From an uncultured delta proteobacterium (GTDB lineage Bacteria > Desulfobacterota > Binatia > Binatales > Binataceae), in NCBI GenBank assembly GCA_963842085.1, contig CAWJET010000001.1, positions 192,001 through 256,000 of the forward strand: 64,000 nt of DNA, written 5' to 3'. The position numbers were made by a program, and so were the translations under genes. Position 1 is the stretch's first letter, and each line of letters begins with the position of its first letter. The notes beneath the pieces were generated by a model that saw only the letters and a program-made list of their open reading frames with translations, searched no databases and had not been told where the DNA came from. Below are positions 1-64,000 of the stretch, in pieces.

Positions 1-550
1 GCGCGAGCAGCGCGGCGTAAAACCCCGGCGGCTCCTCGTGGAACGCGCGATCGCGCCCGCCCAGCATCGTGTTCCATGGCGCCTCGCGCGCGAGCTGTCC
101 GATTTTCATCTTCGCCGTCTCGGTCTCGTTGGCGGGCATCTGCACCACGATCGTTCCGCCGGGACGGAGCGCGTCGAAGCATGCGGCGAAGAGAGCGCGC
201 TGGTCGGGAATCCATTGAAAGGTGGCGTTCGAGAAAATCAGCGTGTAGGCGCGGTCGGCGCGAAAGTCGGGCACGTTGAGCAACTCGAATGAGACGCGAC
301 GCTTGAGCTCGGCGGGCTCGCCGTCGAGCAGCTTGCGCGCGGCCTCGATCATCGCGGGCGAGCCGTCGACGCCCAGCACAGTTCCGCGCCGGCTGCGGCG
401 CGCCAGTTCGAGCGTGTTTTCTCCGGAGCCGCACCCCAGATCGATGATCTTTTCGTCACCGCTGAGTTCCAGCCGCGACAGAATGTGCCCGACGGGTTCC
501 GCCCGGTAGCGGCGAAAGCGGTTGTAGAGTTCGGGATCCCAATCGGACAT
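1..550 (-). CDS. Trans-aconitate 2-methyltransferase-like class I SAM methyltransferase (runs off the window edge)
   Basis: Manual translation from ATG at 550: MSDWDPELYNRFRRYRAEP...IIDLGCGSGENT...VLGVDGSPAMIEAA...IFSNATFQWIPD...LRPGG; not in the ORF track because its stop lies outside the window. Confidence 0.8.
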   Translation of the reverse strand, partial: MSDWDPELYNRFRRYRAEPVGHILSRLELSGDEKIIDLGCGSGENTLELARRSRRGTVLGVDGSPAMIEAARKLLDGEPAELKRRVSFELLNVPDFRADRAYTLIFSNATFQWIPDQRALFAACFDALRPGGTIVVQMPANETETAKMKIGQLAREAPWNTMLGGRDRAFHEEPPGFYAALLA

Positions 551-644
551 GAGCGTCGCCTTCCTGTGACGCAGCATAAGTGGCGAATGATCTGCTCACA
601 AGCGCGCTTGCGGCGGCGTGCGCAATCGTGCACAAGCATAGCGG

Positions 645-1658
645 ATGACTGAGCCTACGGAATCTCAGCCGGCAACGCCGAAGCGCAAGCCGCGGCGCAT
701 CTTTAGCATCGGCGCTATCCTGCTGGGCGTCCCGATCGTTCTCTGGATCGGAGCAGCCTTGTTCGTCGCGCGATCATTGATGTACCCGGACTTTCTCCGG
801 CGCGGCGGACAAGACGTTTTCGGACAGCATGTCCCGGCGTTCCAGCGGGGCTCGATAACCGATATCAGCGCCGCTCTCGGCGGCGTCGAGCCGGAGCGAT
901 TGGATTGCGGCGTGGTCGAAGAGGACGGCATCCGCCATCATCAGGTCAGCGTGGTCGGATGGTACTTCCCGGGCCATCGGCGTGAAGTGGTGGTGATTCT
1001 GCCGGGGGCGGGAGCGCCGGAAACCGCGATGATTCCGTACGTCAAGTTCCTGCTGGACGCCGGCTACACCGTGGTCGCGACCTACAGCGTCAACAATCCG
1101 AGCTACGGAATCAACTGGGGAATGCTGAAACGCAAATTCGCCCTGGCGACCGCGCGCACGCTCAAAGATGACGGCTTCGACAAAATCGCCGTGCTTGGAA
1201 TAGCTGAAGGCGCCGCCGGCGCGATCATGGCGCAGGCCGAACAGCCGGTCTTCACCGCGATCGTCGCCGACAGTTCCTACGCGAACCTCGAGCAACTGTT
1301 CATGCGCAGCCCGTCGATGTCGCGGCTCAATCCCGCGTTCGTCAGCACCATAATGTGGGAAGCTCAGCTGTGGTTCGGCCGCCCGCTGGACAAGATCTCG
1401 CCGGCGACCGACGCGGGCAAGCTCGGCGGTTGCTTGCTGCTCATCATTCAGAATCGCGACGACCAGGTAACTCCCCTTGCGGACGGCAAGGCGATTCTCG
1501 ACGCGGCCGGCTTCAACGCGCAGATGTGGACGGTGCCGTCCGGCGGTCACGGCGACGCGATCTACGAGGATCCCAAGGGCTACGCGGCGCGCGTCGTCAA
1601 ATTTCTCGACGCGAGCTTTGAGATTGCAACGCCCGCAGCCAAGCCGAACGGTCATTGA
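645..1658 (+). CDS. Membrane-anchored alpha/beta-hydrolase-fold protein (nucleophile Ser appears replaced by Ala)
   Basis: N-terminal TM helix; LGIAEGA at the nucleophile elbow, DDQVTP and GGHGD motifs. Confidence 0.75.
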   Translation: MTEPTESQPATPKRKPRRIFSIGAILLGVPIVLWIGAALFVARSLMYPDFLRRGGQDVFGQHVPAFQRGSITDISAALGGVEPERLDCGVVEEDGIRHHQVSVVGWYFPGHRREVVVILPGAGAPETAMIPYVKFLLDAGYTVVATYSVNNPSYGINWGMLKRKFALATARTLKDDGFDKIAVLGIAEGAAGAIMAQAEQPVFTAIVADSSYANLEQLFMRSPSMSRLNPAFVSTIMWEAQLWFGRPLDKISPATDAGKLGGCLLLIIQNRDDQVTPLADGKAILDAAGFNAQMWTVPSGGHGDAIYEDPKGYAARVVKFLDASFEIATPAAKPNGH

Positions 1659-1681
1659 CGGCGGGCGCCCGGATACTTCAC

Positions 1682-2575
1682 CTACATTCGCGGCTGGTTC
1701 AGATCCACCAGCAGCGTGCTCTTGAGCCGCTCGAACAGTTCGTCGATGTTCCACGGGCCGTTGTTGTACAGAATCCTGTCGGCCCTGATGTGCCGATAGC
1801 GCATGATGCGGTAGCCCGACGCGCCGAAGCATTGCCCGGTGACGTTCGCGGCGTCGTCGCTGGCGAGGAACACGACGATCGGCGCGACGTTGGCCGGATC
1901 GCGCGGGGTGCCCTCGACTTTGTCCGACTGCGGGATTCCGCTTGCGCCGGGCATCCTGCCCGCGGGAATCGTGTCGGTCATGCGCGTCGACGCGCCCGGC
2001 ATGATCGCATTAACCGTGATCCCGTACTTCTGCAGCGAGTTCGCGCTCGAGTACGTCAGGCCCAGGATTCCCGCCTTGGCCGCTGCGTAGTTCGGCTGGC
2101 CGGGACTGCCGAGCGCCGAGTTTGACGAGAAGTTGATGATCCTGCCGTACTTGCGCTCGCGCATGTGCGCCGACGCCGGACGAATCGTGCAGTAGTGCCC
2201 CTTCAGGTGCACGCGGATCACGTCGTCCCATTCCTGCTCGGACATGTTGAAGATCATGCGGTCGCGCAGGATGCCGGCGACGTTAACCAGGATGTCGAGC
2301 TTGCCGAATTCCTTGATCGCCTGGTTGACCAGGCCTTCGCCGCCTGCGACGGTGGCGATATCCATGTGATTGGATACGGCGTTGCCGCCCGCGCCTTTGA
2401 TTTCTTTGACTACGTCGTCGGCGGGCGATTGAGTTTCCTTCTGGCCCGCGACCGTGACGCCAAGATCGTTGACTACTACTGCGCATCCCTGCGCGGCGAA
2501 TGCCCTCGCGATGCCGCGGCCGATGCCGCGACCGCCGCCGGTGATGGCGGCTACTTTTCCGTCGAGCTTGCCCAT
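1682..2575 (-). CDS. Short-chain dehydrogenase/reductase
   Basis: TGGGRGIG, NVAG, YAAAK motifs. Confidence 0.92.
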   Translation of the reverse strand: MGKLDGKVAAITGGGRGIGRGIARAFAAQGCAVVVNDLGVTVAGQKETQSPADDVVKEIKGAGGNAVSNHMDIATVAGGEGLVNQAIKEFGKLDILVNVAGILRDRMIFNMSEQEWDDVIRVHLKGHYCTIRPASAHMRERKYGRIINFSSNSALGSPGQPNYAAAKAGILGLTYSSANSLQKYGITVNAIMPGASTRMTDTIPAGRMPGASGIPQSDKVEGTPRDPANVAPIVVFLASDDAANVTGQCFGASGYRIMRYRHIRADRILYNNGPWNIDELFERLKSTLLVDLNQPRM

Positions 2576-2716
2576 CGCTCAATTCTCCCTTGCGGCATAA
2601 TGCCGGAATCCAAACGCGGCCAGCGTTTTGGTTCGTGTAATAGTGCGCTTATACCGCAAAACCCGGCGAACGGAACAGACGCGCCAACACCGGCGTCACG
2701 AGCATCGCCGGCGCGC

Positions 2717-3787
2717 TCACTTGTGCTCGTTGTGCTCGCTGTAGGGATTGGAGAAGACGAATTCCCTGGCCTCGCCCGAGGTCCTGAGACGGCCAACCTT
2801 GCCGTTGGGCTCGGTGAACCAAAGGCTGCCGTCGGGACCGGCCGTGATGAAAGTCGCCATCGAATTTTGAGGCATCGGGAAGGCCGTGAACTCTCCCTTC
2901 GGAGTCACGCGATAGATCAGGTGCGCGCGAATCACCGTGACCCAGAGATTTTTGTCGCCACCCGCCGCAATTCCGAGCGGCACCCCGTCCGTGGGCAACG
3001 CGTACTCCGTGATGTAGCCTCCGGGCGTGATGCTGGCAATCTTGTTGGCCTGCGGCTGGGTGAACCAGACGTTGCCGTCGGGTCCGAGCGCCATCATCGC
3101 GGGGCGGCTGTCTGGCGCCAGGATTGCGAATTCCTTGACGTTGCCGGAGAGCGTGACGCGCGCGATGCGGTTCGCCTTGTCCTCGGCGAACCACAGGTTG
3201 CCGTCGCTGCCGCCGACTATTTCGGCGGGACCTGCGCCGTTGGGCAGCTCGATCTCGGTCAGCGTGCCCGTTGTGCTGAGCCGCCCGATGCGATTGCCCG
3301 AATGCTCCGTGAACCAGATATTACCGTCGGGGCCCGAAGTGATTCCCGCCGGTCCGCTGTCCGAGTGAGGCAGTTTGACGTACGCGATTTTGCCGTCGGG
3401 TGCGACCCGGCCGATCCGGTTGCCGGGCGGATCGGTGAACCATACTGCGCCGTCGGGACCGGCGGTTATTCGTTCGGCGAATCCGTCGGGATCGATCTGA
3501 AAGCGCTTGGTGGCGCCGTACGGGGTCATCCTGCCGATGCCGTCGCCCTGGTACTCGGTAAACCACAGGTTGCCGTCGAGACCCGCCGTGATTGCGTACG
3601 GCGCATGCGTGCCGATCGGAGCGCCGGTGGGGGTTGGCTTCGCGCTCGGAACGGCAGCGGCTTCGCGCCCGGGCTGCGCAGGCGCGGGCTGCTGCGTCGA
3701 GCATCCCTGCACGGTCGCGAGCGCGGCGACGAAAATTGCGCCAACAGTTGCGCAGGCCAGCGCGCGGCTGAGCGAGCGATGGCTCAA
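2717..3787 (-). CDS. Vgb-family (virginiamycin B lyase-like) beta-propeller protein, probable lipoprotein
   Basis: About 7 repeats of GPDGNLWFTE; hydrophobic leader ending VQGC; likely TTG start at 3787 overlapping the upstream TGA (start uncertain). Confidence 0.8.
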   Translation of the reverse strand: MSHRSLSRALACATVGAIFVAALATVQGCSTQQPAPAQPGREAAAVPSAKPTPTGAPIGTHAPYAITAGLDGNLWFTEYQGDGIGRMTPYGATKRFQIDPDGFAERITAGPDGAVWFTDPPGNRIGRVAPDGKIAYVKLPHSDSGPAGITSGPDGNIWFTEHSGNRIGRLSTTGTLTEIELPNGAGPAEIVGGSDGNLWFAEDKANRIARVTLSGNVKEFAILAPDSRPAMMALGPDGNVWFTQPQANKIASITPGGYITEYALPTDGVPLGIAAGGDKNLWVTVIRAHLIYRVTPKGEFTAFPMPQNSMATFITAGPDGSLWFTEPNGKVGRLRTSGEAREFVFSNPYSEHNEHK

Positions 3788-4941
3788 TTGACGATCCGAT
3801 TGGCTCTCAGCTCGGAAATCTCGCCGGCGCCGAATCCAAACTCGCCGAGAATTTCGTCGGTGTGTTGCCCCAGGTCGGGCGCGTGACGCCACAACTCGGG
3901 CTCGGTGCGCGAGAATCGCGCGGGCGACCGTACGGCGCGCACGCGCCCGGCCCGCGGATGCTCGTATTCGAAGAACGTCTCATTCGCGACGAACTGCGGA
4001 TCGTTCCAGATCGAGTCGTAGTCGTTGACCGGTCCGCATGGCACGTCGGCGGCTTCGATCCGCTCGAGCCAGTAAGCCGAAGGTTGCGTCGGGAACAGGG
4101 TGATCAGGCTCTTGATCGAACGCTTCACTCGGTCCGGCCGCGGCTCGTCGCCCTCGAACCATTCCGGATGCCCGACCGCCTCGAGAATCGCCGTCCAATG
4201 CTTGTCGGTAAGCGGCGCAATCGTGATGAAGCCGTCGGCCGTCTGAAACGGCTCGAGCGTGTTCATCGACGGCGCGACTCCGGCGTCGTGCGGAAGATAC
4301 GTGTGCCGCGATGCGGTGTCAGGCATCAGGTAGTAGGCGACGGCGTCGATCATCGCGATCTTGAGATGCTGTCCTTTGCCGCTGCGCTGCGCCTCGGTCA
4401 GCGCCGCGAGGATCGAGATCGCCGCCGTCATCGCCGTGACCTTGTCGCCGAGAATATTCTTGACCGCGCGTGGCCGCCCCTGTGTGCGCTGCGAGGTCAT
4501 CACGCCCGCCATCCCCTGGATAATCGGATCGTACGCGGGCTTGTTGACCGACGGCCCCGAAAAACCGTAGCCGGCGATCGAGCAGTAAACGATCTTCGGA
4601 TTGCGCGCCGCGACCGCGTCGTAGCCGACGCCCAGCCGATCGACCACGCCGGGACGCACGTTTTGCACCACGACGTCCGCGCGCTCGGCCATCTTGAGAA
4701 ACACCTCCGCGGCGCCGGACTGCTTGAGATCAAGCATCATCGCGCGCTTGTTGCGATTCCAGTTGAGGATGCCTACCGGCACGCCGCCGCGCACCTGGCC
4801 GGTGACGTTGCGCGACACGTCGCCTTCAGGCGGCTCGATTTTTATTACGTCGGCGCCGAGGTCACCGAGCATCATGGTGCAGAACGGACCCGACACCACC
4901 ATGCTCAAATCGAGTACGCGGATTCCTTCCAGTGGTCCCAT
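3784..4941 (-). CDS. CaiB/BaiF family CoA-transferase (class III)
   Basis: GPLEGIRVLDLS..SGPFCTMMLGDLGADVIKIEPPEGD, NRNKR, PAYD, APDLGQHTDEIL; ATG at 4941. Confidence 0.92.
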   Translation of the reverse strand: MGPLEGIRVLDLSMVVSGPFCTMMLGDLGADVIKIEPPEGDVSRNVTGQVRGGVPVGILNWNRNKRAMMLDLKQSGAAEVFLKMAERADVVVQNVRPGVVDRLGVGYDAVAARNPKIVYCSIAGYGFSGPSVNKPAYDPIIQGMAGVMTSQRTQGRPRAVKNILGDKVTAMTAAISILAALTEAQRSGKGQHLKIAMIDAVAYYLMPDTASRHTYLPHDAGVAPSMNTLEPFQTADGFITIAPLTDKHWTAILEAVGHPEWFEGDEPRPDRVKRSIKSLITLFPTQPSAYWLERIEAADVPCGPVNDYDSIWNDPQFVANETFFEYEHPRAGRVRAVRSPARFSRTEPELWRHAPDLGQHTDEILGEFGFGAGEISELRANRIVN

Positions 4942-5105
4942 CGCTGCCTCCGGGAAACATGCTCCCTGAGTACTGCCGATCAGAAGTAGCAGCCAGTGAT
5001 GCTTATAGTTCAACCCCCATCCACCCCACAACTTGAGAGTCTGATCCCTCGCCCGTTATTTTCACGGGATGGTAAGATTCGCTACGCTCAGTAAGACACG
5101 CAAAG

Positions 5106-5214
5106 AAGTTCTAACCGGGACGAAGTCTCGCATCTTTATCTCACCGGGTGCAGGGGTCACCCCTGCCGAAGGAAACGTGAAACCCACCGCGGGTTTCACA
5201 TGCGATAAAGTTCT
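5106..5214. repeat. Intergenic multi-hairpin repeat family A, copy 1
   Basis: Near-identical to 16733-16846; hairpins CGGGAC-GAA-GTCTCG, GCAGGGG-TCA-CCCCTGC, GTGAAACCC-ACCGC-GGGTTTCAC; AAGTTCT at both ends. Confidence 0.85.
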
Positions 5215-5226
5215 CCGCGCTAAAAT

Positions 5227-6792
5227 TCACGTGAACCGTCCGCTGCGTATCGCGATTTCGCGCAGCTTGGCGACGCGCGACTGTATCGCGCGGCTGCGGC
5301 GCATCCGTTCCAGCGTCAGCGGGAGCCGATAGGTCCAGTTCGAGTCGTTGGTCGTTCCGGGCCGATTTATCCGCGCACTCCATCCAAACAAATCCTGGAT
5401 CGGAATTATCACCAGCTGCGACGGCGCCGCGTACAGCACAGCCAGGATCGCGTCGCGGGCCGCCTCCTCGAGCATGCGGCGCGGATTCACCTTGCCTTCG
5501 AGACCGAGTTCGCGCACGAATTTCTCGCGCTCCGCAATCGGCTGCTCGCGCCACCACACGGCCAGAGGTTCGGTGTCATGCGTCCCCGTGGTCGCGAGCG
5601 AAAGCTCGGGATAGGTCGCCGGACTGAGAAATGGCTCGTCGGCGCGTCCCCAGTCGCGCTCCCATTGCATTACCTTGTATCCCGGCACGCCCAGCCGCGT
5701 GAGAGACGCACGCACCCACGGCGGCACGGTGCCCAGGTCTTCGGCGATCAGTTCCGTAGCGCCCGCCTCCTGCTTGATCGTGCGGATCGCTTCTTCACCC
5801 TGCAGCCGCTGATCGTTTTCGTCCAGCGGCGTGAAAGTTCCGGGTGCGTCCGGGTCGGAACCGAAATTGAAAGTTCGATACAACCCAACCACGTGATCGA
5901 TTCGAAGCAAGTCATAGAGCGAACTGGCGTGACGCGCACGCGCTCGCAGCAGCTTGAATCCAGCCGCGCGCATCTGGTTCCAGTTCGGCAGCGGCAGGCC
6001 CCATCGCTGTCCCTTGGGATTGAAACCGTCGGGCGGCGCGCCCACCGTGCGCGTCAGATCGAACTCGTCCTGGTTGGCCCACACCTCGGCGCTGTCCCGG
6101 CACGGCGAGAACGCGAGGTCTCCGCCGATGAATGCGCCGTGCGACGCCGCATGCGCGCGCATCTCTGACCACTGCCGATGCGCGACGAACTGCCAATAGC
6201 CGTACATCTCGATCGGGTCGGCCAGCTCGCGGCGCGCGAGCATCAGCGCTGCGGGATCGCGATGCACAATTTCCGCCGGCCACGTCTCCCAGCTCGTCCG
6301 GTTTAAGCGCTCCTTCAGCGCGCGGAACAAAGTGTAGTCGTGGATCCAGTACGAGTTGGCCTCGATGAACGCGTCGAGTTGCGCGCCTTCATCGCGTCCG
6401 CCGCGCGCTCGTGCCGCCCGGTACGCGCGCTCGAGCAATGCGAATTTTTCTCTCCGTATAATCGCACGCGGAACAACGCGCGCTCTCCCGACCGCCGCGC
6501 GCGCACGCGCCTGCAGAACCCGCCCGACTCCCGGCAACCCGCCGATCGAGATGTACATCGGATCGATCGCCATCACGCTCATCGCGCTGTACGGGCTGAG
6601 ACCGTCGGGCCCGGTCTCGTCCAACGGCAGCAACTGGATCGCGCGATGACCCATCGACAGCGCGAAATCGATCATCGGCGCGAGGTCCAGTATCTCCCCG
6701 CGTCCGAGACTGTAGCGCGTGCGGATCGAGAACAGCGGAATCAGGATTCCCGCGGACCGCGTCAGCATCGGGGCACTATCAGCGGTCCGCAC
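5227..6792 (-). CDS. malQ: 4-alpha-glucanotransferase (amylomaltase, GH77)
   Basis: QLLPL..SPYS, GAPPDGF..GQRWGLP, RIDHVVG, IAEDLG, TGTHDT, RINRPGT..NWTYR. Confidence 0.92.
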   Translation of the reverse strand: MRTADSAPMLTRSAGILIPLFSIRTRYSLGRGEILDLAPMIDFALSMGHRAIQLLPLDETGPDGLSPYSAMSVMAIDPMYISIGGLPGVGRVLQARARAAVGRARVVPRAIIRREKFALLERAYRAARARGGRDEGAQLDAFIEANSYWIHDYTLFRALKERLNRTSWETWPAEIVHRDPAALMLARRELADPIEMYGYWQFVAHRQWSEMRAHAASHGAFIGGDLAFSPCRDSAEVWANQDEFDLTRTVGAPPDGFNPKGQRWGLPLPNWNQMRAAGFKLLRARARHASSLYDLLRIDHVVGLYRTFNFGSDPDAPGTFTPLDENDQRLQGEEAIRTIKQEAGATELIAEDLGTVPPWVRASLTRLGVPGYKVMQWERDWGRADEPFLSPATYPELSLATTGTHDTEPLAVWWREQPIAEREKFVRELGLEGKVNPRRMLEEAARDAILAVLYAAPSQLVIIPIQDLFGWSARINRPGTTNDSNWTYRLPLTLERMRRSRAIQSRVAKLREIAIRSGRFT

Positions 6793-6802
6793 TCGACGGA
6801 GT

Positions 6803-7561
6803 TCAAATCACATAGCCGCCGTTGGGGCTGAGCACCTGGCCGACCATGAATTTCGAATCATCGCAGGCCAGGAATAGCGCCGCCGCCGCGATATCGCTCG
6901 GCTGACCGAACCGCCCCATCGGCGTGATCGCTTCGATCTGCTTCCGCATCTCGCCCTCGATGATCGAGGTCATCGGCGTTTCGATAAATCCCGGCGCGAT
7001 GCAGTTGACCAGAATCCCCATCGTCACCACTTCGCGCGCAACCGATTTGGTGAACGAGATTATCCCGCCCTTCGCCGCGCAGTAGTCCGAGGCAAATGCC
7101 AGCCCCGTGGTGCCCGCGATCGAGCCCATATTGATGATGCGTCCCGACTGCTTGGGGATCATCACCTTGAGCGCCTCGCGCGTGCAGTAAAACGTCGCGT
7201 CGAGATGCGTCGCCAGCATCTTGTGCCAGTCCTCGTCGGTCTTCTGATGAGTCGGGACCACCTCGCTCGCGTCGCGAGTCCGTCCTATCCCCGCGTTATT
7301 GATCATGATGTCGATAGTCCCGAATGCGGCGATGAAGTCCGCGAACATCCTGGCCACGGCCGCGCTGCTCGACACGTCCGCGACCAACGGCCGCGCCATC
7401 CCGCCCGCCCGCTCGATTTCTGTCACGACGTTCTGCGCCGACTCGGGCCTGATGTCGTTGACGCCGATCTTCGCGCCCTCGCGCGCGAACGTCAGTCCCA
7501 TCTCGCGCCCGAGCCCCGAGCCGCCGCCGGTGATCAGTACAACTTTGTCCTTGAGTTTCAT
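6803..7561 (-). CDS. SDR oxidoreductase (FabG-like)
   Basis: TGGGSGLG, NNAG, YCAAK, PGFIET. Confidence 0.92.
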   Translation of the reverse strand: MKLKDKVVLITGGGSGLGREMGLTFAREGAKIGVNDIRPESAQNVVTEIERAGGMARPLVADVSSSAAVARMFADFIAAFGTIDIMINNAGIGRTRDASEVVPTHQKTDEDWHKMLATHLDATFYCTREALKVMIPKQSGRIINMGSIAGTTGLAFASDYCAAKGGIISFTKSVAREVVTMGILVNCIAPGFIETPMTSIIEGEMRKQIEAITPMGRFGQPSDIAAAALFLACDDSKFMVGQVLSPNGGYVI

Positions 7562-7568
7562 CGACGCC

Positions 7569-7907
7569 CTACTTCTTGCCTTCCTTGAGTTGCCGCTTCC
7601 AGTCCAGTCGCCGCGCCTCGGCGCCGGCCGCCTCCGCTTCCGGCACCATGCCCTTCTTCTGGTAAAACATGCTGAGGTTGGTGTGCGCCAGGATGTCCTC
7701 CGGCTCCTGCGCGATATATTTTTTCGTCAGCTCGATCGCCGCGTCGAGATCCCCCTTCGCCTGGTAGCACATCGTCATCCCGTGGATCGCATCGACGTAC
7801 TTCGGATCGATCTCGAGCGCCCGTTTGTACAACTCGATCGCTTCGTCGAACTTGTCGTCGGCGTATGCGTCGATCGCCTCGTCGTACAGCTCTTCCTTAT
7901 CCGGCAT
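7569..7907 (-). CDS. Tetratricopeptide repeat protein
   Basis: EAIELYKRALEIDPKY TPR consensus; GGAGG RBS. Confidence 0.85.
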   Translation of the reverse strand: MPDKEELYDEAIDAYADDKFDEAIELYKRALEIDPKYVDAIHGMTMCYQAKGDLDAAIELTKKYIAQEPEDILAHTNLSMFYQKKGMVPEAEAAGAEARRLDWKRQLKEGKK

Positions 7908-7985
7908 ATCGGACCTCCGGTGAATGCGCGCCGCGGGATCGCGATTTCGCGCACACCCATCCTCTTATATACTAGACTCTGCGCT

Positions 7986-8303
7986 ATGGAGAATTCGCCC
8001 GCACCGACCGAGGCCGACGTTTACGAAGTGCTGCGCGAGTGCTACGACCCCGAGATTCCCGTCAATCTCGTCGACCTCGGACTAATCTACGGCGTGCAGA
8101 TCGACAACCGCGTCGTCAACGTCACGATGACGCTGACCGCGCCCGGCTGCCAGATGGGCATGATGATCACGCAGGAAATCCAGGACAAGCTGCTCGGCAT
8201 CCCAGGATGCGCCGACGCGTGCGTCGAGATCGTGTGGGACCCGCCATGGACGCCGCACATGATGACCGACGCAGCAAAAAAGCAACTCAACATCGACGAC
8301 TAG
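7986..8303 (+). CDS. Metal-sulfur cluster assembly factor (SufT/DUF59 family)
   Basis: DPEIPVNLVDLGLIY, TLTAPGC, VWDPPW; ATG at 7986 inside the longer ORF-track frame. Confidence 0.9.
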   Translation: MENSPAPTEADVYEVLRECYDPEIPVNLVDLGLIYGVQIDNRVVNVTMTLTAPGCQMGMMITQEIQDKLLGIPGCADACVEIVWDPPWTPHMMTDAAKKQLNIDD

Positions 8304-8320
8304 CGCCGCACGTTCCGTCC

Positions 8321-8400
8321 CCTCTCCCTGCAAGGGAGAGGATCGAAGGTGAGGGTCATTATTCAGCGCGCGATTTTTTTCGCGCGCGATTCAAGATTCT
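8321..8400. repeat. REP-like repeat family B, copy 1
   Basis: CCTCTCCCT-GCA-AGGGAGAGG hairpin, GGTGAGGGTC, then GCGCGCGA-T-run-TCGCGCGC hairpin; matches 15555-15631. Confidence 0.8.
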
Positions 8401-8423
8401 GCCTCTCCCTTTCCGGCGCCCAA

Positions 8424-10037
8424 TCAATCCGGATCGATCAACACGCCCGGATTGAGAATCGCGCGCGGATCGAGCGCCCGCTTCGCCGCTTTCAGCGCCA
8501 GCGCGAATCCGTCGGGACGCTGGCGGTCGTACCACGGCCGATGGTAGCGGCCGACCGCGTGGTGATGCGTGATCGTGCCGCCGAGCGCGATCAGCCGGTC
8601 TGACACCGCCGCCTTTATCTCGTCCCATTGCTCGATCTCGGTGCCGCGTTTGCCCGGCGCCAGCACTGTGTAGTACGGCGCGGGCCCGTCTGGATAAACG
8701 TGCGTGAATCGGCACGTGACCGTGCCCTTGCCGCACACCCGCGCGATCGCGTCGCGCGCACACTCCATCATATTGCGATGAAAGTCCGGAAAGCGCTCCC
8801 ACGTGATCGACGTCTCGAACGTGTCGCTCACCATCCCCATCGCGGCCACCGTGTCCATCAGGTACGGCGCGTTCAGAAACGCGTTGCGCCACGCGCCCGC
8901 CGATCCTTCGTGCGTTGCCTCGGCGTCGGTGCGAGTCTTCGCCGCGTCCGCCGGAATTTTCCCGCCGTGATCGGCGCAGCATTCAAGCGCGCGTTTCATC
9001 CACGGTTCCAGCGGATGGTCCGCGGACTCGAACGCCAGCACCAGCACCGCCTCCTCGCCGTTGCCGGCGCCGGAATTGAACGCCTCGCCTTCGTCGAGCA
9101 CGCGGCAGTTCGCGGGATAGAGCCCCGCCTGCGAAATCCGGCGCACCGCCTCCGCCGCTTTGATCATGCTCGGAAACGGCACTGATGCGCCCGCGCGAAA
9201 CGTCGGCCGATCCTGCAGCCGCATCCACGCCTCGGTGATGATGCCGAGAATCCCCTCCGAGCCGATGAACATCCGGTCCGGGCTTGGACCCGCGCCCGAG
9301 CCGGGCAGGCGCCGCGACTCGACGATTCCGGCCGGCGTCACTACGCGCAGCGATTCGACGAAGTCGTCGATATGCGTGTACAGCGTCGCGAAATGCCCGC
9401 CCGACCGCGTCGCGATCCATCCGCCGAGGGTAGAGAATTCGAACGATTGGGGAAAATGCCGAATGGTCAAGCCATGCGGCTTCAACTGCGCATCGAGCGC
9501 GGGACCATACACCCCGGCCTGGATCCGCGCCGCGCGCGAGACCTTGTCGACCTCGACCACTTTGTCCAGATGCATCAGATCGATCGACACCGCGCCGCGA
9601 TAGCGGTCGCCTTCCGGCGGCTCGACGCCGCCGACCACGCTCGAGCCGCCGCCGTATGGCACCGCCGCAATCTGCGCGCCGTCGCACCATTCGAGGACGC
9701 GAACCAGTTCTTTCTCATCGCGCGGAAACGCGACGACGTCGATCGGATTCGGATAGTAGCGCCGGAACGCCCGCCTGATATCGCGCGATCCCTTGCCGTA
9801 GGTATGCCCCGCGCGCTCGTGCGCGCTGGTCGAGCAAACCGCTTCGAGCGCCGACGGCGGCTTCACCCGCGGCGCGCGCAGATTCAGCTCGCTTTCCTTT
9901 GGCGCCGGCATGAGCTCGAGCGGCCCGAGTCCGAATCGCTTGGCCATTCGCTCAGCCATGTGCTTTTGCTGTTCCGGCGTCGGCCCCTGGTCCTCGTAGC
10001 CCCATCCCCAGAACTTTCGCTTGCGATTCTCGGCCAT
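8424..10037 (-). CDS. FAD-linked oxidoreductase (VAO/PCMH family, alkyl-DHAP synthase-like)
   Basis: PYGGGSSVVGG, HFPQSFEFSTLGGWIATRSGG, GSEGILGII, THHHAVG, LNPG. Confidence 0.88.
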   Translation of the reverse strand: MAENRKRKFWGWGYEDQGPTPEQQKHMAERMAKRFGLGPLELMPAPKESELNLRAPRVKPPSALEAVCSTSAHERAGHTYGKGSRDIRRAFRRYYPNPIDVVAFPRDEKELVRVLEWCDGAQIAAVPYGGGSSVVGGVEPPEGDRYRGAVSIDLMHLDKVVEVDKVSRAARIQAGVYGPALDAQLKPHGLTIRHFPQSFEFSTLGGWIATRSGGHFATLYTHIDDFVESLRVVTPAGIVESRRLPGSGAGPSPDRMFIGSEGILGIITEAWMRLQDRPTFRAGASVPFPSMIKAAEAVRRISQAGLYPANCRVLDEGEAFNSGAGNGEEAVLVLAFESADHPLEPWMKRALECCADHGGKIPADAAKTRTDAEATHEGSAGAWRNAFLNAPYLMDTVAAMGMVSDTFETSITWERFPDFHRNMMECARDAIARVCGKGTVTCRFTHVYPDGPAPYYTVLAPGKRGTEIEQWDEIKAAVSDRLIALGGTITHHHAVGRYHRPWYDRQRPDGFALALKAAKRALDPRAILNPGVLIDPD

Positions 10038-10191
10038 CGGATTCGTCCTCGCGCTACTCGACGTTTTGCCTGACTGCGGCGATTTTGCGCCCGCCGCGCC
10101 CGCCAGGGCAAACAGTGAAACACCGATCATCGCTTGCGCGTAAACTGGCGGCGTCGTATCAGTCGAATTGTTCGTCGAGAGGAGATGCATC

Positions 10192-11079
10192 ATGGCCGGC
10201 AACGACATGAAAATTTCCGCCGCGGATCCGCATCCGCGCAAAAAACTCGAGCTCATCAACACCTGGATTTCCTACGCCGACACCGGCGCCGGCGATCCGA
10301 TCGTTTTTCTCCACGGCAATCCGACCTCGTCGTACCTGTGGCGCAACATCATTCCGCACCTCGCCCCGCGCGCGCGATGCGTCGCGCCTGACCTCATCGG
10401 GATGGGCGCATCGGGCCCGTCCGCCACCGGCGCCTATCGCTTCGCCGACCATTCAATGCACCTCGACGCGTTCTTCGAGGGCCTCAATCTCAAGCACAAC
10501 GTCACGCTGGTCGTGCACGACTGGGGCTCCGCGCTCGGCTTTCACTGGGCCGCGCGGCATCCCGAGGCCGTCAAGGGCATCGCCTACATGGAAGCGATCG
10601 TCAGGCCGCTGCAATGGTCGGAATGGTCGAAGCCGGCCGTCGAAATCTTCAAGGCGCTTCGCAGTCCGGCCGGCGACGACATGATTCTGAACAAAAATAT
10701 TTTCGTCGAGCGCATCCTGCCCGGCAGCATCATTCGCAAGCTTGGCGACGACGAAATGAACGTGTATCGAAAGCCTTACTTGCAGCCCGGCGAGTCGCGC
10801 CGACCGACGCTCACCTGGCCGCGCGAAATTCCTCTGGACGGCGAGCCCGCGGATGTCGTCGCAATCGTCAGCAGCTATTCGAAGTGGCTTGAAAAGAGCG
10901 CGACGCCGAAGTTGTTCGTCAACGCCGACCCCGGCGCCATTCTGACCGGCGCGCAGCGCGAGTACTGCCGGACTTGGCCCAATCAGCGCGAGGTGACGGT
11001 CAACGGCGTCCATTTCATCCAGGAAGACTCGCCGCACGAGAGCGGCCGCGCGCTCGCCGACTGGTACAAATCGCTCTGA
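10192..11079 (+). CDS. Haloalkane dehalogenase
   Basis: HGNPTSSYLWRNI, APDLIGMG, HDWGSALG, LTWPREIP, HFIQEDSP. Confidence 0.92.
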   Translation: MAGNDMKISAADPHPRKKLELINTWISYADTGAGDPIVFLHGNPTSSYLWRNIIPHLAPRARCVAPDLIGMGASGPSATGAYRFADHSMHLDAFFEGLNLKHNVTLVVHDWGSALGFHWAARHPEAVKGIAYMEAIVRPLQWSEWSKPAVEIFKALRSPAGDDMILNKNIFVERILPGSIIRKLGDDEMNVYRKPYLQPGESRRPTLTWPREIPLDGEPADVVAIVSSYSKWLEKSATPKLFVNADPGAILTGAQREYCRTWPNQREVTVNGVHFIQEDSPHESGRALADWYKSL

Positions 11080-11106
11080 AAAACAGCCGGAGTCGGCACT
11101 GGCCAT

Positions 11107-11862
11107 TCAGGCTTTCGGCTGCAATGCTTTTTTGGCGCGGCGAAGAACTCTGCGAGTCAGCCTCCGCACCCGCGTCGCAGGCCCGACAGATCGGGCACCG
11201 GCCACCGACATGTAGACCCATTCGGACTCAAGCCCCCGCGGGACCTCCTCGCAGTCCGCCAACGCCGGATTGGCGGCGGTTGCCTCGGGCGATGCGAACA
11301 GAACCATATTTTGACGATACCACCAGGCCACACGCCGGTCGTCGCGAAGTTTCGGCCGGAGTGGATCAAGCATTCTGAATCCGAACTCTTCAAAAATTTT
11401 CCGCCAGTGGGACAACGGCTGGCAGTTGATGTGTCCCCCCCGCCCTTCCCCCTGGCCGGGAGGCGCCGCGGAGAACAGCACTTGCGGCGCCGCCAAGGTA
11501 AGCTGGCGCACCAAGTGCCGCGAATTGCGCGCCGGGAGATGTTCGGCAACCTCGAGGCAGACGGCTAAATCGAAGCGACCCGCTGGAATCTCGAACTCGC
11601 CGCTCAGATCGGTGGGACGAAAGCAATCGGCCGGAAACAGCAGCGTCGATGGCTTGAGATAGTCGCCGTCGAGTCCGACGATTTTCTCTATCCCCTGCGC
11701 CTTGAATTCGCTCAGCCACGCGCCGCGGCCGCAACCGACGTCCACCACACTCGCCGGATGAGTCAGCGCTGCCACCATCGGCACGACGACTCGAGCGGAA
11801 TCGCGCACGCGATCGCACTCATACATTTCTTCGGCGTAGTAGTTTTCCAGGCTTTTGCGCAT
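11107..11862 (-). CDS. Class I SAM-dependent methyltransferase
   Basis: DVGCGRG, FDLAVCLEVAEHL, FSAAPPGQG..HIN. Confidence 0.85.
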   Translation of the reverse strand: MRKSLENYYAEEMYECDRVRDSARVVVPMVAALTHPASVVDVGCGRGAWLSEFKAQGIEKIVGLDGDYLKPSTLLFPADCFRPTDLSGEFEIPAGRFDLAVCLEVAEHLPARNSRHLVRQLTLAAPQVLFSAAPPGQGEGRGGHINCQPLSHWRKIFEEFGFRMLDPLRPKLRDDRRVAWWYRQNMVLFASPEATAANPALADCEEVPRGLESEWVYMSVAGARSVGPATRVRRLTRRVLRRAKKALQPKA

Positions 11863-11948
11863 CGGATTCCGACCGTAATCTGTCTTGTACGTCGTCAGAA
11901 CCTTTTGGACAAGTCAGCATGGATTTAAGACCGATCGTTCACAGGCAC

Positions 11949-12004
11949 TTGACACTCATCGGCCCCCAATGTATTTAACTTGTAGGTTATTTAACTGAAT
12001 GGTT
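11949..12004 (+). promoter_or_regulatory. Sigma70-like promoter with tandem candidate ArsR operator
   Basis: TTGACA at 11949-11954, TATTTA at 11972 (17-nt spacer); 16-nt repeat TATTTAACT-N4-GGT at 11972 and 11988 overlapping the start codon. Confidence 0.6.
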
Positions 12005-12379
12005 CAGCAGCCCACATCGTCCGAACATCTCAACGCGACCTTCGCCGCCCTCGCCGACCCCACCCGCCGCGCGATCCTCGCCCGCCTCGCCTCGGGTGAG
12101 ACCTCCGTGTCCGAGCTGGCCGAGCCCTTCGAGATGAGCATGCCCGCCATCTCCAAGCACCTCAAGGTGCTGCAGCGCGCCGGTTTGATCGAGCGCGGCC
12201 GCGAGGCGCAATGGCGCCCGTGCCGGCTCGCCGCGGCTCCCCTCAAGGATGCGTCGGATTGGCTCGAGCGTTATCGCCGTTTCTGGGAGGAGAGCTTAGA
12301 TCGCCTCGAGGATTATCTGCACGAGTTGCAAAAGCGCGAACTGAAACAGAAAGAAACGAAAAACGGCCGCAAAAAATAG
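11999..12379 (+). CDS. ArsR/SmtB family transcriptional regulator
   Basis: FAALADPTRRAIL, ELAEPF..S.PAISKHLKVL..AGLI. Confidence 0.93.
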   Translation: MVQQPTSSEHLNATFAALADPTRRAILARLASGETSVSELAEPFEMSMPAISKHLKVLQRAGLIERGREAQWRPCRLAAAPLKDASDWLERYRRFWEESLDRLEDYLHELQKRELKQKETKNGRKK

Positions 12380-12388
12380 GAGAAAATC

Positions 12389-12802
12389 ATGCAACTCAAT
12401 CCCTATCTGAACTTCAACGGAAATTGCGCCGCCGCGTTCAAGTTCTACGAAAAGTTCCTCGGCGGCAAAATCGGCATGATCATGACGTTCGGCGAATCAC
12501 CGATGGCGGACCAGGTGCCGGCGGCACATCGCGACAAGGTCATGCACGCGCGCATCACCATCGGCGACCAGGTATTGATGGGCTCCGACGCTCCGCCCGA
12601 TCGCTACGAGCCGATGAAAGGTTTCTCTGTGTCTCTGGGCGTCGATACTGCCACCGAGGCCGAAAAAATCTTCAAAGCGCTGTCGGAGAAAGGCTCCGTG
12701 TCGATGCCGATACAGAAGACTTTCTGGGCCGAGCGCTTCGGCGCGCTGGTCGATCAATTCGGCACGCCCTGGATGATCAACTTCGAGGGAGCAGCGCAAT
12801 GA
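12389..12802 (+). CDS. VOC family protein (PhnB/YjdN-like)
   Basis: LNPYLNFNGNC..AFKFY, MHARI, TFWAERFG.LVDQFGTPWMIN. Confidence 0.92.
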   Translation: MQLNPYLNFNGNCAAAFKFYEKFLGGKIGMIMTFGESPMADQVPAAHRDKVMHARITIGDQVLMGSDAPPDRYEPMKGFSVSLGVDTATEAEKIFKALSEKGSVSMPIQKTFWAERFGALVDQFGTPWMINFEGAAQ

Positions 12803-13248
12803 CCGCCGCCGCCGAAGTAAGGACCGGCGATCGCGAGCTCACCATCACGCGCATCTTCGACGCGCCCCGCGCGCTCGTCTTCAACGCGTGGACTGAGCCC
12901 AAACACCTGATGCGCTGGTTCGCGCCCAACAACTTCACCGTGCCTGCCTGCGAGATGGATTTCCGCGCCGGCGGCAAGTTCCGCCTGTGCATGCGCGGCT
13001 TCGGCCAGGACCATTGGATGAACGGCGTCTTTCGCGAAATCGTCGAGCCTGAGCGGATCGTCTGGGCCGGCATGTTGGATAACGACACCAACGAAGTGCT
13101 CACCACGGTGACCTTCGCCGACCTTGGCGGCAAGACCAGGCTCACCGTGCATCAGACGTTCTCCATCGAAACCGACTCGACGCGCGGCGCGCGCCAGGGA
13201 TGGACCGAAACTTTGGAGCATCTCGCCGAGTTTCTCGCAACAGCCTGA
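12799..13248 (+). CDS. SRPBCC (AHSA1-like) domain protein
   Basis: ITRIFDAPRALVFNAWTEP, DFRAGG, EIVEPERIV, GWTETLEHLAEFL; ATGA overlap with upstream gene. Confidence 0.9.
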   Translation: MTAAAEVRTGDRELTITRIFDAPRALVFNAWTEPKHLMRWFAPNNFTVPACEMDFRAGGKFRLCMRGFGQDHWMNGVFREIVEPERIVWAGMLDNDTNEVLTTVTFADLGGKTRLTVHQTFSIETDSTRGARQGWTETLEHLAEFLATA

Positions 13249-13265
13249 CTACAGGGAGAAAAGCC

Positions 13266-13742
13266 ATGGGAGCAGCAAGTAATCTCGTCACCGAGCCTGC
13301 CGATCGCGTCCTCGTCATCACGCGCATCTTCGACGCGCCGCCAACCCTCGTCTTCAAGGCCTGGACCGAGCCCGAACACATGGCGCGCTGGTGGGGTCCG
13401 CGAGGCTTCACCAGCACGGTCCTCAAAAATGAACTGCGTCCGGGCGGCGCTTATCGAATCCACATGCGCGGCCCCGACAACGACGATCACTGGACGCAGG
13501 GCGTCTATCGCGAGGTCGTCCCGCCGGAGCGCCTCGTCATGGTCGGGAGCTGGGCGGATGCCGACGGCAATCCCACGCGCCCCGAAACGACGCTGACGCT
13601 GCTGTTCGAGGATGTCGGCGGCAAGACCAAACTCACATTGCACAATGCGGTCTTCGAGTCCGTCACGGCGCGCGACATGCACAACAGCGGATGGAGCAGC
13701 TCGCTTGACTGCCTCGCGGAGTACCTGGCGACCGCCAGATAG
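13266..13742 (+). CDS. SRPBCC (AHSA1-like) domain protein
   Basis: ITRIFDAPPTLVFKAWTEP..WWGPRGF, EVVPPERLV, GWSSSLDCLAEYL. Confidence 0.9.
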   Translation: MGAASNLVTEPADRVLVITRIFDAPPTLVFKAWTEPEHMARWWGPRGFTSTVLKNELRPGGAYRIHMRGPDNDDHWTQGVYREVVPPERLVMVGSWADADGNPTRPETTLTLLFEDVGGKTKLTLHNAVFESVTARDMHNSGWSSSLDCLAEYLATAR

Positions 13743-13768
13743 AGACGATACTTCTTCCGGAGGTGATT

Positions 13769-14893
13769 ATGGAACGCGCCAAATCAATCACGCCACAAAG
13801 CGGCGACCTGCTGGTGATCGTCGGGACCGTCAAGGGGGCGTTCATCTTCCGCAGCGATCGCAGCCGCCGCGAGTTCACAATCGCGGGACCCTACTTCAAA
13901 GGTCAGGCGGTTTACTCTACCGCCTATCTTCCGGATAAAAAGGCGCCGCGTATCCTGGTTGGAAACTGGAGTATGCATTGGGGCGCGCTCGTTAGCTGGT
14001 CCGACGATTTCGGCGCGAGCTGGCACGAACCGGAAGACGGCAACGTGAAGTTCCCGGCCGGCAGCGGTCTCTCGCTGAACGCGGTGTGGGCGCTCGAAGC
14101 CGCGCCGCTAATCGGCTCCGATGTGGTGTTCGCGGGCACCGATCCGGCGGCGCTTTATCGCTCCGACGATCGCGGCGAGACGTTTCATCCCGTCGAGTCG
14201 CTGCTCAACCATCCCGAGCGTCCGTACTGGATGCCAGGCGCCGGCGGTCTCTGCCTGCATACGATTCTGCCCGACCCCCGCGATCCGAAGCGCGTGATCG
14301 TCGGCATCTCGTCGGCCGGCGTTTATCGTACCGACGACGGCGGCGAGTCATGGACGCGCCGCAACCAGGGCGTGCGGATGGAAGGCGGGCCCCCGCACGC
14401 GCCGCATTTCGGTCCGCAATGCGCGCACAAGTTGCGTTTCGACGCCAAGAATCCCGCACGCATCTACCTGCAGAATCATCCCGGCGTTTACCGCAGCGAC
14501 GACGGCGGCGATTCGTGGATCGATATCCACGAGGGACTGCCGTCGGAGTTCGGCTTTCCGCTGGTCGCTCATCCGAGCCGCGCCGATACCGCGTATCTCA
14601 TTCCGCTCGAGTCCGACCAGTTTCGCGCCCCGATCGACGGCGCGATCAAGGTCTGGCGCACGCGCGACGCCGGCGCGTCATGGGAACCGCTCGGCAACGG
14701 ACTCCCACAGCACGACGCGTACTTCTCGGTGCTGCGCGACGCGTTCACGTCAGACAGCCTCAAGCCCGCGGGGCTGTACTTCGGCACGCGCGGCGGTCAA
14801 CTGTTCGCGTCGCGTGACGAGGGCGAAAGCTGGAATTCAATCGCCGATTGGCTGCCCGCGGTGCTGTGCGTCAGAGCCGTGGAGGTCGCCTGA
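13769..14893 (+). CDS. BNR/Asp-box repeat beta-propeller protein (sialidase-like)
   Basis: Repeated Asp-box motifs SDDFGASW, SDDRGETF, TDDGGESW, SDDGGDSW, TRDAGASW, SRDEGESW. Confidence 0.88.
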   Translation: MERAKSITPQSGDLLVIVGTVKGAFIFRSDRSRREFTIAGPYFKGQAVYSTAYLPDKKAPRILVGNWSMHWGALVSWSDDFGASWHEPEDGNVKFPAGSGLSLNAVWALEAAPLIGSDVVFAGTDPAALYRSDDRGETFHPVESLLNHPERPYWMPGAGGLCLHTILPDPRDPKRVIVGISSAGVYRTDDGGESWTRRNQGVRMEGGPPHAPHFGPQCAHKLRFDAKNPARIYLQNHPGVYRSDDGGDSWIDIHEGLPSEFGFPLVAHPSRADTAYLIPLESDQFRAPIDGAIKVWRTRDAGASWEPLGNGLPQHDAYFSVLRDAFTSDSLKPAGLYFGTRGGQLFASRDEGESWNSIADWLPAVLCVRAVEVA

Positions 14894-14901
14894 GTGCCGC
14901 G

Positions 14902-15186
14902 ATGCGTTTGCATCTGCCATCCGCTCTGCGCCGATGGGCCGGCGATAACGAGATCGTCGAGCTGCGGCTGCCGCTCGACGTGCGCATGTCGATCAGCGAG
15001 GCATTCGTGATGCTCGGCCGCGACTACCCCGCAATCCGCCAGCGCGTGCTCGACGATCAGAACAACATCCGCCGCCACGTCAACGTCTTCGTCGACGGCG
15101 AGAACGTGCGCTTCATGCAAGGCGCCGCAACCCAGGTTTCCGATGAATCCGAAGTGTGGATTTACCCTGCGCTCTCGGGTGGGTGA
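14902..15186 (+). CDS. MoaD/ThiS family ubiquitin-like protein
   Basis: RRHVNVFVDGENVR; C-terminal PALSGG di-glycine. Confidence 0.88.
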   Translation: MRLHLPSALRRWAGDNEIVELRLPLDVRMSISEAFVMLGRDYPAIRQRVLDDQNNIRRHVNVFVDGENVRFMQGAATQVSDESEVWIYPALSGG

Positions 15187-15268
15187 TTTGTCGATTTTGG
15201 GATCGGACGAACGACTATATGGCAGGACGATAAAAATTTTCGGACGTTGAAATAGCGAGGACGGACTA

Positions 15269-15517
15269 ATGCGAATCAGCAAGCATCACTTGGGTGTCGG
15301 CTTCGAGGTGTGGAACTCTCAACAGAGCTGGTTCTGGTTTGTCGAGAACACGAACCGCAACGGCATGATTGGCGCAGCCGCCAGCGAGTCCGACGCCATC
15401 CGCGACGCCCAGTCATCGATCGAAGAGCTTTCCAATTCGAATGTCCGGCCCGGCTGGGAGGGTGCGCTCGGAAAGCTCGCGCGGTATCTCGCTTCGGTCT
15501 GCGACACCGCCGCGTGA
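15269..15517 (+). CDS. Small hypothetical protein with an SRPBCC-like C-terminal helix
   Basis: GAGG RBS, 82 aa, C-terminus GWEGALGKLARYLA. Confidence 0.6.
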   Translation: MRISKHHLGVGFEVWNSQQSWFWFVENTNRNGMIGAAASESDAIRDAQSSIEELSNSNVRPGWEGALGKLARYLASVCDTAA

Positions 15518-15554
15518 CTACCAGTCCGAAGGAGAGCTTTGCGTAATTCTGTCT

Positions 15555-15631
15555 CCTCTCCCTGCAAGGGAGAGGATGAAGGTGAGGGTCCTGATACAGC
15601 GCGCGAGTTTTTCGTGCGCGATTCAGGATTC
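15555..15631. repeat. REP-like repeat family B, copy 2
   Basis: Aligns with 8321-8400. Confidence 0.8.
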
Positions 15632-15654
15632 CGCTCTTGCTAGGGGGGTTTGAA

Positions 15655-16542
15655 ATGCAGAGTCCGCAGGAGTACTACCGAGGCGCTGGTCCCATGACCG
15701 CTCTGGGAGCGCACGCGGACGAATTCCGCGCGCTGGCCCGCGACCTCGCATCGCTATGCGATGTCGTCCAAGGCGTGCTGATTCATCGCGACATCGCGCC
15801 CTGGCTGTACGGTCTCAAGTTGTCCGAAGCGCAGCGCGACGACGCGCACATCCGCCCGCTCGCGCAGATGCTGTCGCGCATTCACGCGCTCGACGCGCGC
15901 CCGCTCAGAGTCCCCCGCGATTTCGCCCAACGGATGCCCTGCGTCTGTCGTCATTTCTCGCTGATGCTCTGTTCTGTCCTGCGCGAACAGGGAACTCCCG
16001 CGCGCACGCGATGCGGTTTCGGCGCATACTTCACGCCGGGCAAGTTCGAAGACCATTGGGTATGCGAGTACTGGAACGCCGCCGAGTCGCGATGGATATT
16101 GGTGGACGCGCAGCTCGACGCGATTCAGCGCAAAGCATTGAAGGTCGATTTCAACCCGCTCGACGTGCCGCGCAACCGCTTCATCATCGCCGGCGACGCG
16201 TGGCAGCAATGCCGCTCCGGCCGCGCCGACGCAAGTCGTTTCGGCCTGTCCTATATCAATGAGAGCGGCTTGTGGTTCATCGCCGGCAACGTGCTCCGCG
16301 ACCTCGCCTCGCTCAACCGGATGGAAATGCTCCCGTGGGACGTCTGGGGCTTGATGGAGATGAATGACGCCGCGCTAACCGACGAGAAAAAAACGCTGCT
16401 CGATCGCGTCGCAGCACTCACGCTCGCCGGCGACGACGCGTTCTCCGAAGTCCGCGCAATCTACGAGTCCGAGGTTGGCCTGCGCGTGCCGCCGGTCGTC
16501 TTCAACGCGCTGCGCAACGCGCAGGAGAAGATCGCGAGCTAG
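15655..16542 (+). CDS. Transglutaminase-like domain protein
   Basis: CVCRHF, RCGFG.YF, EDHWVCEYW, LVDAQ (Cys-His-Asp triad). Confidence 0.85.
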   Translation: MQSPQEYYRGAGPMTALGAHADEFRALARDLASLCDVVQGVLIHRDIAPWLYGLKLSEAQRDDAHIRPLAQMLSRIHALDARPLRVPRDFAQRMPCVCRHFSLMLCSVLREQGTPARTRCGFGAYFTPGKFEDHWVCEYWNAAESRWILVDAQLDAIQRKALKVDFNPLDVPRNRFIIAGDAWQQCRSGRADASRFGLSYINESGLWFIAGNVLRDLASLNRMEMLPWDVWGLMEMNDAALTDEKKTLLDRVAALTLAGDDAFSEVRAIYESEVGLRVPPVVFNALRNAQEKIAS

Positions 16543-16576
16543 GATTCACTTGGTCGTTTGGTCAAGACGACTTGTT

Positions 16577-16610
16577 TGTCATTCAGAGCCGCTGCGGCGG
16601 AGAATCCCGG
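16577..16610. repeat. REP-like repeat family C, single unit
   Basis: TGTCATTCAGAGC...AGAATCCCGG, same as one arm of 41895-41993. Confidence 0.75.
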
Positions 16611-16732
16611 ACCGTCTGTTTTCCGATCGAACTCCGCTCTCAACTTCATAGCGGCCTTCGACTGTAGCTTTATCCGCCTCGCTATCTTAGCCGACTGCGG
16701 CTCATGCCACAGCGCCCTGCCTTTCCCTTAAC

Positions 16733-16846
16733 AAGTTCTAACAGGGACGAAAGTCCCGCATCTTCTCTTGTCACCGGGTGCAGGGGTCACCCCTGCCGAA
16801 GGAAGCGTGAAACCCACCGCGCGGGTTTCACATTCAATTAAGTTCC
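16733..16846. repeat. Intergenic multi-hairpin repeat family A, copy 2
   Basis: GGGAC-GAAA-GTCCC, GCAGGGG-TCA-CCCCTGC, GTGAAACCC..GGGTTTCAC; AAGTTC at both ends. Confidence 0.85.
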
Positions 16847-16895
16847 TCCGCTAGCGCGGCGGCGTTGCCCGAGGCCTGGCACTATCCTCCCTGCC

Positions 16896-18407
16896 TCACC
16901 TGCCACCCACGGCGGGTGCCGGCGCTGCAGGACGCGACGGCTTCGGCATGTGGATGTATAGCTTGTCGTTGGATGGACGCCCGTCGCTGTGCATCGACGG
17001 CGGGCGCATCGCGTACTTCACTTCGCGCGCGTGCTCGGCGAACTGCCGGTCCGGATTGTACACGCTGTTGAACTTCCACAGCATCTTGAGAAAGTTGGTC
17101 TGCCCCCGAAGCGCGAGCTTGCCCGCGATCGACGCCACCGACTTCAGCGCCGCAAACCCAAGATGCTTGCGGTTGAGCACGTCCTGCGTCTTCACCAGCT
17201 CCTGGTAGAATTGCAGCAGCGGCAGTTTGGTCGGCAGCACCGCATGCTGGATGTCGTACAGCCGGTAGTCGAGCGTCGTCAGCTTGCGCGATTCCGTGAA
17301 CCACAGCTCCGTGCCGGGATACGGCGTCGCCACCGTCAGGTGAACGATCTCCGGGATGCTGATCGCCCATTCGCGGATCACCTCGAACCGCTTCTCGTCC
17401 CACGACGGGTCCGCGATCAGGTTGATCGCAACCGTCAGTCCGATCTCGCGCGCGACTTCGAGCGCCTTGAAGTTGACGCCCATCGACGAGCGCTTGCGAT
17501 GCAGCTTCAGTCCTTCCTCGTCGATCGCTTCAAGCCCCAGGAACATGTACTCCATGCCGAGCTTGCGCCAGTAGCGGAACACTTCCGGGTTGCGGCACAG
17601 CACGTCGGCACGAGTCTCGAGATAGTACTGCTTTTTGATTTTGCGCTTTTCGATTTCGTGACCGATCGCAAACCCGTGCTCGGGATGGATAAACGCGACG
17701 TCATCGACGATGAAGACGTTGGGCTCCCTGATCGACAGCATGTCTTTGGCGGCGGCTTCCGGCGTCGATTTGCGGTAGCTGCGGCCGTAGAACGTCCACG
17801 CGCTGCAGAACGAGCAATCCCACGGGCAGCCGCGCGTGAACTCGATCGACGCGCACGGATCGAGCACGCCGATAAAATACTTGTTGCGCCGGCGCCCGAG
17901 ATCGCGCGCCGGAAAAAACTTGTCGAGATCGTCCAGCATCACCGGCGTCGGGCCCGACCCTTGCGTGGTCAGCACGCCCGGAACTTTGCCGATTGAGCCG
18001 GTGCCGATCGCGTCGAGCAGCATCGGCGTCGCGGTCTCACCCTCGCCGCGGATGACCGCGTCGATCGCGCCATCCGCATGCTCCAGGATTTCGTCCGCGA
18101 CGAACGAGCCGCTATGCCCGCCGGTGAAGACGAAGCAATCCTTCATCAGCCGCTTCACGTCTTTGGCGAGATCGATCACCTCGGGCACGTTGGCGAGGTA
18201 GTTGAGCGAGAAGCCCACCGCATTCGGGCGGAAGCTTTCGAGCTCGGCGAACAGATCGCGATGCTTGAAAATCTGCAGGTCGATGATTCTCACGTCGTGG
18301 CCGGCCGCGCGCGTCGCCGCCGCCACCCGCTCCATCCCCAGCGGTTCGAGCCGCAAATAAATCTCGCTGTACATAAGCGGACTCGGATGTACAAATAGGA
18401 CCCGCAT
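16896..18407 (-). CDS. hpnR: Hopanoid C-3 methylase (cobalamin-dependent radical SAM)
   Basis: N-terminus MRVLFVHPSPLMYSEIYLRLEPLG as I recall for HpnR; B12-binding region; CPWDCSFC; hopanoid locus 7 kb away. Confidence 0.88.
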   Translation of the reverse strand: MRVLFVHPSPLMYSEIYLRLEPLGMERVAAATRAAGHDVRIIDLQIFKHRDLFAELESFRPNAVGFSLNYLANVPEVIDLAKDVKRLMKDCFVFTGGHSGSFVADEILEHADGAIDAVIRGEGETATPMLLDAIGTGSIGKVPGVLTTQGSGPTPVMLDDLDKFFPARDLGRRRNKYFIGVLDPCASIEFTRGCPWDCSFCSAWTFYGRSYRKSTPEAAAKDMLSIREPNVFIVDDVAFIHPEHGFAIGHEIEKRKIKKQYYLETRADVLCRNPEVFRYWRKLGMEYMFLGLEAIDEEGLKLHRKRSSMGVNFKALEVAREIGLTVAINLIADPSWDEKRFEVIREWAISIPEIVHLTVATPYPGTELWFTESRKLTTLDYRLYDIQHAVLPTKLPLLQFYQELVKTQDVLNRKHLGFAALKSVASIAGKLALRGQTNFLKMLWKFNSVYNPDRQFAEHAREVKYAMRPPSMHSDGRPSNDKLYIHMPKPSRPAAPAPAVGGR

Positions 18408-18858
18408 AGATTCCCTCCGGCGCCGCATCTTTCGGGCGTGCGACAGCGGCACCTTCCAGTTACTTCGCTAATCTTCGGCAAATCTCCGCCTGACCAATCG
18501 GCCAGCGGGATTCCCAGCATCCTAATATGCCAGCCGACTCGATGAAATAGCAGGCCAAAAACCCCCGCTATGCTATTAACCGACATCACCAAGGTCCCTG
18601 GCAATGGCTCGGCTACGCCGCGTCTCCACCACGCGGCTCTACGGCCGGCGCAAAATGCGTCCGGAGGATAGTCCGACATTCCGGTCCAGGTATTAGGATC
18701 GCATGGCCAACGTGCGCGCGTTCGCTGCCGCGGCGCTGGATCTGGGTTCCGCGCGACTGCTTACCCGCCTCGCCCGCTTTGTTGCGGGAGAGGCCGTGCC
18801 GGCCCTCTGCGGGCTGCCTTATCGATACGTCAGGGTTTAAATTTGGAGTAGCGACCCC

Positions 18859-19017
18859 TCAGCGACACATCCCATCGCTCTGAAGCTGCGTCCCATCCGG
18901 GCACGAAGTGGTGGTCGTCGTCGTGGTCTGCTGCGTGGTCTGTGGGGGAGATTCGAAATCGAAGCAGCCAGCCAGCAACGTCGCCGCGAGAATCAACACG
19001 ACAAGCTTTCCAATCAT
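18859..19017 (-). CDS. Small lipoprotein (52 aa), not in ORF track
   Basis: MIGKLVVLILAATLLAGC-FDFESPPQTTQQTTTTTTTSCPDGTQLQSDGMCR; LAGC lipobox, Thr-rich linker, Cys pair. Confidence 0.75.
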   Translation of the reverse strand: MIGKLVVLILAATLLAGCFDFESPPQTTQQTTTTTTTSCPDGTQLQSDGMCR

Positions 19018-19104
19018 GATCGTTTACCCCGTCCGCAATAGTTCACCACCCGTCGGTTAAAGGTCAAGGCGGTTTTTAGTGTTGGTAGCATTGAACGCGT
19101 CGAG

Positions 19105-19188
19105 TTAAGAGGAGAGGGCCGCCGGTCGAAACCGGCGGCCCTCTCTCTTACCGGAGCCACATGGACACTTGTCCTTTGGATTCGGCAT
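19105..19188 (-). CDS. 27-aa micropeptide with a half SEC-C motif, not in ORF track
   Basis: GAGGAGGT RBS 7 nt before ATG; MPNPKDKCPCGSGKREGRRFRPAALSS*. Confidence 0.5.
   Translation of the reverse strand: MPNPKDKCPCGSGKREGRRFRPAALSS
19106..19150. terminator. Strong stem-loop (possible terminator or attenuator)
   Basis: Perfect 15-bp stem GAGAGGGCCGCCGGT-CGAA-ACCGGCGGCCCTCTC (UUCG loop on minus strand), extendable by TAAGA/TCTTA; only a weak U tract. Confidence 0.65.
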
Positions 19189-19349
19189 TTCGTTTACCTC
19201 CTCAATCCTTGGCATTGTGTCCCATAAACTTGCTTAACTTGGTCGCCGCACCCGAACGCGATTTGTCCTTCGAGCCCGACACCGTTCAGTCTTCGCATCG
19301 TTGACCTCCGATGCACAACTCATTTGCACTAACGAAGTGGATGCAGCGT

Positions 19350-19400
19350 TCTTCAGGGAACATCGAATTCGGTCTTCAGGGAACATCGAATTCAGTCTTC
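19350..19400. repeat. 23-nt tandem direct repeat (two copies plus partial third)
   Basis: TCTTCAGGGAACATCGAATTC at 19350 and 19373; TCTTC again at 19396. Confidence 0.8.
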
Positions 19401-19444
19401 CTGAGCTGAGAGCGGTTTGGAAATAAAACGGAAATCCGGGATTA

Positions 19445-19627
19445 ATGGTCCTGATGGCCACGAACGACGCGCCTCAGCCGGGAAGGTACTTCTTCATCGC
19501 TGTCATTTTTGTTGCGGTGCTGATCGATGCCGTCCTGATTGCGCACGTGCGCGCAAATTTCATTCATGACCACGGCTACGACATCCGCCCGCGACCCCCA
19601 GCGGTGGCAAAGCCCGCCCCGCCCTGA
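19445..19627 (+). CDS. Small single-pass membrane protein
   Basis: 60 aa, hydrophobic FFIAVIFVAVLIDAVLIA, Pro-rich tail. Confidence 0.55.
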   Translation: MVLMATNDAPQPGRYFFIAVIFVAVLIDAVLIAHVRANFIHDHGYDIRPRPPAVAKPAPP

Positions 19628-19722
19628 CGCCGCGCGCGCCTCAATTCGGCCTTGACACGCGAGCGCGCGCGCCGGAGTTTTGGCTCTAAGCTCGCAACTC
19701 CAAAAGACCATTCGGAGAAATC

Positions 19723-20736
19723 ATGCAGTACTCAAAACTTGGCAAGACCGGAATCACCGTCTCGCGCATCTGCCTCGGATGCATGAGCTACGGCGACAAG
19801 AAATGGCGCGACTGGGTGCTGACGATGGACGAGGCGCGCGATCACTTCGCCGCCGCCGTCGAGTCGGGCATCAACTTCTTCGACACGGCCAACGTCTATT
19901 CAGTCGGCGCGAGTGAGGAGGTCACCGGACGATGGCTCGGCGAGATGGCGAAGCGCGATGAGATCGTCGTCGCGAGCAAGGTGCACGGCCCGATGGCGTC
20001 GGGTCTCAATCGCGCGGGCCTCAGCCGCAAAAATATCCTCGAAGCGTGCGACGCGTCGCTGCGCCGCCTCAAGATGGATTTCATCGACCTCTACCAAATC
20101 CATCGATGGGACTACACGACGCCGATCGAGGAAACGCTCGAGGCGCTCGACTCGCTGGTGCGCGCGGGCAAGGTGCGCTACCTCGGTGCGAGCTCGATGG
20201 CCGCGTGGCAATTCGCCAAGGCGCTCGCGCTCCAGAAAGAAAACGGATGGCATCGGTTCATCTCGATGCAAAACCATTACAACCTCGTCTATCGCGAGGA
20301 GGAGCGCGAGATGAATCCGCTCTGCATCGACAACGGCGTCGGGCTGATTCCATGGAGCCCGCTCGCGCGCGGGTTCCTGGCGGGCAATCGCGACAAGGGC
20401 GGCAGCGGTCCGACCGCGCGCGCCAAGACCGACGACTTCGCCAAGAACATGTACTTCCGCGAATACGACTTCGAGGTGCTGAGCGTCGTCGAGCAGATCG
20501 CCAAAGAGCGCGCCGTCACGCCGTCGCAGATCGCGTGCGCGTGGATCCTGCAGGCGCCGGGCGTCACCGCACCGATCATCGGCGCAACCAAGCTCGCGCA
20601 TCTCAAGGAGGCAATCGCAGCGGTCGATGTGAAGCTCACCGCGGACGAAGTCGCGGCGCTCGAGAAGCCGTACCGGCCGCATCCGATTCTCGGCCACGAA
20701 CAGCCACGGCCGGCGCGGATGATCGCGGCCCGCTGA
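19723..20736 (+). CDS. Aldo/keto reductase
   Basis: LGCMSYG, FDTANVYS.G.SEE, IDLYQIHRWD, QNHYNL, PWSPLARG, PIIGATK. Confidence 0.95.
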   Translation: MQYSKLGKTGITVSRICLGCMSYGDKKWRDWVLTMDEARDHFAAAVESGINFFDTANVYSVGASEEVTGRWLGEMAKRDEIVVASKVHGPMASGLNRAGLSRKNILEACDASLRRLKMDFIDLYQIHRWDYTTPIEETLEALDSLVRAGKVRYLGASSMAAWQFAKALALQKENGWHRFISMQNHYNLVYREEEREMNPLCIDNGVGLIPWSPLARGFLAGNRDKGGSGPTARAKTDDFAKNMYFREYDFEVLSVVEQIAKERAVTPSQIACAWILQAPGVTAPIIGATKLAHLKEAIAAVDVKLTADEVAALEKPYRPHPILGHEQPRPARMIAAR

Positions 20737-20812
20737 GCGCGCGAGAACCTCAAGTAACGCTTTAAGGTCCAAGGTTTTGGCGTGTTCGCCGTTCTTTCTC
20801 CTGAACTCTTGA

Positions 20813-20828
20813 TGTTCCACGTGAAACG
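20813..20828. promoter_or_regulatory. parS centromere-like site
   Basis: TGTTCCACGTGAAACG versus consensus TGTTTCACGTGAAACA. Confidence 0.75.
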
Positions 20829-20878
20829 TTTTGCGGCAAAACTCGTTGATCGCCTTATGTTATTGCCGATTGCCACAA

Positions 20879-20894
20879 CGTTTCACGTGAAACA
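20879..20894. promoter_or_regulatory. parS centromere-like site
   Basis: CGTTTCACGTGAAACA, 15/16 match to the palindromic consensus. Confidence 0.8.
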
Positions 20895-20933
20895 CTGAAA
20901 CGCGTCTGCGGGCGTCGAAAATGGAGACGTGAA

Positions 20934-21347
20934 ATGGAAATCAACGGCGTCGCGCACGTGATGCTCACGGTCAGCAATTTCGAGGCGTGCTTTCCATTCT
21001 ACGAAAAGCTGCTCACCTATCTCGGACTCAAGCCTGTGATTCGCAGCGAGCAGACGCTGTACTGCGTGGGCGGCAGGACTGCGGTGGGAATAGTCAGATG
21101 CGATGACGCGCATCGCTCGGAGAAATTCCAGCAGCGGCGCGTCGGGCTGCATCACGTGTGCCTGCGCGCGCGCGAGCGGGGCGACGTCGATGAGATCTAT
21201 GGCTTCCTCAAAACGATCGGCGCCAAGATCGTGCATCCGCCGGAAGACGGCGCGTGGGCGCCGGGATACTACTCGGTGCTGTTCGAGGATCCCGACGGCA
21301 TCCGCCTCGAGGTCAATCACGTGCCGGGCAAGGGATTGCTGGCGTGA
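20934..21347 (+). CDS. VOC/glyoxalase family protein
   Basis: AHVMLTVS, GLHHVCL, YYSVLFEDPDGIRLEV. Confidence 0.9.
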   Translation: MEINGVAHVMLTVSNFEACFPFYEKLLTYLGLKPVIRSEQTLYCVGGRTAVGIVRCDDAHRSEKFQQRRVGLHHVCLRARERGDVDEIYGFLKTIGAKIVHPPEDGAWAPGYYSVLFEDPDGIRLEVNHVPGKGLLA

Positions 21348-21401
21348 TTTCGAAGACAAAGCTGGGCAGCTTAAGGGATAGCGGTTGAAGCACGCGGGGA
21401 G

Positions 21402-21440
21402 CCGGGATTCTTCGCTCCGCAGACTCCGCTCTGAATGACA
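21402..21440. repeat. REP-like repeat family C, single unit (reverse orientation)
   Basis: CCGGGATTCTTCG...GCTCTGAATGACA. Confidence 0.75.
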
Positions 21441-21450
21441 CAAGGAGGGA

Positions 21451-22161
21451 TCAGGAGCGGTCGAGCTTTGCGCGAAGGCGCGTTGCGAGGTCGGGGGCGG
21501 AGGTTTCGTGTTTGAAATATACGAAGATTTCTTCGGCGCCGCGCGCGAGGCGATCGAAATTCTTCACCCATTCATTGAGACCCGCGTCGTCGTAGGTTTC
21601 TTTGCGCAGGCGGACGTAGACGTAGGGCGCGGTTCGTTCCAGCGGCGAGGCGAGCTTTTCCGTTTCCGCGATACACAGCGCCGCACCGTTGTCGGCCAGC
21701 GCGTTCATCACCGACTGGTCGAACCAGCTTCGATTTCGGAATTCGAACGCGGCGCGAATCCTGCCCTTCAGAATCGCGAGGAAATCATTCAGCAGCGGAA
21801 GATCGATCTTCAAGTCGGGCGGAAGCTGGAACAGCGCGGGCGCGAGCCGCTCGCCCATGACCGAGGCGCGCTCGATGAACGTGTCGGTGGTTTCTTTGAC
21901 GTCGCGCAGCCTGGCGAAATGCGTGATGCGCTGCGGAGCCTTGAGCGCGAAGCGAAAAGTCGCAGGCGTGCGCGCGGCCCATCCTTCCAGCATCGCGGAC
22001 TTCGGCATCGCGCGGAAGGTGTAGTTGATCTCGACCGTCGGCATCCGCTCGGCGTAGTACTCGAGCATCCTGGCGCCGGGAAGTTTCTCCGGATAGAAAC
22101 CGCCGAGCCATTCCTTATACGAAAAGCCCGACGTACCGATCAGGATTTTCGCCTTGGCCAT
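21451..22161 (-). CDS. DUF72 domain protein
   Basis: IGTSGFSYKEW.G.FYP, VEINYTF, LKAPQRITH, FQLPP, FEFRN.SW. Confidence 0.9.
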   Translation of the reverse strand: MAKAKILIGTSGFSYKEWLGGFYPEKLPGARMLEYYAERMPTVEINYTFRAMPKSAMLEGWAARTPATFRFALKAPQRITHFARLRDVKETTDTFIERASVMGERLAPALFQLPPDLKIDLPLLNDFLAILKGRIRAAFEFRNRSWFDQSVMNALADNGAALCIAETEKLASPLERTAPYVYVRLRKETYDDAGLNEWVKNFDRLARGAEEIFVYFKHETSAPDLATRLRAKLDRS

Positions 22162-22193
22162 CGCAATTGCGCGGACGCCCGATGTCCCGTACT

Positions 22194-24761
22194 TCAACCC
22201 TTGAGCGTTGCCCGCAGAGTGTTGCCCTCGCGTTTCCGGAAGCCGACTGCGACGCCGAGACGCTCGAGGTGCTGATCGATTATCTTGCCGCCCAGCCGCA
22301 CGCGATGCTCGGCGAAGAACTTCTTGACCTCGTCCTCGCGATCGAGCAGCGCGACGACAGCCTCGCACATTCGTGGCAGCGCGTTGTCGGGGTATTTTTG
22401 AATCATCTCGTCCCAGTGCGCGCGCGCAAAGTCCCACGCTTCGTAGCGGCAGGCGGGGTTAAGCAGCAGCGAATGCATCAGGTACGGCGAATTCTGCGTC
22501 CGCACCTGGCCGTCGAGCGTCATCTCCATGGTTTTTTTCAGGAGATCGCGATCGCGGAAATTCGCGAGCGCGAACAGGAAGCGCTGCTCTTCCTGCGGCG
22601 TGCGCGGCGCTTTGAATTTGCGCTTGAACTCCTCGTAGCGCGCGGCGTCGCCCGAGTGCGCGAGGATGCTCACCAGCGCCGGTATCAGGTCGCGATCGGC
22701 GGAATCGGGATTGTCCTCGAAGCGCGAATACAGATCGCGCGCGCGCTTCTGGACTTCGGGATCGTCGCCGAGCGTGCCGAGTGCGCCAATCAGCGTGCCG
22801 CGCAACTGGCGCGTTAGCTCGCTCTCGCCGGGCTTTGGCTCCCAGCCGAGACGGGCGGCGGCGGGACCGACGATCTCGCGCACCGTAGCCGCGAGCGCGA
22901 ACCGGTCCGCGTCGGACGCAATCATGTCGAGGTATGCGAATGCGCCAATCAACGCGCGCCACACATTGATGTCGGTCTCGTCGGTAAATAACCGCGCCAT
23001 CTTGAGGAACTCGCTTAGCGGGCCGAGTCCAGCGACGGTCGCCGCCCAGGTATCGCTGACCAGTCCGAAACGTTCGATCGCGTGCAGCGCGCCGAGATTT
23101 TTTGTGAGCGACGCGAGCAGCGCAGGCGCGTAGTGCACGCGATAGAAGCCGTGGCCGCCCTCGTTGAGCAGCGCCCACTCGAGCTTGCCCGGGAGATCGA
23201 CGGTCGTCTCGCGAGCAGTGAGCAGCACCTTGTGCGTCGAGACGCCTTTATCGGTCTTCGCCCGAACCATCACGGGCACATGCCAAAGCTGATCGTTGTC
23301 CTCGACCAGATAGAAGAAGCGGCGCTGCGAGAGCTTGAGCCCGCGGCCGTCAGCCGACTGCGCCGCGTCGATGATCGGAAAACCGGGCTGGAAGATCCAC
23401 GAGTCCATCATCTTGCGCACGGGCTCGCGCGACGCCGCCTCGAGCGCGTCCCACAGGTCGCTGGTCTCGGTGTTGTTGAACTGATGCTGCTTCAGGTAGA
23501 GGCGGATGCCGTCGCGAAAAATGTCGGCGCTCAAAAACTGCTCGAGCATCCGCAGCACCGCGGCGCCCTTCTCGTAGGTCAGGATGTCGAACATCGCGCG
23601 GCAGTCTTCGGGACTGCGCACCGTGTATTCGATCGGGCGCGTGCTGCGCAGCCCATCGATCGCCATCGCAGCCGCGCGCGAGACGCTGAAACTCTCCCAT
23701 CGCTTCCATTCGGGCTTCCACGCATCGACCGCCAGCATTTCCATGAAGGTGGCGAACGCCTCGTTGAGCCAGATTCCGTTCCACCATCGCATAGTGACGA
23801 GATCGCCGAACCACATGTGCGCGTTCTCGTGCGAGACCACGTCGGCGACGCGCTCGAGCTCGGCGCGCGACGCCGATTTTTCGTCGGCGAGCAGCGCGGT
23901 CTCGCGAAACGTGATCGCGCCGAGGTTTTCCATCGCACCCGACGCGAAATCGGGAATCGCGATCAGGTCGAGCTTGTCACCGGGGTACTTGAGACCGTAG
24001 TAGTCGGCGAAATATTTGAGCGAGAACGCGCCGATCTGCCTGGCCCAGGTTGTCAGCGACTCTTTGCCGGGGACGTGGACGATTCTGAGCGGCGTCCCCG
24101 CATCGACCGGCGCCGTGGCGTCGAACTCGCCGACGATGAACGCGACCAGGTAGGTGGACATCGCGATCGTCTCCTTGAAGACGACCTCCTTCTTTCCGCC
24201 GGCCAGCTTTCGCTCGGCTTCCTGCCCGCCGTTCGAAATGGCCGCAAGGTGCTCCTCGACGACCAGCGTCACTTTGTAACTGGCCTTGAGCTCGGGCTCG
24301 TCCCAGCACGGAAACGCGCGGCGCGCGTCGGTGGATTCGAACTGCGTCGTCGCGGCGACGTGGGTCTTGCCGGCAGCGTCCTGATACTGGCTGCGATAAA
24401 AGCCGTGCAGCTTGTCATTCAGGATTCCGCGAAACGCAATCTTCAGCGTCCATTCGCCCGGCGAAAGTTTCTCGGCGAAGCGGAGATGCCCGCGTTCCTT
24501 GGCCGGCTCCAGCTCAGCCTTTGCGGCGAGAGATTTTCCGCCGCGTTCCGCGCTCACCTTGTCGATTTCCAGCTCGAGCGCGTTCAGCACGACATCGTCA
24601 GTCGCCTGGTTGATGACGACGGCGATATTCACTTCGCCTTGAAACGTGAACGCCTTGAGATCCGGCGTCAGGCGAAGGTCGTAGCGCCTGGGTGTGACGG
24701 TTTTCGGCAGGCGATAGTCCTGCGTGGTATCGGCGAGGGGAGTTCCATCCTGATCGCGCAT
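22194..24761 (-). CDS. M1 family aminopeptidase with ERAP1-like C-terminal domain
   Basis: TQFE..DARRAFPCWDEP, GAMEN, HENAH..WLNEAFA, YEKG. Confidence 0.95.
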   Translation of the reverse strand: MRDQDGTPLADTTQDYRLPKTVTPRRYDLRLTPDLKAFTFQGEVNIAVVINQATDDVVLNALELEIDKVSAERGGKSLAAKAELEPAKERGHLRFAEKLSPGEWTLKIAFRGILNDKLHGFYRSQYQDAAGKTHVAATTQFESTDARRAFPCWDEPELKASYKVTLVVEEHLAAISNGGQEAERKLAGGKKEVVFKETIAMSTYLVAFIVGEFDATAPVDAGTPLRIVHVPGKESLTTWARQIGAFSLKYFADYYGLKYPGDKLDLIAIPDFASGAMENLGAITFRETALLADEKSASRAELERVADVVSHENAHMWFGDLVTMRWWNGIWLNEAFATFMEMLAVDAWKPEWKRWESFSVSRAAAMAIDGLRSTRPIEYTVRSPEDCRAMFDILTYEKGAAVLRMLEQFLSADIFRDGIRLYLKQHQFNNTETSDLWDALEAASREPVRKMMDSWIFQPGFPIIDAAQSADGRGLKLSQRRFFYLVEDNDQLWHVPVMVRAKTDKGVSTHKVLLTARETTVDLPGKLEWALLNEGGHGFYRVHYAPALLASLTKNLGALHAIERFGLVSDTWAATVAGLGPLSEFLKMARLFTDETDINVWRALIGAFAYLDMIASDADRFALAATVREIVGPAAARLGWEPKPGESELTRQLRGTLIGALGTLGDDPEVQKRARDLYSRFEDNPDSADRDLIPALVSILAHSGDAARYEEFKRKFKAPRTPQEEQRFLFALANFRDRDLLKKTMEMTLDGQVRTQNSPYLMHSLLLNPACRYEAWDFARAHWDEMIQKYPDNALPRMCEAVVALLDREDEVKKFFAEHRVRLGGKIIDQHLERLGVAVGFRKREGNTLRATLKG

Positions 24762-24872
24762 CGGTCTCTATTCCTTATAATACATGCGTCGAGTTCGAGT
24801 CGTGGAAACTAGCGCGGGGCGCGCGCCCCGCAATCGCCAGCCTAGTTCAAACCGGGTCGGTGCGCGAGCAAT

Positions 24873-25388
24873 TTATTCGCCGGCGAGCCGCAGCGGGCGC
24901 TCCATCCACACCACGTCCCAGTAGCGGCCGAGCTTGCGGCCGCATTCGCTGAAGACGCCGACGTCGGCGAAGCCGAACTTGCGATGCAGCCTGATCGACG
25001 CCTGGTTGGGAAGCGTGATCCCGGCCAGCAGCCGATTGATGTCCTCATTCTTGAGCGCGTCGAACAACGCCCGATACAGCATCGCCCCGATTCCGCGCCC
25101 AGTCGCATCATGCGCGCAGTAGACGGACGTCTCGGTGCTCGTGTCGTATGCTGCCTTGTCGCGAAACGGCCCGGTGCAGGCATAGCCGACGACCCGGCCG
25201 GCGTCTTCGGCGACGAACATGCGATGGCGCTTGATGCCGGCATGTTCATCGAACCATCGCGCGCGCTGCTCAACCGTCATCGGCTCGAGGTCGAACGTGA
25301 TGGGCGTGTTGACGATGTAGTAGTTGTAGATTTCCGTCAGGCGCGGCAGGTCGCCGCGCACCGCAGGCCGAATCTTTACCTCCGCCAT
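24873..25388 (-). CDS. GNAT N-acetyltransferase (phosphinothricin acetyltransferase/YncA-like)
   Basis: EIYNYYI.NTPITFD, GRGIG, PNQASIRLHRKFGF, GRKLGRYWDV. Confidence 0.9.
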   Translation of the reverse strand: MAEVKIRPAVRGDLPRLTEIYNYYIVNTPITFDLEPMTVEQRARWFDEHAGIKRHRMFVAEDAGRVVGYACTGPFRDKAAYDTSTETSVYCAHDATGRGIGAMLYRALFDALKNEDINRLLAGITLPNQASIRLHRKFGFADVGVFSECGRKLGRYWDVVWMERPLRLAGE

Positions 25389-25452
25389 GAAGCCGGTCTC
25401 CTGGTGAGAAGGTTTCGCTAGAGTCACAGGCAACGCCGGATGCAGAGTTGAA

Positions 25453-26331
25453 TCAAGCGGCCAGTCTGCTCTTCGCAAGATCGGCGAAGGTGATCAGTTC
25501 GATTCCATTTCGAACGAGCGCGTCGCGCACCCGCGGGCTGGTGAGAATCTCGACTTCGAGTTGCGCCTCGGCGGCGGGCGGGACTCCGCCGATGTCGGCC
25601 GCCGGATGGAAATAGAGTTCAGTCGTGCCGTCGCGGATTCGGTCGAGCACGCCCACGACGTAGTCCTCGCTCAAATGTCCGCTCTGATGAAGTCCGAACA
25701 GCGCGTCGGTCGAGGCGAGGCCGCGGGCTGCCATCAGGCGGGCGGTTCGGCGTGACAGGGTGCGAAAAATGATCGACTCGACGAGCTTGCGCGGCGCGTG
25801 GTCGCGGCGCAGCCGGAGCGTCGTCATCACGCGCTCGCGCGGGAGCCGGATAAACGGCACTTTGTATTCGACGGCGAGGTCAACCAGAATATCGGCGAAC
25901 AACGGATGGACGTGGAAATTCAAGTGGCCGTCGATATGATTGAGGCAGCCGACGAGCTCGAGATGCCGCTCGACTTGCGCCCGCAATTCGTCGGTCATCG
26001 CGGCGCGCATCGAGCGGTCGAAGAAATAGCGCATGCCGGCGGCGACCGGATTGTCGATGAACTCGCCGGACGCTCCCACTGCGGCGCCGAGCCGCGCGGC
26101 GTCGAGCAGACTGCGTCCGCGGCAGACGACGACGTGCAGGCCAACGTCGAGGTCGGGAATTTCGCGCGCGCTTTCGGCCGCGGCGCGCGCGGCGGGCTCC
26201 GCGACCATCAGGCTCGCGCTGCGCAAGATGCCGTCGCGACGCGCCCGCACGACGCCGGCGTTGACCTCGGGCGACAAGCCGAAATCGTCGGCGTTAACGA
26301 TCAGGCGCTTCAAACTGCGGCACCGCGACAA
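25453..26331 (-). CDS. hpnK: Hopanoid biosynthesis-associated deacetylase (ChbG/YdjC family)
   Basis: LIVNADDFG, ASLMV, VGLH, HIDGHLNFHVHP, ELYFHP; adjacent to hpn genes; start may be TTG 26313. Confidence 0.8.
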   Translation of the reverse strand: MSRCRSLKRLIVNADDFGLSPEVNAGVVRARRDGILRSASLMVAEPAARAAAESAREIPDLDVGLHVVVCRGRSLLDAARLGAAVGASGEFIDNPVAAGMRYFFDRSMRAAMTDELRAQVERHLELVGCLNHIDGHLNFHVHPLFADILVDLAVEYKVPFIRLPRERVMTTLRLRRDHAPRKLVESIIFRTLSRRTARLMAARGLASTDALFGLHQSGHLSEDYVVGVLDRIRDGTTELYFHPAADIGGVPPAAEAQLEVEILTSPRVRDALVRNGIELITFADLAKSRLAA

Positions 26332-26413
26332 GCGAAAAACACCGGGACGATTTTGCTAGCATCGCACGGTTCGCTCAAGCGTCCGCTGCGACCTCCGAAA
26401 TGAGAACGCGCGA

Positions 26414-27217
26414 ATGATTCTGCTCTTTTACGCCTTCGCGCGCGAGATCGCGCCTTTCAAGCGGCGCCTGCGCAATCGCGCTCCGCTCGCTCTCGACGGC
26501 TTGCATGGCTTCCGCGCGGAGATCGGCGGCAAGGAGTTCGCGGTGGTTGGCCACGGAATCGGGCACAAACGCGCAACCGATACCGCGCGCCGGGCGCTCG
26601 ATCTGATCCCCGGGGCGGAGCTCGTAATCGGGACCGGCGTCGCCGGCGCGCTTTCGAGCGGATTGAAGCCGGGCGACCTCGTCCTCTCGGACCGCGTACT
26701 GATCATTCATGCCGACGGCCGGATGGCAGAACACGTGACCGCGATGGGCGACGCGCACCTGCGTGCGGTCGGCCGCTCGCTTGCGCGCGCGGGTCTCGCG
26801 TACTCGACTGGCGCAATTTTGACTTCGCATCGCGTACTCGCTACCGGCGCCGAGAAACGGCGCGCCAAGGAAAGCACCGGTGCGATCGCCGTTGACATGG
26901 AAACCGCCGCGATCGCCGCAGAAGCCGGCGTGCGCGGTCTCCCGTTCCTGGCGATTCGGGCCGTGCTCGACGAAGTTGACGACGAAGTAGTGGGGGCGGC
27001 ATTGGCCGACGAGGCCGGCAACGTACGGCCGCTCGCGGCGACGTCCTACCTGCTGCGGAATCCGGCGACGATGCTCAAGCTGCCGCGGATGATTCGAAAC
27101 CTCTCGCGCGCAACCGCCGCGATCGCCGACGCGCTGACGGCTATCGCGCACGAGGGTCAAGTTCCTGCTGCTACGAAGCGCGCTCTCGCGTCGGCGCCGC
27201 GAAAGCGCCCGCGCTGA
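26414..27217 (+). CDS. hpnG: Nucleoside phosphorylase-like protein, probable adenosylhopane nucleosidase
   Basis: GIG, GVAGAL..LKPGDLV, AVDMETAA, IRAVLD; hopanoid locus context. Confidence 0.65.
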   Translation: MILLFYAFAREIAPFKRRLRNRAPLALDGLHGFRAEIGGKEFAVVGHGIGHKRATDTARRALDLIPGAELVIGTGVAGALSSGLKPGDLVLSDRVLIIHADGRMAEHVTAMGDAHLRAVGRSLARAGLAYSTGAILTSHRVLATGAEKRRAKESTGAIAVDMETAAIAAEAGVRGLPFLAIRAVLDEVDDEVVGAALADEAGNVRPLAATSYLLRNPATMLKLPRMIRNLSRATAAIADALTAIAHEGQVPAATKRALASAPRKRPR

Positions 27218-27968
27218 AGCCGCCGTCAATCGGCACGGCGACGCCGGTGATGAACCCCGCCTCGTCCGACGCGAGGAACGCCGCCAGCGCGCCCACCTCT
27301 TCCGGTTTGCCGTTGCGCCCGAGCGGATGCATGTCACCGGTGCGCTCCCAAACCAGCCGGGACGCGCCGGCTGGAACCGTGTTGCAATTCTCGGCGATCG
27401 GCGTTTCGATCACGCCGGGGCAGATCGACACGCATCGAATCTGGTGGCGCGCGAAGTCGAGCGCGATTCCCTTCGACATGATCACGACACCGCCCTTGGC
27501 CGCCTGGTAGGCGCCAAGATTGGGCACGCCCTCGATGCCGGCGCCGCTGGCGGTGTTAATGATCACGCCGCCGCCCTGCTTGATCATTTGCGGGATCGCG
27601 TACTTGCAGCCGAAGAACACGCCCTTCAGGCAAACATCGACGACCCAGTCCCATTCCTCCTCGCTCGTGTCCACCACGTTTTTCGGCACGAAGACGCCGG
27701 CGTTGTTGAACAGGATGTCGAGCCGGCCGAACGCGCGGATCGTTTCGTTGACCATGCGTTCGACTTCGGCGCCGATGCGCACGTCCACCGACACGGATTT
27801 CGCGATGCCGCCGGCTTTTTCGATCTCGGCCGCCGTATTGCTCGCCGACCCGGAGCGCACATCGGCGACCATCACCTTCGCGCCTTCATGCGCGAACCGA
27901 ATCGCGCTCGCGCGGCCGATTCCCGAACCCCCGCCCGTGATCAATGCAACTTTGTCCTTGAGCAGCAT
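27171..27968 (-). CDS. SDR oxidoreductase (last gene of hpn operon)
   Basis: TGGGSGIG, FNNAG, YQAAK, CPGVIET. Confidence 0.9.
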   Translation of the reverse strand: MLLKDKVALITGGGSGIGRASAIRFAHEGAKVMVADVRSGSASNTAAEIEKAGGIAKSVSVDVRIGAEVERMVNETIRAFGRLDILFNNAGVFVPKNVVDTSEEEWDWVVDVCLKGVFFGCKYAIPQMIKQGGGVIINTASGAGIEGVPNLGAYQAAKGGVVIMSKGIALDFARHQIRCVSICPGVIETPIAENCNTVPAGASRLVWERTGDMHPLGRNGKPEEVGALAAFLASDEAGFITGVAVPIDGGFSAGAFAAPTRERAS

Positions 27969-28046
27969 GCTGGTCACCTCCGCCGGCTTCGTCGTGGCTC
28001 GACGACCGACGCTTGCCACAGTTGGCGAGAATTTGGAAGCGTGGCG

Positions 28047-28946
28047 CTACGCGGTGGCGCGGCGCGGCGCCCGACCGTGCGCGCTCGCCGGCTTCCAGAC
28101 GGGAAGAGCGCGTTCATAGGGAAAGTCCGCGAGATGGCGCTCGACCGCCGCGTCGTCACCCCGGGATTCGCGGCGGGTCAGAATATGAATCGCCAGGACG
28201 GTGAACGGCAAGTAGATAAAGACGGCAGCCCATCCAATATTCGCCGCATCGATTCGGAACAGCATCGTGATTCCGAAGATCACTATCCCCGCGTAGAGCG
28301 CCGGACCGAGGAGCGCGCGCGAGGGCATCGCGGGAATCGAGCCGGCCGGTTTCGCCGAGCCGCGATTGAGCGTCGCGTCGAGCCACTGGAAAATCGCAAT
28401 CGTGATCGCGGCGACGAAATACCATCCAAGATAGTTGCTGATCGGCACGCCGAAGTGCGGCCCCGGCGGGTCGTACCAGAAAATTTTGCCGAGGAACCAT
28501 CGGTCGCCGAGCACGCTCAACGGATCGACGACCATATCCACCATCACCATGAACAGCGCCGCCGTCAGCCACACCCGCGGTGCGCGGCGAATCTCCCAAG
28601 TGTCGAGAATCCGGAAGTCAGCGCCACGCCGATAGAGCGGCGAACTGAGCAGCAGCGCCACCGTGTAGCTGGCGAAAGCGAGGAACGTGAACGACAGCGA
28701 ATCGATGAACGGAACGCCGAATACCCAGAGCTCACGCCCACGCGTCGCGTCAATGTAATGATACAGCCCAAACGGGAATCCGTTGTGGACCGACGACCAC
28801 TCGCACGCGAGCGACACGGCGTAGGTCAGCACCGTGAACAGCAGCGTCGTGCGCAGGCCGAAGTTTACAATCGCGATGAACAGAAAACTCGCCAGGAAGA
28901 TGAAAACGTACGGGCGCAGGGCGATCGTGGACAGCAGCAGATGCAT
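28047..28946 (-). CDS. CruF/DUF422-like membrane protein (carotenoid biosynthesis protein family)
   Basis: Multiple TMs; E..SVHNGFPFGLYHY, GVP, DMVVDP, GVPISNYLGW. Confidence 0.8.
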   Translation of the reverse strand: MHLLLSTIALRPYVFIFLASFLFIAIVNFGLRTTLLFTVLTYAVSLACEWSSVHNGFPFGLYHYIDATRGRELWVFGVPFIDSLSFTFLAFASYTVALLLSSPLYRRGADFRILDTWEIRRAPRVWLTAALFMVMVDMVVDPLSVLGDRWFLGKIFWYDPPGPHFGVPISNYLGWYFVAAITIAIFQWLDATLNRGSAKPAGSIPAMPSRALLGPALYAGIVIFGITMLFRIDAANIGWAAVFIYLPFTVLAIHILTRRESRGDDAAVERHLADFPYERALPVWKPASAHGRAPRRATA

Positions 28947-28954
28947 CGCTTTGC

Positions 28955-29959
28955 CTACGCGGCGCTCTTCGCCGTCCCTCTGGATCTGAAAAATTCTATC
29001 GCCGCCGCGATCGCGCCGTCGATCGGCCCGGGCGAATAGCCCAGCTCAGCGCGCGCCTTTGAGGAGTCGAAGAACATCCGCTTTCGCGCCATCCGCACCT
29101 CGGTCAAGCTGGCCCGCGGCGCCCGGCGCGTAACGGTGCGCGCAAACGCTTCCGCGCCCAGCGCGTAGCCGAGCGCGACGGCGTACGGAATTCTCATCGT
29201 CGGCGCACGCAGCCCGGAGATCGCCGCGAGCCGTCCGAGAAATTCCTTGAGCGTGAGATTTTCGCCGCCGAGAATGTATTTCTCGCCAACTCTACCGCGC
29301 TCGGCCGCCAGCAGATGGCCGTGTGCGACACTTTCGACGTCGACGATATTGAGCCCCGTCTCCACGTACGCCGGCATCCGCCGATTCAAAAAGTCCACGA
29401 TGATTCGGCCGGTGGGAGTCGGCTTGAAGTCGAACGCGCCAATCGGCGTCGATGGATTCACGATCACAACCGGTGCGCCCGCGCGCGCGGCTTCCAGCGC
29501 GGCCTGCTCCGCCATGAACTTCGATCGCTTGTAATGACCCGGCATGTCGGCGAGCGACGACGGCGTATCCTCGCGCCCCACACCACCGTGTGGAATCCCC
29601 AGCGCCCCCACGGTGCTGGTGTAAACGATTCGTGCAACACCCGCGGCAGCGGCTGCCCGGATCACATACTGCGTGCCCGCGACGTTGGTCGCATACATCG
29701 GCGCCGCGTCCGTCAGCCACAGCCGGTAGTCGGCGGCGACGTGATAAACCTCGTTGCATCCCGTCACCGCGCGAGCGACCGAATCGAAGTATCTAAGATC
29801 GCCGCGCACAATCTCAACCGGCAGACCTACGAGCGCACTCAAATCCGCATTCTCGCGCGCCAGCACTCGAACACGATCGCCGCGTGCAATGAGCGCGCGC
29901 ACGACGTGGCATCCCACGAATCCGTTGCCGCCTGTTACCAGCGCTAACTTGGTAGTCAT
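28955..29959 (-). CDS. hpnA: Hopanoid-associated sugar epimerase
   Basis: TGGNGFVG, YHVAADYRLW, YKRSK, NPSTPIG..D.KPTPTG. Confidence 0.9.
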   Translation of the reverse strand: MTTKLALVTGGNGFVGCHVVRALIARGDRVRVLARENADLSALVGLPVEIVRGDLRYFDSVARAVTGCNEVYHVAADYRLWLTDAAPMYATNVAGTQYVIRAAAAAGVARIVYTSTVGALGIPHGGVGREDTPSSLADMPGHYKRSKFMAEQAALEAARAGAPVVIVNPSTPIGAFDFKPTPTGRIIVDFLNRRMPAYVETGLNIVDVESVAHGHLLAAERGRVGEKYILGGENLTLKEFLGRLAAISGLRAPTMRIPYAVALGYALGAEAFARTVTRRAPRASLTEVRMARKRMFFDSSKARAELGYSPGPIDGAIAAAIEFFRSRGTAKSAA

Positions 29960-29974
29960 TCGATTAGTCAGTAG

Positions 29975-31339
29975 CTATTCGCCCGGCCGCGCGACGACGG
30001 CCGCCGCCGCGGCTCGTCCCGAAATTACCGCGCTCTCAATCGTCGCCGGCAGATCTGTTTGTATCCAGTCGCCTGCCAGGAAGAAGTTCGCGATCGGCGT
30101 TTTCGCGGTCGGGCGCAGTTCGTGCGATCGAAGGTCGGGCGCCATCGTGGCGTTCTTCTCCTTGAGCACCAGCGACTTCAGCACTTTGGCTGCGCGCGAT
30201 GCTGGAATCATCGCGTGCAGATCGTCGAGCACGATATCGAGGATTTCCTGGTTACTGCGGTCGACCAGTTTGCGCGCGCCGCTGATGACGAAGCTCAAGT
30301 AACCCGGATGCGACTCGCCGCGTTGCGCGAAGATCTGACGTTTGTTGAATAGCCACTGGGTAGTAGTGCCGATAAACCCAATGAATGGTGAATTAGTCAC
30401 TTCCCGATCAAACCATACATGAACACAGATGATTGGCGAGCTCGAAAGACCGGTGAAGCGCGAGAAAAACGGAGCGGCGACCGCGCTTTCAGGCAGGAAC
30501 CGGAGAAGCTGAGGCGCGGGGACGGCGCTGATGAAGTCGGACGCCTCGATTCGTCGCCCGTCGCGCAGCCGCACGCTGGTGACATGGCCACGCGGGCCAA
30601 GCTCCAGCATCTCGACAACCGAATGCAAAACCACTTGCCCGCCGGCGCGCTCGATCAGCCGCTTCGCGCCCGTGCAGTACAAGTCGCTCAGCCCGACGCG
30701 TGAATAAACGAAGGCCGAATCGCTGCGGCGCGAAAAAAATGCGCGCTTGAGAACCTCGGCCAATAGCTGCGCCGACGACGAATCCGGCTCGTCGTTCAGC
30801 GTCGCGATCGACAGCGGGTACCAGAAGCACCGGCGCGCGCGCTCCGATTGCCGCAGCCGATCCATAAGTTGCGCGACAGTGAGACGACGCAGTTCACCGC
30901 CGCCTGACCGCCTCATCGCAAGCATGCGCAGTCCGCCGCGCATAACGCCGATCCGCTCCGCGACACCAAGATGCCGATAGCCAAGCAAAGCAGCCGTCAT
31001 GTGCAAAGGTCCGGGCAGCCGCGCCGTTTTCAGGATCGCGCTCTGTCCGGGTCCCGCGAGCATTTCGATTTCCAAATCCTCGCGAAAAACCAACTGGCCG
31101 TAGGCGCCGATTCGCTTGAGGAAGTCGAGCGTCTCGCCGTAACAACCCATCAGGACATGCTGTCCATTGTCTACGAAATCGCCGGTCTCCGGGTCGGCGA
31201 ACGAATACGCACGCCCGCCGAGCGCGGGTTTCCCTTCAAGCACCGCGACCCGCACGCCGCATTCCGCGAGCGCCACCGCCGCGCTCAGTCCGGCGAACCC
31301 GGCACCGATGACGACCGCGTCTTTCTTCTCCCATGGCAT
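29975..31339 (-). CDS. hpnE: Hydroxysqualene dehydroxylase
   Basis: IGAGFAGLSAA, LGGRAYS, DNGQHVLMGCY, AGDW..T.LPATIESAV.SG. Confidence 0.92.
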   Translation of the reverse strand: MPWEKKDAVVIGAGFAGLSAAVALAECGVRVAVLEGKPALGGRAYSFADPETGDFVDNGQHVLMGCYGETLDFLKRIGAYGQLVFREDLEIEMLAGPGQSAILKTARLPGPLHMTAALLGYRHLGVAERIGVMRGGLRMLAMRRSGGGELRRLTVAQLMDRLRQSERARRCFWYPLSIATLNDEPDSSSAQLLAEVLKRAFFSRRSDSAFVYSRVGLSDLYCTGAKRLIERAGGQVVLHSVVEMLELGPRGHVTSVRLRDGRRIEASDFISAVPAPQLLRFLPESAVAAPFFSRFTGLSSSPIICVHVWFDREVTNSPFIGFIGTTTQWLFNKRQIFAQRGESHPGYLSFVISGARKLVDRSNQEILDIVLDDLHAMIPASRAAKVLKSLVLKEKNATMAPDLRSHELRPTAKTPIANFFLAGDWIQTDLPATIESAVISGRAAAAAVVARPGE

Positions 31340-32253
31340 TATCCGCGCAGCGCGCTGAAGCGCCCCTCCGCCCACGCGCGGCCGACCAGGTAGAGCTTGT
31401 GCGGCGCAGACAGGCTTTGGCGGCGGTCAAGCACGCGATAGTTTGACTTGATGATTCGTCCGAGCAATGCGGCGTAGATCAGCCGCATCGCTTCCGCCGT
31501 CAGCAGCGTCGCGCGATCTTCGGCCGCGAGTTCGCTCTGCGCCAGCGCGTAGAGTTCCCGCGCGCGCCGCGCCTCGAAGTCCATCAGGCTGACGAAGTTG
31601 GGCGAGTACACGCCGCGGAGAATTTCCTCCTCGCTCACGTTGAATCGAGCGAGGTCTTCCAGCGGAAGATAAATCCGCCCGCGCTCAGCGTCCTCGCGCA
31701 CGTCGCGCAAAATGTTGGTCAATTGAAGCGCCAGGCCGAGGTTCTCCGCATACAGTTTGGCCGACGGATTGCGGTAGCCGAATATCTCGATGCAGATGAG
31801 GCCCAGCGCCGACGCGACGCGATAACAGTACGGCCGCAGCTCTGCCCAGGTTTGATAGCGCTTGCGCGAGAGATCCATCTCGACGCCGTTGATTATTTCC
31901 TCGAACAGCTCGCGCGGGATTTTAAAGCGCCGCGCACTGTCGGCGAGCGCGCGTGACAACGCGCGCGTCGGCGTGCCCGCATACACGCGGTCAAGTTCCT
32001 CGCGCCATCGCTTGAGCAGCAGCGCCGGTTCGCGAATCGCCTCGTCGTCGGCGATGTCGTCGATGAATCGGCAGAATGCATAAACCGCGTGCAGCGCGCG
32101 GCGCCGCTCGGGCGGCAGCAGAATGAACGCGTAGTAAAAGCTTGACCGCGAGCGCCGCGTGATTTGCGCGCAGCGTTCGTAGTCGGCCTCGAGCGATGCG
32201 ACGCCGCGGCCGGCCGCCTCTTCGAAGCCGTCGGCGCTGCCGTCAGGCTTCAA
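31339..32253 (-). CDS. hpnD: Presqualene diphosphate synthase
   Basis: SSFYYAF, YAFCRFIDDIAD, YCYRVAS, LQLTNILRDVRED..RGRIYLP; start uncertain (TTG 32253). Confidence 0.88.
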   Translation of the reverse strand: MKPDGSADGFEEAAGRGVASLEADYERCAQITRRSRSSFYYAFILLPPERRRALHAVYAFCRFIDDIADDEAIREPALLLKRWREELDRVYAGTPTRALSRALADSARRFKIPRELFEEIINGVEMDLSRKRYQTWAELRPYCYRVASALGLICIEIFGYRNPSAKLYAENLGLALQLTNILRDVREDAERGRIYLPLEDLARFNVSEEEILRGVYSPNFVSLMDFEARRARELYALAQSELAAEDRATLLTAEAMRLIYAALLGRIIKSNYRVLDRRQSLSAPHKLYLVGRAWAEGRFSALRG

Positions 32254-33169
32254 GCCGGCCACGAATCGCACTCCATCCGAGTTTGAAGTAGTCGAGTGTC
32301 CGCAATTCCGGACGCATCCGGAACACATCGTAGTTGACGCGCTCGAGCGCGCGCAGGATCGCCAGCCCGCCGCCCGCGAACATCACGATGTCGCGCCGCA
32401 GGCGCTTGTCCACGCGCTGGTGCAGTTCTCCGCCTTCCACGAGCATCGCGCGCGCCACTTCGACTTCATAACGCATCAAGTCCACGAACTCGCGCGACGA
32501 CGTATGCGCGGCCAGGTCCGCCGGCGTGACTCCGAATCGTTCCATGTCGCGCCGCGGAAGATAAACGCGCCCCTTGTCGAGGTCGACTGCAACGTCCTGC
32601 CAGAAGTTGGCGAGCTGCAATCCGCTGCAGACCAGGTCCGACAGATGCTGTCGCTCGGCGTCACGATAACCGAACAGGTAAAGCACCAGCCGCCCGACCG
32701 GATTGGCGGAGTAGCGCGAATAGCCGAGCAAATCGTCGAGCGTGTCGAAGCCGTGGAAGTCCACGTCGGAGCGAAACGCCGTCAGCAAATCCTTGAACGG
32801 CTCGCGCGGAATTTCGAAGCGGCGCACTGTATCCGCCAGTGCAATAAATACCGGATGGCGCGGCGCGCCGACATACGCCAGATCGAGCTGGCGCTCCCAT
32901 TCGTCGAGCATCGCGCGGTCGCGATGCTCGTCGGCAAAGTCATCGGCCATTCGCGCGTATGCGTAAATTGCATACATGTGCGGGCGCATCTGGCGCGGCA
33001 TCAGCCACGACGCGACCGTGAAATTTTCGTAGTGCGACTTCGCCAGCCGCGCGCAGAATTCGTACGCGCTCGCGACGTCGAACGTCCCCGCCGGCGTCGA
33101 TGCGTCGGGCACCGCGGTCGATGCGTACGACGTTGCTCCGCCCTGCACGTTGGCCCGCACGGTCGCCAT
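32243..33169 (-). CDS. hpnC: Hydroxysqualene synthase
   Basis: HYENFTVAS, YARMADDFADE, YSANPVGRLVL, LQLANFWQDV. Confidence 0.92.
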   Translation of the reverse strand: MATVRANVQGGATSYASTAVPDASTPAGTFDVASAYEFCARLAKSHYENFTVASWLMPRQMRPHMYAIYAYARMADDFADEHRDRAMLDEWERQLDLAYVGAPRHPVFIALADTVRRFEIPREPFKDLLTAFRSDVDFHGFDTLDDLLGYSRYSANPVGRLVLYLFGYRDAERQHLSDLVCSGLQLANFWQDVAVDLDKGRVYLPRRDMERFGVTPADLAAHTSSREFVDLMRYEVEVARAMLVEGGELHQRVDKRLRRDIVMFAGGGLAILRALERVNYDVFRMRPELRTLDYFKLGWSAIRGRLEA

Positions 33170-33173
33170 CGTC

Positions 33174-34343
33174 TCAGGCCGCGACCGGTCGCACTCCGAT
33201 AAGTTGGCGCGCGGCGGCTCGGGCCCATCCATCGGTCTCGAGCAAATCTTCGATCGTTCGTGCCGGCGAATTGTGATGCCGTTGCATGACCGTCTCGATA
33301 TGCCGCGGGATGTCCATGAAACGCACGCGTCCCGCCAGAAAACCCGCGACGAGCTCCTCATTGGCGGCGTTGAGACACGCCGTCATCGTGTTGCCCGCCG
33401 CGAGCGCGTCGTACGCCAGCCGCAGACACGGGAAGCGCTTCAGGTCAGGCTCTTCAAAAGTCAGGCGCGAATTTTCCGCCAGCGACAGCGGCTTTAGATG
33501 CGTCATCGGCAGCCGCCGGGGATACGCCAGCGCGTACGCCACCGGGATCGCCATGTCGGGAATCGCCATCTCCGCGATCACCGAGCCGTCGATCATCTCG
33601 ACCATCGAATGGATCACGCTCTGCGGATGAATCACCACCGAGACCTCGCCGGCCTTGAGGTCGAACAGCCAGCGCGCCTCGATCACCTCGAGGCCCTTGT
33701 TCATCAGCGTCGCCGAATCGATCGTGATCTTGCTGCCCATCACCCAGGTCGGATGCTTCAGCGCCTGTTCGACGGTGATCGACTCAAACCTGTCGGCCGG
33801 CCACTCGCGAAACGGTCCGCCCGACGCGGTCAAAATAATCCGCTTCAACGACTCGCGCCCGCGTCCTTCCAGGCACTGAAAAACCGCGTTGTGCTCGCTG
33901 TCCACCGGCAGCAGCCGCACGCGATTCTCGCGCACCGCCGCGGTGATCAACTCGCCCGCAATGACCAGCACTTCCTTGTTGGCGAACGCGATGTCCTTGC
34001 CGGCTTTGATCGCGGCCAGCGTCGGCCGCAATCCCATCGCACCGACCAGCGCCGACATCACGAGCTTCGCTTGCGGATGCGTCGCGACGGCGATCGCGCC
34101 TTCGAGTCCGTGCACAATCGTCACGCGCTCCGCCCGGACGCGTGCCGCCAGTTCGCGCGCTAGTTCGGGCGTCGCCACCGACACCAGTTCGGGATGAAAG
34201 CGCGTCACCTGCTCGGTCAACAGATCGAGGTTGCGTCCGGCTGCCATCGCGACGACGCGAAAGCGGTCGGCGAATCGCCCGACCACGTCCAGCGTCGTGA
34301 CGCCGACCGATCCGGTCGAGCCGAGAATTGAAATCGCTTTCAC
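33174..34343 (-). CDS. dxr: 1-deoxy-D-xylulose 5-phosphate reductoisomerase
   Basis: LGSTGSVG, ANKE, PVDSEH, TASGGPFR, HPTWVMG.KITIDSATLMNKGLE. Confidence 0.97.
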   Translation of the reverse strand: MKAISILGSTGSVGVTTLDVVGRFADRFRVVAMAAGRNLDLLTEQVTRFHPELVSVATPELARELAARVRAERVTIVHGLEGAIAVATHPQAKLVMSALVGAMGLRPTLAAIKAGKDIAFANKEVLVIAGELITAAVRENRVRLLPVDSEHNAVFQCLEGRGRESLKRIILTASGGPFREWPADRFESITVEQALKHPTWVMGSKITIDSATLMNKGLEVIEARWLFDLKAGEVSVVIHPQSVIHSMVEMIDGSVIAEMAIPDMAIPVAYALAYPRRLPMTHLKPLSLAENSRLTFEEPDLKRFPCLRLAYDALAAGNTMTACLNAANEELVAGFLAGRVRFMDIPRHIETVMQRHHNSPARTIEDLLETDGWARAAARQLIGVRPVAA

Positions 34344-34353
34344 TGCAGCCTGT

Positions 34354-36312
34354 TCAGTGCGATGCGGTCTCCGCCATCCGCTTGCGGAATCGTCCCAGCG
34401 CCATCAGCGGAAAGTAATGCGGGTACAAGTAGTAGCGAAGATAGAAGTGGTTCGGAAAACCGTTGCCGGTGGACTCCCGCTCATCCCACGCGCCCTCGTC
34501 GTTCTGCCGCTCTGAGAGCCACTGCGCGCCGCGCATCGCGGGTTCGCTGATCCCCGACTCACCCGCGATCAATCCGATCAGCGCCCACGCCGTCTGCGAC
34601 GCGGTGCTGGTCCCGCGCCCGTGCCACGCCGGGTCTTTGTCCGATAACGGGCTCTCGCCCCAGCCGCCATCCGGGTTCTGCTTCGACTTGAGCCATGCGA
34701 CCGCGCGCTTGATCCACGGCTCGTTGATATCTACGCCGATCGCGCGCAGGCCCGACAGCGCCGAAAAAGTTCCATAGATATAGTTGATGCCCCAGCGTCC
34801 CCACCAGTCGCCGGCCGGCGACTGATTTTTTTTGAGCCATTCGATCGCGCGCCTCGCCACCGGATGTTCGGTGCGATAGCCCACCGCTCCCATCATCTCG
34901 AGCACGCGCCCGGTTAGATCGGGGCACGACGGATCGGTCACCGCTTCCACGTCCGCCAGCGGCAGCTGATTGAGCCAGGTCGAATCGTTGTCAGCGTCGA
35001 ACGCGGCAAAGCCGCCGTCGCTCGATTGCATCCCCATCACCCAGTTCGCGCCGGCCCGAATCGCGCGCTCCCTGGCAGCGGCATCATCAGCCGTCGCGTC
35101 TGCCATCACCGACAGGATCACCGCCGAATCGTCCACGTCGGGATACCAGTCGTTGTAAAACTCGAAGGCCCAGCCGCCCGGCTCGAGCGCGGGCCGCTTC
35201 ACCGACCAATCGCCCTTCTTGAAAATCTGATGATCGATAAGCCATTGCGACGTTTGCTTGAGCGCCGGATGGTCGCCCGGCAATCCCGAGTCGAGCAGCG
35301 CCCGGCCCGCGAGCCCCGTATCCCAGTTGACCGAGACGCAGGGCATGTACATGTCGTAGTCATTGAAATGCCAAATCAGTTCCCGCGACGCCTCGATCGC
35401 TCTCTTCAGCACCGGATGGTCGTTGCGGTAGCCGTTGGCTTTCAGAGCCATCGCGCTCAGTAGGTAGCACGGCTCGATTCCGCCCCACGAGCCGTTCGCA
35501 TCCTGATGCTCGAGGAGCCATTCTTCGGTGTGGCGCAGCGCGCGCGCGCGCAGCGATTTTATTTTGTGCCGATCGTACAAGCGCAGCGCCTTGTCGGCGA
35601 GGTTCAGGGCGTTGCGCAGCGACAGCAATTTGTTTCCGCGCGGCTGCTTGAACTTCGTGAAATGCGGCGGCTCGATGTACAGCTCGAGTATCCCGCGCTG
35701 GTAGTCGATCTTTTTTTCCGGACGCGCCGCCTGCAGCATCATCAGTCCCATCAGCGTTCCGCGCGCCCATGAACCCAGCTCATAGATGTTGAACGGGAAC
35801 CAGTTCGGAAAAAGCGCGATCTCGACCGGCAGCGCGGCGGTCGCCTCCCAGGTTATCTGCCCCATCGCGGCCAGATAAAAGCGCGCGAGCGTGCCGCACT
35901 TGACGATGCCGCCCTTCGACAGGATCCAGCGCCGGGCCGCAGCCAGCGGCTCGTCACCCGCGCGCATGCCGGTGAGCTTGAGCGCAAAGTAACTTTCGAT
36001 CGTCGTCGACAGATACCCCTCGCCGCCCTGGTAAAGCGCCCAGCTTCCGTCCGGACTCTGAGTATCCAGCAGATGCTTCCTCAGGCGCGCCTCGAGTTCG
36101 ACGTCAACCGTGTCCATAAAGTGGTTGAAGATGATGAACTCGGCGTTCATCTCCGCGTTCGCCTCGAGCGGCGCGTGCCAGTAGCCCTCGGGCTTCTGCA
36201 GCGCCAGCAGCGCGCGCTGCGCGCGATCGACGGTGTAATCAATCCTGGCGACGAACTCGTCATGCGGCGACATCGCAATCGCGGCGTTTCCAATTTCAAT
36301 TGCCTGACTCAT
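34354..36312 (-). CDS. shc: Squalene-hopene cyclase
   Basis: QW repeats (QKPEGYW, QSPDGSW, QNPDGGWGE), YPDVDD, WWGRWGINYIYGT. Confidence 0.96.
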   Translation of the reverse strand: MSQAIEIGNAAIAMSPHDEFVARIDYTVDRAQRALLALQKPEGYWHAPLEANAEMNAEFIIFNHFMDTVDVELEARLRKHLLDTQSPDGSWALYQGGEGYLSTTIESYFALKLTGMRAGDEPLAAARRWILSKGGIVKCGTLARFYLAAMGQITWEATAALPVEIALFPNWFPFNIYELGSWARGTLMGLMMLQAARPEKKIDYQRGILELYIEPPHFTKFKQPRGNKLLSLRNALNLADKALRLYDRHKIKSLRARALRHTEEWLLEHQDANGSWGGIEPCYLLSAMALKANGYRNDHPVLKRAIEASRELIWHFNDYDMYMPCVSVNWDTGLAGRALLDSGLPGDHPALKQTSQWLIDHQIFKKGDWSVKRPALEPGGWAFEFYNDWYPDVDDSAVILSVMADATADDAAARERAIRAGANWVMGMQSSDGGFAAFDADNDSTWLNQLPLADVEAVTDPSCPDLTGRVLEMMGAVGYRTEHPVARRAIEWLKKNQSPAGDWWGRWGINYIYGTFSALSGLRAIGVDINEPWIKRAVAWLKSKQNPDGGWGESPLSDKDPAWHGRGTSTASQTAWALIGLIAGESGISEPAMRGAQWLSERQNDEGAWDERESTGNGFPNHFYLRYYLYPHYFPLMALGRFRKRMAETASH

Positions 36313-36376
36313 ATCTCACCTTCGCCCGGACTCAGCCCGCGCTGAGCGGAGTTCCGCCGCGACCTCAGCGTATCCG

Positions 36377-37444
36377 CTATGGTATCACGGCGCACTTCAG
36401 AACAGCGCCGCGCTCCAGCATCTCAAACACTTGCGCCAATTCGCCAAGCCGCATCCGCGCATTGACGATCGCACCGGCATTCAGCGCGCGCCCGGCCAGC
36501 AATTCGTAAGCGCGCCGCACGTCACGCGGCCGGAAATGAAACGGCGCCATCAACGTCAGATTGTCGTAATGCATCAGCCGCGTATCGACGCTCAGTGCCG
36601 TGCCCGCCGGACATCCGCCAAAGAAAACCACCCGGCCCCCGCGCCGCACCCGCGCCAGCGCGTCCTGCCATCCCCCGACCTGCCCGGTGCACTCGATCAC
36701 CAGGTCGGGACCAAAGCCGCCGTTGAGCCGCGCGATTTCCGCGGCCGCGTCGGCGTTGTGCGCATCGATCACCCGGTCCGCGCCCATCTCCGCCGCCCAC
36801 TTCAGGCGCTGGGCGCCGCGCCCGACGACCGCTACCTCGCGCACGCCTGCCGCTTTCAGCACGAGCATGTGCAGGAGGCCGAACGCGCCGCCGCCGAGGA
36901 TCACCACCGTCTCGTCCTTTTCGGGACGCGCCATTTCATTCGCGTGAACCACGCACGAGAGCGGCTCCAGCAGCGCGGCTTCTTCGAACGGCAGCTCCGC
37001 GGGTTTGATAAACGTGTTGAGCGCGACGACGTGCGCCGGCAGCAGCAGCACGTCCGCGTAGGCGCCGTGCACCATTCGCCCGACCGCATCATCGCAAAGA
37101 TTTTCCTGGCGGTGCTGGCAGTAGAAACAGATCCCGCACGGCGCGGTCGGCGCCGACATGATTTCGTCGCCGGCCTTGAACGCGGTCACGCCCTCGCCCG
37201 CTTCCACCACCACGCCCGAAAACTCGTGCCCGAAAGGCATTGGAAGTTTCCACATCGGATGCCCGCGCCGATAGGTCTTCAGATCGGTGCCGCAACTGAG
37301 CGCGCACTTTATTTGAATCAGCAGTTCGCCGGGACCGGGGCGCGGAGCGACGTAGTCGCGCAGCTCGAAGCACCCCGGCTCGACCAGCACGGCCTGGCGC
37401 GAATGCGTCCGCGTAATCTGCACCGCCGCTTCAGCCGCGCTCAC
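36377..37444 (-). CDS. Zinc-dependent alcohol/polyol dehydrogenase (MDR family)
   Basis: CGTD, GHEFSG, CGICFYC..NLC, EPLSC, GGGAFG. Confidence 0.92.
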   Translation of the reverse strand: MSAAEAAVQITRTHSRQAVLVEPGCFELRDYVAPRPGPGELLIQIKCALSCGTDLKTYRRGHPMWKLPMPFGHEFSGVVVEAGEGVTAFKAGDEIMSAPTAPCGICFYCQHRQENLCDDAVGRMVHGAYADVLLLPAHVVALNTFIKPAELPFEEAALLEPLSCVVHANEMARPEKDETVVILGGGAFGLLHMLVLKAAGVREVAVVGRGAQRLKWAAEMGADRVIDAHNADAAAEIARLNGGFGPDLVIECTGQVGGWQDALARVRRGGRVVFFGGCPAGTALSVDTRLMHYDNLTLMAPFHFRPRDVRRAYELLAGRALNAGAIVNARMRLGELAQVFEMLERGAVLKCAVIP

Positions 37445-38331
37445 AATTTACGCTCCACGACGAAGGTTGCGAGATGCCGCAGCGCGTCGGCGCGATCTCC
37501 GAAGCCTTGCAGCGCGCGATGCGCTCGCGTCTCCAGCTCGCGCGCTAAATCCATCGAACGCTCGACTCCCAGTATCGCCGGATAGGTCGCCTTGCCGCGC
37601 GCGAAGTCCTTTTGCGTGCGCTTGCCCATCTGCTCAGGCGTGCCCTGAACGTCCAGCAGGTCATCGACCACCTGGAACGCCAGTCCGAGCGCGCGCGCGT
37701 ATGCGTCAAGCGACTCGATCTGCGACGCGGTCGCGCCGCCCAGACGCGCTCCGCCGCGCACCGACGCCAGGAACAGCGCCCCGGTTTTCTTGCCGTGCAG
37801 TTCTTCGAGTTCCTCGACCGTCTTCGACTTGCCTTCGCCCAGTAGATCGATCACCTGCCCCGCAACCATCCCGCTCGAGCCCGCCGCGGTGGCGAGCTCC
37901 GCGACGGTTTCCAGCACGAGTCCCGGCGACGCGCTACCCTCCGCCGAGAGCGCGAGCACTTTGAATGCGTCGGTAAGCAGAGCGTCGCCCGCAAGCGTAG
38001 CGAGCGCTTCGCCATAAACTTTATGATTGGTCGGGCGCCCGCGCCGCAGGTCGTCGTCGTCCATGCACGGCAGGTCGTCGTGAATCAGCGAGTAGGTGTG
38101 AATCATCTCGACCGCGCATGCGAGACCCATCGCCGCCTCGACCTTGCCGCCAACCGCCTCGCACGACGCGAGCACGAGCACCGGCCGCAGCCGCTTGCCG
38201 CCCGCCAGCAGCGAGTAGCGCATCGCTTCATGCAATCGCGCCGACGCGCCCGCGCCTTCGGCGACACTGTGCGCGAGCGCCCGTTCAATCGTCTGAGCGC
38301 GCTCCTTCAAGTAGCTGTGCAGGTCGAACAC
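37441..38331 (-). CDS. ispA: Farnesyl diphosphate synthase (polyprenyl synthetase)
   Basis: GGKRLRP, SLIHDDLPCMDDDDLRRG, KTG, FQVVDDLLD. Confidence 0.92.
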   Translation of the reverse strand: MFDLHSYLKERAQTIERALAHSVAEGAGASARLHEAMRYSLLAGGKRLRPVLVLASCEAVGGKVEAAMGLACAVEMIHTYSLIHDDLPCMDDDDLRRGRPTNHKVYGEALATLAGDALLTDAFKVLALSAEGSASPGLVLETVAELATAAGSSGMVAGQVIDLLGEGKSKTVEELEELHGKKTGALFLASVRGGARLGGATASQIESLDAYARALGLAFQVVDDLLDVQGTPEQMGKRTQKDFARGKATYPAILGVERSMDLARELETRAHRALQGFGDRADALRHLATFVVERKL

Positions 38332-38467
38332 GTTTCGTTTCTCTTTTCCGGATGCCGCCAGCGCATCCTCGACGGGACCTTTTCCCGCGCGCGATTTATT
38401 CCCTCCGACGCCAGGACGGTTCGCGCGTCAGCTGCGTGCGAGCGCTCTGCGTCGCGCCCGCAATTCC

Positions 38468-39472
38468 TCACGCCACGTAATGCCGCACCATGCGCCACGA
38501 GTCCTTGAGATTCTTGCCGAACTCGAGCGCCACGGTGCCTTCGAATCCCGAATGCAGCTTGCAGTCGCGACAGCGGAAATCCTGCTTGGTGCGATAGTAT
38601 TCCCAGTCCGTCGCCGCATGCATCTCGTCGAGCGTCTTGTAATGCCCGTTGGTGATCAGGTAGCACGGCCCCTTCCATCCTTGCGGATTGCGCGTCACCG
38701 TAGTCCACGGACTGCACTGCATCTCGCGCTTGCCGACCAGGTAGTCCAGGTAGATCGGCGTGTTGATTATCTTGTAGTCGTTCGCCATGTCGCGAACCTT
38801 GATGAACTTGGCCGGCATCTCCTCTTTCTTCAGATACTCTTCGTCGTTCTGCAGCACCTGGTAGTGATAGCCGGGGCTCAGCAGCATCCCGTCGACGCCG
38901 AGGCTCGTCAGGTACTTGATCATGTTCTCGAGCTCTTCGCCGCTGGTCTCGCGGAAGACCGTCGTGTTGGTCTGCACGCGGTAGCCCTTGTCCTTCAGCA
39001 TCTTGATCATCCTGACGACGATGTCGAAATGCCCCTGCCGGTCGGTCACGCGATCGTTGGTCTCGCGCATCCCGTCCAGGTGCAGGTTGAAGCTGAGATA
39101 GGGGCTCGGCCCCACCTGCTTGACGAAGCGCTCGAGCAGGATCGCGTTGGTGCAGATCATCACGTGACGCTTCTGATCCTCGATCAACCCGCGCGTCAGC
39201 GCCGCGATGTGCTTGTACATCAGCGGCTCGCCGCCGCAGATCGACACAATCGGCGCACCCGCCTCCTCGGCCGAGTGCAGCGCCTCGTCCAGCGGCATCA
39301 TGTCGCGAATCGTGTCCTTGTACTCGACGATTCGCCCGCATCCGATACACGCCAGGTTGCACGCATGCAGCGGCTCGAGCATCAGCACCAGCGGAAAATA
39401 TTTCTCGCCCGCCCGCTTCTTCGCGCGGATGTAGCGGCCCAGGTCGATCATCTGTCTCAGCGGAATGCGCAT
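38468..39472 (-). CDS. hpnH: Adenosylhopane synthase, radical SAM
   Basis: FPLVLMLEPLHACNLACIGCGRI, GGEPL, CSPW..TRNPQGWKGPCYL. Confidence 0.92.
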   Translation of the reverse strand: MRIPLRQMIDLGRYIRAKKRAGEKYFPLVLMLEPLHACNLACIGCGRIVEYKDTIRDMMPLDEALHSAEEAGAPIVSICGGEPLMYKHIAALTRGLIEDQKRHVMICTNAILLERFVKQVGPSPYLSFNLHLDGMRETNDRVTDRQGHFDIVVRMIKMLKDKGYRVQTNTTVFRETSGEELENMIKYLTSLGVDGMLLSPGYHYQVLQNDEEYLKKEEMPAKFIKVRDMANDYKIINTPIYLDYLVGKREMQCSPWTTVTRNPQGWKGPCYLITNGHYKTLDEMHAATDWEYYRTKQDFRCRDCKLHSGFEGTVALEFGKNLKDSWRMVRHYVA

Positions 39473-39512
39473 GCTCGTGCGTTCTCCTGCAAGTCGAAGG
39501 TGAAGAAAAAAG

Positions 39513-40172
39513 TCAGGCGGACGGTGCGCCGCCCTCCGATGTAGATGTCCCCGACGGACCGAACAACCACTCACCCACCATCGCCACCGCCCCTTCGGGG
39601 TCAATCGCGTTCGCACCCATAAACAGGTATTCGATCAGCAATCCGTTCAGCGCCGACAGCAGGAACGCCGCCGCCGATTCCGGCGCCGTCCGCCGCGTGC
39701 AGATTCCCTTTTGCTGCGCGCTGGCGATCAGCTCGACCAGCATCGCGCGATATCCGCTGTAGAGCTTGAGCACCTGGTCGTTGAGGCTTTCGGAGAGCTT
39801 CTGGTCGTGGAGCATCTGCGCCAGGAAGAAACGGACCGAGCTGGCGTTGTCGCGCACAAACGACAGGTACGACTCGACCAGCTTCTGGATCTGCGCGCGC
39901 TCGTCCATCACCGACGCTTCTTCGGCAAAGTCGATAAAGTACGGCTCGAGCAGCCGGTTCAGCACCGCCACGAACAACTCTTCCTTGGTTTTGAAGTGCC
40001 AGAAAATAAGCGCCTTGCTGACTCGCGCCTCGCGCGCCACGTCCGACATCGACGTCTCATGGAACCCGCGATTGGCAAATAGCTGCATCGCAGCCTTAAG
40101 GATTTCGTCGCGCGAATCCTGCGATTGCACCCTCGCCTCCGACGCGCCCACTTTGACCTGCGATACGCCCAT
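39513..40172 (-). CDS. TetR/AcrR family transcriptional regulator
   Basis: ILKAAMQLFANRGFHETSMSDVA..VSKALIFWHFKTKEELF; alternative start 40214. Confidence 0.92.
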   Translation of the reverse strand: MGVSQVKVGASEARVQSQDSRDEILKAAMQLFANRGFHETSMSDVAREARVSKALIFWHFKTKEELFVAVLNRLLEPYFIDFAEEASVMDERAQIQKLVESYLSFVRDNASSVRFFLAQMLHDQKLSESLNDQVLKLYSGYRAMLVELIASAQQKGICTRRTAPESAAAFLLSALNGLLIEYLFMGANAIDPEGAVAMVGEWLFGPSGTSTSEGGAPSA

Positions 40173-40255
40173 ATTTCGGCCCCGACGCCCCGCTCTGCTC
40201 CTGTCGTCGCCCATGGCAACGTGAACCGCAGCCTGTTAGTCGAGCCGCCATCTTC

Positions 40256-40350
40256 CGGTCACAAAAAGCGGCTAACCTTTCGGTCAATGAAAACATTAGC
40301 GTCACATTCTTGGAAGTTCAAGAGCGACCGTCCGAGCGGTCAGTCGGTCA
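40256..40350. promoter_or_regulatory. Candidate TetR operator cluster (four CGGTCA half-sites)
   Basis: CGGTCA at 40256, 40281, 40337, 40345; imperfect palindromes TAACC-TTTC-GGTCA and GACCG-TCCGAG-CGGTC. Confidence 0.5.
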
Positions 40351-40401
40351 GAGCGAGAGAGAATGCCTTCCCGCGAGGCATCGCCAGCTAACTATCTAAT
40401 T

Positions 40402-41433
40402 TTAGTGGATATTTATCTCGATACCGCTGTTGATAGACGATTGCCGCGCCGCCTGGATTAGCATTAGTGCAACACGCGCCTGGGCCAGGTTGCGCTTGGA
40501 TGCGGGCGAATTGGTTCCTTCGGAGACAGCTCCCTCGAACTCCTCTGCCACGCCGCCGAACCACGCCGAATGGTACGAGTCGTCGGCCATGTCCGCTATG
40601 GACAGGTCCTCAGCTTTCCCTGACCGATCAGTACACGTCACCCGATCCCCTTCAATCTCGATAGATGCGTGCTCTCCGTAGATGAGCGCAGAGGTCCGCC
40701 GCACTGGAGCGCGCCACGAAAGATGCGCCCGACAGACTGCTCCGTTCCCGAACCTGATTCGCACGTCGGCCACATCGTCAACGTTCGCGCCCGCCGGCGA
40801 CTCGAGCCGCGCTGAAACCGACACCGGCGGGTCGCCACCCAGCAGCCAATACATGAGGTAGAAGACGTGCCATCCGTGATCGATAAGAATCCCCCCACCC
40901 GACGCCGACGACGCACGCCACTCGCCACCGCTGCCGCCCGCGCCCGCAGGTTCGGTGCGCAGCCGATCGAGCGACATGAAGCGAATCGCGCCCAGCCTCC
41001 CGTCTTCGATCGCCGTGCGCGCCGCCGCATACGCAGGCGCGTACTTCCAGTTGTGCACGCACATCAGCACCCGCCGCTTCTCCGCTGCCAGCGCCGCCAG
41101 TTCATCGAATTCTCCAAGCGAAAGCGCAAGCGGCTTCTCGACCAGCACATGCGTCCCAGCCAGCAGCGCCGCGCGCGCTGCCCCGTGATGCAACCCCGGA
41201 GGACTGGCAACATCCACAAAATCCGGAGCCTCACCGTCGAGCATCAGCTCGAGGTCGTCATACACCCGAACATTCTTGATCAGCCGGATAGCCTCATGCC
41301 GCCGCTCGGAAACCGGATCGTGAATAGCTCCGATCGCAACATTCTCCCGCGTGCGCCATCCAGCCAGATGCGCCCGCGCGGCAACCTCGCCAAATCCCGA
41401 AATAGCGCCTCGCAGTTTTGTCCGACTAGCCAT
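40402..41433 (-). CDS. Gfo/Idh/MocA family oxidoreductase
   Basis: GFGEVA, VASPPGLH, HVLVEKPLA, GGGILIDHGWH. Confidence 0.92.
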   Translation of the reverse strand: MASRTKLRGAISGFGEVAARAHLAGWRTRENVAIGAIHDPVSERRHEAIRLIKNVRVYDDLELMLDGEAPDFVDVASPPGLHHGAARAALLAGTHVLVEKPLALSLGEFDELAALAAEKRRVLMCVHNWKYAPAYAAARTAIEDGRLGAIRFMSLDRLRTEPAGAGGSGGEWRASSASGGGILIDHGWHVFYLMYWLLGGDPPVSVSARLESPAGANVDDVADVRIRFGNGAVCRAHLSWRAPVRRTSALIYGEHASIEIEGDRVTCTDRSGKAEDLSIADMADDSYHSAWFGGVAEEFEGAVSEGTNSPASKRNLAQARVALMLIQAARQSSINSGIEINIH

Positions 41434-41631
41434 CAGCGCCGCTAAGTTTCAGCCAAACGTCCTTCGCCCGCAACCCGGACCGCAGCAGCAAGTCTGCGGT
41501 GCAGCGGAAACATGGCATCGACGCGGCAACAATTCCGCCTGGTTCATGCGTCAATCCTCAGAGATTCCCGGTGGCAGCGCTCTTGCTCTCTCCCCCAATG
41601 AACGCCCAACAACAGGGAGGACAGGCGAATA

Positions 41632-41871
41632 ATGTCCGCATGGATCATAATCGGACTTATCTCAGGATGGCTCGCCGGAAAAATCCTAAACGGCAACGGC
41701 TACGGCATGATGGCTGACATCGGGCTCGGCCTGCTCGGCGGCGTGATCGGAGGAATGATCTTCGCGGTGCTGGGCGTGCGCGCGCACAACTTCATCGGCG
41801 CCGTCCTGATGTCCACGGCAGGCGCAACCGCGTTGGTAGTCGCAACGAGAATAATCCGCGACGAGATCTGA
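41632..41871 (+). CDS. GlsB/YeaQ/YmgE family stress-response membrane protein
   Basis: WIIIGLISGWLAGKI..G.G...DI.LGLLGGVIGG. Confidence 0.9.
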   Translation: MSAWIIIGLISGWLAGKILNGNGYGMMADIGLGLLGGVIGGMIFAVLGVRAHNFIGAVLMSTAGATALVVATRIIRDEI

Positions 41872-41894
41872 GAGCGGCCCCTATCCGCATCAAG

Positions 41895-41993
41895 TGTCAT
41901 TCAGAGCAGGGTCCGCCGAGCGAAGAATCCCGGCAGCAGTGCAGAGGCGGGCGTGCATTCCGGGATTCTTCGCCGCAGCGGCTCTGAATGACA
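41895..41993. repeat. REP-like repeat family C, inverted doublet (99 bp)
   Basis: TGTCATTCAGAGC/GCTCTGAATGACA outer arms and CGAAGAATCCCGG/CCGGGATTCTTCG inner arms; between convergent genes. Confidence 0.85.
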
Positions 41994-42004
41994 AACAGAA
42001 CTGA

Positions 42005-42856
42005 CTAAACGTACAGCGCCGCGATCTTCTTGAGCGTCCCTTCCGCACTCTCGAACGTCAGGTCGCCCAGGCCCGCGACGAACCGGCCCGCTCCTGCTTC
42101 CGCAAACTCTTTCAGCCCGTCCTGTACCTTCGCGCGATCGCCGCGGATACCGCCCATGATCGTGATGTCCAGATCCGCGAAATTCCTGCCGACTGCGGCG
42201 CACTCGCGCTTGAGTTCATCAACCCGCGTCTTCAATTGCGCCGCGTTCAACGCGATCGGACACCATCCGTCTGCCCATTTCGCCACGCGCTTGAGCGCGT
42301 TCTTGTCGAGGCTGCCGATCAACACTGGCGGCCCCGACTTCTGCGCCGGCTTCGGCAACGACTTCACCGGTGGAAATTTGACGTACTTGCCCTCGAACGA
42401 CGATTGGTCCTCGGTCCACAACTTGCGCATCGCGGCGACTATCTCGGCCGTTTCGCTCCATCGACGCGGGAAATCGACGCCGAACAAATCGCTCTCCTCG
42501 CGCAGCCATCCGGCGCCGATCCCGAACAGTACGCGGCCGCCCGAGTATGCGTCCAACGTCGCGAACTGCTTGGCGAGCGCGAGCGGTTCATGCTCAGGCA
42601 CCAGGCAGATTCCAGTGGCGAGTTTCAGCTTCTTGGTGACGGCGGCCGCCATGCTGAGCGTGATCATCTGATCGGCCATCGTGAAGTATGTCGGCGGAAT
42701 CGGACCTCCGGTGGGGAACTGCTGCTTGGGATTCGCGGGCATCGCCGGATGCTCCGGCACCCAGATCGATTCGAAGCCGAGCGATTCCGCGACACGCGCA
42801 AATTCCGCGGGATGAGCATTCCTGCCGGTGAACGGCGTCAGCAATCCAATTTTCAT
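42005..42856 (-). CDS. LLM class (luciferase-like) probable F420-dependent oxidoreductase
   Basis: AESLGFESIWVPEH, LAKQFATLD.YSGGR..FGIGAGWLREE, PKPAQ..GPP. Confidence 0.9.
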   Translation of the reverse strand: MKIGLLTPFTGRNAHPAEFARVAESLGFESIWVPEHPAMPANPKQQFPTGGPIPPTYFTMADQMITLSMAAAVTKKLKLATGICLVPEHEPLALAKQFATLDAYSGGRVLFGIGAGWLREESDLFGVDFPRRWSETAEIVAAMRKLWTEDQSSFEGKYVKFPPVKSLPKPAQKSGPPVLIGSLDKNALKRVAKWADGWCPIALNAAQLKTRVDELKRECAAVGRNFADLDITIMGGIRGDRAKVQDGLKEFAEAGAGRFVAGLGDLTFESAEGTLKKIAALYV

Positions 42857-42865
42857 TTTGCCCTC

Positions 42866-42936
42866 ATTAAGGTGCAGGGGCTGCCCCTGCCCAAGGAAGT
42901 GTGAACCCCCACGGCGGGGTCTCACATTCAATTAAG
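42866..42936. repeat. Repeat family A, shorter divergent copy 3
   Basis: GGTGCAGGGG-CTG-CCCCTGC..AAGGAAG..GTGAACCCCC..GGGGTCTCACATTCAATTAAG; flanked by ATTAAG at 42866 and 42931. Confidence 0.75.
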
Positions 42937-42955
42937 TGATCTACCCTTCCCCCCG

Positions 42956-43429
42956 CTACCACCCGAAAAAATCTTTCGCCGCCACAAACTTCGCGACGCC
43001 TGCTGCTTCGCCCGCGAGCCGGTCGACCTCCTGATCGCCGACCATCGTCGACGATGCCAGATTTACGCCATACAGGTTCGCCAGCTCCGTGATCATTCCA
43101 CCCTTGGGCTTGCGGCATTGGCAATTGTCGTCGTCCGTATGCGGACAGACTTGCCACCCGGTCAGGATATCGCCGAGCTGATGGTCGAGCTGGGCGAGCG
43201 CCGCTTCTACTTTTTCCGCCTTGAGGCGCCCGCGCCCGATCCCTGCCTGGTTGGTCACGACGAACATCAGATGGTTATGCAACGGCCGAAGCTTCTCGGC
43301 CACGCCCGGCAGCAGTTCGATTACGACGTTGCCGTCGGCGTCGAGCGGAAGCTCGCGCGTGTCGTTGAGTTTTACCAGCGTGCCGCCGAGATCGAAGAAC
43401 AGCGCCGCGTTGCCGTTCGGATTGGTCAT
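42956..43429 (-). CDS. HAD-IIIA hydrolase, GmhB/HisB-N-like
   Basis: FDLGGTL, VTNQAGIGRG, CPH..CQCRKP, MVGD. Confidence 0.85.
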   Translation of the reverse strand: MTNPNGNAALFFDLGGTLVKLNDTRELPLDADGNVVIELLPGVAEKLRPLHNHLMFVVTNQAGIGRGRLKAEKVEAALAQLDHQLGDILTGWQVCPHTDDDNCQCRKPKGGMITELANLYGVNLASSTMVGDQEVDRLAGEAAGVAKFVAAKDFFGW

Positions 43430-43446
43430 CAAAAAAAGATTTTCGC

Positions 43447-44811
43447 TTATGCGTGGCGCCAGTCAACGTGGTCGCGAACGTGCGCGAACACTTCGTCCAT
43501 TATCTCGACGCCGGCTTCGGCCTGCGCCTCGGTAATAACCAGCGACGGATTGATTCGAATCTTGGGAAAGTAGCCCATGATCACCAGCCCGCGCTTCAGG
43601 CATTCGGCGAAGATCAGCTCGGTGACTTTCTTGCCGAGCAGTTCCTTGGTCTCGAGATCGCGCACCAGCTCGACGCCTATCAGCAGTCCCTTGCCGCGGA
43701 CGTCGCCAATGAACTCGTATTTTTCCTTGAGCTGCACCAGCCGCGACAGCATCATCGCGCCGACCTTGCGCGAGTTCTCGACCAGATGCTGTCGCTCGAT
43801 CGCACCGATCGTTTCCGCCACGGCGACCGCCGCCAGCGGATTTCCGCCGTAGCTCGACGACGACGCGCTCGGCTTCCCGAACGGCTCCGCCTTGCCCAAC
43901 TCGTCGCTCAGCAGCACGCCCGAAACCGGGAAGCCGGAGCCCATTCCCTTGCCGACCGTGACGATATCGGGGCAGACGCCGCTATGTTCGACGCCCCACC
44001 ATTTTCCGGTCCGCCCGAAGCCGGTGATCATTTCGTCGGCAATCAGAAGCGCGCCGAAATCCTTGGCCACCGACTTGACCGCGGGCATCCAGTCGTCGGG
44101 CGGAATCACGTTGCCCGCCGTACCCTGCATCGGCTCGGCAACGATCGCCGCGAGCGCACCGCTGGAACTCATCTTGATCTGCTGGCGCGCGAAATCGACG
44201 CAGTAAAGCCCGCAGTCGGGATACTTCAACTTGAACGGGCATCGATAACAGTCCGCGTACGGCACTGTGTACTGCCCGGCCTGCAACGGACCGTAGCCTT
44301 GCTTCGATTCGTCGCCGATAAGTCCGAGCACGCCGCCGGTCTTGCCATGGAACCCGCCCCAGAAGCTGACGGCTTCATACTTGCCGGTCGCGGAACGCGC
44401 CAGCCGGAGCGCGGCTTCGACCGCCTCGGCGCCCCCGCTATATAGATGTGCGCGGTTGAGTCCGGCGGGCGCGACTTCGGCCAGCGCCTTGAACGCGGCC
44501 GCGCGCTCCCTGGTCGCGAACGTGCCGACTATAAGCCGCGACGCCTGGTTCGCGAGGGCCTGCGCCAATCCCGGATGCGCATGGCCGAGGCTGGCGACCG
44601 CGACGCCGGCGAAAAAATCGACGTAGGTGTTGCCGTCGGCGTCGGTCAGCGTCGCGCCCTCGCCGTGGTCGAACGCGAGGCCGGCGAGCAGAGAAATTCG
44701 CTGGCGGCCCGGGGCGATATATTTTTGTTCGAGGTCGAAAATCTCCTTCGACCTGGGTCCTGGAACTCGCGTCTTGATGGCCGGAAGCTTTCCGTTGCTG
44801 GAGGTCTTCAA
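43447..44811 (-). CDS. Class III PLP-dependent aminotransferase
   Basis: GGAEAVEAA, FHGKT, EPMQG, IADEMITGFGRTG, VGKGMGSG, SSYGGNP. Confidence 0.93.
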   Translation of the reverse strand: MKTSSNGKLPAIKTRVPGPRSKEIFDLEQKYIAPGRQRISLLAGLAFDHGEGATLTDADGNTYVDFFAGVAVASLGHAHPGLAQALANQASRLIVGTFATRERAAAFKALAEVAPAGLNRAHLYSGGAEAVEAALRLARSATGKYEAVSFWGGFHGKTGGVLGLIGDESKQGYGPLQAGQYTVPYADCYRCPFKLKYPDCGLYCVDFARQQIKMSSSGALAAIVAEPMQGTAGNVIPPDDWMPAVKSVAKDFGALLIADEMITGFGRTGKWWGVEHSGVCPDIVTVGKGMGSGFPVSGVLLSDELGKAEPFGKPSASSSSYGGNPLAAVAVAETIGAIERQHLVENSRKVGAMMLSRLVQLKEKYEFIGDVRGKGLLIGVELVRDLETKELLGKKVTELIFAECLKRGLVIMGYFPKIRINPSLVITEAQAEAGVEIMDEVFAHVRDHVDWRHA

Positions 44812-45674
44812 TTGATAGGGGTCCGATTCCTTGTTTGAATTTCCGGCGCGATTCTAGCGCGGGCGGCGAGCAGACTCATCGCGCGGTGTGCGATCGCACG
44901 CGCGGCAGATTCGCGCACCCGGCTGTAACTGGGCCAGTCGTTAAAATCGATAATCGCAAAACGATCGCCACTCAAGACCGCGTCTCCGCCCCATGCCTCC
45001 AGGCCGAGCGCCCCGGCTGCCGCGAAAGCCGCCTCCGACAACGCGCGCACAGCGGCTTCGGCGACTTGCTCGTCGTCCGGATGCACGCTGAAATGCGAAC
45101 CGCCGCCGACGCCGTAAAACTTGACCACCCGGCCGACGACTTCCTGCTGCACGTAGGCGAAGCGGATTCGGCGCCGCGCGAAATCGGCGAGAATCGATTC
45201 GACGCCCGCGCGATCGTCCGCCCGCTGCACGTCCTCGGGCGCGAGCGCGTGCAAGTCACCGCGCTTGACGAACACGCCCGCCGACAGATCGAGGCCCGTG
45301 AGCTTGCGCGCGTCGAGCGGCTCGTCCGCCGCGATCAGCACGCCCGGGGGCGTCGGCACGCCGGCCTGCTCGAGGCCGGCGGCGAGCAGGTCGCGGTAGC
45401 AGTTGCGAATCGAGAGCGCGGAGTTAAGCGCGACCGCACCCGCCTGCTCGACTTCGGCCAGCCGCTTGAGCGCCCGCGGTCCCTGGCACATCGGCAGCAC
45501 GAGATCGGCGCGCGGCGGTGCGGCAGCGGCGAAGCTGACCGCGTCGATTGCCTGGATCCCGACACCTTCGCCCTTCAGCTCCGCCAGGGTGGCATCTAGG
45601 ATCGCAGCGTCGGCCTCGACCTTGCCCGGTGAAAAGTCAGGCTCCCGATAAATTCCCAAAGCTCGATAGCTCAT
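44808..45674 (-). CDS. ATP-grasp-like protein of unknown function
   Basis: FVKRGD, VQQEVVG..VKFYGV, GLEAWGGDAV, IIDFNDWPSY. Confidence 0.7.
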   Translation of the reverse strand: MSYRALGIYREPDFSPGKVEADAAILDATLAELKGEGVGIQAIDAVSFAAAAPPRADLVLPMCQGPRALKRLAEVEQAGAVALNSALSIRNCYRDLLAAGLEQAGVPTPPGVLIAADEPLDARKLTGLDLSAGVFVKRGDLHALAPEDVQRADDRAGVESILADFARRRIRFAYVQQEVVGRVVKFYGVGGGSHFSVHPDDEQVAEAAVRALSEAAFAAAGALGLEAWGGDAVLSGDRFAIIDFNDWPSYSRVRESAARAIAHRAMSLLAARARIAPEIQTRNRTPIN

Positions 45675-46396
45675 GGCATCTTCCGTATTGCGACGCGCGC
45701 GGCGTCGAGGTCCGACGCTTCATCCACATCGATCGATCCTTCGATCTCGATCGCGTCCAGCCGCATCCCGCGTTCGATGATCATCGCGAGGAAGCGGCGG
45801 AGCGCGTCGAGTCCGGTGCGGCGCGCGTCAGCGGCGTAGTCGAAAACTCTGGACGACAGGAAATAGAGCCCTGCCGTCACCATAGAAGTCTGACGGTTGC
45901 CCAGCCGCAGGATCAACCCATTCTCTGTTACATCGGCGTAAAGCGGCTTGGCCTCGCCGCGCCATCGCGTGACGGCGAGCACACCGGCCAGATTTTTGTC
46001 GCCACAATCCTCGATTTTCCGCCGCGACTCATTAACAAAACGCGCCAATTCCGCCTGCGGAATTACAGCGTCCACCGTCGCCGCGATAAACCATCCCGGC
46101 TGCAGCACCTCGCCAAGCGCCAGCATCGTTTCCATCGAATTGGCGGTGTCGCGAACGACGAGCCTGACCGACGGCGGAACCGCGAGCGCCATTTCGCCCG
46201 CGATACGCGCCGTCTCGGAGTTGATCACCGCGACGACCGAGTCGGCGCCCGCCTCCAGCAGCGCGCGCGCCTGCCGCGAGAGCATCGCCTCGCCGCCGAG
46301 CTTGACGAGCGGCTTGGGAATATCGTCGCGCGTCGAGACGCGCAGCCGGTCGCCGCGGCCGGCGGCAATAATCGCTCCTTGCAATCCCGTCACCAT
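45671..46396 (-). CDS. Nucleotidyltransferase (NTP transferase family)
   Basis: IIAAGRGDRL..PKPLV, DVDEASD. Confidence 0.85.
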   Translation of the reverse strand: MVTGLQGAIIAAGRGDRLRVSTRDDIPKPLVKLGGEAMLSRQARALLEAGADSVVAVINSETARIAGEMALAVPPSVRLVVRDTANSMETMLALGEVLQPGWFIAATVDAVIPQAELARFVNESRRKIEDCGDKNLAGVLAVTRWRGEAKPLYADVTENGLILRLGNRQTSMVTAGLYFLSSRVFDYAADARRTGLDALRRFLAMIIERGMRLDAIEIEGSIDVDEASDLDAARVAIRKMP

Positions 46397-47118
46397 TGGA
46401 TTTGCGCAACCTCGTCGATCGATCGGATCGTGATGTCGGCCACACTCTCATCGTCGGCGTGTTGCGGGCTGGTGCTCAACCAGACCGTGCGCATTCCAAG
46501 TTTGCGCGCGGGTGCGCAATCCTTGGCGAGCGAATCGCCGATCATCGCGATCGATTCGGGCGCACATTGTAATTTTTTCAAAGCGGCTTCGAAGATGCCG
46601 GCCTCGGGTTTGAAAATTCCGACGCGCGAAGAGTCGGTCACCACCGCGAAGAACCGATCCATCTTCGCCTCTTCCAGGACGCGGTCGAGATTTCCGTAGA
46701 AGTTCGAGACGATGCCCAGCTTGAAGCGGCTTCTGAGCGGACCGACGACCTCGCGGCTGTGCGCGAGACCCACCGACGTCTCGCGGACAAAGGAGTTCGT
46801 GACACCCTCGACGAATCGATGGCGTCCGGCGGCGCCGGAATCGTCGAGCATCGCGCGAAGCGGGTCCGGCCCACTTTTCCGCAGGTATTCGAATTGATGG
46901 CCGACGAGGAATCGCGCCAGGTCCGTCATCCCGAAGCGCCCCACAACCCTCGTTGCGCCGTAGCCGATTCGCGTCGCGTGCTCGAAGGCCGGGTCGAGCT
47001 CGGCGCGCGAAATTCCGATGCCGACAGCACGGTAGCCGGCGAGGAACCGATCGAGCCAATGCGCAGGCCCGTCGAGCGTGCCGCCGAAATCGAATAGCAG
47101 AGCGGTGACCGTGGCCAT
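46390..47118 (-). CDS. HAD family hydrolase
   Basis: FDFGGTLD, IVSNFYGN, KPEAGIF, MIGDS..KD. Confidence 0.88.
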   Translation of the reverse strand: MATVTALLFDFGGTLDGPAHWLDRFLAGYRAVGIGISRAELDPAFEHATRIGYGATRVVGRFGMTDLARFLVGHQFEYLRKSGPDPLRAMLDDSGAAGRHRFVEGVTNSFVRETSVGLAHSREVVGPLRSRFKLGIVSNFYGNLDRVLEEAKMDRFFAVVTDSSRVGIFKPEAGIFEAALKKLQCAPESIAMIGDSLAKDCAPARKLGMRTVWLSTSPQHADDESVADITIRSIDEVAQIQW

Positions 47119-47363
47119 GAAACGGCCAGTTTACCAGTCGCGGTGAGCAGCCTCTAGTTCAGGCTCGATCAACATGGCTTAATTGAAAGCAGAGCGATCT
47201 CGGAGGCAATGTGCTTCAAAGAACCGATGAAAAACGCTTTATACAACAGCCGAACTCATAATTGAGGGCCGAAGTTAGTAGCAAGGCTACTTCCGCTAGG
47301 GTTACTGCTGTGTTACGGTGACGCGGATCGCAGACGACGGGGAAACCGGGTTTTAATATAAGA

Positions 47364-48551
47364 TTGGTGATCGAAACTGCTCTAATCGCTGCACCCGACC
47401 GCGCCAGCAACGCGGTCTTCGGCCGTCCGCTGTTAGAGCGGCTGATGATTAATTGCGAGCGCGCCGGGATTAAACGCTTTGTCGTCGCGGCGCCGCGCGC
47501 GCAGTATGCAGAAGTCGCGCGCGCGATGGGCCGGTACAAAGATAGCGACACGGTCTCGATGGTAGAATCGTTGGCTGAGATTCTGAACCATCGGAATGCG
47601 CAGGAATTAGGCATCGATCCGTCGTCGCCCTGCGTGTTCTTTTCGGGAAACCTGGTATTTGCAAAGTCGCACCTGGCGCGAATCCTCGACGCCCACGCCT
47701 CCAATCCGAAGTCGGTACACCGGGCAGTCAGCACCGACGGTGACCGGGGCGGCGAAATCGCGACCGGCCCGGTCGGCGAGCTTCTGAAGAGTGGGGGAAT
47801 ATCGAACACGGTGGCGGCGCCTGCCCCGAGCCTGCTGCCGTTCGCGTTGAACGGACGGCCCGAGGATCGCGAGGAAGCGGAACTGCGGCTGGCGAAATCG
47901 GTTCGCGAGGAATCGGCGCACAAGGACGCGCCGATGGCGCGATGGGTAGACCGGCGGATTTCGTGGCGCATCAGCTACTGGCTCGCAGTGCATACGCGCG
48001 TCACGCCGAACATGGTGACGGTCGCCAACACAATGTTAGGGCTGTCGTGCGCGTGGATGTTCTCGGTTCCTAACTACTGGATGCGGCTGTTCACGGCGAT
48101 TTTCTTTTTGATCTCGATAACGATCGATGGCGTCGATGGCGAACTGGCGCGGCTCAAAATGGTCGAGAGCGAGTTCGGCGGCACGCTCGACGTGGTCACC
48201 GACAATATTGTGCACGTGGCGGTGTTCGTCGGACTGCTGGTCGGATGCTACCGCGTCGAGCACAGTCGCGCTTACCTGTACCTGATTCCGATCCTGCTCG
48301 GCGGATTTGCGGCCTGCGCTTACGCCACGTGGCGCGCCTTCAAGGTAAAGGGCAAGCAGGCGGCACAATGGCTGGACAAAATCGATCGATGGAGCGGGCG
48401 CGATTTCGCCTACCTGCTCGTGGTATTGGCCTTAATCAATCGGCTAGAGTACTTCGCCTGGGGAACGGCATTCGGTACTTACGTGTTTGCCCTGGTGCTG
48501 ATATGGATTACCGGCCGGACCGCATCGTCAATGACGCCTGAGAGCCTGTAG
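47364..48551 (+). CDS. CDP-alcohol phosphotransferase with degenerate N-terminal NTP-transferase-like domain
   Basis: TPNMVT; signature DGVDGELARLKMVESEFGGTLDVVTD; several TMs; N-terminal FGRPLLERL..AGIKRFVV. Confidence 0.85.
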   Translation: MVIETALIAAPDRASNAVFGRPLLERLMINCERAGIKRFVVAAPRAQYAEVARAMGRYKDSDTVSMVESLAEILNHRNAQELGIDPSSPCVFFSGNLVFAKSHLARILDAHASNPKSVHRAVSTDGDRGGEIATGPVGELLKSGGISNTVAAPAPSLLPFALNGRPEDREEAELRLAKSVREESAHKDAPMARWVDRRISWRISYWLAVHTRVTPNMVTVANTMLGLSCAWMFSVPNYWMRLFTAIFFLISITIDGVDGELARLKMVESEFGGTLDVVTDNIVHVAVFVGLLVGCYRVEHSRAYLYLIPILLGGFAACAYATWRAFKVKGKQAAQWLDKIDRWSGRDFAYLLVVLALINRLEYFAWGTAFGTYVFALVLIWITGRTASSMTPESL

Positions 48552-48583
48552 GAAGGAACCGCGGCCTTGCAGGCGGAGGAAGT

Positions 48584-49915
48584 ATGAACGGCAAGAAGCC
48601 CCGAATTCTGTTGGTGCAACCGACGACCGTCCATCTCGACGGCACCCCGCACAAGACGCGCTGGCGGCTGATCATGGGGCTGATGATTCCGCTGATGGCG
48701 GGACTGACGCCTGACGAATACGACGTGACGCTGTGCGACGAGCGCCTCGAGGACATCAACTTCGACGGCGGATGGGACCTGGTCGGCATGACCACGACCA
48801 TCGGCGCGTCGCTGCGCGCGTACCAGCTCGGCGACGAGTTCCGTAAACGCGGGATCCCGGTCGTGTTCGGCGGATTCCATGCGACGCTGCAGACCGAAGA
48901 GGCGCTGCATCATTGCGACGCGGTCGTGCAAGGCGAGGCCGACCTGGTGTGGCCCGAACTGCTGCAGGACTGGCGCGACGGCAAGCTCAAGCACATTTAC
49001 AAGGCCGACAAGCTGCACGACCTGAAGAACCTGCCACGCCCGCGCCACGAGCTGCTCAAGCTCAATCGCTACCTGTTCAAAGCGGTGCCGGTGCAGGCGA
49101 GCCGCGGATGCCCCTATCGATGTTCGTTCTGCGAGATTCCTGTGTTCTACGAGGGCGCCTATCGGACGCGGCCGATCGAGGACATCGTCGAGGAGATCAA
49201 GCAGGTCATGAAGGTGACCGGCTTCAAGCGCTTTCAGTTCATCGACGATCAGATCACCGGCAAGCACAAGTTCGCGCGCGAGTTGTTCAAGGCGCTCGAA
49301 CCGCTCAACATCCGCTTCTCGTGCCTGTGGACGATCAACTCGAATCACGACGATGATTTGCTCGAGCTTGCGGCCAAGGCGGGCATCTTCCACGTCAACA
49401 TCGGAGTGGAATCGATCAGCCAGGAAAGCCTGCTGTCGATGAACAAGATTCAGAATCACGCCGGGCAGTACAAGAAGCTGCTCAAGAAGCTCGAAAAATA
49501 CGGGATCTACTACTCGCTCAACTTCCTGTTCGGGCTGGAAGAGGATCATCCGGGAATTTTCGACGACACACTGAAGTTCCTGCATGAGGTCAAGGCGCCC
49601 GAGGCCTTCTTCAACACGGTGACGCCGCGCGTCGGCACGCCGATGCGCACGCAGCTCGAGAACGAGGGCCGCGTGATAATCCCCGACGCCGACCTCTACA
49701 CCAACAACTTCCGTTGCATGTTCGTGCCCAAGAACATGTCGCCGCAGGAAGTCGAGGAAGGCGTGTGGCGCTGCACCAAGGAGTTCTACTCGCTCAAGTC
49801 GATGTTCAAGCGGCTGCTGATGCCGCCGGGAAAGTTCACCTGGCAAGGACTGACTGAGAACATGCTCTTCTACTGGGGCGCGAAGCGGCAAATCGATCCG
49901 GTTGATTACTATTAG
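48584..49915 (+). CDS. Cobalamin-binding radical SAM protein (uncharacterised)
   Basis: B12-binding domain (DLVGMT, VVFGGFHAT, VQGEAD), SRGCPYRCSFC, FIDD, IGVES. Confidence 0.9.
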   Translation: MNGKKPRILLVQPTTVHLDGTPHKTRWRLIMGLMIPLMAGLTPDEYDVTLCDERLEDINFDGGWDLVGMTTTIGASLRAYQLGDEFRKRGIPVVFGGFHATLQTEEALHHCDAVVQGEADLVWPELLQDWRDGKLKHIYKADKLHDLKNLPRPRHELLKLNRYLFKAVPVQASRGCPYRCSFCEIPVFYEGAYRTRPIEDIVEEIKQVMKVTGFKRFQFIDDQITGKHKFARELFKALEPLNIRFSCLWTINSNHDDDLLELAAKAGIFHVNIGVESISQESLLSMNKIQNHAGQYKKLLKKLEKYGIYYSLNFLFGLEEDHPGIFDDTLKFLHEVKAPEAFFNTVTPRVGTPMRTQLENEGRVIIPDADLYTNNFRCMFVPKNMSPQEVEEGVWRCTKEFYSLKSMFKRLLMPPGKFTWQGLTENMLFYWGAKRQIDPVDYY

Positions 49916-49927
49916 GCCAGCCCGGAT

Positions 49928-50242
49928 TTGATCCTAAAGACTCTCGCGGTGCTGGTGCTTGCCGCGGTGCTCGAGGTGGGCGGCGATGCGCTGGTCCGGA
50001 TAGGGCTGCATACCTACGGCTACCCGCTTGCAGCAGGCGCGTTCGCGCTTTTCGCCTACGGCATCCTGGTCAATCAAGGCGGCGTCGATTTCAATCGCCT
50101 GATGGGAATCTACATCGCAGTTTTCTTCGTAGTGTCGCAGGCGATCTCACTCATTCTCTTCAAGCAGGTCCCCGACGATAGAATCCTGCTCGGCGGCGGC
50201 TTCATCGTAGCCGGCGGCCTGGTGATTCTGCTGATGACGTGA
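49928..50242 (+). CDS. Small multi-TM membrane protein (SMR/YnfA-like)
   Basis: AAVLEVGGDALVR, four hydrophobic segments, FNRLMGIYIAVFF. Confidence 0.75.
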   Translation: MILKTLAVLVLAAVLEVGGDALVRIGLHTYGYPLAAGAFALFAYGILVNQGGVDFNRLMGIYIAVFFVVSQAISLILFKQVPDDRILLGGGFIVAGGLVILLMT

Positions 50243-50371
50243 GTCGGCGCGCCGTCACGCGGCTGTAGCAGCAGCAGTAGAGCAGCAGGTTGCCCGATCA
50301 GGCGCGTCTTGCCGACGCGGGCGGCGATGGCGGTTAGGATCGGACGATTGAAAGAGTCAATTCCGCGTCGA

Positions 50372-51223
50372 TCAGTTGGTGGCTTGCAGGACGTTGGCCG
50401 GCACCGTCATCGTGACCTGCAGGCGTTTGCCGTTGCGCACGACGCTGAGGTAGACCAGTTCGCCCGGCTGAAGGTCGCGCATGCAATCCTGGAAGTCGAG
50501 AAAGTTGGTCACGCGGGAGCCGTCGACGCCGATGATCATGTCGTAGCTCTCGCCGACCTGCATGTAGTCCAGCGCGGGAATGACCACCACCGACAAGCCG
50601 CCGGAGAAAACCGCTCCCACCATCGCAGCCGCCGCGAGCGCGTCGTGGACGGTATGGCTGTAGGGCTGCAAGCCGGCGGCGGCGGCCGGGCTGCCTTTCG
50701 CGACGGCCGTGATCAGCAGGCCGTCCGCGTCCTCGCCGGATTTGAGCGTGCGCTTCGCTTCGCGCAATTGCATTCCGAACGGAGTCGAAAGCTCGCCCTC
50801 GCTGTCGAACTCCTGCAAGGCCCTGAGCTGCTCCGGCGGCATCCCGCTCTGCTCCTCCTGGTAACGCGCGATTTCATCGCGGTCGTCGGCGGGCTGCGAA
50901 TCCGTGGGGCTCGGCGGCTGCTGCGACGCGCCGGCAGGATTGGGGGGCTGAATCTCGACAGCGCCGGGCTGCGTGGCGTCCATGTCAGGCGGGGTCGGAA
51001 CCATGTTCGACGGACCACCGGTTGTGGCGGAATCGGCAGATGGCGCGGCCACCGTGCGCGGAGGCGCGGGTGCGGCGACTTCTGCGATCGGTGCGCCAGC
51101 GGCGGGTGCCGCGGCCGGGCTTGCAGCGGCGGCAGATGCGGCGGCGGTCTTCCATGTCGCAGTGGCGGCGGTGTCGGCGGACTGGGCGGCAGCGAGCGCG
51201 CTTGCGATCAGAACCAGCGTCAT
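50372..51223 (-). CDS. Exported PDZ-domain protein with Ala/Pro-rich linker
   Basis: Signal-like N-terminus, GLLITAVAKGSPAAAAGLQ, DMIIGVDG, VVRNGK; start uncertain. Confidence 0.75.
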   Translation of the reverse strand: MTLVLIASALAAAQSADTAATATWKTAAASAAAASPAAAPAAGAPIAEVAAPAPPRTVAAPSADSATTGGPSNMVPTPPDMDATQPGAVEIQPPNPAGASQQPPSPTDSQPADDRDEIARYQEEQSGMPPEQLRALQEFDSEGELSTPFGMQLREAKRTLKSGEDADGLLITAVAKGSPAAAAGLQPYSHTVHDALAAAAMVGAVFSGGLSVVVIPALDYMQVGESYDMIIGVDGSRVTNFLDFQDCMRDLQPGELVYLSVVRNGKRLQVTMTVPANVLQATN

Positions 51224-51266
51224 CGCGGCGAGCGATGCGCCCAAAGCGCGAGGCGCGCGCGCTCTG

Positions 51267-52145
51267 CTAGTTAAGTCTCCAGTGCTTTTCATGCTCCACC
51301 ACGCGGCCCTCTCGCTCGAGCTTTCGCAGGTGAGAGCGGACCGAGCTTGCCGCCGCCGGATGCAGATACTCGGGAACATCGGTGTATATCTTCTTCACGA
51401 TCGCCATCGCGTCGAGCGGTCCGGCGCCGTCCGAGAGCGCCTCGAGCACCTGGCGCTCGCGCAATTCGCGATGAGCGATATATTCACCGATCTTCTCTTT
51501 CGGATTGCGGATGACCGGACCGTGAGCCGGGTAAATCGTCTCGAGATCGAGCGCGAGCAGGCGCCGGAGCGAATCCATGTACTCGCCCAAATCGCCAGTA
51601 TCGTCGGGAATGACTGTAGTACCTGCGCCCAGCACGACATCCCCCGTGAACAGCGCGCGCTCTTCTTCAAGATAGTAGCACAAGTGATCGGGCGCGTGCC
51701 CAGGAGTAAAAACCGCACGCAGGGTGGCGCCTTCGGTGTGCACGACGGCATCGTGGCCGATCGCGGAAATCGCGCCGGCGGGAGCGTCGTGGCCCTCCCA
51801 CGGCATCTTCAGCACTTCCATCTCGCCGAATCGCTCGGTGACCTGCTTCACGCCTCCCAGGTGATCGACATGCGCATGTGTCAGGACAATTCGTTCGAGT
51901 TCGCTGCTGCCGGAGAGTTCTTTGAGCGCGGCTTGGAGCAGGTCGGCGTAAATCGCGACGCCCTGGCCCGTGTCGAGCAAGATCGGGCGCTTCGAGGTGC
52001 CGACGATATAAGTGTTCGTGCCGGGTCCGGTGAAGGGACTCGGATTCTGGCCGAGCACGGTGGCGACGCGCGGCGTGATCCGCGAGTAATCCGGCATCTT
52101 GAGACCGATCATCGAATCGGTCACGACCCGCCGCTGCTTGCTCAT
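51267..52145 (-). CDS. MBL-fold metallohydrolase (LACTB2-like)
   Basis: NPSPFTGPGTNTY, THAHVDH, TPGHAPDH, FTGD, YPAHG. Confidence 0.92.
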   Translation of the reverse strand: MSKQRRVVTDSMIGLKMPDYSRITPRVATVLGQNPSPFTGPGTNTYIVGTSKRPILLDTGQGVAIYADLLQAALKELSGSSELERIVLTHAHVDHLGGVKQVTERFGEMEVLKMPWEGHDAPAGAISAIGHDAVVHTEGATLRAVFTPGHAPDHLCYYLEEERALFTGDVVLGAGTTVIPDDTGDLGEYMDSLRRLLALDLETIYPAHGPVIRNPKEKIGEYIAHRELRERQVLEALSDGAGPLDAMAIVKKIYTDVPEYLHPAAASSVRSHLRKLEREGRVVEHEKHWRLN

Positions 52146-52161
52146 CAGACGTCCCTCAGAA

Positions 52162-52932
52162 CTAGCGCCGGTTACGCTCAAAAATCAGCCGCAGTCCCTT
52201 TAATGTCAGAAACTCGTCCACTTCTTCAATCGTTTCGCTCTCGGGCGCAATCAGGTCGGCGAGCCCGCCGGTCGCGATGACGCGCGCCTTCTCGCCGCGC
52301 TCCTTCAGGATGCGCGCGACCAGTCCATCGACCAGCGCGGTGTAGCCGAAGATCAGCCCCGACTGAATCGAGCCGACCGTCGTGCGGCCCACGGCCTCGC
52401 GCGGGCGCACCAGCTCGACCCGATACAGCTTGGCGGCGTGCTCGATCAGCGCGTTCATCGAGACCCCGAGGCCGGGTGCGATCGCGCCGCCGGCGTATTC
52501 GCCCTTGCCGGTCACGTAGTCAAACGTGGTGGCGGTGCCGAAATCGACGACGATCGTTGCGCACGCGTAACGCTCGTAGGCGGCAACCGCGTTTACGATT
52601 CGGTCGGCACCTACTTCCTTCGGATTCTCGTAGAGGATCGGCATCCCGGTTTTGATCCCAGGGCCCACCATCAGCGGCACACAATGGAAATAGCGCTCGG
52701 CTAGTTGCTCCATCACCTGGTTCAGGGGAGGAACCACGCAGGCGATCGAAACTCCCTCAGGCCTGAGGCCGCCCACGAGGCCGGCGCCCGCAAGGAGAGT
52801 GTTGAGGAGCGCGCCGTGCTCGTCGGTGGTGCGATCGGGAATGGTCGAGATGCGCCAATGATTGCGCAGGCGCTCGCCTTCGTAGATTCCAATCACGGTA
52901 TGGCTGTTGCCAACGTCAATCGCTATCAGCAT
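52162..52932 (-). CDS. coaX: Type III pantothenate kinase
   Basis: IDVGNS, EVGADR, VDFGTATT, GGAIAPG, IATGG, LTLKGL. Confidence 0.95.
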   Translation of the reverse strand: MLIAIDVGNSHTVIGIYEGERLRNHWRISTIPDRTTDEHGALLNTLLAGAGLVGGLRPEGVSIACVVPPLNQVMEQLAERYFHCVPLMVGPGIKTGMPILYENPKEVGADRIVNAVAAYERYACATIVVDFGTATTFDYVTGKGEYAGGAIAPGLGVSMNALIEHAAKLYRVELVRPREAVGRTTVGSIQSGLIFGYTALVDGLVARILKERGEKARVIATGGLADLIAPESETIEEVDEFLTLKGLRLIFERNRR

Positions 52933-53033
52933 GACAAAATTCCCGCTCCGGCCAGCGTCGGCAACTGCGACGCGATCGGGCAAAGATAATAGCGCGCCGG
53001 CCAGGATTAAACGAAACGGCTGGCGCGGCGCCG

Positions 53034-53693
53034 TTAGTGATGGAATCCGAACGACGGAGCCGACATCATCATCGGCATCATCGGGCTGCCCGCCGGGCGG
53101 CCGAACGCGGACATCGAAGGCGGCATCATCCACGGGCCGGGGTTCAGCGGCGGGCGCGCGGCGCGGGTCAGCGGACTGCTCATCGGCACGTACGCTGATG
53201 CGGGAAGCGGCGAGGGTCGGTTCATCGTTCCCACAACGGTGGCCGGGTAAGGATACAACGGGTACGGAAATGCGTAAGCCTGCTGGTTCTGGTAATCGTC
53301 GATCGTGCCCCAGTCCTGGTTGGGCCCGGCATTGCTGGCAGTGTCGTCATCGAGCGTCGGCGGCGGCGCACCCGGCGAGGAAGCGTTGATGGCCTGGCCG
53401 TCGTCGTCGTTGGCATTTGCGCCGGTGCCGTCGCATGTATCGGGTGCGCCGTCCTTGGCGCACGTCACCTGGGGAATCTCCAGGACCTTGTCGGCTGTGT
53501 CCGCGTCTTCGTCGATGGCAGGGCCGGTGCGTTCCCAATCTGCGTCGGCGCCCGCGGCTGCGGGCGCAGAGGAATCGGCGTCTGCGCTGACGGCGGCATC
53601 CTGCGAAAACGCTGCGCGCACGTTCACAAAGACGGTTATCGCAAGCGCCGCGAAAACTGCGACGATCATTCGCCCCGGCTGCATGCCGCTCAT
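53034..53693 (-). CDS. Hypothetical exported protein (acidic N-terminal part, Pro/Met-rich C-terminal part)
   Basis: Signal-peptide-like start, low-complexity sequence, one Cys pair. Confidence 0.65.
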   Translation of the reverse strand: MSGMQPGRMIVAVFAALAITVFVNVRAAFSQDAAVSADADSSAPAAAGADADWERTGPAIDEDADTADKVLEIPQVTCAKDGAPDTCDGTGANANDDDGQAINASSPGAPPPTLDDDTASNAGPNQDWGTIDDYQNQQAYAFPYPLYPYPATVVGTMNRPSPLPASAYVPMSSPLTRAARPPLNPGPWMMPPSMSAFGRPAGSPMMPMMMSAPSFGFHH

Positions 53694-53792
53694 AATTTGA
53701 GACTACCATTCGATCCGGGAAGCGCCAAGGCGAAATCGCGGGTGCGTGAAGGAGGTTTGCACGCTGGCCGCCAGCGGCTAAGATTCCGCGCT

Positions 53793-54536
53793 ATGCCGGA
53801 AGCAAAAGTCGCATTGGTAACCGGCGCGGGCCGCGGCATCGGCCGCGACATCGCGCTTAGAATGGCGAAGGAAGGGTACGCGGTCGGGCTGATCGCGCGG
53901 ACCAAGTCCCAACTCGACGAAACCGCGGAATTGATTCGCGCGCAAGGCGGCAAAGAGGTGGTGACGCCGACCGACGTCTCGCGCCGCGAGCAGGTAGTCG
54001 CCGCGGTCGAGACGGTCGAGCGCGAGCTCGGACCGATCGCCGTGTTGATCAACAACGCGGGCGCGTACTTGCGCAAGCGCTTCACTGAAATTACCGAAGA
54101 GGATTTCGACTTCCAGCTCAAGGTGAACGCCTACGGACCGTTCTTCTGCACGCAGGCCGTGATCGGCAAGATGGCCGACCGCAAGGCAGGCACGGTGATT
54201 TTCGTGCTGGGCTCGGAGTCGCGCAGCGGACCGGCGCAGTACTCGGCCTACAACGCGTCGAAGCTGGCGCAGCGCGCCATCGCGGAGTCGGTGGCCTACG
54301 AGTTCATGCATCTCGGCGTGCATGCCGCCGCGCTCGATGTCGACGGCGCCGTGGACAGCGCCCGCGTGCGCGAGTCGATGCCCGACGTCGATCCGTCGCA
54401 CTTCGTTCCGCCGTCGGCGATATGCGACGAGATCGTGCACCTGATCAATCAGTCGAAGAGCGCGTGGACATTCCAGGTCGACATGCGATCGTTCGTGCAA
54501 TGGCGTCCGCGCGTCGCGCCAAAGAAGAAGGCCTGA
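53793..54536 (+). CDS. SDR oxidoreductase
   Basis: TGAGRGIG, NNAG, YNASK. Confidence 0.9.
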   Translation: MPEAKVALVTGAGRGIGRDIALRMAKEGYAVGLIARTKSQLDETAELIRAQGGKEVVTPTDVSRREQVVAAVETVERELGPIAVLINNAGAYLRKRFTEITEEDFDFQLKVNAYGPFFCTQAVIGKMADRKAGTVIFVLGSESRSGPAQYSAYNASKLAQRAIAESVAYEFMHLGVHAAALDVDGAVDSARVRESMPDVDPSHFVPPSAICDEIVHLINQSKSAWTFQVDMRSFVQWRPRVAPKKKA

Positions 54537-54935
54537 TCCGGCAAGCGATGAAAAACGCCAATTGAGGGTCTGCGCAAGAGCGCTCGCCAACGCAGGATGC
54601 GACCAACTATTCGCATTTCCATTTCGCCGCGGCCGCGGCCATGGCGGACTTCCGAAGTTGCCGAAACAGGCGGTCCTCCCATCGTAACGCCTTGTTGAAG
54701 TTCTCAAGCGCTTTCAGAACTTCGATGGGCGGTGGCGGTTCGCCGAAACCAGAGTCGAGACTTATCTTGTCGCCCGGCTTGTAGCGTCCAGGATCGGTAT
54801 GGGCCTGACGATGGCATAGTTGGCCTCGAAGGATCGGATCTTTTGTGGTGGCTCGATCAGCCGGCTCCAGCCTTCTTCCCACTTCTTGAATGTGGCTGCC
54901 ATCGATAAGAATCTTACACCCTTGGCAATATTCGG

Positions 54936-56903
54936 TTACGCCGCCCTTGCCAGCGATCTTTTCTCCGGCCCGACCGCTATTTTTGCCGCTGCGCCTTGTT
55001 CGGTCCGCGGTAGCAGACGTGCCGAGTTGAGAATGAAGGCTAGTTCGGAAGTCACGTGAATGAAGGCGGCCAAGGGCGGACTCAACAGGCCCACCGACGC
55101 CAGTGCGATGCCGATCAGGTCAACTCCGATCGTGCCGGCGAAATTCCACCAGATTACGCGCCGAGTCCATCGCGCAATCTCGAGCGTCTCGGTGAACTTC
55201 AACAAGTCGTTGCCGAGCAGGACAACGTCTGCGCTCTCGCGGGCGACGTCCGTTCCCGAACCCATCGCGACGCCTACACTGGCCTCTGCCAACGCGGGCG
55301 CATCGTTGATTCCGTCGCCGACCATAGCCACGACGCGGCCGGCTGCCACGAGGCTCTTGACGCGCGCGAGTTTCGTCTCCGGTAACAGGCCGGCTTCGAC
55401 CTCGCTGATTCCGAGAGCGCGGGCGACCATCGCGGCGACATGCTCAGTATCTCCTGTCAGCAGAACGCTCCGGATGCCCATACGATTTAACGCCTCGATA
55501 GCGCGCCGCGCCTCTGGCCGCACGGTATCGGCGATTACGATCGCCCCGAGAAGGCGGGCGTCGCGCGTAACGAAAACCTCCGAGGAAGTGTCCGCGTCAG
55601 CCGCAAAGTCGCGCGGCACTTCTATCGCTTGATCAATAAAAAGCCCGCGATTGCCTACCAGGATCGTCACGCCATTCACCACCGTCGCGATGCCGCGGCC
55701 CGGGAAATAGTCAAACCGCTCGGGCTCACGGAGTGAATGGTTTTTCGCCAACGCGAGGTTAACGATTGCTTTGCCTAGCGGATGCTCGGAACGCATTTCC
55801 GCCGATGCCGCCGCATCGAGGACTTCGTCTGCCGATACACCAGTCACTGGGACCATCGCCTGCACTTCGGTCTTGCCGAAGGTGAGCGTGCCGGTCTTGT
55901 CGAGAACGACAGTATCTACCCGGCCCAAAGTCTCCAAATACAGGCCACCTTTCACGATCGCGCCAAGCCGCGCCGAGCGACCGATGCCCCCCAGAATCGC
56001 CAACGGTGTGCCCGCAGCTATGCCGCACGCGCCCGCAACGATTATTACGGAAATGGTAGACCGCGCATCTCGGGTGATGATGAACGTGAGCACCGCAGCG
56101 GCGAGCGCAAAATAGACCAGATATCCTGCCAATCGATCCGCTAACTGCTGCACCGGCGCACGCGAACGTTCGGCATGCTCAACTGCCTCGATGATCCTGC
56201 CGTAGCTGGTGTCGCGCCCGATTCGCTCCACCCGCATCTCGAGCGCCCCCGATTGATTAATTGTCCCGGCATACACAACCGCTCCCGCTACTTTCTCGGT
56301 GGGCATCGACTCGCCCGTAATTCGGGACTGGTCAACAAATGAGTGGCCGCTGGTCACGATGCCATCGGTCGGCACCAGATCGCCCGGGTTGACGAGTACC
56401 GAATCACCGATACGCAGCTCTTCGGTGGAAAACTCGCGGATGCCGCCGGCGCGCCGAACCATGACCGAGCGGGGAATGAAATCCATCAAATCCCGGATGG
56501 CCCGGCGGCCGCGAGAAACGGTCATCCCCTCGAGCACCTCGGCGACCAGAACGAACAACGTGATGATGAGCGCGGTAAATAACTGCGAGATGCAAGCGGC
56601 CGCGACGATCGCGATGCTCATGGACAATTCCATGGTCATTCGTCGTTCGGCGGCATTCTCCGCCGCTTCCTTGAAGATTGGCCAGCCGCCGATCAGAACG
56701 CCCAATGCGCCGATCAGGCTTATGCTCTGGAACGGTTCCCAAAGTCGGAGCCACACGGCCGCCGTGGCAAGCGCGACCACGATGATGCGCGCCGATTCGA
56801 CCGGGCCCAAGACCCGGTTGCGGTCCTCAGCGGCCGAGGCGGTCGTTTCACGCTGAGCCTGATCGACTAAAGTCGGGACTTCGACTCGTTCACGCTGATC
56901 CAT
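54936..56903 (-). CDS. Heavy-metal-translocating P1B-type ATPase
   Basis: TGES, DKTGTLT, SEHP, GDGINDAPAL; TM motif AGACGIAAGTP. Confidence 0.93.
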   Translation of the reverse strand: MDQRERVEVPTLVDQAQRETTASAAEDRNRVLGPVESARIIVVALATAAVWLRLWEPFQSISLIGALGVLIGGWPIFKEAAENAAERRMTMELSMSIAIVAAACISQLFTALIITLFVLVAEVLEGMTVSRGRRAIRDLMDFIPRSVMVRRAGGIREFSTEELRIGDSVLVNPGDLVPTDGIVTSGHSFVDQSRITGESMPTEKVAGAVVYAGTINQSGALEMRVERIGRDTSYGRIIEAVEHAERSRAPVQQLADRLAGYLVYFALAAAVLTFIITRDARSTISVIIVAGACGIAAGTPLAILGGIGRSARLGAIVKGGLYLETLGRVDTVVLDKTGTLTFGKTEVQAMVPVTGVSADEVLDAAASAEMRSEHPLGKAIVNLALAKNHSLREPERFDYFPGRGIATVVNGVTILVGNRGLFIDQAIEVPRDFAADADTSSEVFVTRDARLLGAIVIADTVRPEARRAIEALNRMGIRSVLLTGDTEHVAAMVARALGISEVEAGLLPETKLARVKSLVAAGRVVAMVGDGINDAPALAEASVGVAMGSGTDVARESADVVLLGNDLLKFTETLEIARWTRRVIWWNFAGTIGVDLIGIALASVGLLSPPLAAFIHVTSELAFILNSARLLPRTEQGAAAKIAVGPEKRSLARAA

Positions 56904-56915
56904 CGCAAGGCCCTG

Positions 56916-57191
56916 CTACTTGAGGTATGCCTGAACAATATCGATCAGTTCTTCCGCGCCCCTGGCACGAGAGCCGCGTTCGTGATCCGGATCGACAACA
57001 TGCATCCGGATGTGGTCCTCAATGATCTCAACCATCAGGCTGTTCATTGCTCCGCGCGCAGCGACCACCAGATGAAGGACGTTGGCGCAGCCCTTTTCTT
57101 CTTCGACCGCTCTTTCGAGCGCACGGACCTGCCCGAGAACACGGCGCACTCGGTTCAGGAGCTTGGTTTTCTCTTTGATGGTATGCGACAT
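56916..57191 (-). CDS. CsoR/RcnR family metal-sensing repressor (RcnR-type H3-C35-H60-H64 fingerprint)
   Basis: MSHTIKEK..GQV..C35..H60..H64 counted from ATG 57191. Confidence 0.9.
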   Translation of the reverse strand: MSHTIKEKTKLLNRVRRVLGQVRALERAVEEEKGCANVLHLVVAARGAMNSLMVEIIEDHIRMHVVDPDHERGSRARGAEELIDIVQAYLK

Positions 57192-57210
57192 AATCGAACG
57201 GGTTCTCCTC

Positions 57211-57304
57211 ATACCAAAGGGGGTATAGTAATATACGGCATCGCTGAGGTCCAGCGCTGCATGAGTGCAATCGTTCGATTGGAATCAATACCCTAGGGGA
57301 TATT
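57211..57304. promoter_or_regulatory. Two CsoR/RcnR-type operators
   Basis: ATACCAAAGGGGGTAT (57211-57226) and AATACCCTAGGGGATATT (57287-57304): AT-rich inverted ends around G/C tracts. Confidence 0.7.
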
Positions 57305-57347
57305 GGCCTGGGTTCGGCGGAGCCGTCGCCATAGTGCTGGTCTCCGG

Positions 57348-58751
57348 CTAGCCCGCCGCCTCCCCGGTACGCATCGCCGATGCGCTCACCCCGTGAGTGG
57401 ATGCAATGATGCGGATAGCGGCACGGGTCAGGGGCACCAGGCTCGGGCGATGAATCTTGTCGAGCGTGTCGATGGCGTCGAAGAGGTAGAAGGGCGCGGT
57501 GAGGAAGTTGACCAGCGGCACGCCGGCAAGATGAAAGGGTCCGCCGTCGCTGGTTGGCATCGGGCCGAAGACATCGGGCGGAAGGATCAGCGAGCGCTCG
57601 AGCTGCTCGGCAACAATCGCCTCGCGCACCATCGCCTCGACCGGCGCGAGCCTGCTCGTGAACCACCAGCGCGGCTCTGGATGCCCGGAGGCCACCAGGC
57701 CGCCATCGCGCTCGATCATCTCGTTCGCGGCGTGCTCGAGGTGGACTTCGAGCACCACGCGCACCAGCTCCGTCCTGTGCCGGTCAATAAACGAGTGCAC
57801 GCCGGCGCCGCCGGCCATGTGTCCCGCGTTGAGGAGGAAGACCAGGCGGTGCGGGCGCTCCGCCGACGCAACGCGCGCCCAGTAGGTGGCCTGCGCCAGG
57901 ACCATCGCTACGCCCGATGCGTCCTCGACCGCGGACGACCACGGGCCGTCGTGGTGTGAGCCAACGATGACACTGTCCTCTTCGGCCCCGGGCAGTTCGC
58001 CAACGACGTTATAGCTGGTTATGTCGTGGCGGATCGCGCGGTTGACCAATGTGCCCTGCACGCTTCCCGCGTCGCAGTATTGTCGCATCCGTGCGCCGTC
58101 GCCGTCACTGATCCAGACTCCGGGGATCGCGCGCGCCACGCCATCATAGGGGACGTAGTAGCGGTACGAGTCGCCGGGGTAGCCGCTCAACACCCCTACG
58201 AATCCGATCGCACCCGCCGCGAGAGGCGCATCCATAACCGCCATGAGGTGTTGGCTGAACGGCAGTACCTGGTTGGCCCCGGCGAGGCTGCCGTGCGGAT
58301 CGTAGCGTCGCCAGTCGGTATAGGCTTCTCCCGCCACGGCGCCTGCGAGCAGCAGCGGCAGATCCGCCGGCGAACGCATGAGCGGAACGTCGACCAGAGC
58401 GATCGCGCCACGGACGGCGCCGGGCGTTTGGTCACGCCACGGGACGAGCGGCGCGTCGAGACCATCACCGTCGGTCGCCGCCGAATGCGGCAGCGAGAAG
58501 CATGGAACGCGCGCCTCGCCGCCATCCGCGCGCACTGTCAATGTTGACTCAAGCGGCTCCCAGTAAGGCAGTGTCACGGGCTCGAGCCGGACGTGCTCCA
58601 GCCCGAGTTGGCGGAAGCGCTCGAGGCAGAAGTTCTCGGTCCAGCGATCGGCTGCATACCCGGGTCGCCGAACGCCGCGGGCAAAGACGGTCTCGATCCA
58701 CTCGAAGATGGTGCGCTCGTCCGGGACGAACGCGTTTTGCAGCCTGTTCAT
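57348..58751 (-). CDS. M28 peptidase-like protein with altered metal-ligand motifs
   Basis: NVVGELPG, VGSHHDG, EDASG, PTSDGG; ATG at 58751. Confidence 0.75.
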   Translation of the reverse strand: MNRLQNAFVPDERTIFEWIETVFARGVRRPGYAADRWTENFCLERFRQLGLEHVRLEPVTLPYWEPLESTLTVRADGGEARVPCFSLPHSAATDGDGLDAPLVPWRDQTPGAVRGAIALVDVPLMRSPADLPLLLAGAVAGEAYTDWRRYDPHGSLAGANQVLPFSQHLMAVMDAPLAAGAIGFVGVLSGYPGDSYRYYVPYDGVARAIPGVWISDGDGARMRQYCDAGSVQGTLVNRAIRHDITSYNVVGELPGAEEDSVIVGSHHDGPWSSAVEDASGVAMVLAQATYWARVASAERPHRLVFLLNAGHMAGGAGVHSFIDRHRTELVRVVLEVHLEHAANEMIERDGGLVASGHPEPRWWFTSRLAPVEAMVREAIVAEQLERSLILPPDVFGPMPTSDGGPFHLAGVPLVNFLTAPFYLFDAIDTLDKIHRPSLVPLTRAAIRIIASTHGVSASAMRTGEAAG

Positions 58752-58783
58752 CCTAACAGACTCGCGGAGAGGTGCGCAGGATG

Positions 58784-59257
58784 TCAGCTCGCGGCCGGCG
58801 CGTCCGCCTGCGGGACAGTTTCCGGCTTGCCTTGTGGCCAGGTCGTTTCGATCTCGCGCGAGTAAACGCCGTAGATCACATTCACCAATTCGGCATGCCT
58901 GATCAGGATTCTCATGTCGCCGGTGATCTTGACGCTGCCCTTGAGTCCGGCATCGATCAGATCGATCAGTCCCGCGGCGACTCCTTCGAATACCGAGGCG
59001 GGCAGCTCGAAAATGAAATCGAAGTCCTTGCGCGGCGGCTGGACCTCCACCTGCCGGTATTCGAGGCACTTGCCGTCGGAGAACACCACGACGAAATTGA
59101 GCACATCGCCGGCCGCAAGATACGGCGAGCGCGCATCGCCGACAATCTTCGCAAGTACGTGGAAAGTGCCGCGCGGCGCGTTGCGATCGACTTCGGGATT
59201 TTCATTCAGGATCTTCCTCAGAGCTTCGTACCATTCGGTAGTGTAAATCGCAGGCAT
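58784..59257 (-). CDS. SCP2 sterol-binding-domain-like protein
   Basis: DFIFELPASVF..GLIDLIDAGLKGSVKITGDM. Confidence 0.7.
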   Translation of the reverse strand: MPAIYTTEWYEALRKILNENPEVDRNAPRGTFHVLAKIVGDARSPYLAAGDVLNFVVVFSDGKCLEYRQVEVQPPRKDFDFIFELPASVFEGVAAGLIDLIDAGLKGSVKITGDMRILIRHAELVNVIYGVYSREIETTWPQGKPETVPQADAPAAS

Positions 59258-59270
59258 GATCGATCCTCCG

Positions 59271-60881
59271 CTAGTAGAGCCGTCCTTCCTGCTGCCAGAT
59301 TTTCGGCAGGCCAAAGTCGTGCGCGATAACCTTGTAGGCGTTGTAGCCGCCGGCCGCGCTGATTCCGCCGCCGCCCGCCGACGCGCCGCACATGTACAGT
59401 CCCTCGATTTCGGTGCGGTAGATGTGCTTCCGCGGCAGCCCGGGATTCATATGGCCGAGCCGACCGTGCGAGAAATCGCCCTCGGGCATCGCGATCCGCC
59501 GCTCCATGTCGAGGGAGACGTATAGCTTGTCCGCGAGCACGTTCTCGCGCGTCATGTTGGGGGCGTAGGTGCGCCAGAGCTCGAGGAATTTTCCGTTGTA
59601 CTCGCGCCGCACGGTGTCCCATTCCTCCGGGCTGAGGCACGAAGCGCGCGGAAAGAAGAACCATCCGTTCATCGCATGGAGTCCCGGCGGCGCCTGGCTG
59701 GGATCCCAAAGCGAGTTGACCCACGTACCCGCGCCGGGACGGTCGGGAATCTGCCCGCCGTAGGCCTGCAGGATGTAGTCGGAGACCTGGTGAGCGTCCT
59801 CGAATCCGACGATTGTGTAAAAGCACTTGTTGATGTCGGGGTTGTGCCGCGCGGACTTGTAGTCGGGTGGATTGCGCAATGCGAACGACGGCGTCCCGAG
59901 CACGTGCTCAGGACCGAAGCGCCAGTTCGCCATCCGCTCTTTGCGGAAGTCGCTCAGCTTCTCCCACCCCATCAGATCGACAAAGGTGGTTTTCGGATCG
60001 GCGTTGGACGCTATCAGCTTGCGCGCCTCGACCGTGCGCCCGTCCTTCAACCTGACGCCGGTGGTGCGTCCGCCTGAGTTCAGAATCTCGACGACCGGGC
60101 TGCTGTAGCGGAGGTCCGCGCCCGCCGCGAGCGCCGCACTCGCCATCGCATGCGCGAGGGTATGAGTGCCGCCGATCGACAGGTAATGATTGCCGCACAG
60201 CCAGATCACCGCCATCACGAATCCCATGCCGTCGCCGGCGTGCAGGTTAGCTCCCCATTCGACGCACTGGCGATACATCGTCGCCCGCATCTCGCTCGAC
60301 TCGAACACTTCGTCGATCAGCACCTTCGGGCACTTGTTCAGTTCTTGGGGTTTGAAGCCGATGTCGAGCCACAACTGCATCATCCGGCCCAGGATCGTTT
60401 CGTCGCGCCCATCAGACGGGACTTCGTTGGCCGGCGGGCTATAGAGCATAGCCGAGATGTAGTTGTTGGCATCGAGCACTTTGCGCCGGATCGCATCGAA
60501 AGTGTCGGCGTCGCGGCGCGAGTAGTGCGCGATGCTTTGGCGGGTCTTGTCCGCGAATTCGGGACGGTAGATGACCAGCGGCGGCCTGCCATCGGCAAAC
60601 GTAATCCCGACCTGCGCGTCGGGCTTGATCATCCGCGCGCCGAAACCGGGCAAGTCGAAGTCGCGATAGAAGGGCATCATCTCGATGAACTCCATGTACT
60701 GGGCATGGAGGTTGTGCCAGAAGCCGGGCACGGTGGCCTCGTCGGTATGCGCGCCGCCGCCTTCGTCGTGACGCCGCTCGAACATCCCGACTTTCAGGCC
60801 TGCGCGCGCGAGATAGGCGGCGAGGCACAGCCCGTTGTGGCCGGCCCCGATAATCACCGCGTCGTAAGATGCGTCTGCCAT
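59271..60881 (-). CDS. Phytoene dehydrogenase-like NAD(P)/FAD oxidoreductase (PYROXD2/CrtO-like)
   Basis: YDAVIIGAGHNGL..AAYLARAG, PGFWHNLHA, RTEIEGLYMCGAS..GGG. Confidence 0.88.
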   Translation of the reverse strand: MADASYDAVIIGAGHNGLCLAAYLARAGLKVGMFERRHDEGGGAHTDEATVPGFWHNLHAQYMEFIEMMPFYRDFDLPGFGARMIKPDAQVGITFADGRPPLVIYRPEFADKTRQSIAHYSRRDADTFDAIRRKVLDANNYISAMLYSPPANEVPSDGRDETILGRMMQLWLDIGFKPQELNKCPKVLIDEVFESSEMRATMYRQCVEWGANLHAGDGMGFVMAVIWLCGNHYLSIGGTHTLAHAMASAALAAGADLRYSSPVVEILNSGGRTTGVRLKDGRTVEARKLIASNADPKTTFVDLMGWEKLSDFRKERMANWRFGPEHVLGTPSFALRNPPDYKSARHNPDINKCFYTIVGFEDAHQVSDYILQAYGGQIPDRPGAGTWVNSLWDPSQAPPGLHAMNGWFFFPRASCLSPEEWDTVRREYNGKFLELWRTYAPNMTRENVLADKLYVSLDMERRIAMPEGDFSHGRLGHMNPGLPRKHIYRTEIEGLYMCGASAGGGGISAAGGYNAYKVIAHDFGLPKIWQQEGRLY

Positions 60882-60892
60882 ATAAGTCTCCT

Positions 60893-61303
60893 CTAACGCG
60901 CGCCGTCGCGGCCGAGTTTCATCAGCCGATGAACCCGCAAAGGAAGAAACGGGTTGCGCAACCGCGATTTCACTTTTAGATGTCCACGAAGATGCTCGAT
61001 TAGCGGATTGGTGCGGCCCTGGAGCAACTCGGTCAGCGATTGGTACGGTCCGGCAATGCTCGCATCGAGCGGTTCCGCACTGCCGTCGCACACCGCGATT
61101 TGACTGCCGAGAAAATCAACTGTGACCGACGCGTGATAATCGGTTGCCGTCAGTCCCAGGCGTCCGCGCAAGCGCCCGGCGCGACGCCGTCGCGAGGCTG
61201 AATCGGCCAACTGCTGTTCGAGGAACTGCTGGACGATCGACGCCAGCCCGCTGGTCGAGCCGTCGGCGAGCCGCACCTCGAGCTTTGAGTCCACGGAAAT
61301 CAT
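60893..61303 (-). CDS. SCP2-like protein
   Basis: DASIAG..LTELLQGRTNPLIEHLRGHLKVK; ATGA overlap with upstream gene. Confidence 0.65.
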   Translation of the reverse strand: MISVDSKLEVRLADGSTSGLASIVQQFLEQQLADSASRRRRAGRLRGRLGLTATDYHASVTVDFLGSQIAVCDGSAEPLDASIAGPYQSLTELLQGRTNPLIEHLRGHLKVKSRLRNPFLPLRVHRLMKLGRDGAR

Positions 61304-62892
61304 TGCCACCAGCGCTCGAGCTTCTGGTCCTGCGCGATAATCTCGAGCGCGTTATAAGCCGGCGCGAAGGTCACGAACCCGTGCGGATGCTGTGTGGCGC
61401 CGCACATGTACAGATTGCCGATTGGTGTCCGATACTCCGAAAGAATCGGGCCGGGACGATGGTCCAGCATGTTGCCGAGATCGATCAACCCGCCGATCCA
61501 GTCGGCCTGAACCATGTTCGGCATCCGGCGCGCGATGTCGAGCGGCGAATAGGTCGCCCAGTCGAGAAACGTGCTATCGCTCAGGTTGGGCGCGGCCGCT
61601 TTCCACACGTCGATGCATCGCTGGCCGTATTCGCGCGAGACTTTTTCCCACGCGCGCGGACCGCCGCTGGCGAGATTGTAAGGCGCCATCTGGCGGAGCA
61701 ACCCGGTGTAGCAGCCGTCGGGCGCGTCGGTCGGATCGTAAAGCGAGTTGACGGCGGCGTTGGGCCGCGGATTCAAGAGTTTGCCGGCGCGCACGTCGCG
61801 CCAATCGTCATTGAACTGCTTCTGATTTTCATAACCGAGGTTAACCACCCACGCGCGGTTGACGTCGGGATCGAACGCGGCCGCGCGATACTCCGGCTTC
61901 GCCGTCATCGCCAGATGGACACTAAAGAACGACCAGTCCATGTGTGGAAAGTGCTCGACTTCAGCCGCGAGCGGCGGCGAAAGGTTTTCGCGGCCGACCA
62001 GGCGGAAGAAAGTCTGCTCGAGGCTGATGGAACTCGCGACCACGTGCCGCGCGCGCACTTCGCTGCCGTCTTCGAGGCGGACGCCGACTGCTTTGCCGTT
62101 CTCGACCAGGATTTTCTCGACGCCATGATTCAGGAAGACGCGTCCACCGGCTTGCGCGAGCGCTTCCCACAATGAATGGGCGAGCGCGTGCGAGCCGCCG
62201 ATGCAGATGTGCCAGTTGTCGATCTTGCTCAGCAGCAGCGGGAACGAAACCGCGAGTCCTCGGCGATCGGTCGCGTAGCCCGCCAGCGCCGCGTGAAATG
62301 ACAGATGAGCCTTGACCCGATCGTTCTCGAAATGGTGGTCGAGGAATTCATTGATCGTCTGATGGCGCAAATGAACGCTCAGGTACTTGCTCTTTTCCTC
62401 TACGCCCCACGTCACCAGCGCCTTGGTGATGTCCTTGATCGAAGTCGGCGGCGAATACATCAAGGTGCGCAAAATCAGGTCGCGGTAGCCGCGCGCCTCT
62501 TCGTAAACGGCGTGGAAGGTGTCAGCGTCCTTGCGCGAAAAGCGCGCGATCGATTCGCAGGTCTTGCTCAGGTCGGTATGCACGACCAGCGCGGAGCCGT
62601 CGCCGAACACGCTCGCCATTTGCACCGGCGGCTGGACGTAGCGCAAGCCGTGCCGCGTGGTGAGTTCGAGATCGTCATAAACGGGGCAGATGCCGACCAG
62701 GGTGTGATAGTTCGCGTGAACGTTGTGCAGGAAGCCGGGCCGCGTCAGTTCCTCGGTGCAGAGTCCGCCACCTTCTTCGGTGCGCTTCTCGAACACCCCG
62801 ACGGACATTCCCGCCTTGGCAAGATAGGCGGCGAGCGCCATGCCGTTGTGACCCGCACCGATGATGATCGCGTCAAAAGTTGCATCGGGCAT
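61300..62892 (-). CDS. Phytoene dehydrogenase-like NAD(P)/FAD oxidoreductase (paralogue of 59271-60881)
   Basis: FDAIIIGAGHNG..AYLAKAG, PGFLHNVHA, YRTPIGNLYMCGATQHP. Confidence 0.88.
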   Translation of the reverse strand: MPDATFDAIIIGAGHNGMALAAYLAKAGMSVGVFEKRTEEGGGLCTEELTRPGFLHNVHANYHTLVGICPVYDDLELTTRHGLRYVQPPVQMASVFGDGSALVVHTDLSKTCESIARFSRKDADTFHAVYEEARGYRDLILRTLMYSPPTSIKDITKALVTWGVEEKSKYLSVHLRHQTINEFLDHHFENDRVKAHLSFHAALAGYATDRRGLAVSFPLLLSKIDNWHICIGGSHALAHSLWEALAQAGGRVFLNHGVEKILVENGKAVGVRLEDGSEVRARHVVASSISLEQTFFRLVGRENLSPPLAAEVEHFPHMDWSFFSVHLAMTAKPEYRAAAFDPDVNRAWVVNLGYENQKQFNDDWRDVRAGKLLNPRPNAAVNSLYDPTDAPDGCYTGLLRQMAPYNLASGGPRAWEKVSREYGQRCIDVWKAAAPNLSDSTFLDWATYSPLDIARRMPNMVQADWIGGLIDLGNMLDHRPGPILSEYRTPIGNLYMCGATQHPHGFVTFAPAYNALEIIAQDQKLERWWQ

Positions 62893-63253
62893 CGAAGAAT
62901 ACCTCTGGGGTTGTCCATCGTCTCATAGGTTGGCGACTATCTCGGCTGATACCGACCGAACGGTTGATACGCATAAGTTGTGCCTTACGAAGAAAAACCG
63001 CGCCCGGTTACGCGATGGCAGCTCTGATCGCCGCGCCAGCCGGACTGTCGCGTTTTCCTGAGAGGAAACCCCAAGCAATCAGTGAGACCGTGCTAAACGT
63101 CTGCCGGCAAGTCTGTATCCGTTCGCGCCCGCAACTGTCGCGATCGGCGACATAACCGAGCGCGCAGCCGGTGGAGCAAGTCGCGATCTTGCTCGAAACT
63201 GGCTGGCCTTGTCGGTTGGCGCGCGAGTTGCTCATTATCGCTGCTGGCTTAGT

Positions 63254-64000
63254 GTGATCTTCAAATTGCTACCGCTGGCCGGACTTAATTTCTGGCGCCG
63301 CAACCGGCAGCGCACGCTTCTGACCGTGCTAGCTGTCATGACTGCCTCGATGGTGTTCTCGGCCGTGATGGTCATCCCGTTTGCGATGTCCGCAATCGTC
63401 GATAGGGCAGACGCGGTTCCCCGCCTTGCAGTCACTAACCGTGCGGCCGTGAGAAGAGGACTGCCCGAATCGTACTACGACAGAATCGCCGCGCTGCCCG
63501 GCGTGGTGGCGGTGAACAGGATGAACTGGTTCGGTGGGATTTATGATGATGTGAGGCATCAGTTCCCGAGCATGGGCATCGATGCCGACAACCCCGACGT
63601 GATCTGGCCCGAGTACGCGCTCGACCATGAGCTGATCGAACGGTTCAAGAGCACCAAGAACGGCGCGATCGTCGGCATCGCCACGCTGCACCGTTTTCGA
63701 TGGCACATTGGCGACGAAGTCTCGCTCCATGAGCCCTCGATACCGTTGACCCTGACCTTCCGCATTGTCGGCACCATCAGCAGCGGTCCCGACCTGACCA
63801 TCTTCCTGTTCCGCCGCGACTACCTCGAGGACGCGATGCATGATCCCGGACTCACCAGCATGCTATGGGTCCGCTGCGCGAGCATGCGCGATGCGTCGCG
63901 TTTGGCCGCCACCATAGACGAGATGTTCCACAACTCTTCGGCCGAAACCCGTACGGAAACCGAGAAGGAGTTTATGGCGCAGATGGTTGCGAAATTCGCG
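63254..64000 (+). CDS. ABC transporter permease (MacB/FtsX family), runs off the window edge
   Basis: Manual translation from GTG 63254: ..NFWRRNRQRTLLTVLAV..GLPESYYDRIAALPGVVAV..WFGGIY; start uncertain. Confidence 0.8.
   Translation, partial: MIFKLLPLAGLNFWRRNRQRTLLTVLAVMTASMVFSAVMVIPFAMSAIVDRADAVPRLAVTNRAAVRRGLPESYYDRIAALPGVVAVNRMNWFGGIYDDVRHQFPSMGIDADNPDVIWPEYALDHELIERFKSTKNGAIVGIATLHRFRWHIGDEVSLHEPSIPLTLTFRIVGTISSGPDLTIFLFRRDYLEDAMHDPGLTSMLWVRCASMRDASRLAATIDEMFHNSSAETRTETEKEFMAQMVAKFA

What the first reader, a model, noticed from the sequence alone, without database searches (positions are those of the whole stretch)
40402..49915. Uncharacterised polar-headgroup (aminocyclitol/phospho-lipid) gene cluster abutting the hopanoid locus
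Seen: a tightly coupled operon of HAD hydrolase, nucleotidyltransferase, ATP-grasp-like protein, class III aminotransferase and GmhB-like phosphatase (overlapping or near-adjacent stops and starts). It is divergent from a CDP-alcohol phosphotransferase and a B12 radical SAM gene, and a Gfo/Idh/MocA dehydrogenase lies between it and the hpn TetR. Established: nucleotidyltransferase + CDP-alcohol phosphotransferase + phosphatase is the logic of IPCT/DIPPS-type inositol phosphodiester synthesis, and dehydrogenase + aminotransferase converts a cyclitol or sugar OH to an amine. From memory (unverified), the HAD/NTP transferase/ATP-grasp trio resembles genes in Bacteroidetes inositol-lipid clusters. 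Inference: a pathway that builds an activated amino-cyclitol or amino-polyol headgroup and attaches it by phosphodiester to a lipid, possibly an extended hopanoid, with radical-SAM tailoring. I know of no described pathway with this combination.
Basis: partly seen in the sequence, partly recalled or inferred. Interest (0 to 1): 0.8.

Follow-up and report, generated by a model that had tools for sequence, protein, structure and literature searches.

The report
Aminocyclitol-phosphate lipid head-group cluster beside hopanoid genes
This soil bacterium carries, next to its hopanoid genes, an uncharacterised gene set found in several phyla that probably makes an inositol-derived, amine-bearing phosphate head group and attaches it to a membrane lipid, possibly a hopanoid.

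Summary
It missed an F420-type oxidoreductase (42005-42931) and a small opposite-strand ORF that separates the dehydrogenase from the operon.

The core is a HAD-like protein, a nucleotidyltransferase and an ATP-grasp protein. At least 595 genome stretches hold the ATP-grasp gene, and fusion proteins tie the core to a CDP-alcohol phosphotransferase. In Bacteroides it matches the proposed, unproven "alternative inositol lipid" cluster. The window carries the subtype with a class III aminotransferase (52 of 80 loci) and a Gfo/Idh/MocA dehydrogenase (35 of 80). An inositol-1-phosphate synthase gene often lies inside the cluster.

The hopanoid link is real but not universal. hpnH or hpnJ directly flanks the cluster in six loci of other families. 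Yet 40 of 55 carrier genomes outside Binataceae show no squalene-hopene cyclase.

My reading is a CDP-activated aminocyclitol phosphate transferred to a lipid alcohol, perhaps bacteriohopanetetrol here. The product and the order of steps are inferred.

Two points remain open. Both HAD-like proteins lack the canonical second aspartate. The B12 radical SAM gene is linked to the cluster only in Binataceae.

This is a new variant of CDP-inositol head-group chemistry.

The parts
46390..47118 (-). HAD-IA-like protein, first gene of the operon. Motif I is FDFGGTLD (D-x-G-G-T), so it lacks the canonical Asp+2.
   Evidence: Pfam Hydrolase/HAD_2. Found in 72 of 80 loci. DxGGT in 75 of 78 orthologues. 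A fused HAD-NTP transferase-ATP-grasp protein exists (P0178).
45671..46396 (-). Sugar/alcohol-phosphate nucleotidyltransferase (MobA/IspD-like). Inferred to be a CTP:(amino)inositol-phosphate cytidylyltransferase.
   Evidence: Pfam NTP_transf_3 and NTP_transferase. The IPCT/DIPPS model scores only 31 bits. Best solved relatives are HddC and MurU at E about 2e-5. Found in 71 of 80 loci. Seven fused NTP transferase+ATP-grasp proteins were scanned.
44808..45674 (-). ATP-grasp enzyme of an unnamed family, the marker gene of the cluster. Inferred to be a kinase acting on inositol, inosamine or their phosphates.
   Evidence: No Pfam or NCBIfam hit. Family of 866 clusters at 50% identity. AF2 model pLDDT 95.7. 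RimK Z 21.9, ITPK1 Z 19.0. C-terminal motif liDlNDWPSF aligns with ITPK4/ITPK1 D-x-N, whereas RimK and PsnB have E-x-N.
43447..44811 (-). Class III (omega-type) aminotransferase. Inferred to aminate a keto-inositol.
   Evidence: Pfam Aminotran_3, 315 bits. Found in 52 of 80 loci at 46-83% identity. It is the best own-genome match of the cluster aminotransferases of L028 and L040 (489 and 399 bits; next best 205 and 187).
42956..43432 (-). HAD-IIIA (histidinol-phosphatase/GmhB-like) protein with motif D-L-G-G-T. Found only in Binataceae-type loci.
   Evidence: TIGR01656, 88.7 bits against a cut-off of 84. Found in 15 of 80 loci, all Binataceae-type. Motif among 14 orthologues: DxAGT 10, DxGGT 3, DxVGT 1.
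42005..42931 (-). F420-dependent luciferase-like oxidoreductase, last gene of the operon.
   Evidence: TIGR03619, 245 bits against a cut-off of 167. Found in 5 of 80 loci. The genome has CofH at 451 bits.
40402..41433 (-). Gfo/Idh/MocA dehydrogenase, inferred inositol dehydrogenase. It is the orthologue of the dehydrogenase that directly follows the aminotransferase in other phyla. Here it is a separate transcription unit.
   Evidence: Pfam. Its top NCBIfam hit is IolG, 73 bits, far below the cut-off of 355. It is the best own-genome match of the L028 and L040 cluster dehydrogenases (169 and 157 bits; next best 55 and 82). Found in 35 of 80 loci.
47119..47363 (.). Divergent intergenic region between the two operons.
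   Evidence: Sequence read. No consensus promoter was found here.
47364..48551 (+). CDP-alcohol phosphotransferase of the AF2299/DIPPS subfamily. It has a conserved cytoplasmic N-terminal domain of about 200 residues of unknown fold ('type A').
   Evidence: Pfam CDP-OH_P_transf at residues 213-368. Motif D255xxD258G259xxA262R263...G272xxxD276xxxD280 is invariant in 20 sequences. Profile against PDB: AF2299 8e-29, IPCT/DIPPS 3.5e-19, PIP synthase 6e-12.
48584..49915 (+). B12-binding radical SAM enzyme of an unnamed family. Co-operonic with the transferase in Binataceae. Its membership of the pathway is doubtful.
   Evidence: Pfam Radical_SAM and B12-binding. HpnJ model 82 bits against a cut-off of 578. 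88-92% identical among Binataceae. Orthologues at 45-53% identity lie in unrelated contexts.
38468..39616 (-). HpnH (adenosylhopene transferase), the nearest gene of the hopanoid locus and the genome's only copy. Context, not part of the cluster.
   Evidence: TIGR03470, 378 bits against a cut-off of 225. The hopanoid locus also holds shc at 34354-36312, HpnA, HpnK and HpnR.

Best explanation
The region encodes a modular pathway for a polar lipid head group.

Inferred steps:
1. Inositol phosphate is made by the genome's MIPS, which lies 76 kb away.
2. The Gfo/Idh/MocA dehydrogenase oxidises it.
3. The class III aminotransferase aminates the product to an amino-deoxy-inositol (inosamine).
4. The ATP-grasp protein acts as an ITPK-like kinase and sets the phosphate needed for activation.
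5. The nucleotidyltransferase makes the CDP-activated aminocyclitol.
6. The AF2299/DIPPS-like CDP-alcohol phosphotransferase moves the aminocyclitol phosphate onto the hydroxyl of a membrane lipid.

In this lineage I favour a bacteriohopanepolyol such as BHT as that lipid. This would give an N- and P-containing composite hopanoid.

Shown:
- gene content and the fold of the ATP-grasp protein
- an intact transferase motif
- conservation of the block and the gene fusions
- linkage to MIPS and to hpn genes

Inferred:
- every substrate and the order of steps
- CTP as the nucleotide
- the acceptor

The roles of the two atypical HAD-like proteins, the F420 oxidoreductase and the radical SAM enzyme are open.

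My odds:
- head-group pathway for a membrane lipid: about 0.7
- inositol-derived aminocyclitol: about 0.55
- hopanoid acceptor here: about 0.35
For: The genes act as one module:
- Fusion proteins join NTP transferase+ATP-grasp (7 proteins), HAD+NTP transferase+ATP-grasp (P0178) and ATP-grasp+CDP-OH transferase (P0246).
- Co-occurrence in 80 loci from at least six phyla: HAD 72, NTP transferase 71, aminotransferase 52, dehydrogenase 35.

Inositol:
- MIPS lies in 17 of 80 loci.
- It lies within 4 kb of the ATP-grasp gene in 5 of 16 carrier genomes of the phylum sample.
- The genome has one MIPS and no PIP synthase above cut-off; the window's transferase is the second-best hit.
- The dehydrogenase's top family hit is IolG, weakly.

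A lipid rather than a solute. Neighbours include:
- MlaE, an ABC ATPase and MlaD; MlaC; an outer-membrane efflux protein
- LPG_synthase_TM/HpnL-like proteins
- an HpnN-like transporter (533 bits, below its cut-off of 752)
- a BioF/serine-palmitoyltransferase-like gene and a sphingolipid desaturase

Kinase hint: the D-x-N motif and profile hits to ITPK4 (1e-6) and ITPK1 (4e-5).

Transferase: the catalytic motif is invariant, and its nearest solved relatives use soluble CDP-alcohols.

Hopanoid link:
- G078: hpnK-hpnI-hpnJ, then divergently hpnA-hpnH-HAD-NTP-ATPgrasp-AT-GFO-402-aa ORF-HpnL-like. G112 shares hpnA-hpnH and the core.
- G033: ispH-hpnH-HAD-...-GFO-DIPPS-like-HpnL-like-TolC-HpnN-like.
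- In G033 and G078 the flanking hpnH is the genome's only copy. In G112 it is the only copy above the cut-off.
- HpnJ (739-753 bits) lies directly upstream on the same strand in L028, L081 and L082, with a 13-bp overlap in L028.
- In the phylum sample 13 of 16 carriers have shc, against 21 of 135 non-carriers.
- The long 'type A' transferase lies in shc-positive genomes in 14 of 15 loci. 'Type B only' loci lie in shc-positive genomes in 0 of 15.
Against: - No shc was found in 40 of 55 carrier genomes outside Binataceae, including the aminotransferase subtype in Gemmatimonadota and Ignavibacteriota. Hopanoids cannot be the general acceptor.
- The shc and transferase-type correlations follow a few deep clades of the ATP-grasp tree. 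Starred branches force at least 3 changes of the shc label, so there are few independent events (quick tree).
- All hpn-flanked loci fall in one clade of that tree.
- hpn genes flank only 6 of 24 non-Binataceae loci from shc-positive genomes.
- In a Verrucomicrobiota locus with a type A transferase the neighbours are sphingolipid-like genes.
- MIPS is common in the phylum anyway: 79 of 135 non-carriers against 13 of 16 carriers.
- The fold cannot tell a kinase from a ligase. RimK, LysX and Ddl score above ITPK1.
- Both HAD-like proteins lack Asp+2, so simple phosphatase steps are doubtful.
- The nucleotidyltransferase is not specifically IPCT-like.
- I know of no phosphorus-containing bacteriohopanepolyol (recalled). 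The search for bacteriohopanepolyol plus inositol listed 3 papers: passages of one were read and did not describe one, and the other two were seen only as listings.
Confidence: 0.4

Rival explanations
1. The same head-group chemistry applies, but the acceptor is an ordinary lipid such as diacylglycerol, dialkylglycerol or ceramide. The product would be an (amino)inositol phospholipid or phosphoceramide. Proximity to hpn genes would then reflect co-regulation of envelope lipids, not a shared molecule.
For: - The core is homologous to the Bacteroides-type cluster proposed to make PI and PI-dihydroceramide.
- Sphingobacterium carries it, and Sphingobacterium is listed among bacteria with inositol lipids in PMC4587543.
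- No shc was found in 40 of 55 carrier genomes.
- Sphingolipid-type genes flank the Verrucomicrobiota locus.
- CDP-inositol transfer to dialkylglycerol is the published BEPIS reaction (as cited in PMC4587543).
Against: - The cluster sits inside hpn operons with overlapping reading frames in several families.
- A different transferase type is found in shc-positive lineages.
- Carriers are enriched among shc-positive genomes of the phylum.
Confidence: 0.3
2. The product is a soluble phosphodiester, a compatible solute related to di-myo-inositol phosphate. A DIPPS-like enzyme would make it and a HAD phosphatase would finish it.
For: - The transferase's closest solved relatives are AF2299 and IPCT/DIPPS.
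- Its best NCBIfam hit is the IPCT/DIPPS model at 76.7 bits.
- Two HAD-like genes are present.
Against: - 76.7 bits is far below the cut-off of 580.
- Neighbours in other genomes are lipid transport and flippase-like genes: Mla, HpnL-like, HpnN-like.
- The HAD-like proteins lack the canonical catalytic Asp+2.
- Carriers are soil, gut and sediment mesophiles by their record titles.
Confidence: 0.08
3. The cluster decorates a surface glycan, LPS or capsule with a phospho-aminocyclitol or another amino-alcohol phosphate. In this reading the ATP-grasp protein is an amide ligase acting on the amine made by the aminotransferase. The logic (aminotransferase + ATP-grasp ligase + HAD phosphatase) is recalled from Campylobacter capsule amidation.
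For: - ATP-grasp ligases (RimK, LysX, Ddl) are the best structural matches.
- Heaver et al. saw capsule changes in an inositol-deficient mutant (PMC9246714 passages).
Against: - The ATP-grasp gene is kept in the 28 of 80 loci where no aminotransferase was detected. Its substrate therefore need not be that amine.
- No glycosyltransferase or polysaccharide export genes were found in the clusters annotated.
Confidence: 0.07

Closest known systems
Bacteroides (Phocaeicola) vulgatus-type 'alternative inositol lipid cluster' (Heaver et al. 2022, PMC9246714; passages read)
   Same: - Homologous HAD-like protein with the same DxGGT motif, nucleotidyltransferase and ATP-grasp gene.
- A CDP-alcohol phosphotransferase is also present.
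- In a Bacteroides locus the gene order is NTP-ATPgrasp-CDPOH-LPG_synthase_TM-HAD-MIPS.
   Different: - That cluster is itself only a proposal, and the paper's main text does not mention the ATP-grasp gene.
- It has no aminotransferase and no dehydrogenase.
- Its transferase is the short 'type B': 24% identity over 148 residues to the window's.
- MIPS is adjacent there but 76 kb away here.
- No hopanoid genes are linked to it.
IPCT/BEPIS CDP-inositol pathway of Rhodothermus marinus (Jorge et al. 2015). Known to me only through its description in PMC4587543 and from recall; the paper itself was not in the library.
   Same: - Inositol phosphate is activated as CDP-inositol.
- A CDP-alcohol phosphotransferase moves it onto a lipid alcohol.
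- MIPS lies in the operon.
   Different: - No ATP-grasp, HAD-like, aminotransferase or dehydrogenase genes are described for it.
- No BEPIS sequence was available, so homology was not tested.
IPCT/DIPPS di-myo-inositol-phosphate synthesis and AF2299 (PDB 4mnd, 4o6m)
   Same: - The nearest solved relatives of the transferase.
- Shared juxtamembrane helix and catalytic motif.
- An N-terminal cytoplasmic domain precedes the membrane domain.
   Different: - The N-terminal domain here has no detectable nucleotidyltransferase signature.
- Equivalog scores are far below cut-off.
- The genomic context points to lipids.
Hopanoid side-chain genes hpnH and hpnI/J/K (BHT cyclitol ether) and HpnO
   Same: - Physical linkage to hpnH, hpnA, hpnJ and to HpnL-like and HpnN-like genes.
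- Both pathways end in an amine-bearing cyclitol on a lipid.
   Different: - No gene of the cluster reaches an hpn family cut-off (radical SAM against HpnJ: 82 of 578 bits).
- The genome has its own HpnJ, HpnI and HpnK elsewhere.
- The linkage predicted here is a phosphodiester, not an ether.

Membership tests
ATP-grasp superfamily (288-aa protein) | Three-domain ATP-grasp fold | tested here: met
   AF2 model pLDDT 95.7. RimK 4iwx Z 21.9, rmsd 3.2, 255 aligned; LysX/ArgX Z 21.5. Foldseek top hits are Ddl.
ITPK-type inositol-phosphate kinases | Family-level sequence match and the D-x-N metal-binding motif | tested here: inconclusive
   The profile hits ITPK4 (1e-6) and ITPK1 (4e-5) only over the last 50-75 residues. 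The D-x-N motif is shared. ITPK1 scores Z 19.0, below several ligases. No Pfam hit.
HAD phosphatases (both HAD-like genes) | Motif I D-x-D-x-T/V with Asp+2 as general acid/base (the definition is recalled) | tested here: not met
   The window has DFGGT and DLGGT. DxGGT occurs in 75 of 78 HAD-IA orthologues. The HAD-IIIA orthologues read DxAGT 10, DxGGT 3, DxVGT 1 of 14. The overall HAD fold families do match.
CDP-alcohol phosphotransferases | Motif D-x2-D-G-x2-A-R...G-x3-D-x3-D in a membrane domain | tested here: met
   Invariant in 20 aligned orthologues. Pfam 53 bits against a cut-off of 22.
IPCT/DIPPS (di-myo-inositol-phosphate synthesis) | Equivalog-level match and a fused, active cytidylyltransferase domain | tested here: not met
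   NF041135 scores 76.7 bits (transferase) and 31.3 bits (nucleotidyltransferase) against a cut-off of 580. The N-terminal domain has no Pfam or PDB match.
Bacteroides-type alternative inositol lipid cluster | Homologous NTP transferase, HAD and CDP-OH transferase next to MIPS | tested here: inconclusive
   The NTP transferase and HAD of a Bacteroides locus find the window's genes as best genome hits (83 and 105 bits), and the ATP-grasp gene is shared. The transferase is of another type, and MIPS is not adjacent in the window.
Hopanoid (hpn) biosynthesis genes | Match to a named hpn family above its cut-off | tested here: not met
   Radical SAM against HpnJ: 82 of 578 bits, and against HpnR: 49 of 650 bits. 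No cluster gene matched an hpn model above cut-off.
Hopanoid (hpn) biosynthesis genes | Restricted to shc-bearing genomes and linked to hpn genes | tested here: inconclusive
   The linkage is strong in one clade. In the phylum sample 13 of 16 carriers have shc. Elsewhere only 15 of 55 carrier genomes do.
IPCT/BEPIS pathway | Homology of the transferase to BEPIS | not tested

The most novel reading that the evidence does not exclude
The cluster makes a class of composite hopanoid not yet described. Bacteriohopanetetrol, 3-methylated here because HpnR is present, would carry an aminodeoxyinositol phosphate through a phosphodiester bond: a zwitterionic 'hopanoid phospholipid'. The predicted unmethylated formula is C41H74NO11P, with [M+H]+ near 788.51 (my own arithmetic). 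The same activated head group would go onto ceramide or glycerolipids in phyla where no shc was found.
Probability: 0.3. Interest if true: 0.9.

Novelty: new variant of a known kind. Interest (0 to 1): 0.7.

Why it matters
- The family is large. At least 595 genome stretches encode the ATP-grasp marker, in gut Bacteroidota and in soil Gemmatimonadota, Verrucomicrobiota and Binataceae.
- No member has been tested biochemically, as far as the searched literature shows.
- Working it out would settle how the Bacteroides 'alternative' inositol lipids are made. It would also define the role of an unnamed ATP-grasp family and of a HAD subfamily that lacks Asp+2.
- The aminotransferase subtype predicts amine-bearing inositol lipids. 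I found no paper that combines inosamine, lipid and headgroup.
- If the acceptor is a hopanoid, there would be a new nitrogen- and phosphorus-containing biomarker class. This would also suggest roles for hopanoid-associated genes of unknown function such as HpnL-like proteins.

Tried and rejected
- Single-sequence AF2 fold of the ATP-grasp protein was unusable (pLDDT 35.5). It was redone with an 83-row alignment.
- phmmer of the ATP-grasp protein against PDB found nothing. The profile search was needed.
- The ESM Atlas gave only unnamed clusters, plus one with RimK on 16% of members.
- The strict MIPS search (PF07994 at 1e-30) missed the short MIPS type and wrongly suggested that 10 carriers lacked MIPS. 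PF01658 corrected this.
- Radical SAM as HpnJ or HpnR: rejected on score.
- Radical SAM as a conserved member of the pathway: not supported. Orthologues sit next to LarC and HIT genes, or next to a methyltransferase and MarC.
- Aminotransferase as HpnO: no HpnO model was available. A different class III aminotransferase lies 1.4 kb from shc in G112 (32% identity to a cluster aminotransferase), so I do not equate the two.
- MIPS neighbourhood and HpnL-like neighbourhoods in the own genome: no further cluster genes.
- Promoter and terminator scan: no more than chance.
- Expression: no RNA holder listed.
- The N-terminal domain of the transferase has no PDB sequence match.
- The careful tree search did not finish, so only the quick tree is reported.
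- Literature. Jorge et al. 2015 was not in the library. No supplements were opened, so the gene tables of Heaver et al. that might name the ATP-grasp gene were not seen. Searches found no paper that characterises this cluster or an inosamine lipid.

Full report
**What is there**

The window is G000:C1:192001-256000 of a 4.93-Mb genome in two contigs. Close homologues are named Candidatus Binatus or Binataceae.

The minus-strand operon at 47118-42005 encodes, in order:
- a HAD-IA-like protein
- a MobA/IspD-like nucleotidyltransferase
- a 288-aa protein without any Pfam or NCBIfam hit
- a class III aminotransferase
- a HAD-IIIA (GmhB/histidinol-phosphatase-like) protein

Junctions are -7, -4, -4, +14 and +24 bp.

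Two genes lie across a 245-bp spacer on the plus strand. One is a 395-aa CDP-alcohol phosphotransferase. The other is a B12-binding radical SAM protein.

The Gfo/Idh/MocA gene (40402-41433) is separated from the operon by a 79-aa plus-strand ORF. It abuts the TetR gene and HpnH.

The window also holds a full hopanoid locus:
- HpnR at 16896-18452 (856 bits)
- HpnK, HpnA, hpnC/D/E-type genes and dxr
- shc at 34354-36312
- a polyprenyl synthase
- HpnH

Elsewhere the genome has:
- a second shc
- HpnJ and HpnI side by side
- one MIPS, 76 kb upstream of the window
- CofH

**The 288-aa protein**

An AF2 model built on 83 homologues is confident (pLDDT 95.7). It is an ATP-grasp fold: RimK Z 21.9, LysX/ArgX 21.5, Ddl 20.8, ITPK1 19.0 (Foldseek agrees).

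The family has 866 clusters at 50% identity. Its profile hits PsnB (3e-8), ITPK4 (1e-6), RimK (7e-6) and ITPK1 (4e-5).

The C-terminal motif 'liDlNDWPSF' aligns with 'VDLNYLPSF' of ITPK4 and 'IDINAFPGY' of ITPK1. RimK and PsnB have E-x-N at that place. This is a hint of kinase chemistry, not proof.

**One module**

Fusion proteins exist in three forms:
- nucleotidyltransferase+ATP-grasp: 7 of the 11 long proteins scanned
- HAD+nucleotidyltransferase+ATP-grasp: P0178, 802 aa
- ATP-grasp+CDP-alcohol phosphotransferase: P0246, 700 aa

The best 80 loci were kept.

tblastn with the window's proteins (E<=1e-8, at least half of the query aligned; many loci are cut by contig ends) found these counts among the 80 loci:

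| Gene | Loci of 80 |
|---|---|
| ATP-grasp | 80 |
| HAD-IA | 72 |
| nucleotidyltransferase | 71 |
| aminotransferase | 52 |
| dehydrogenase | 35 |
| transferase | 23 |
| radical SAM | 19 |
| MIPS | 17 |
| HAD-IIIA | 15 |
| LLM oxidoreductase | 5 |
| hpnH | 2 |
| shc | 1 |

Record titles name Binataceae, Bacteroidota, Ignavibacteriota, Gemmatimonadota, Verrucomicrobiota, Syntrophobacteraceae, Polyangiaceae and Elusimicrobia.

The window's dehydrogenase and aminotransferase are by far the best own-genome matches of the cluster-linked genes of other phyla (169 against 55 bits, and 489 against 205 bits). The detached dehydrogenase therefore belongs to the system.

**What it resembles**

A Bacteroides locus reads TetR-NTP transferase-ATP-grasp-CDP-OH transferase-LPG_synthase_TM-HAD-MIPS-DUF4833-DUF5686. 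This fits the 'alternative' inositol-lipid cluster of Heaver et al. 2022 (PMC9246714, passages). That cluster comprises an NTP transferase, a phosphatidyltransferase and a HAD hydrolase near MIPS, with a lysyl-PG-synthase-like and a carboxypeptidase-regulatory-like neighbour. Their main text does not mention an ATP-grasp gene, and they state that the functions are unconfirmed.

The logic of CDP-inositol plus a lipid alcohol is published as IPCT/BEPIS in Rhodothermus marinus. I know this only through PMC4587543.

Other loci add lipid-handling neighbours:
- Ignavibacteriota: MlaE, an ABC ATPase and MlaD inside the cluster
- Desulfoferrobacter: MlaC and an outer-membrane efflux protein
- Verrucomicrobiota: a BioF/serine-palmitoyltransferase-like gene and a sphingolipid desaturase

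**The transferase**

The catalytic motif is intact and invariant in 20 orthologues. A cytoplasmic N-terminal domain of about 200 residues is conserved, which also confirms the TTG start.

The profile's best solved relatives are:
- AF2299, 8e-29
- IPCT/DIPPS, 3.5e-19
- PIP synthase, 6e-12

The N-terminal domain matched nothing. No canonical PIP synthase is present in the genome (best 56 bits against a cut-off of 170). The window's transferase is the second-best hit.

**Inositol**

- MIPS lies in 17 of 80 loci.
- In a 151-genome sample of the phylum, 16 genomes carry the ATP-grasp gene.
- Of these 16, 13 have MIPS. The other three are 62-85% complete.
- In 5 of the 16, MIPS lies within 4 kb of the ATP-grasp gene.
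- MIPS is common in the phylum regardless (92 of 151). Only the linkage is informative.

**Hopanoids**

Against a general link:
- shc was found in 3 of 5 and in 12 of 50 carrier genomes outside Binataceae, so 15 of 55.
- One of the 12 is the unpublished genome G198.
- Seven loci were not tested, nor were the 18 Binataceae-type loci.
- No Gemmatimonadota, Ignavibacteriota or Bacteroidota genome among those tested had shc.

For a link:
- In the phylum sample 13 of 16 carriers have shc, against 21 of 135 non-carriers. The three carriers without it are incomplete genomes.
- In G078 the order is hpnK-hpnI-hpnJ (759 bits), then divergently hpnA (515)-hpnH (514)-HAD-NTP-ATPgrasp-aminotransferase-dehydrogenase-402-aa ORF-HpnL-like. 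G112 shares hpnA-hpnH and the core.
- In G033 the order is ispH-hpnH (532)-HAD-...-dehydrogenase-DIPPS-like-HpnL-like-TolC-HpnN-like.
- In G033 and G078 the flanking hpnH is the genome's only copy. In G112 it is the only copy above the cut-off; a second hit scores 77 bits.
- In Desulfoferrobacter suflitae and two Syntrophobacteraceae MAGs a bona fide HpnJ (739-753 bits) lies directly upstream on the same strand. In L028 it overlaps the HAD gene by 13 bp.
- Including the window, L021 and L026, there are at least three different junctions between hpn genes and the cluster.
- hpn genes flank 6 of 24 non-Binataceae loci from shc-positive genomes.

Transferase type:
- A motif scan shows the long 'type A' transferase in 15 tested non-Binataceae loci. 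Of these, 14 come from shc-positive genomes.
- All 15 'type B only' loci come from genomes without shc.
- Short ambiguous ORFs (L036, L054, L061, L107) were left out.
- The pattern also missed the Pfam-confirmed transferases of L046, L052 and L058.

Caveats from the quick ATP-grasp tree:
- The shc label follows a few deep clades, and starred branches force at least 3 changes.
- All hpn-flanked loci fall in one clade.
- These correlations therefore rest on few independent events.

**Oddities**

- Motif I of the HAD-IA-like protein is D-x-G-G-T in 75 of 78 orthologues across phyla.
- The HAD-IIIA-like protein has D-x-(A/G/V)-G-T in all 14 orthologues.
- The canonical Asp+2 (recalled definition) is therefore systematically absent. 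Neither protein should be called a plain phosphatase.
- The radical SAM protein is 88-92% identical among Binataceae, while its neighbours are 48-70% identical.
- It has 52-57% relatives in Geobacter-type, Nitrospirota and Elusimicrobia records.
- In other families its orthologues lie in unrelated contexts. I treat its role in the pathway as unproven.

**Verdict**

The best reading is a modular head-group pathway that extends the CDP-inositol type by oxidation and transamination. Its acceptor is set by a lineage-specific transferase. In this lineage a hopanoid polyol is a serious but unproven candidate.

Noticed in passing
window 41632-41871 (+) and about 41900-42000: A 79-aa hydrophobic ORF lies between the dehydrogenase and the operon. 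By eye it looks like a GlsB/YeaQ/YmgE-type membrane protein (recalled; not scanned against families). A long inverted repeat follows it.
   Followed up: partly
window 49928-50242 (+): A 104-aa hydrophobic ORF follows the radical SAM gene. It has no Pfam or NCBIfam hit and was not found in the 80 related loci. It may not be a gene.
   Followed up: partly
window 16896-18452 (-): HpnR, the hopanoid C-3 methylase, scores 856 bits against a cut-off of 650. The organism is predicted to make 3-methylhopanoids. The genome also has two shc copies.
   Followed up: no
window 24873-25478 (-): A GNAT acetyltransferase overlaps the end of HpnK. It resembles arsinothricin/phosphinothricin N-acetyltransferases (141 bits, below the cut-off of 210).
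   Followed up: no
L112 (G078:C77) and L111 (G112:C1): Two small genomes (1.7-1.8 Mb; their loci L112 and L108 are 36-38% GC) of the same phylum keep hpnA-hpnH and the whole cluster on one strand. In L112 the reading frames overlap.
   Followed up: partly
L108 (G112:C10:2943-4274) and L107 (G078:C85): The closest relatives of the window's B12 radical SAM gene in these genomes sit in a conserved LarC (Ni insertion)-radical SAM-HIT trio. The function is unknown.
   Followed up: no
L106 (G088:C8): This locus holds two ATP-grasp copies 6 kb apart. One lies in a core-only set and the other in a set with an aminotransferase and a dehydrogenase. A B12 radical SAM paralogue lies between them.
   Followed up: no
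L051 and L066 record titles: Two loci are titled '[Ruminococcus] lactaris' and 'uncultured Bifidobacterium sp.'. In the ATP-grasp tree they group with Muribaculaceae and with Verrucomicrobiota respectively. The bins are probably mislabelled or contaminated.
   Followed up: no
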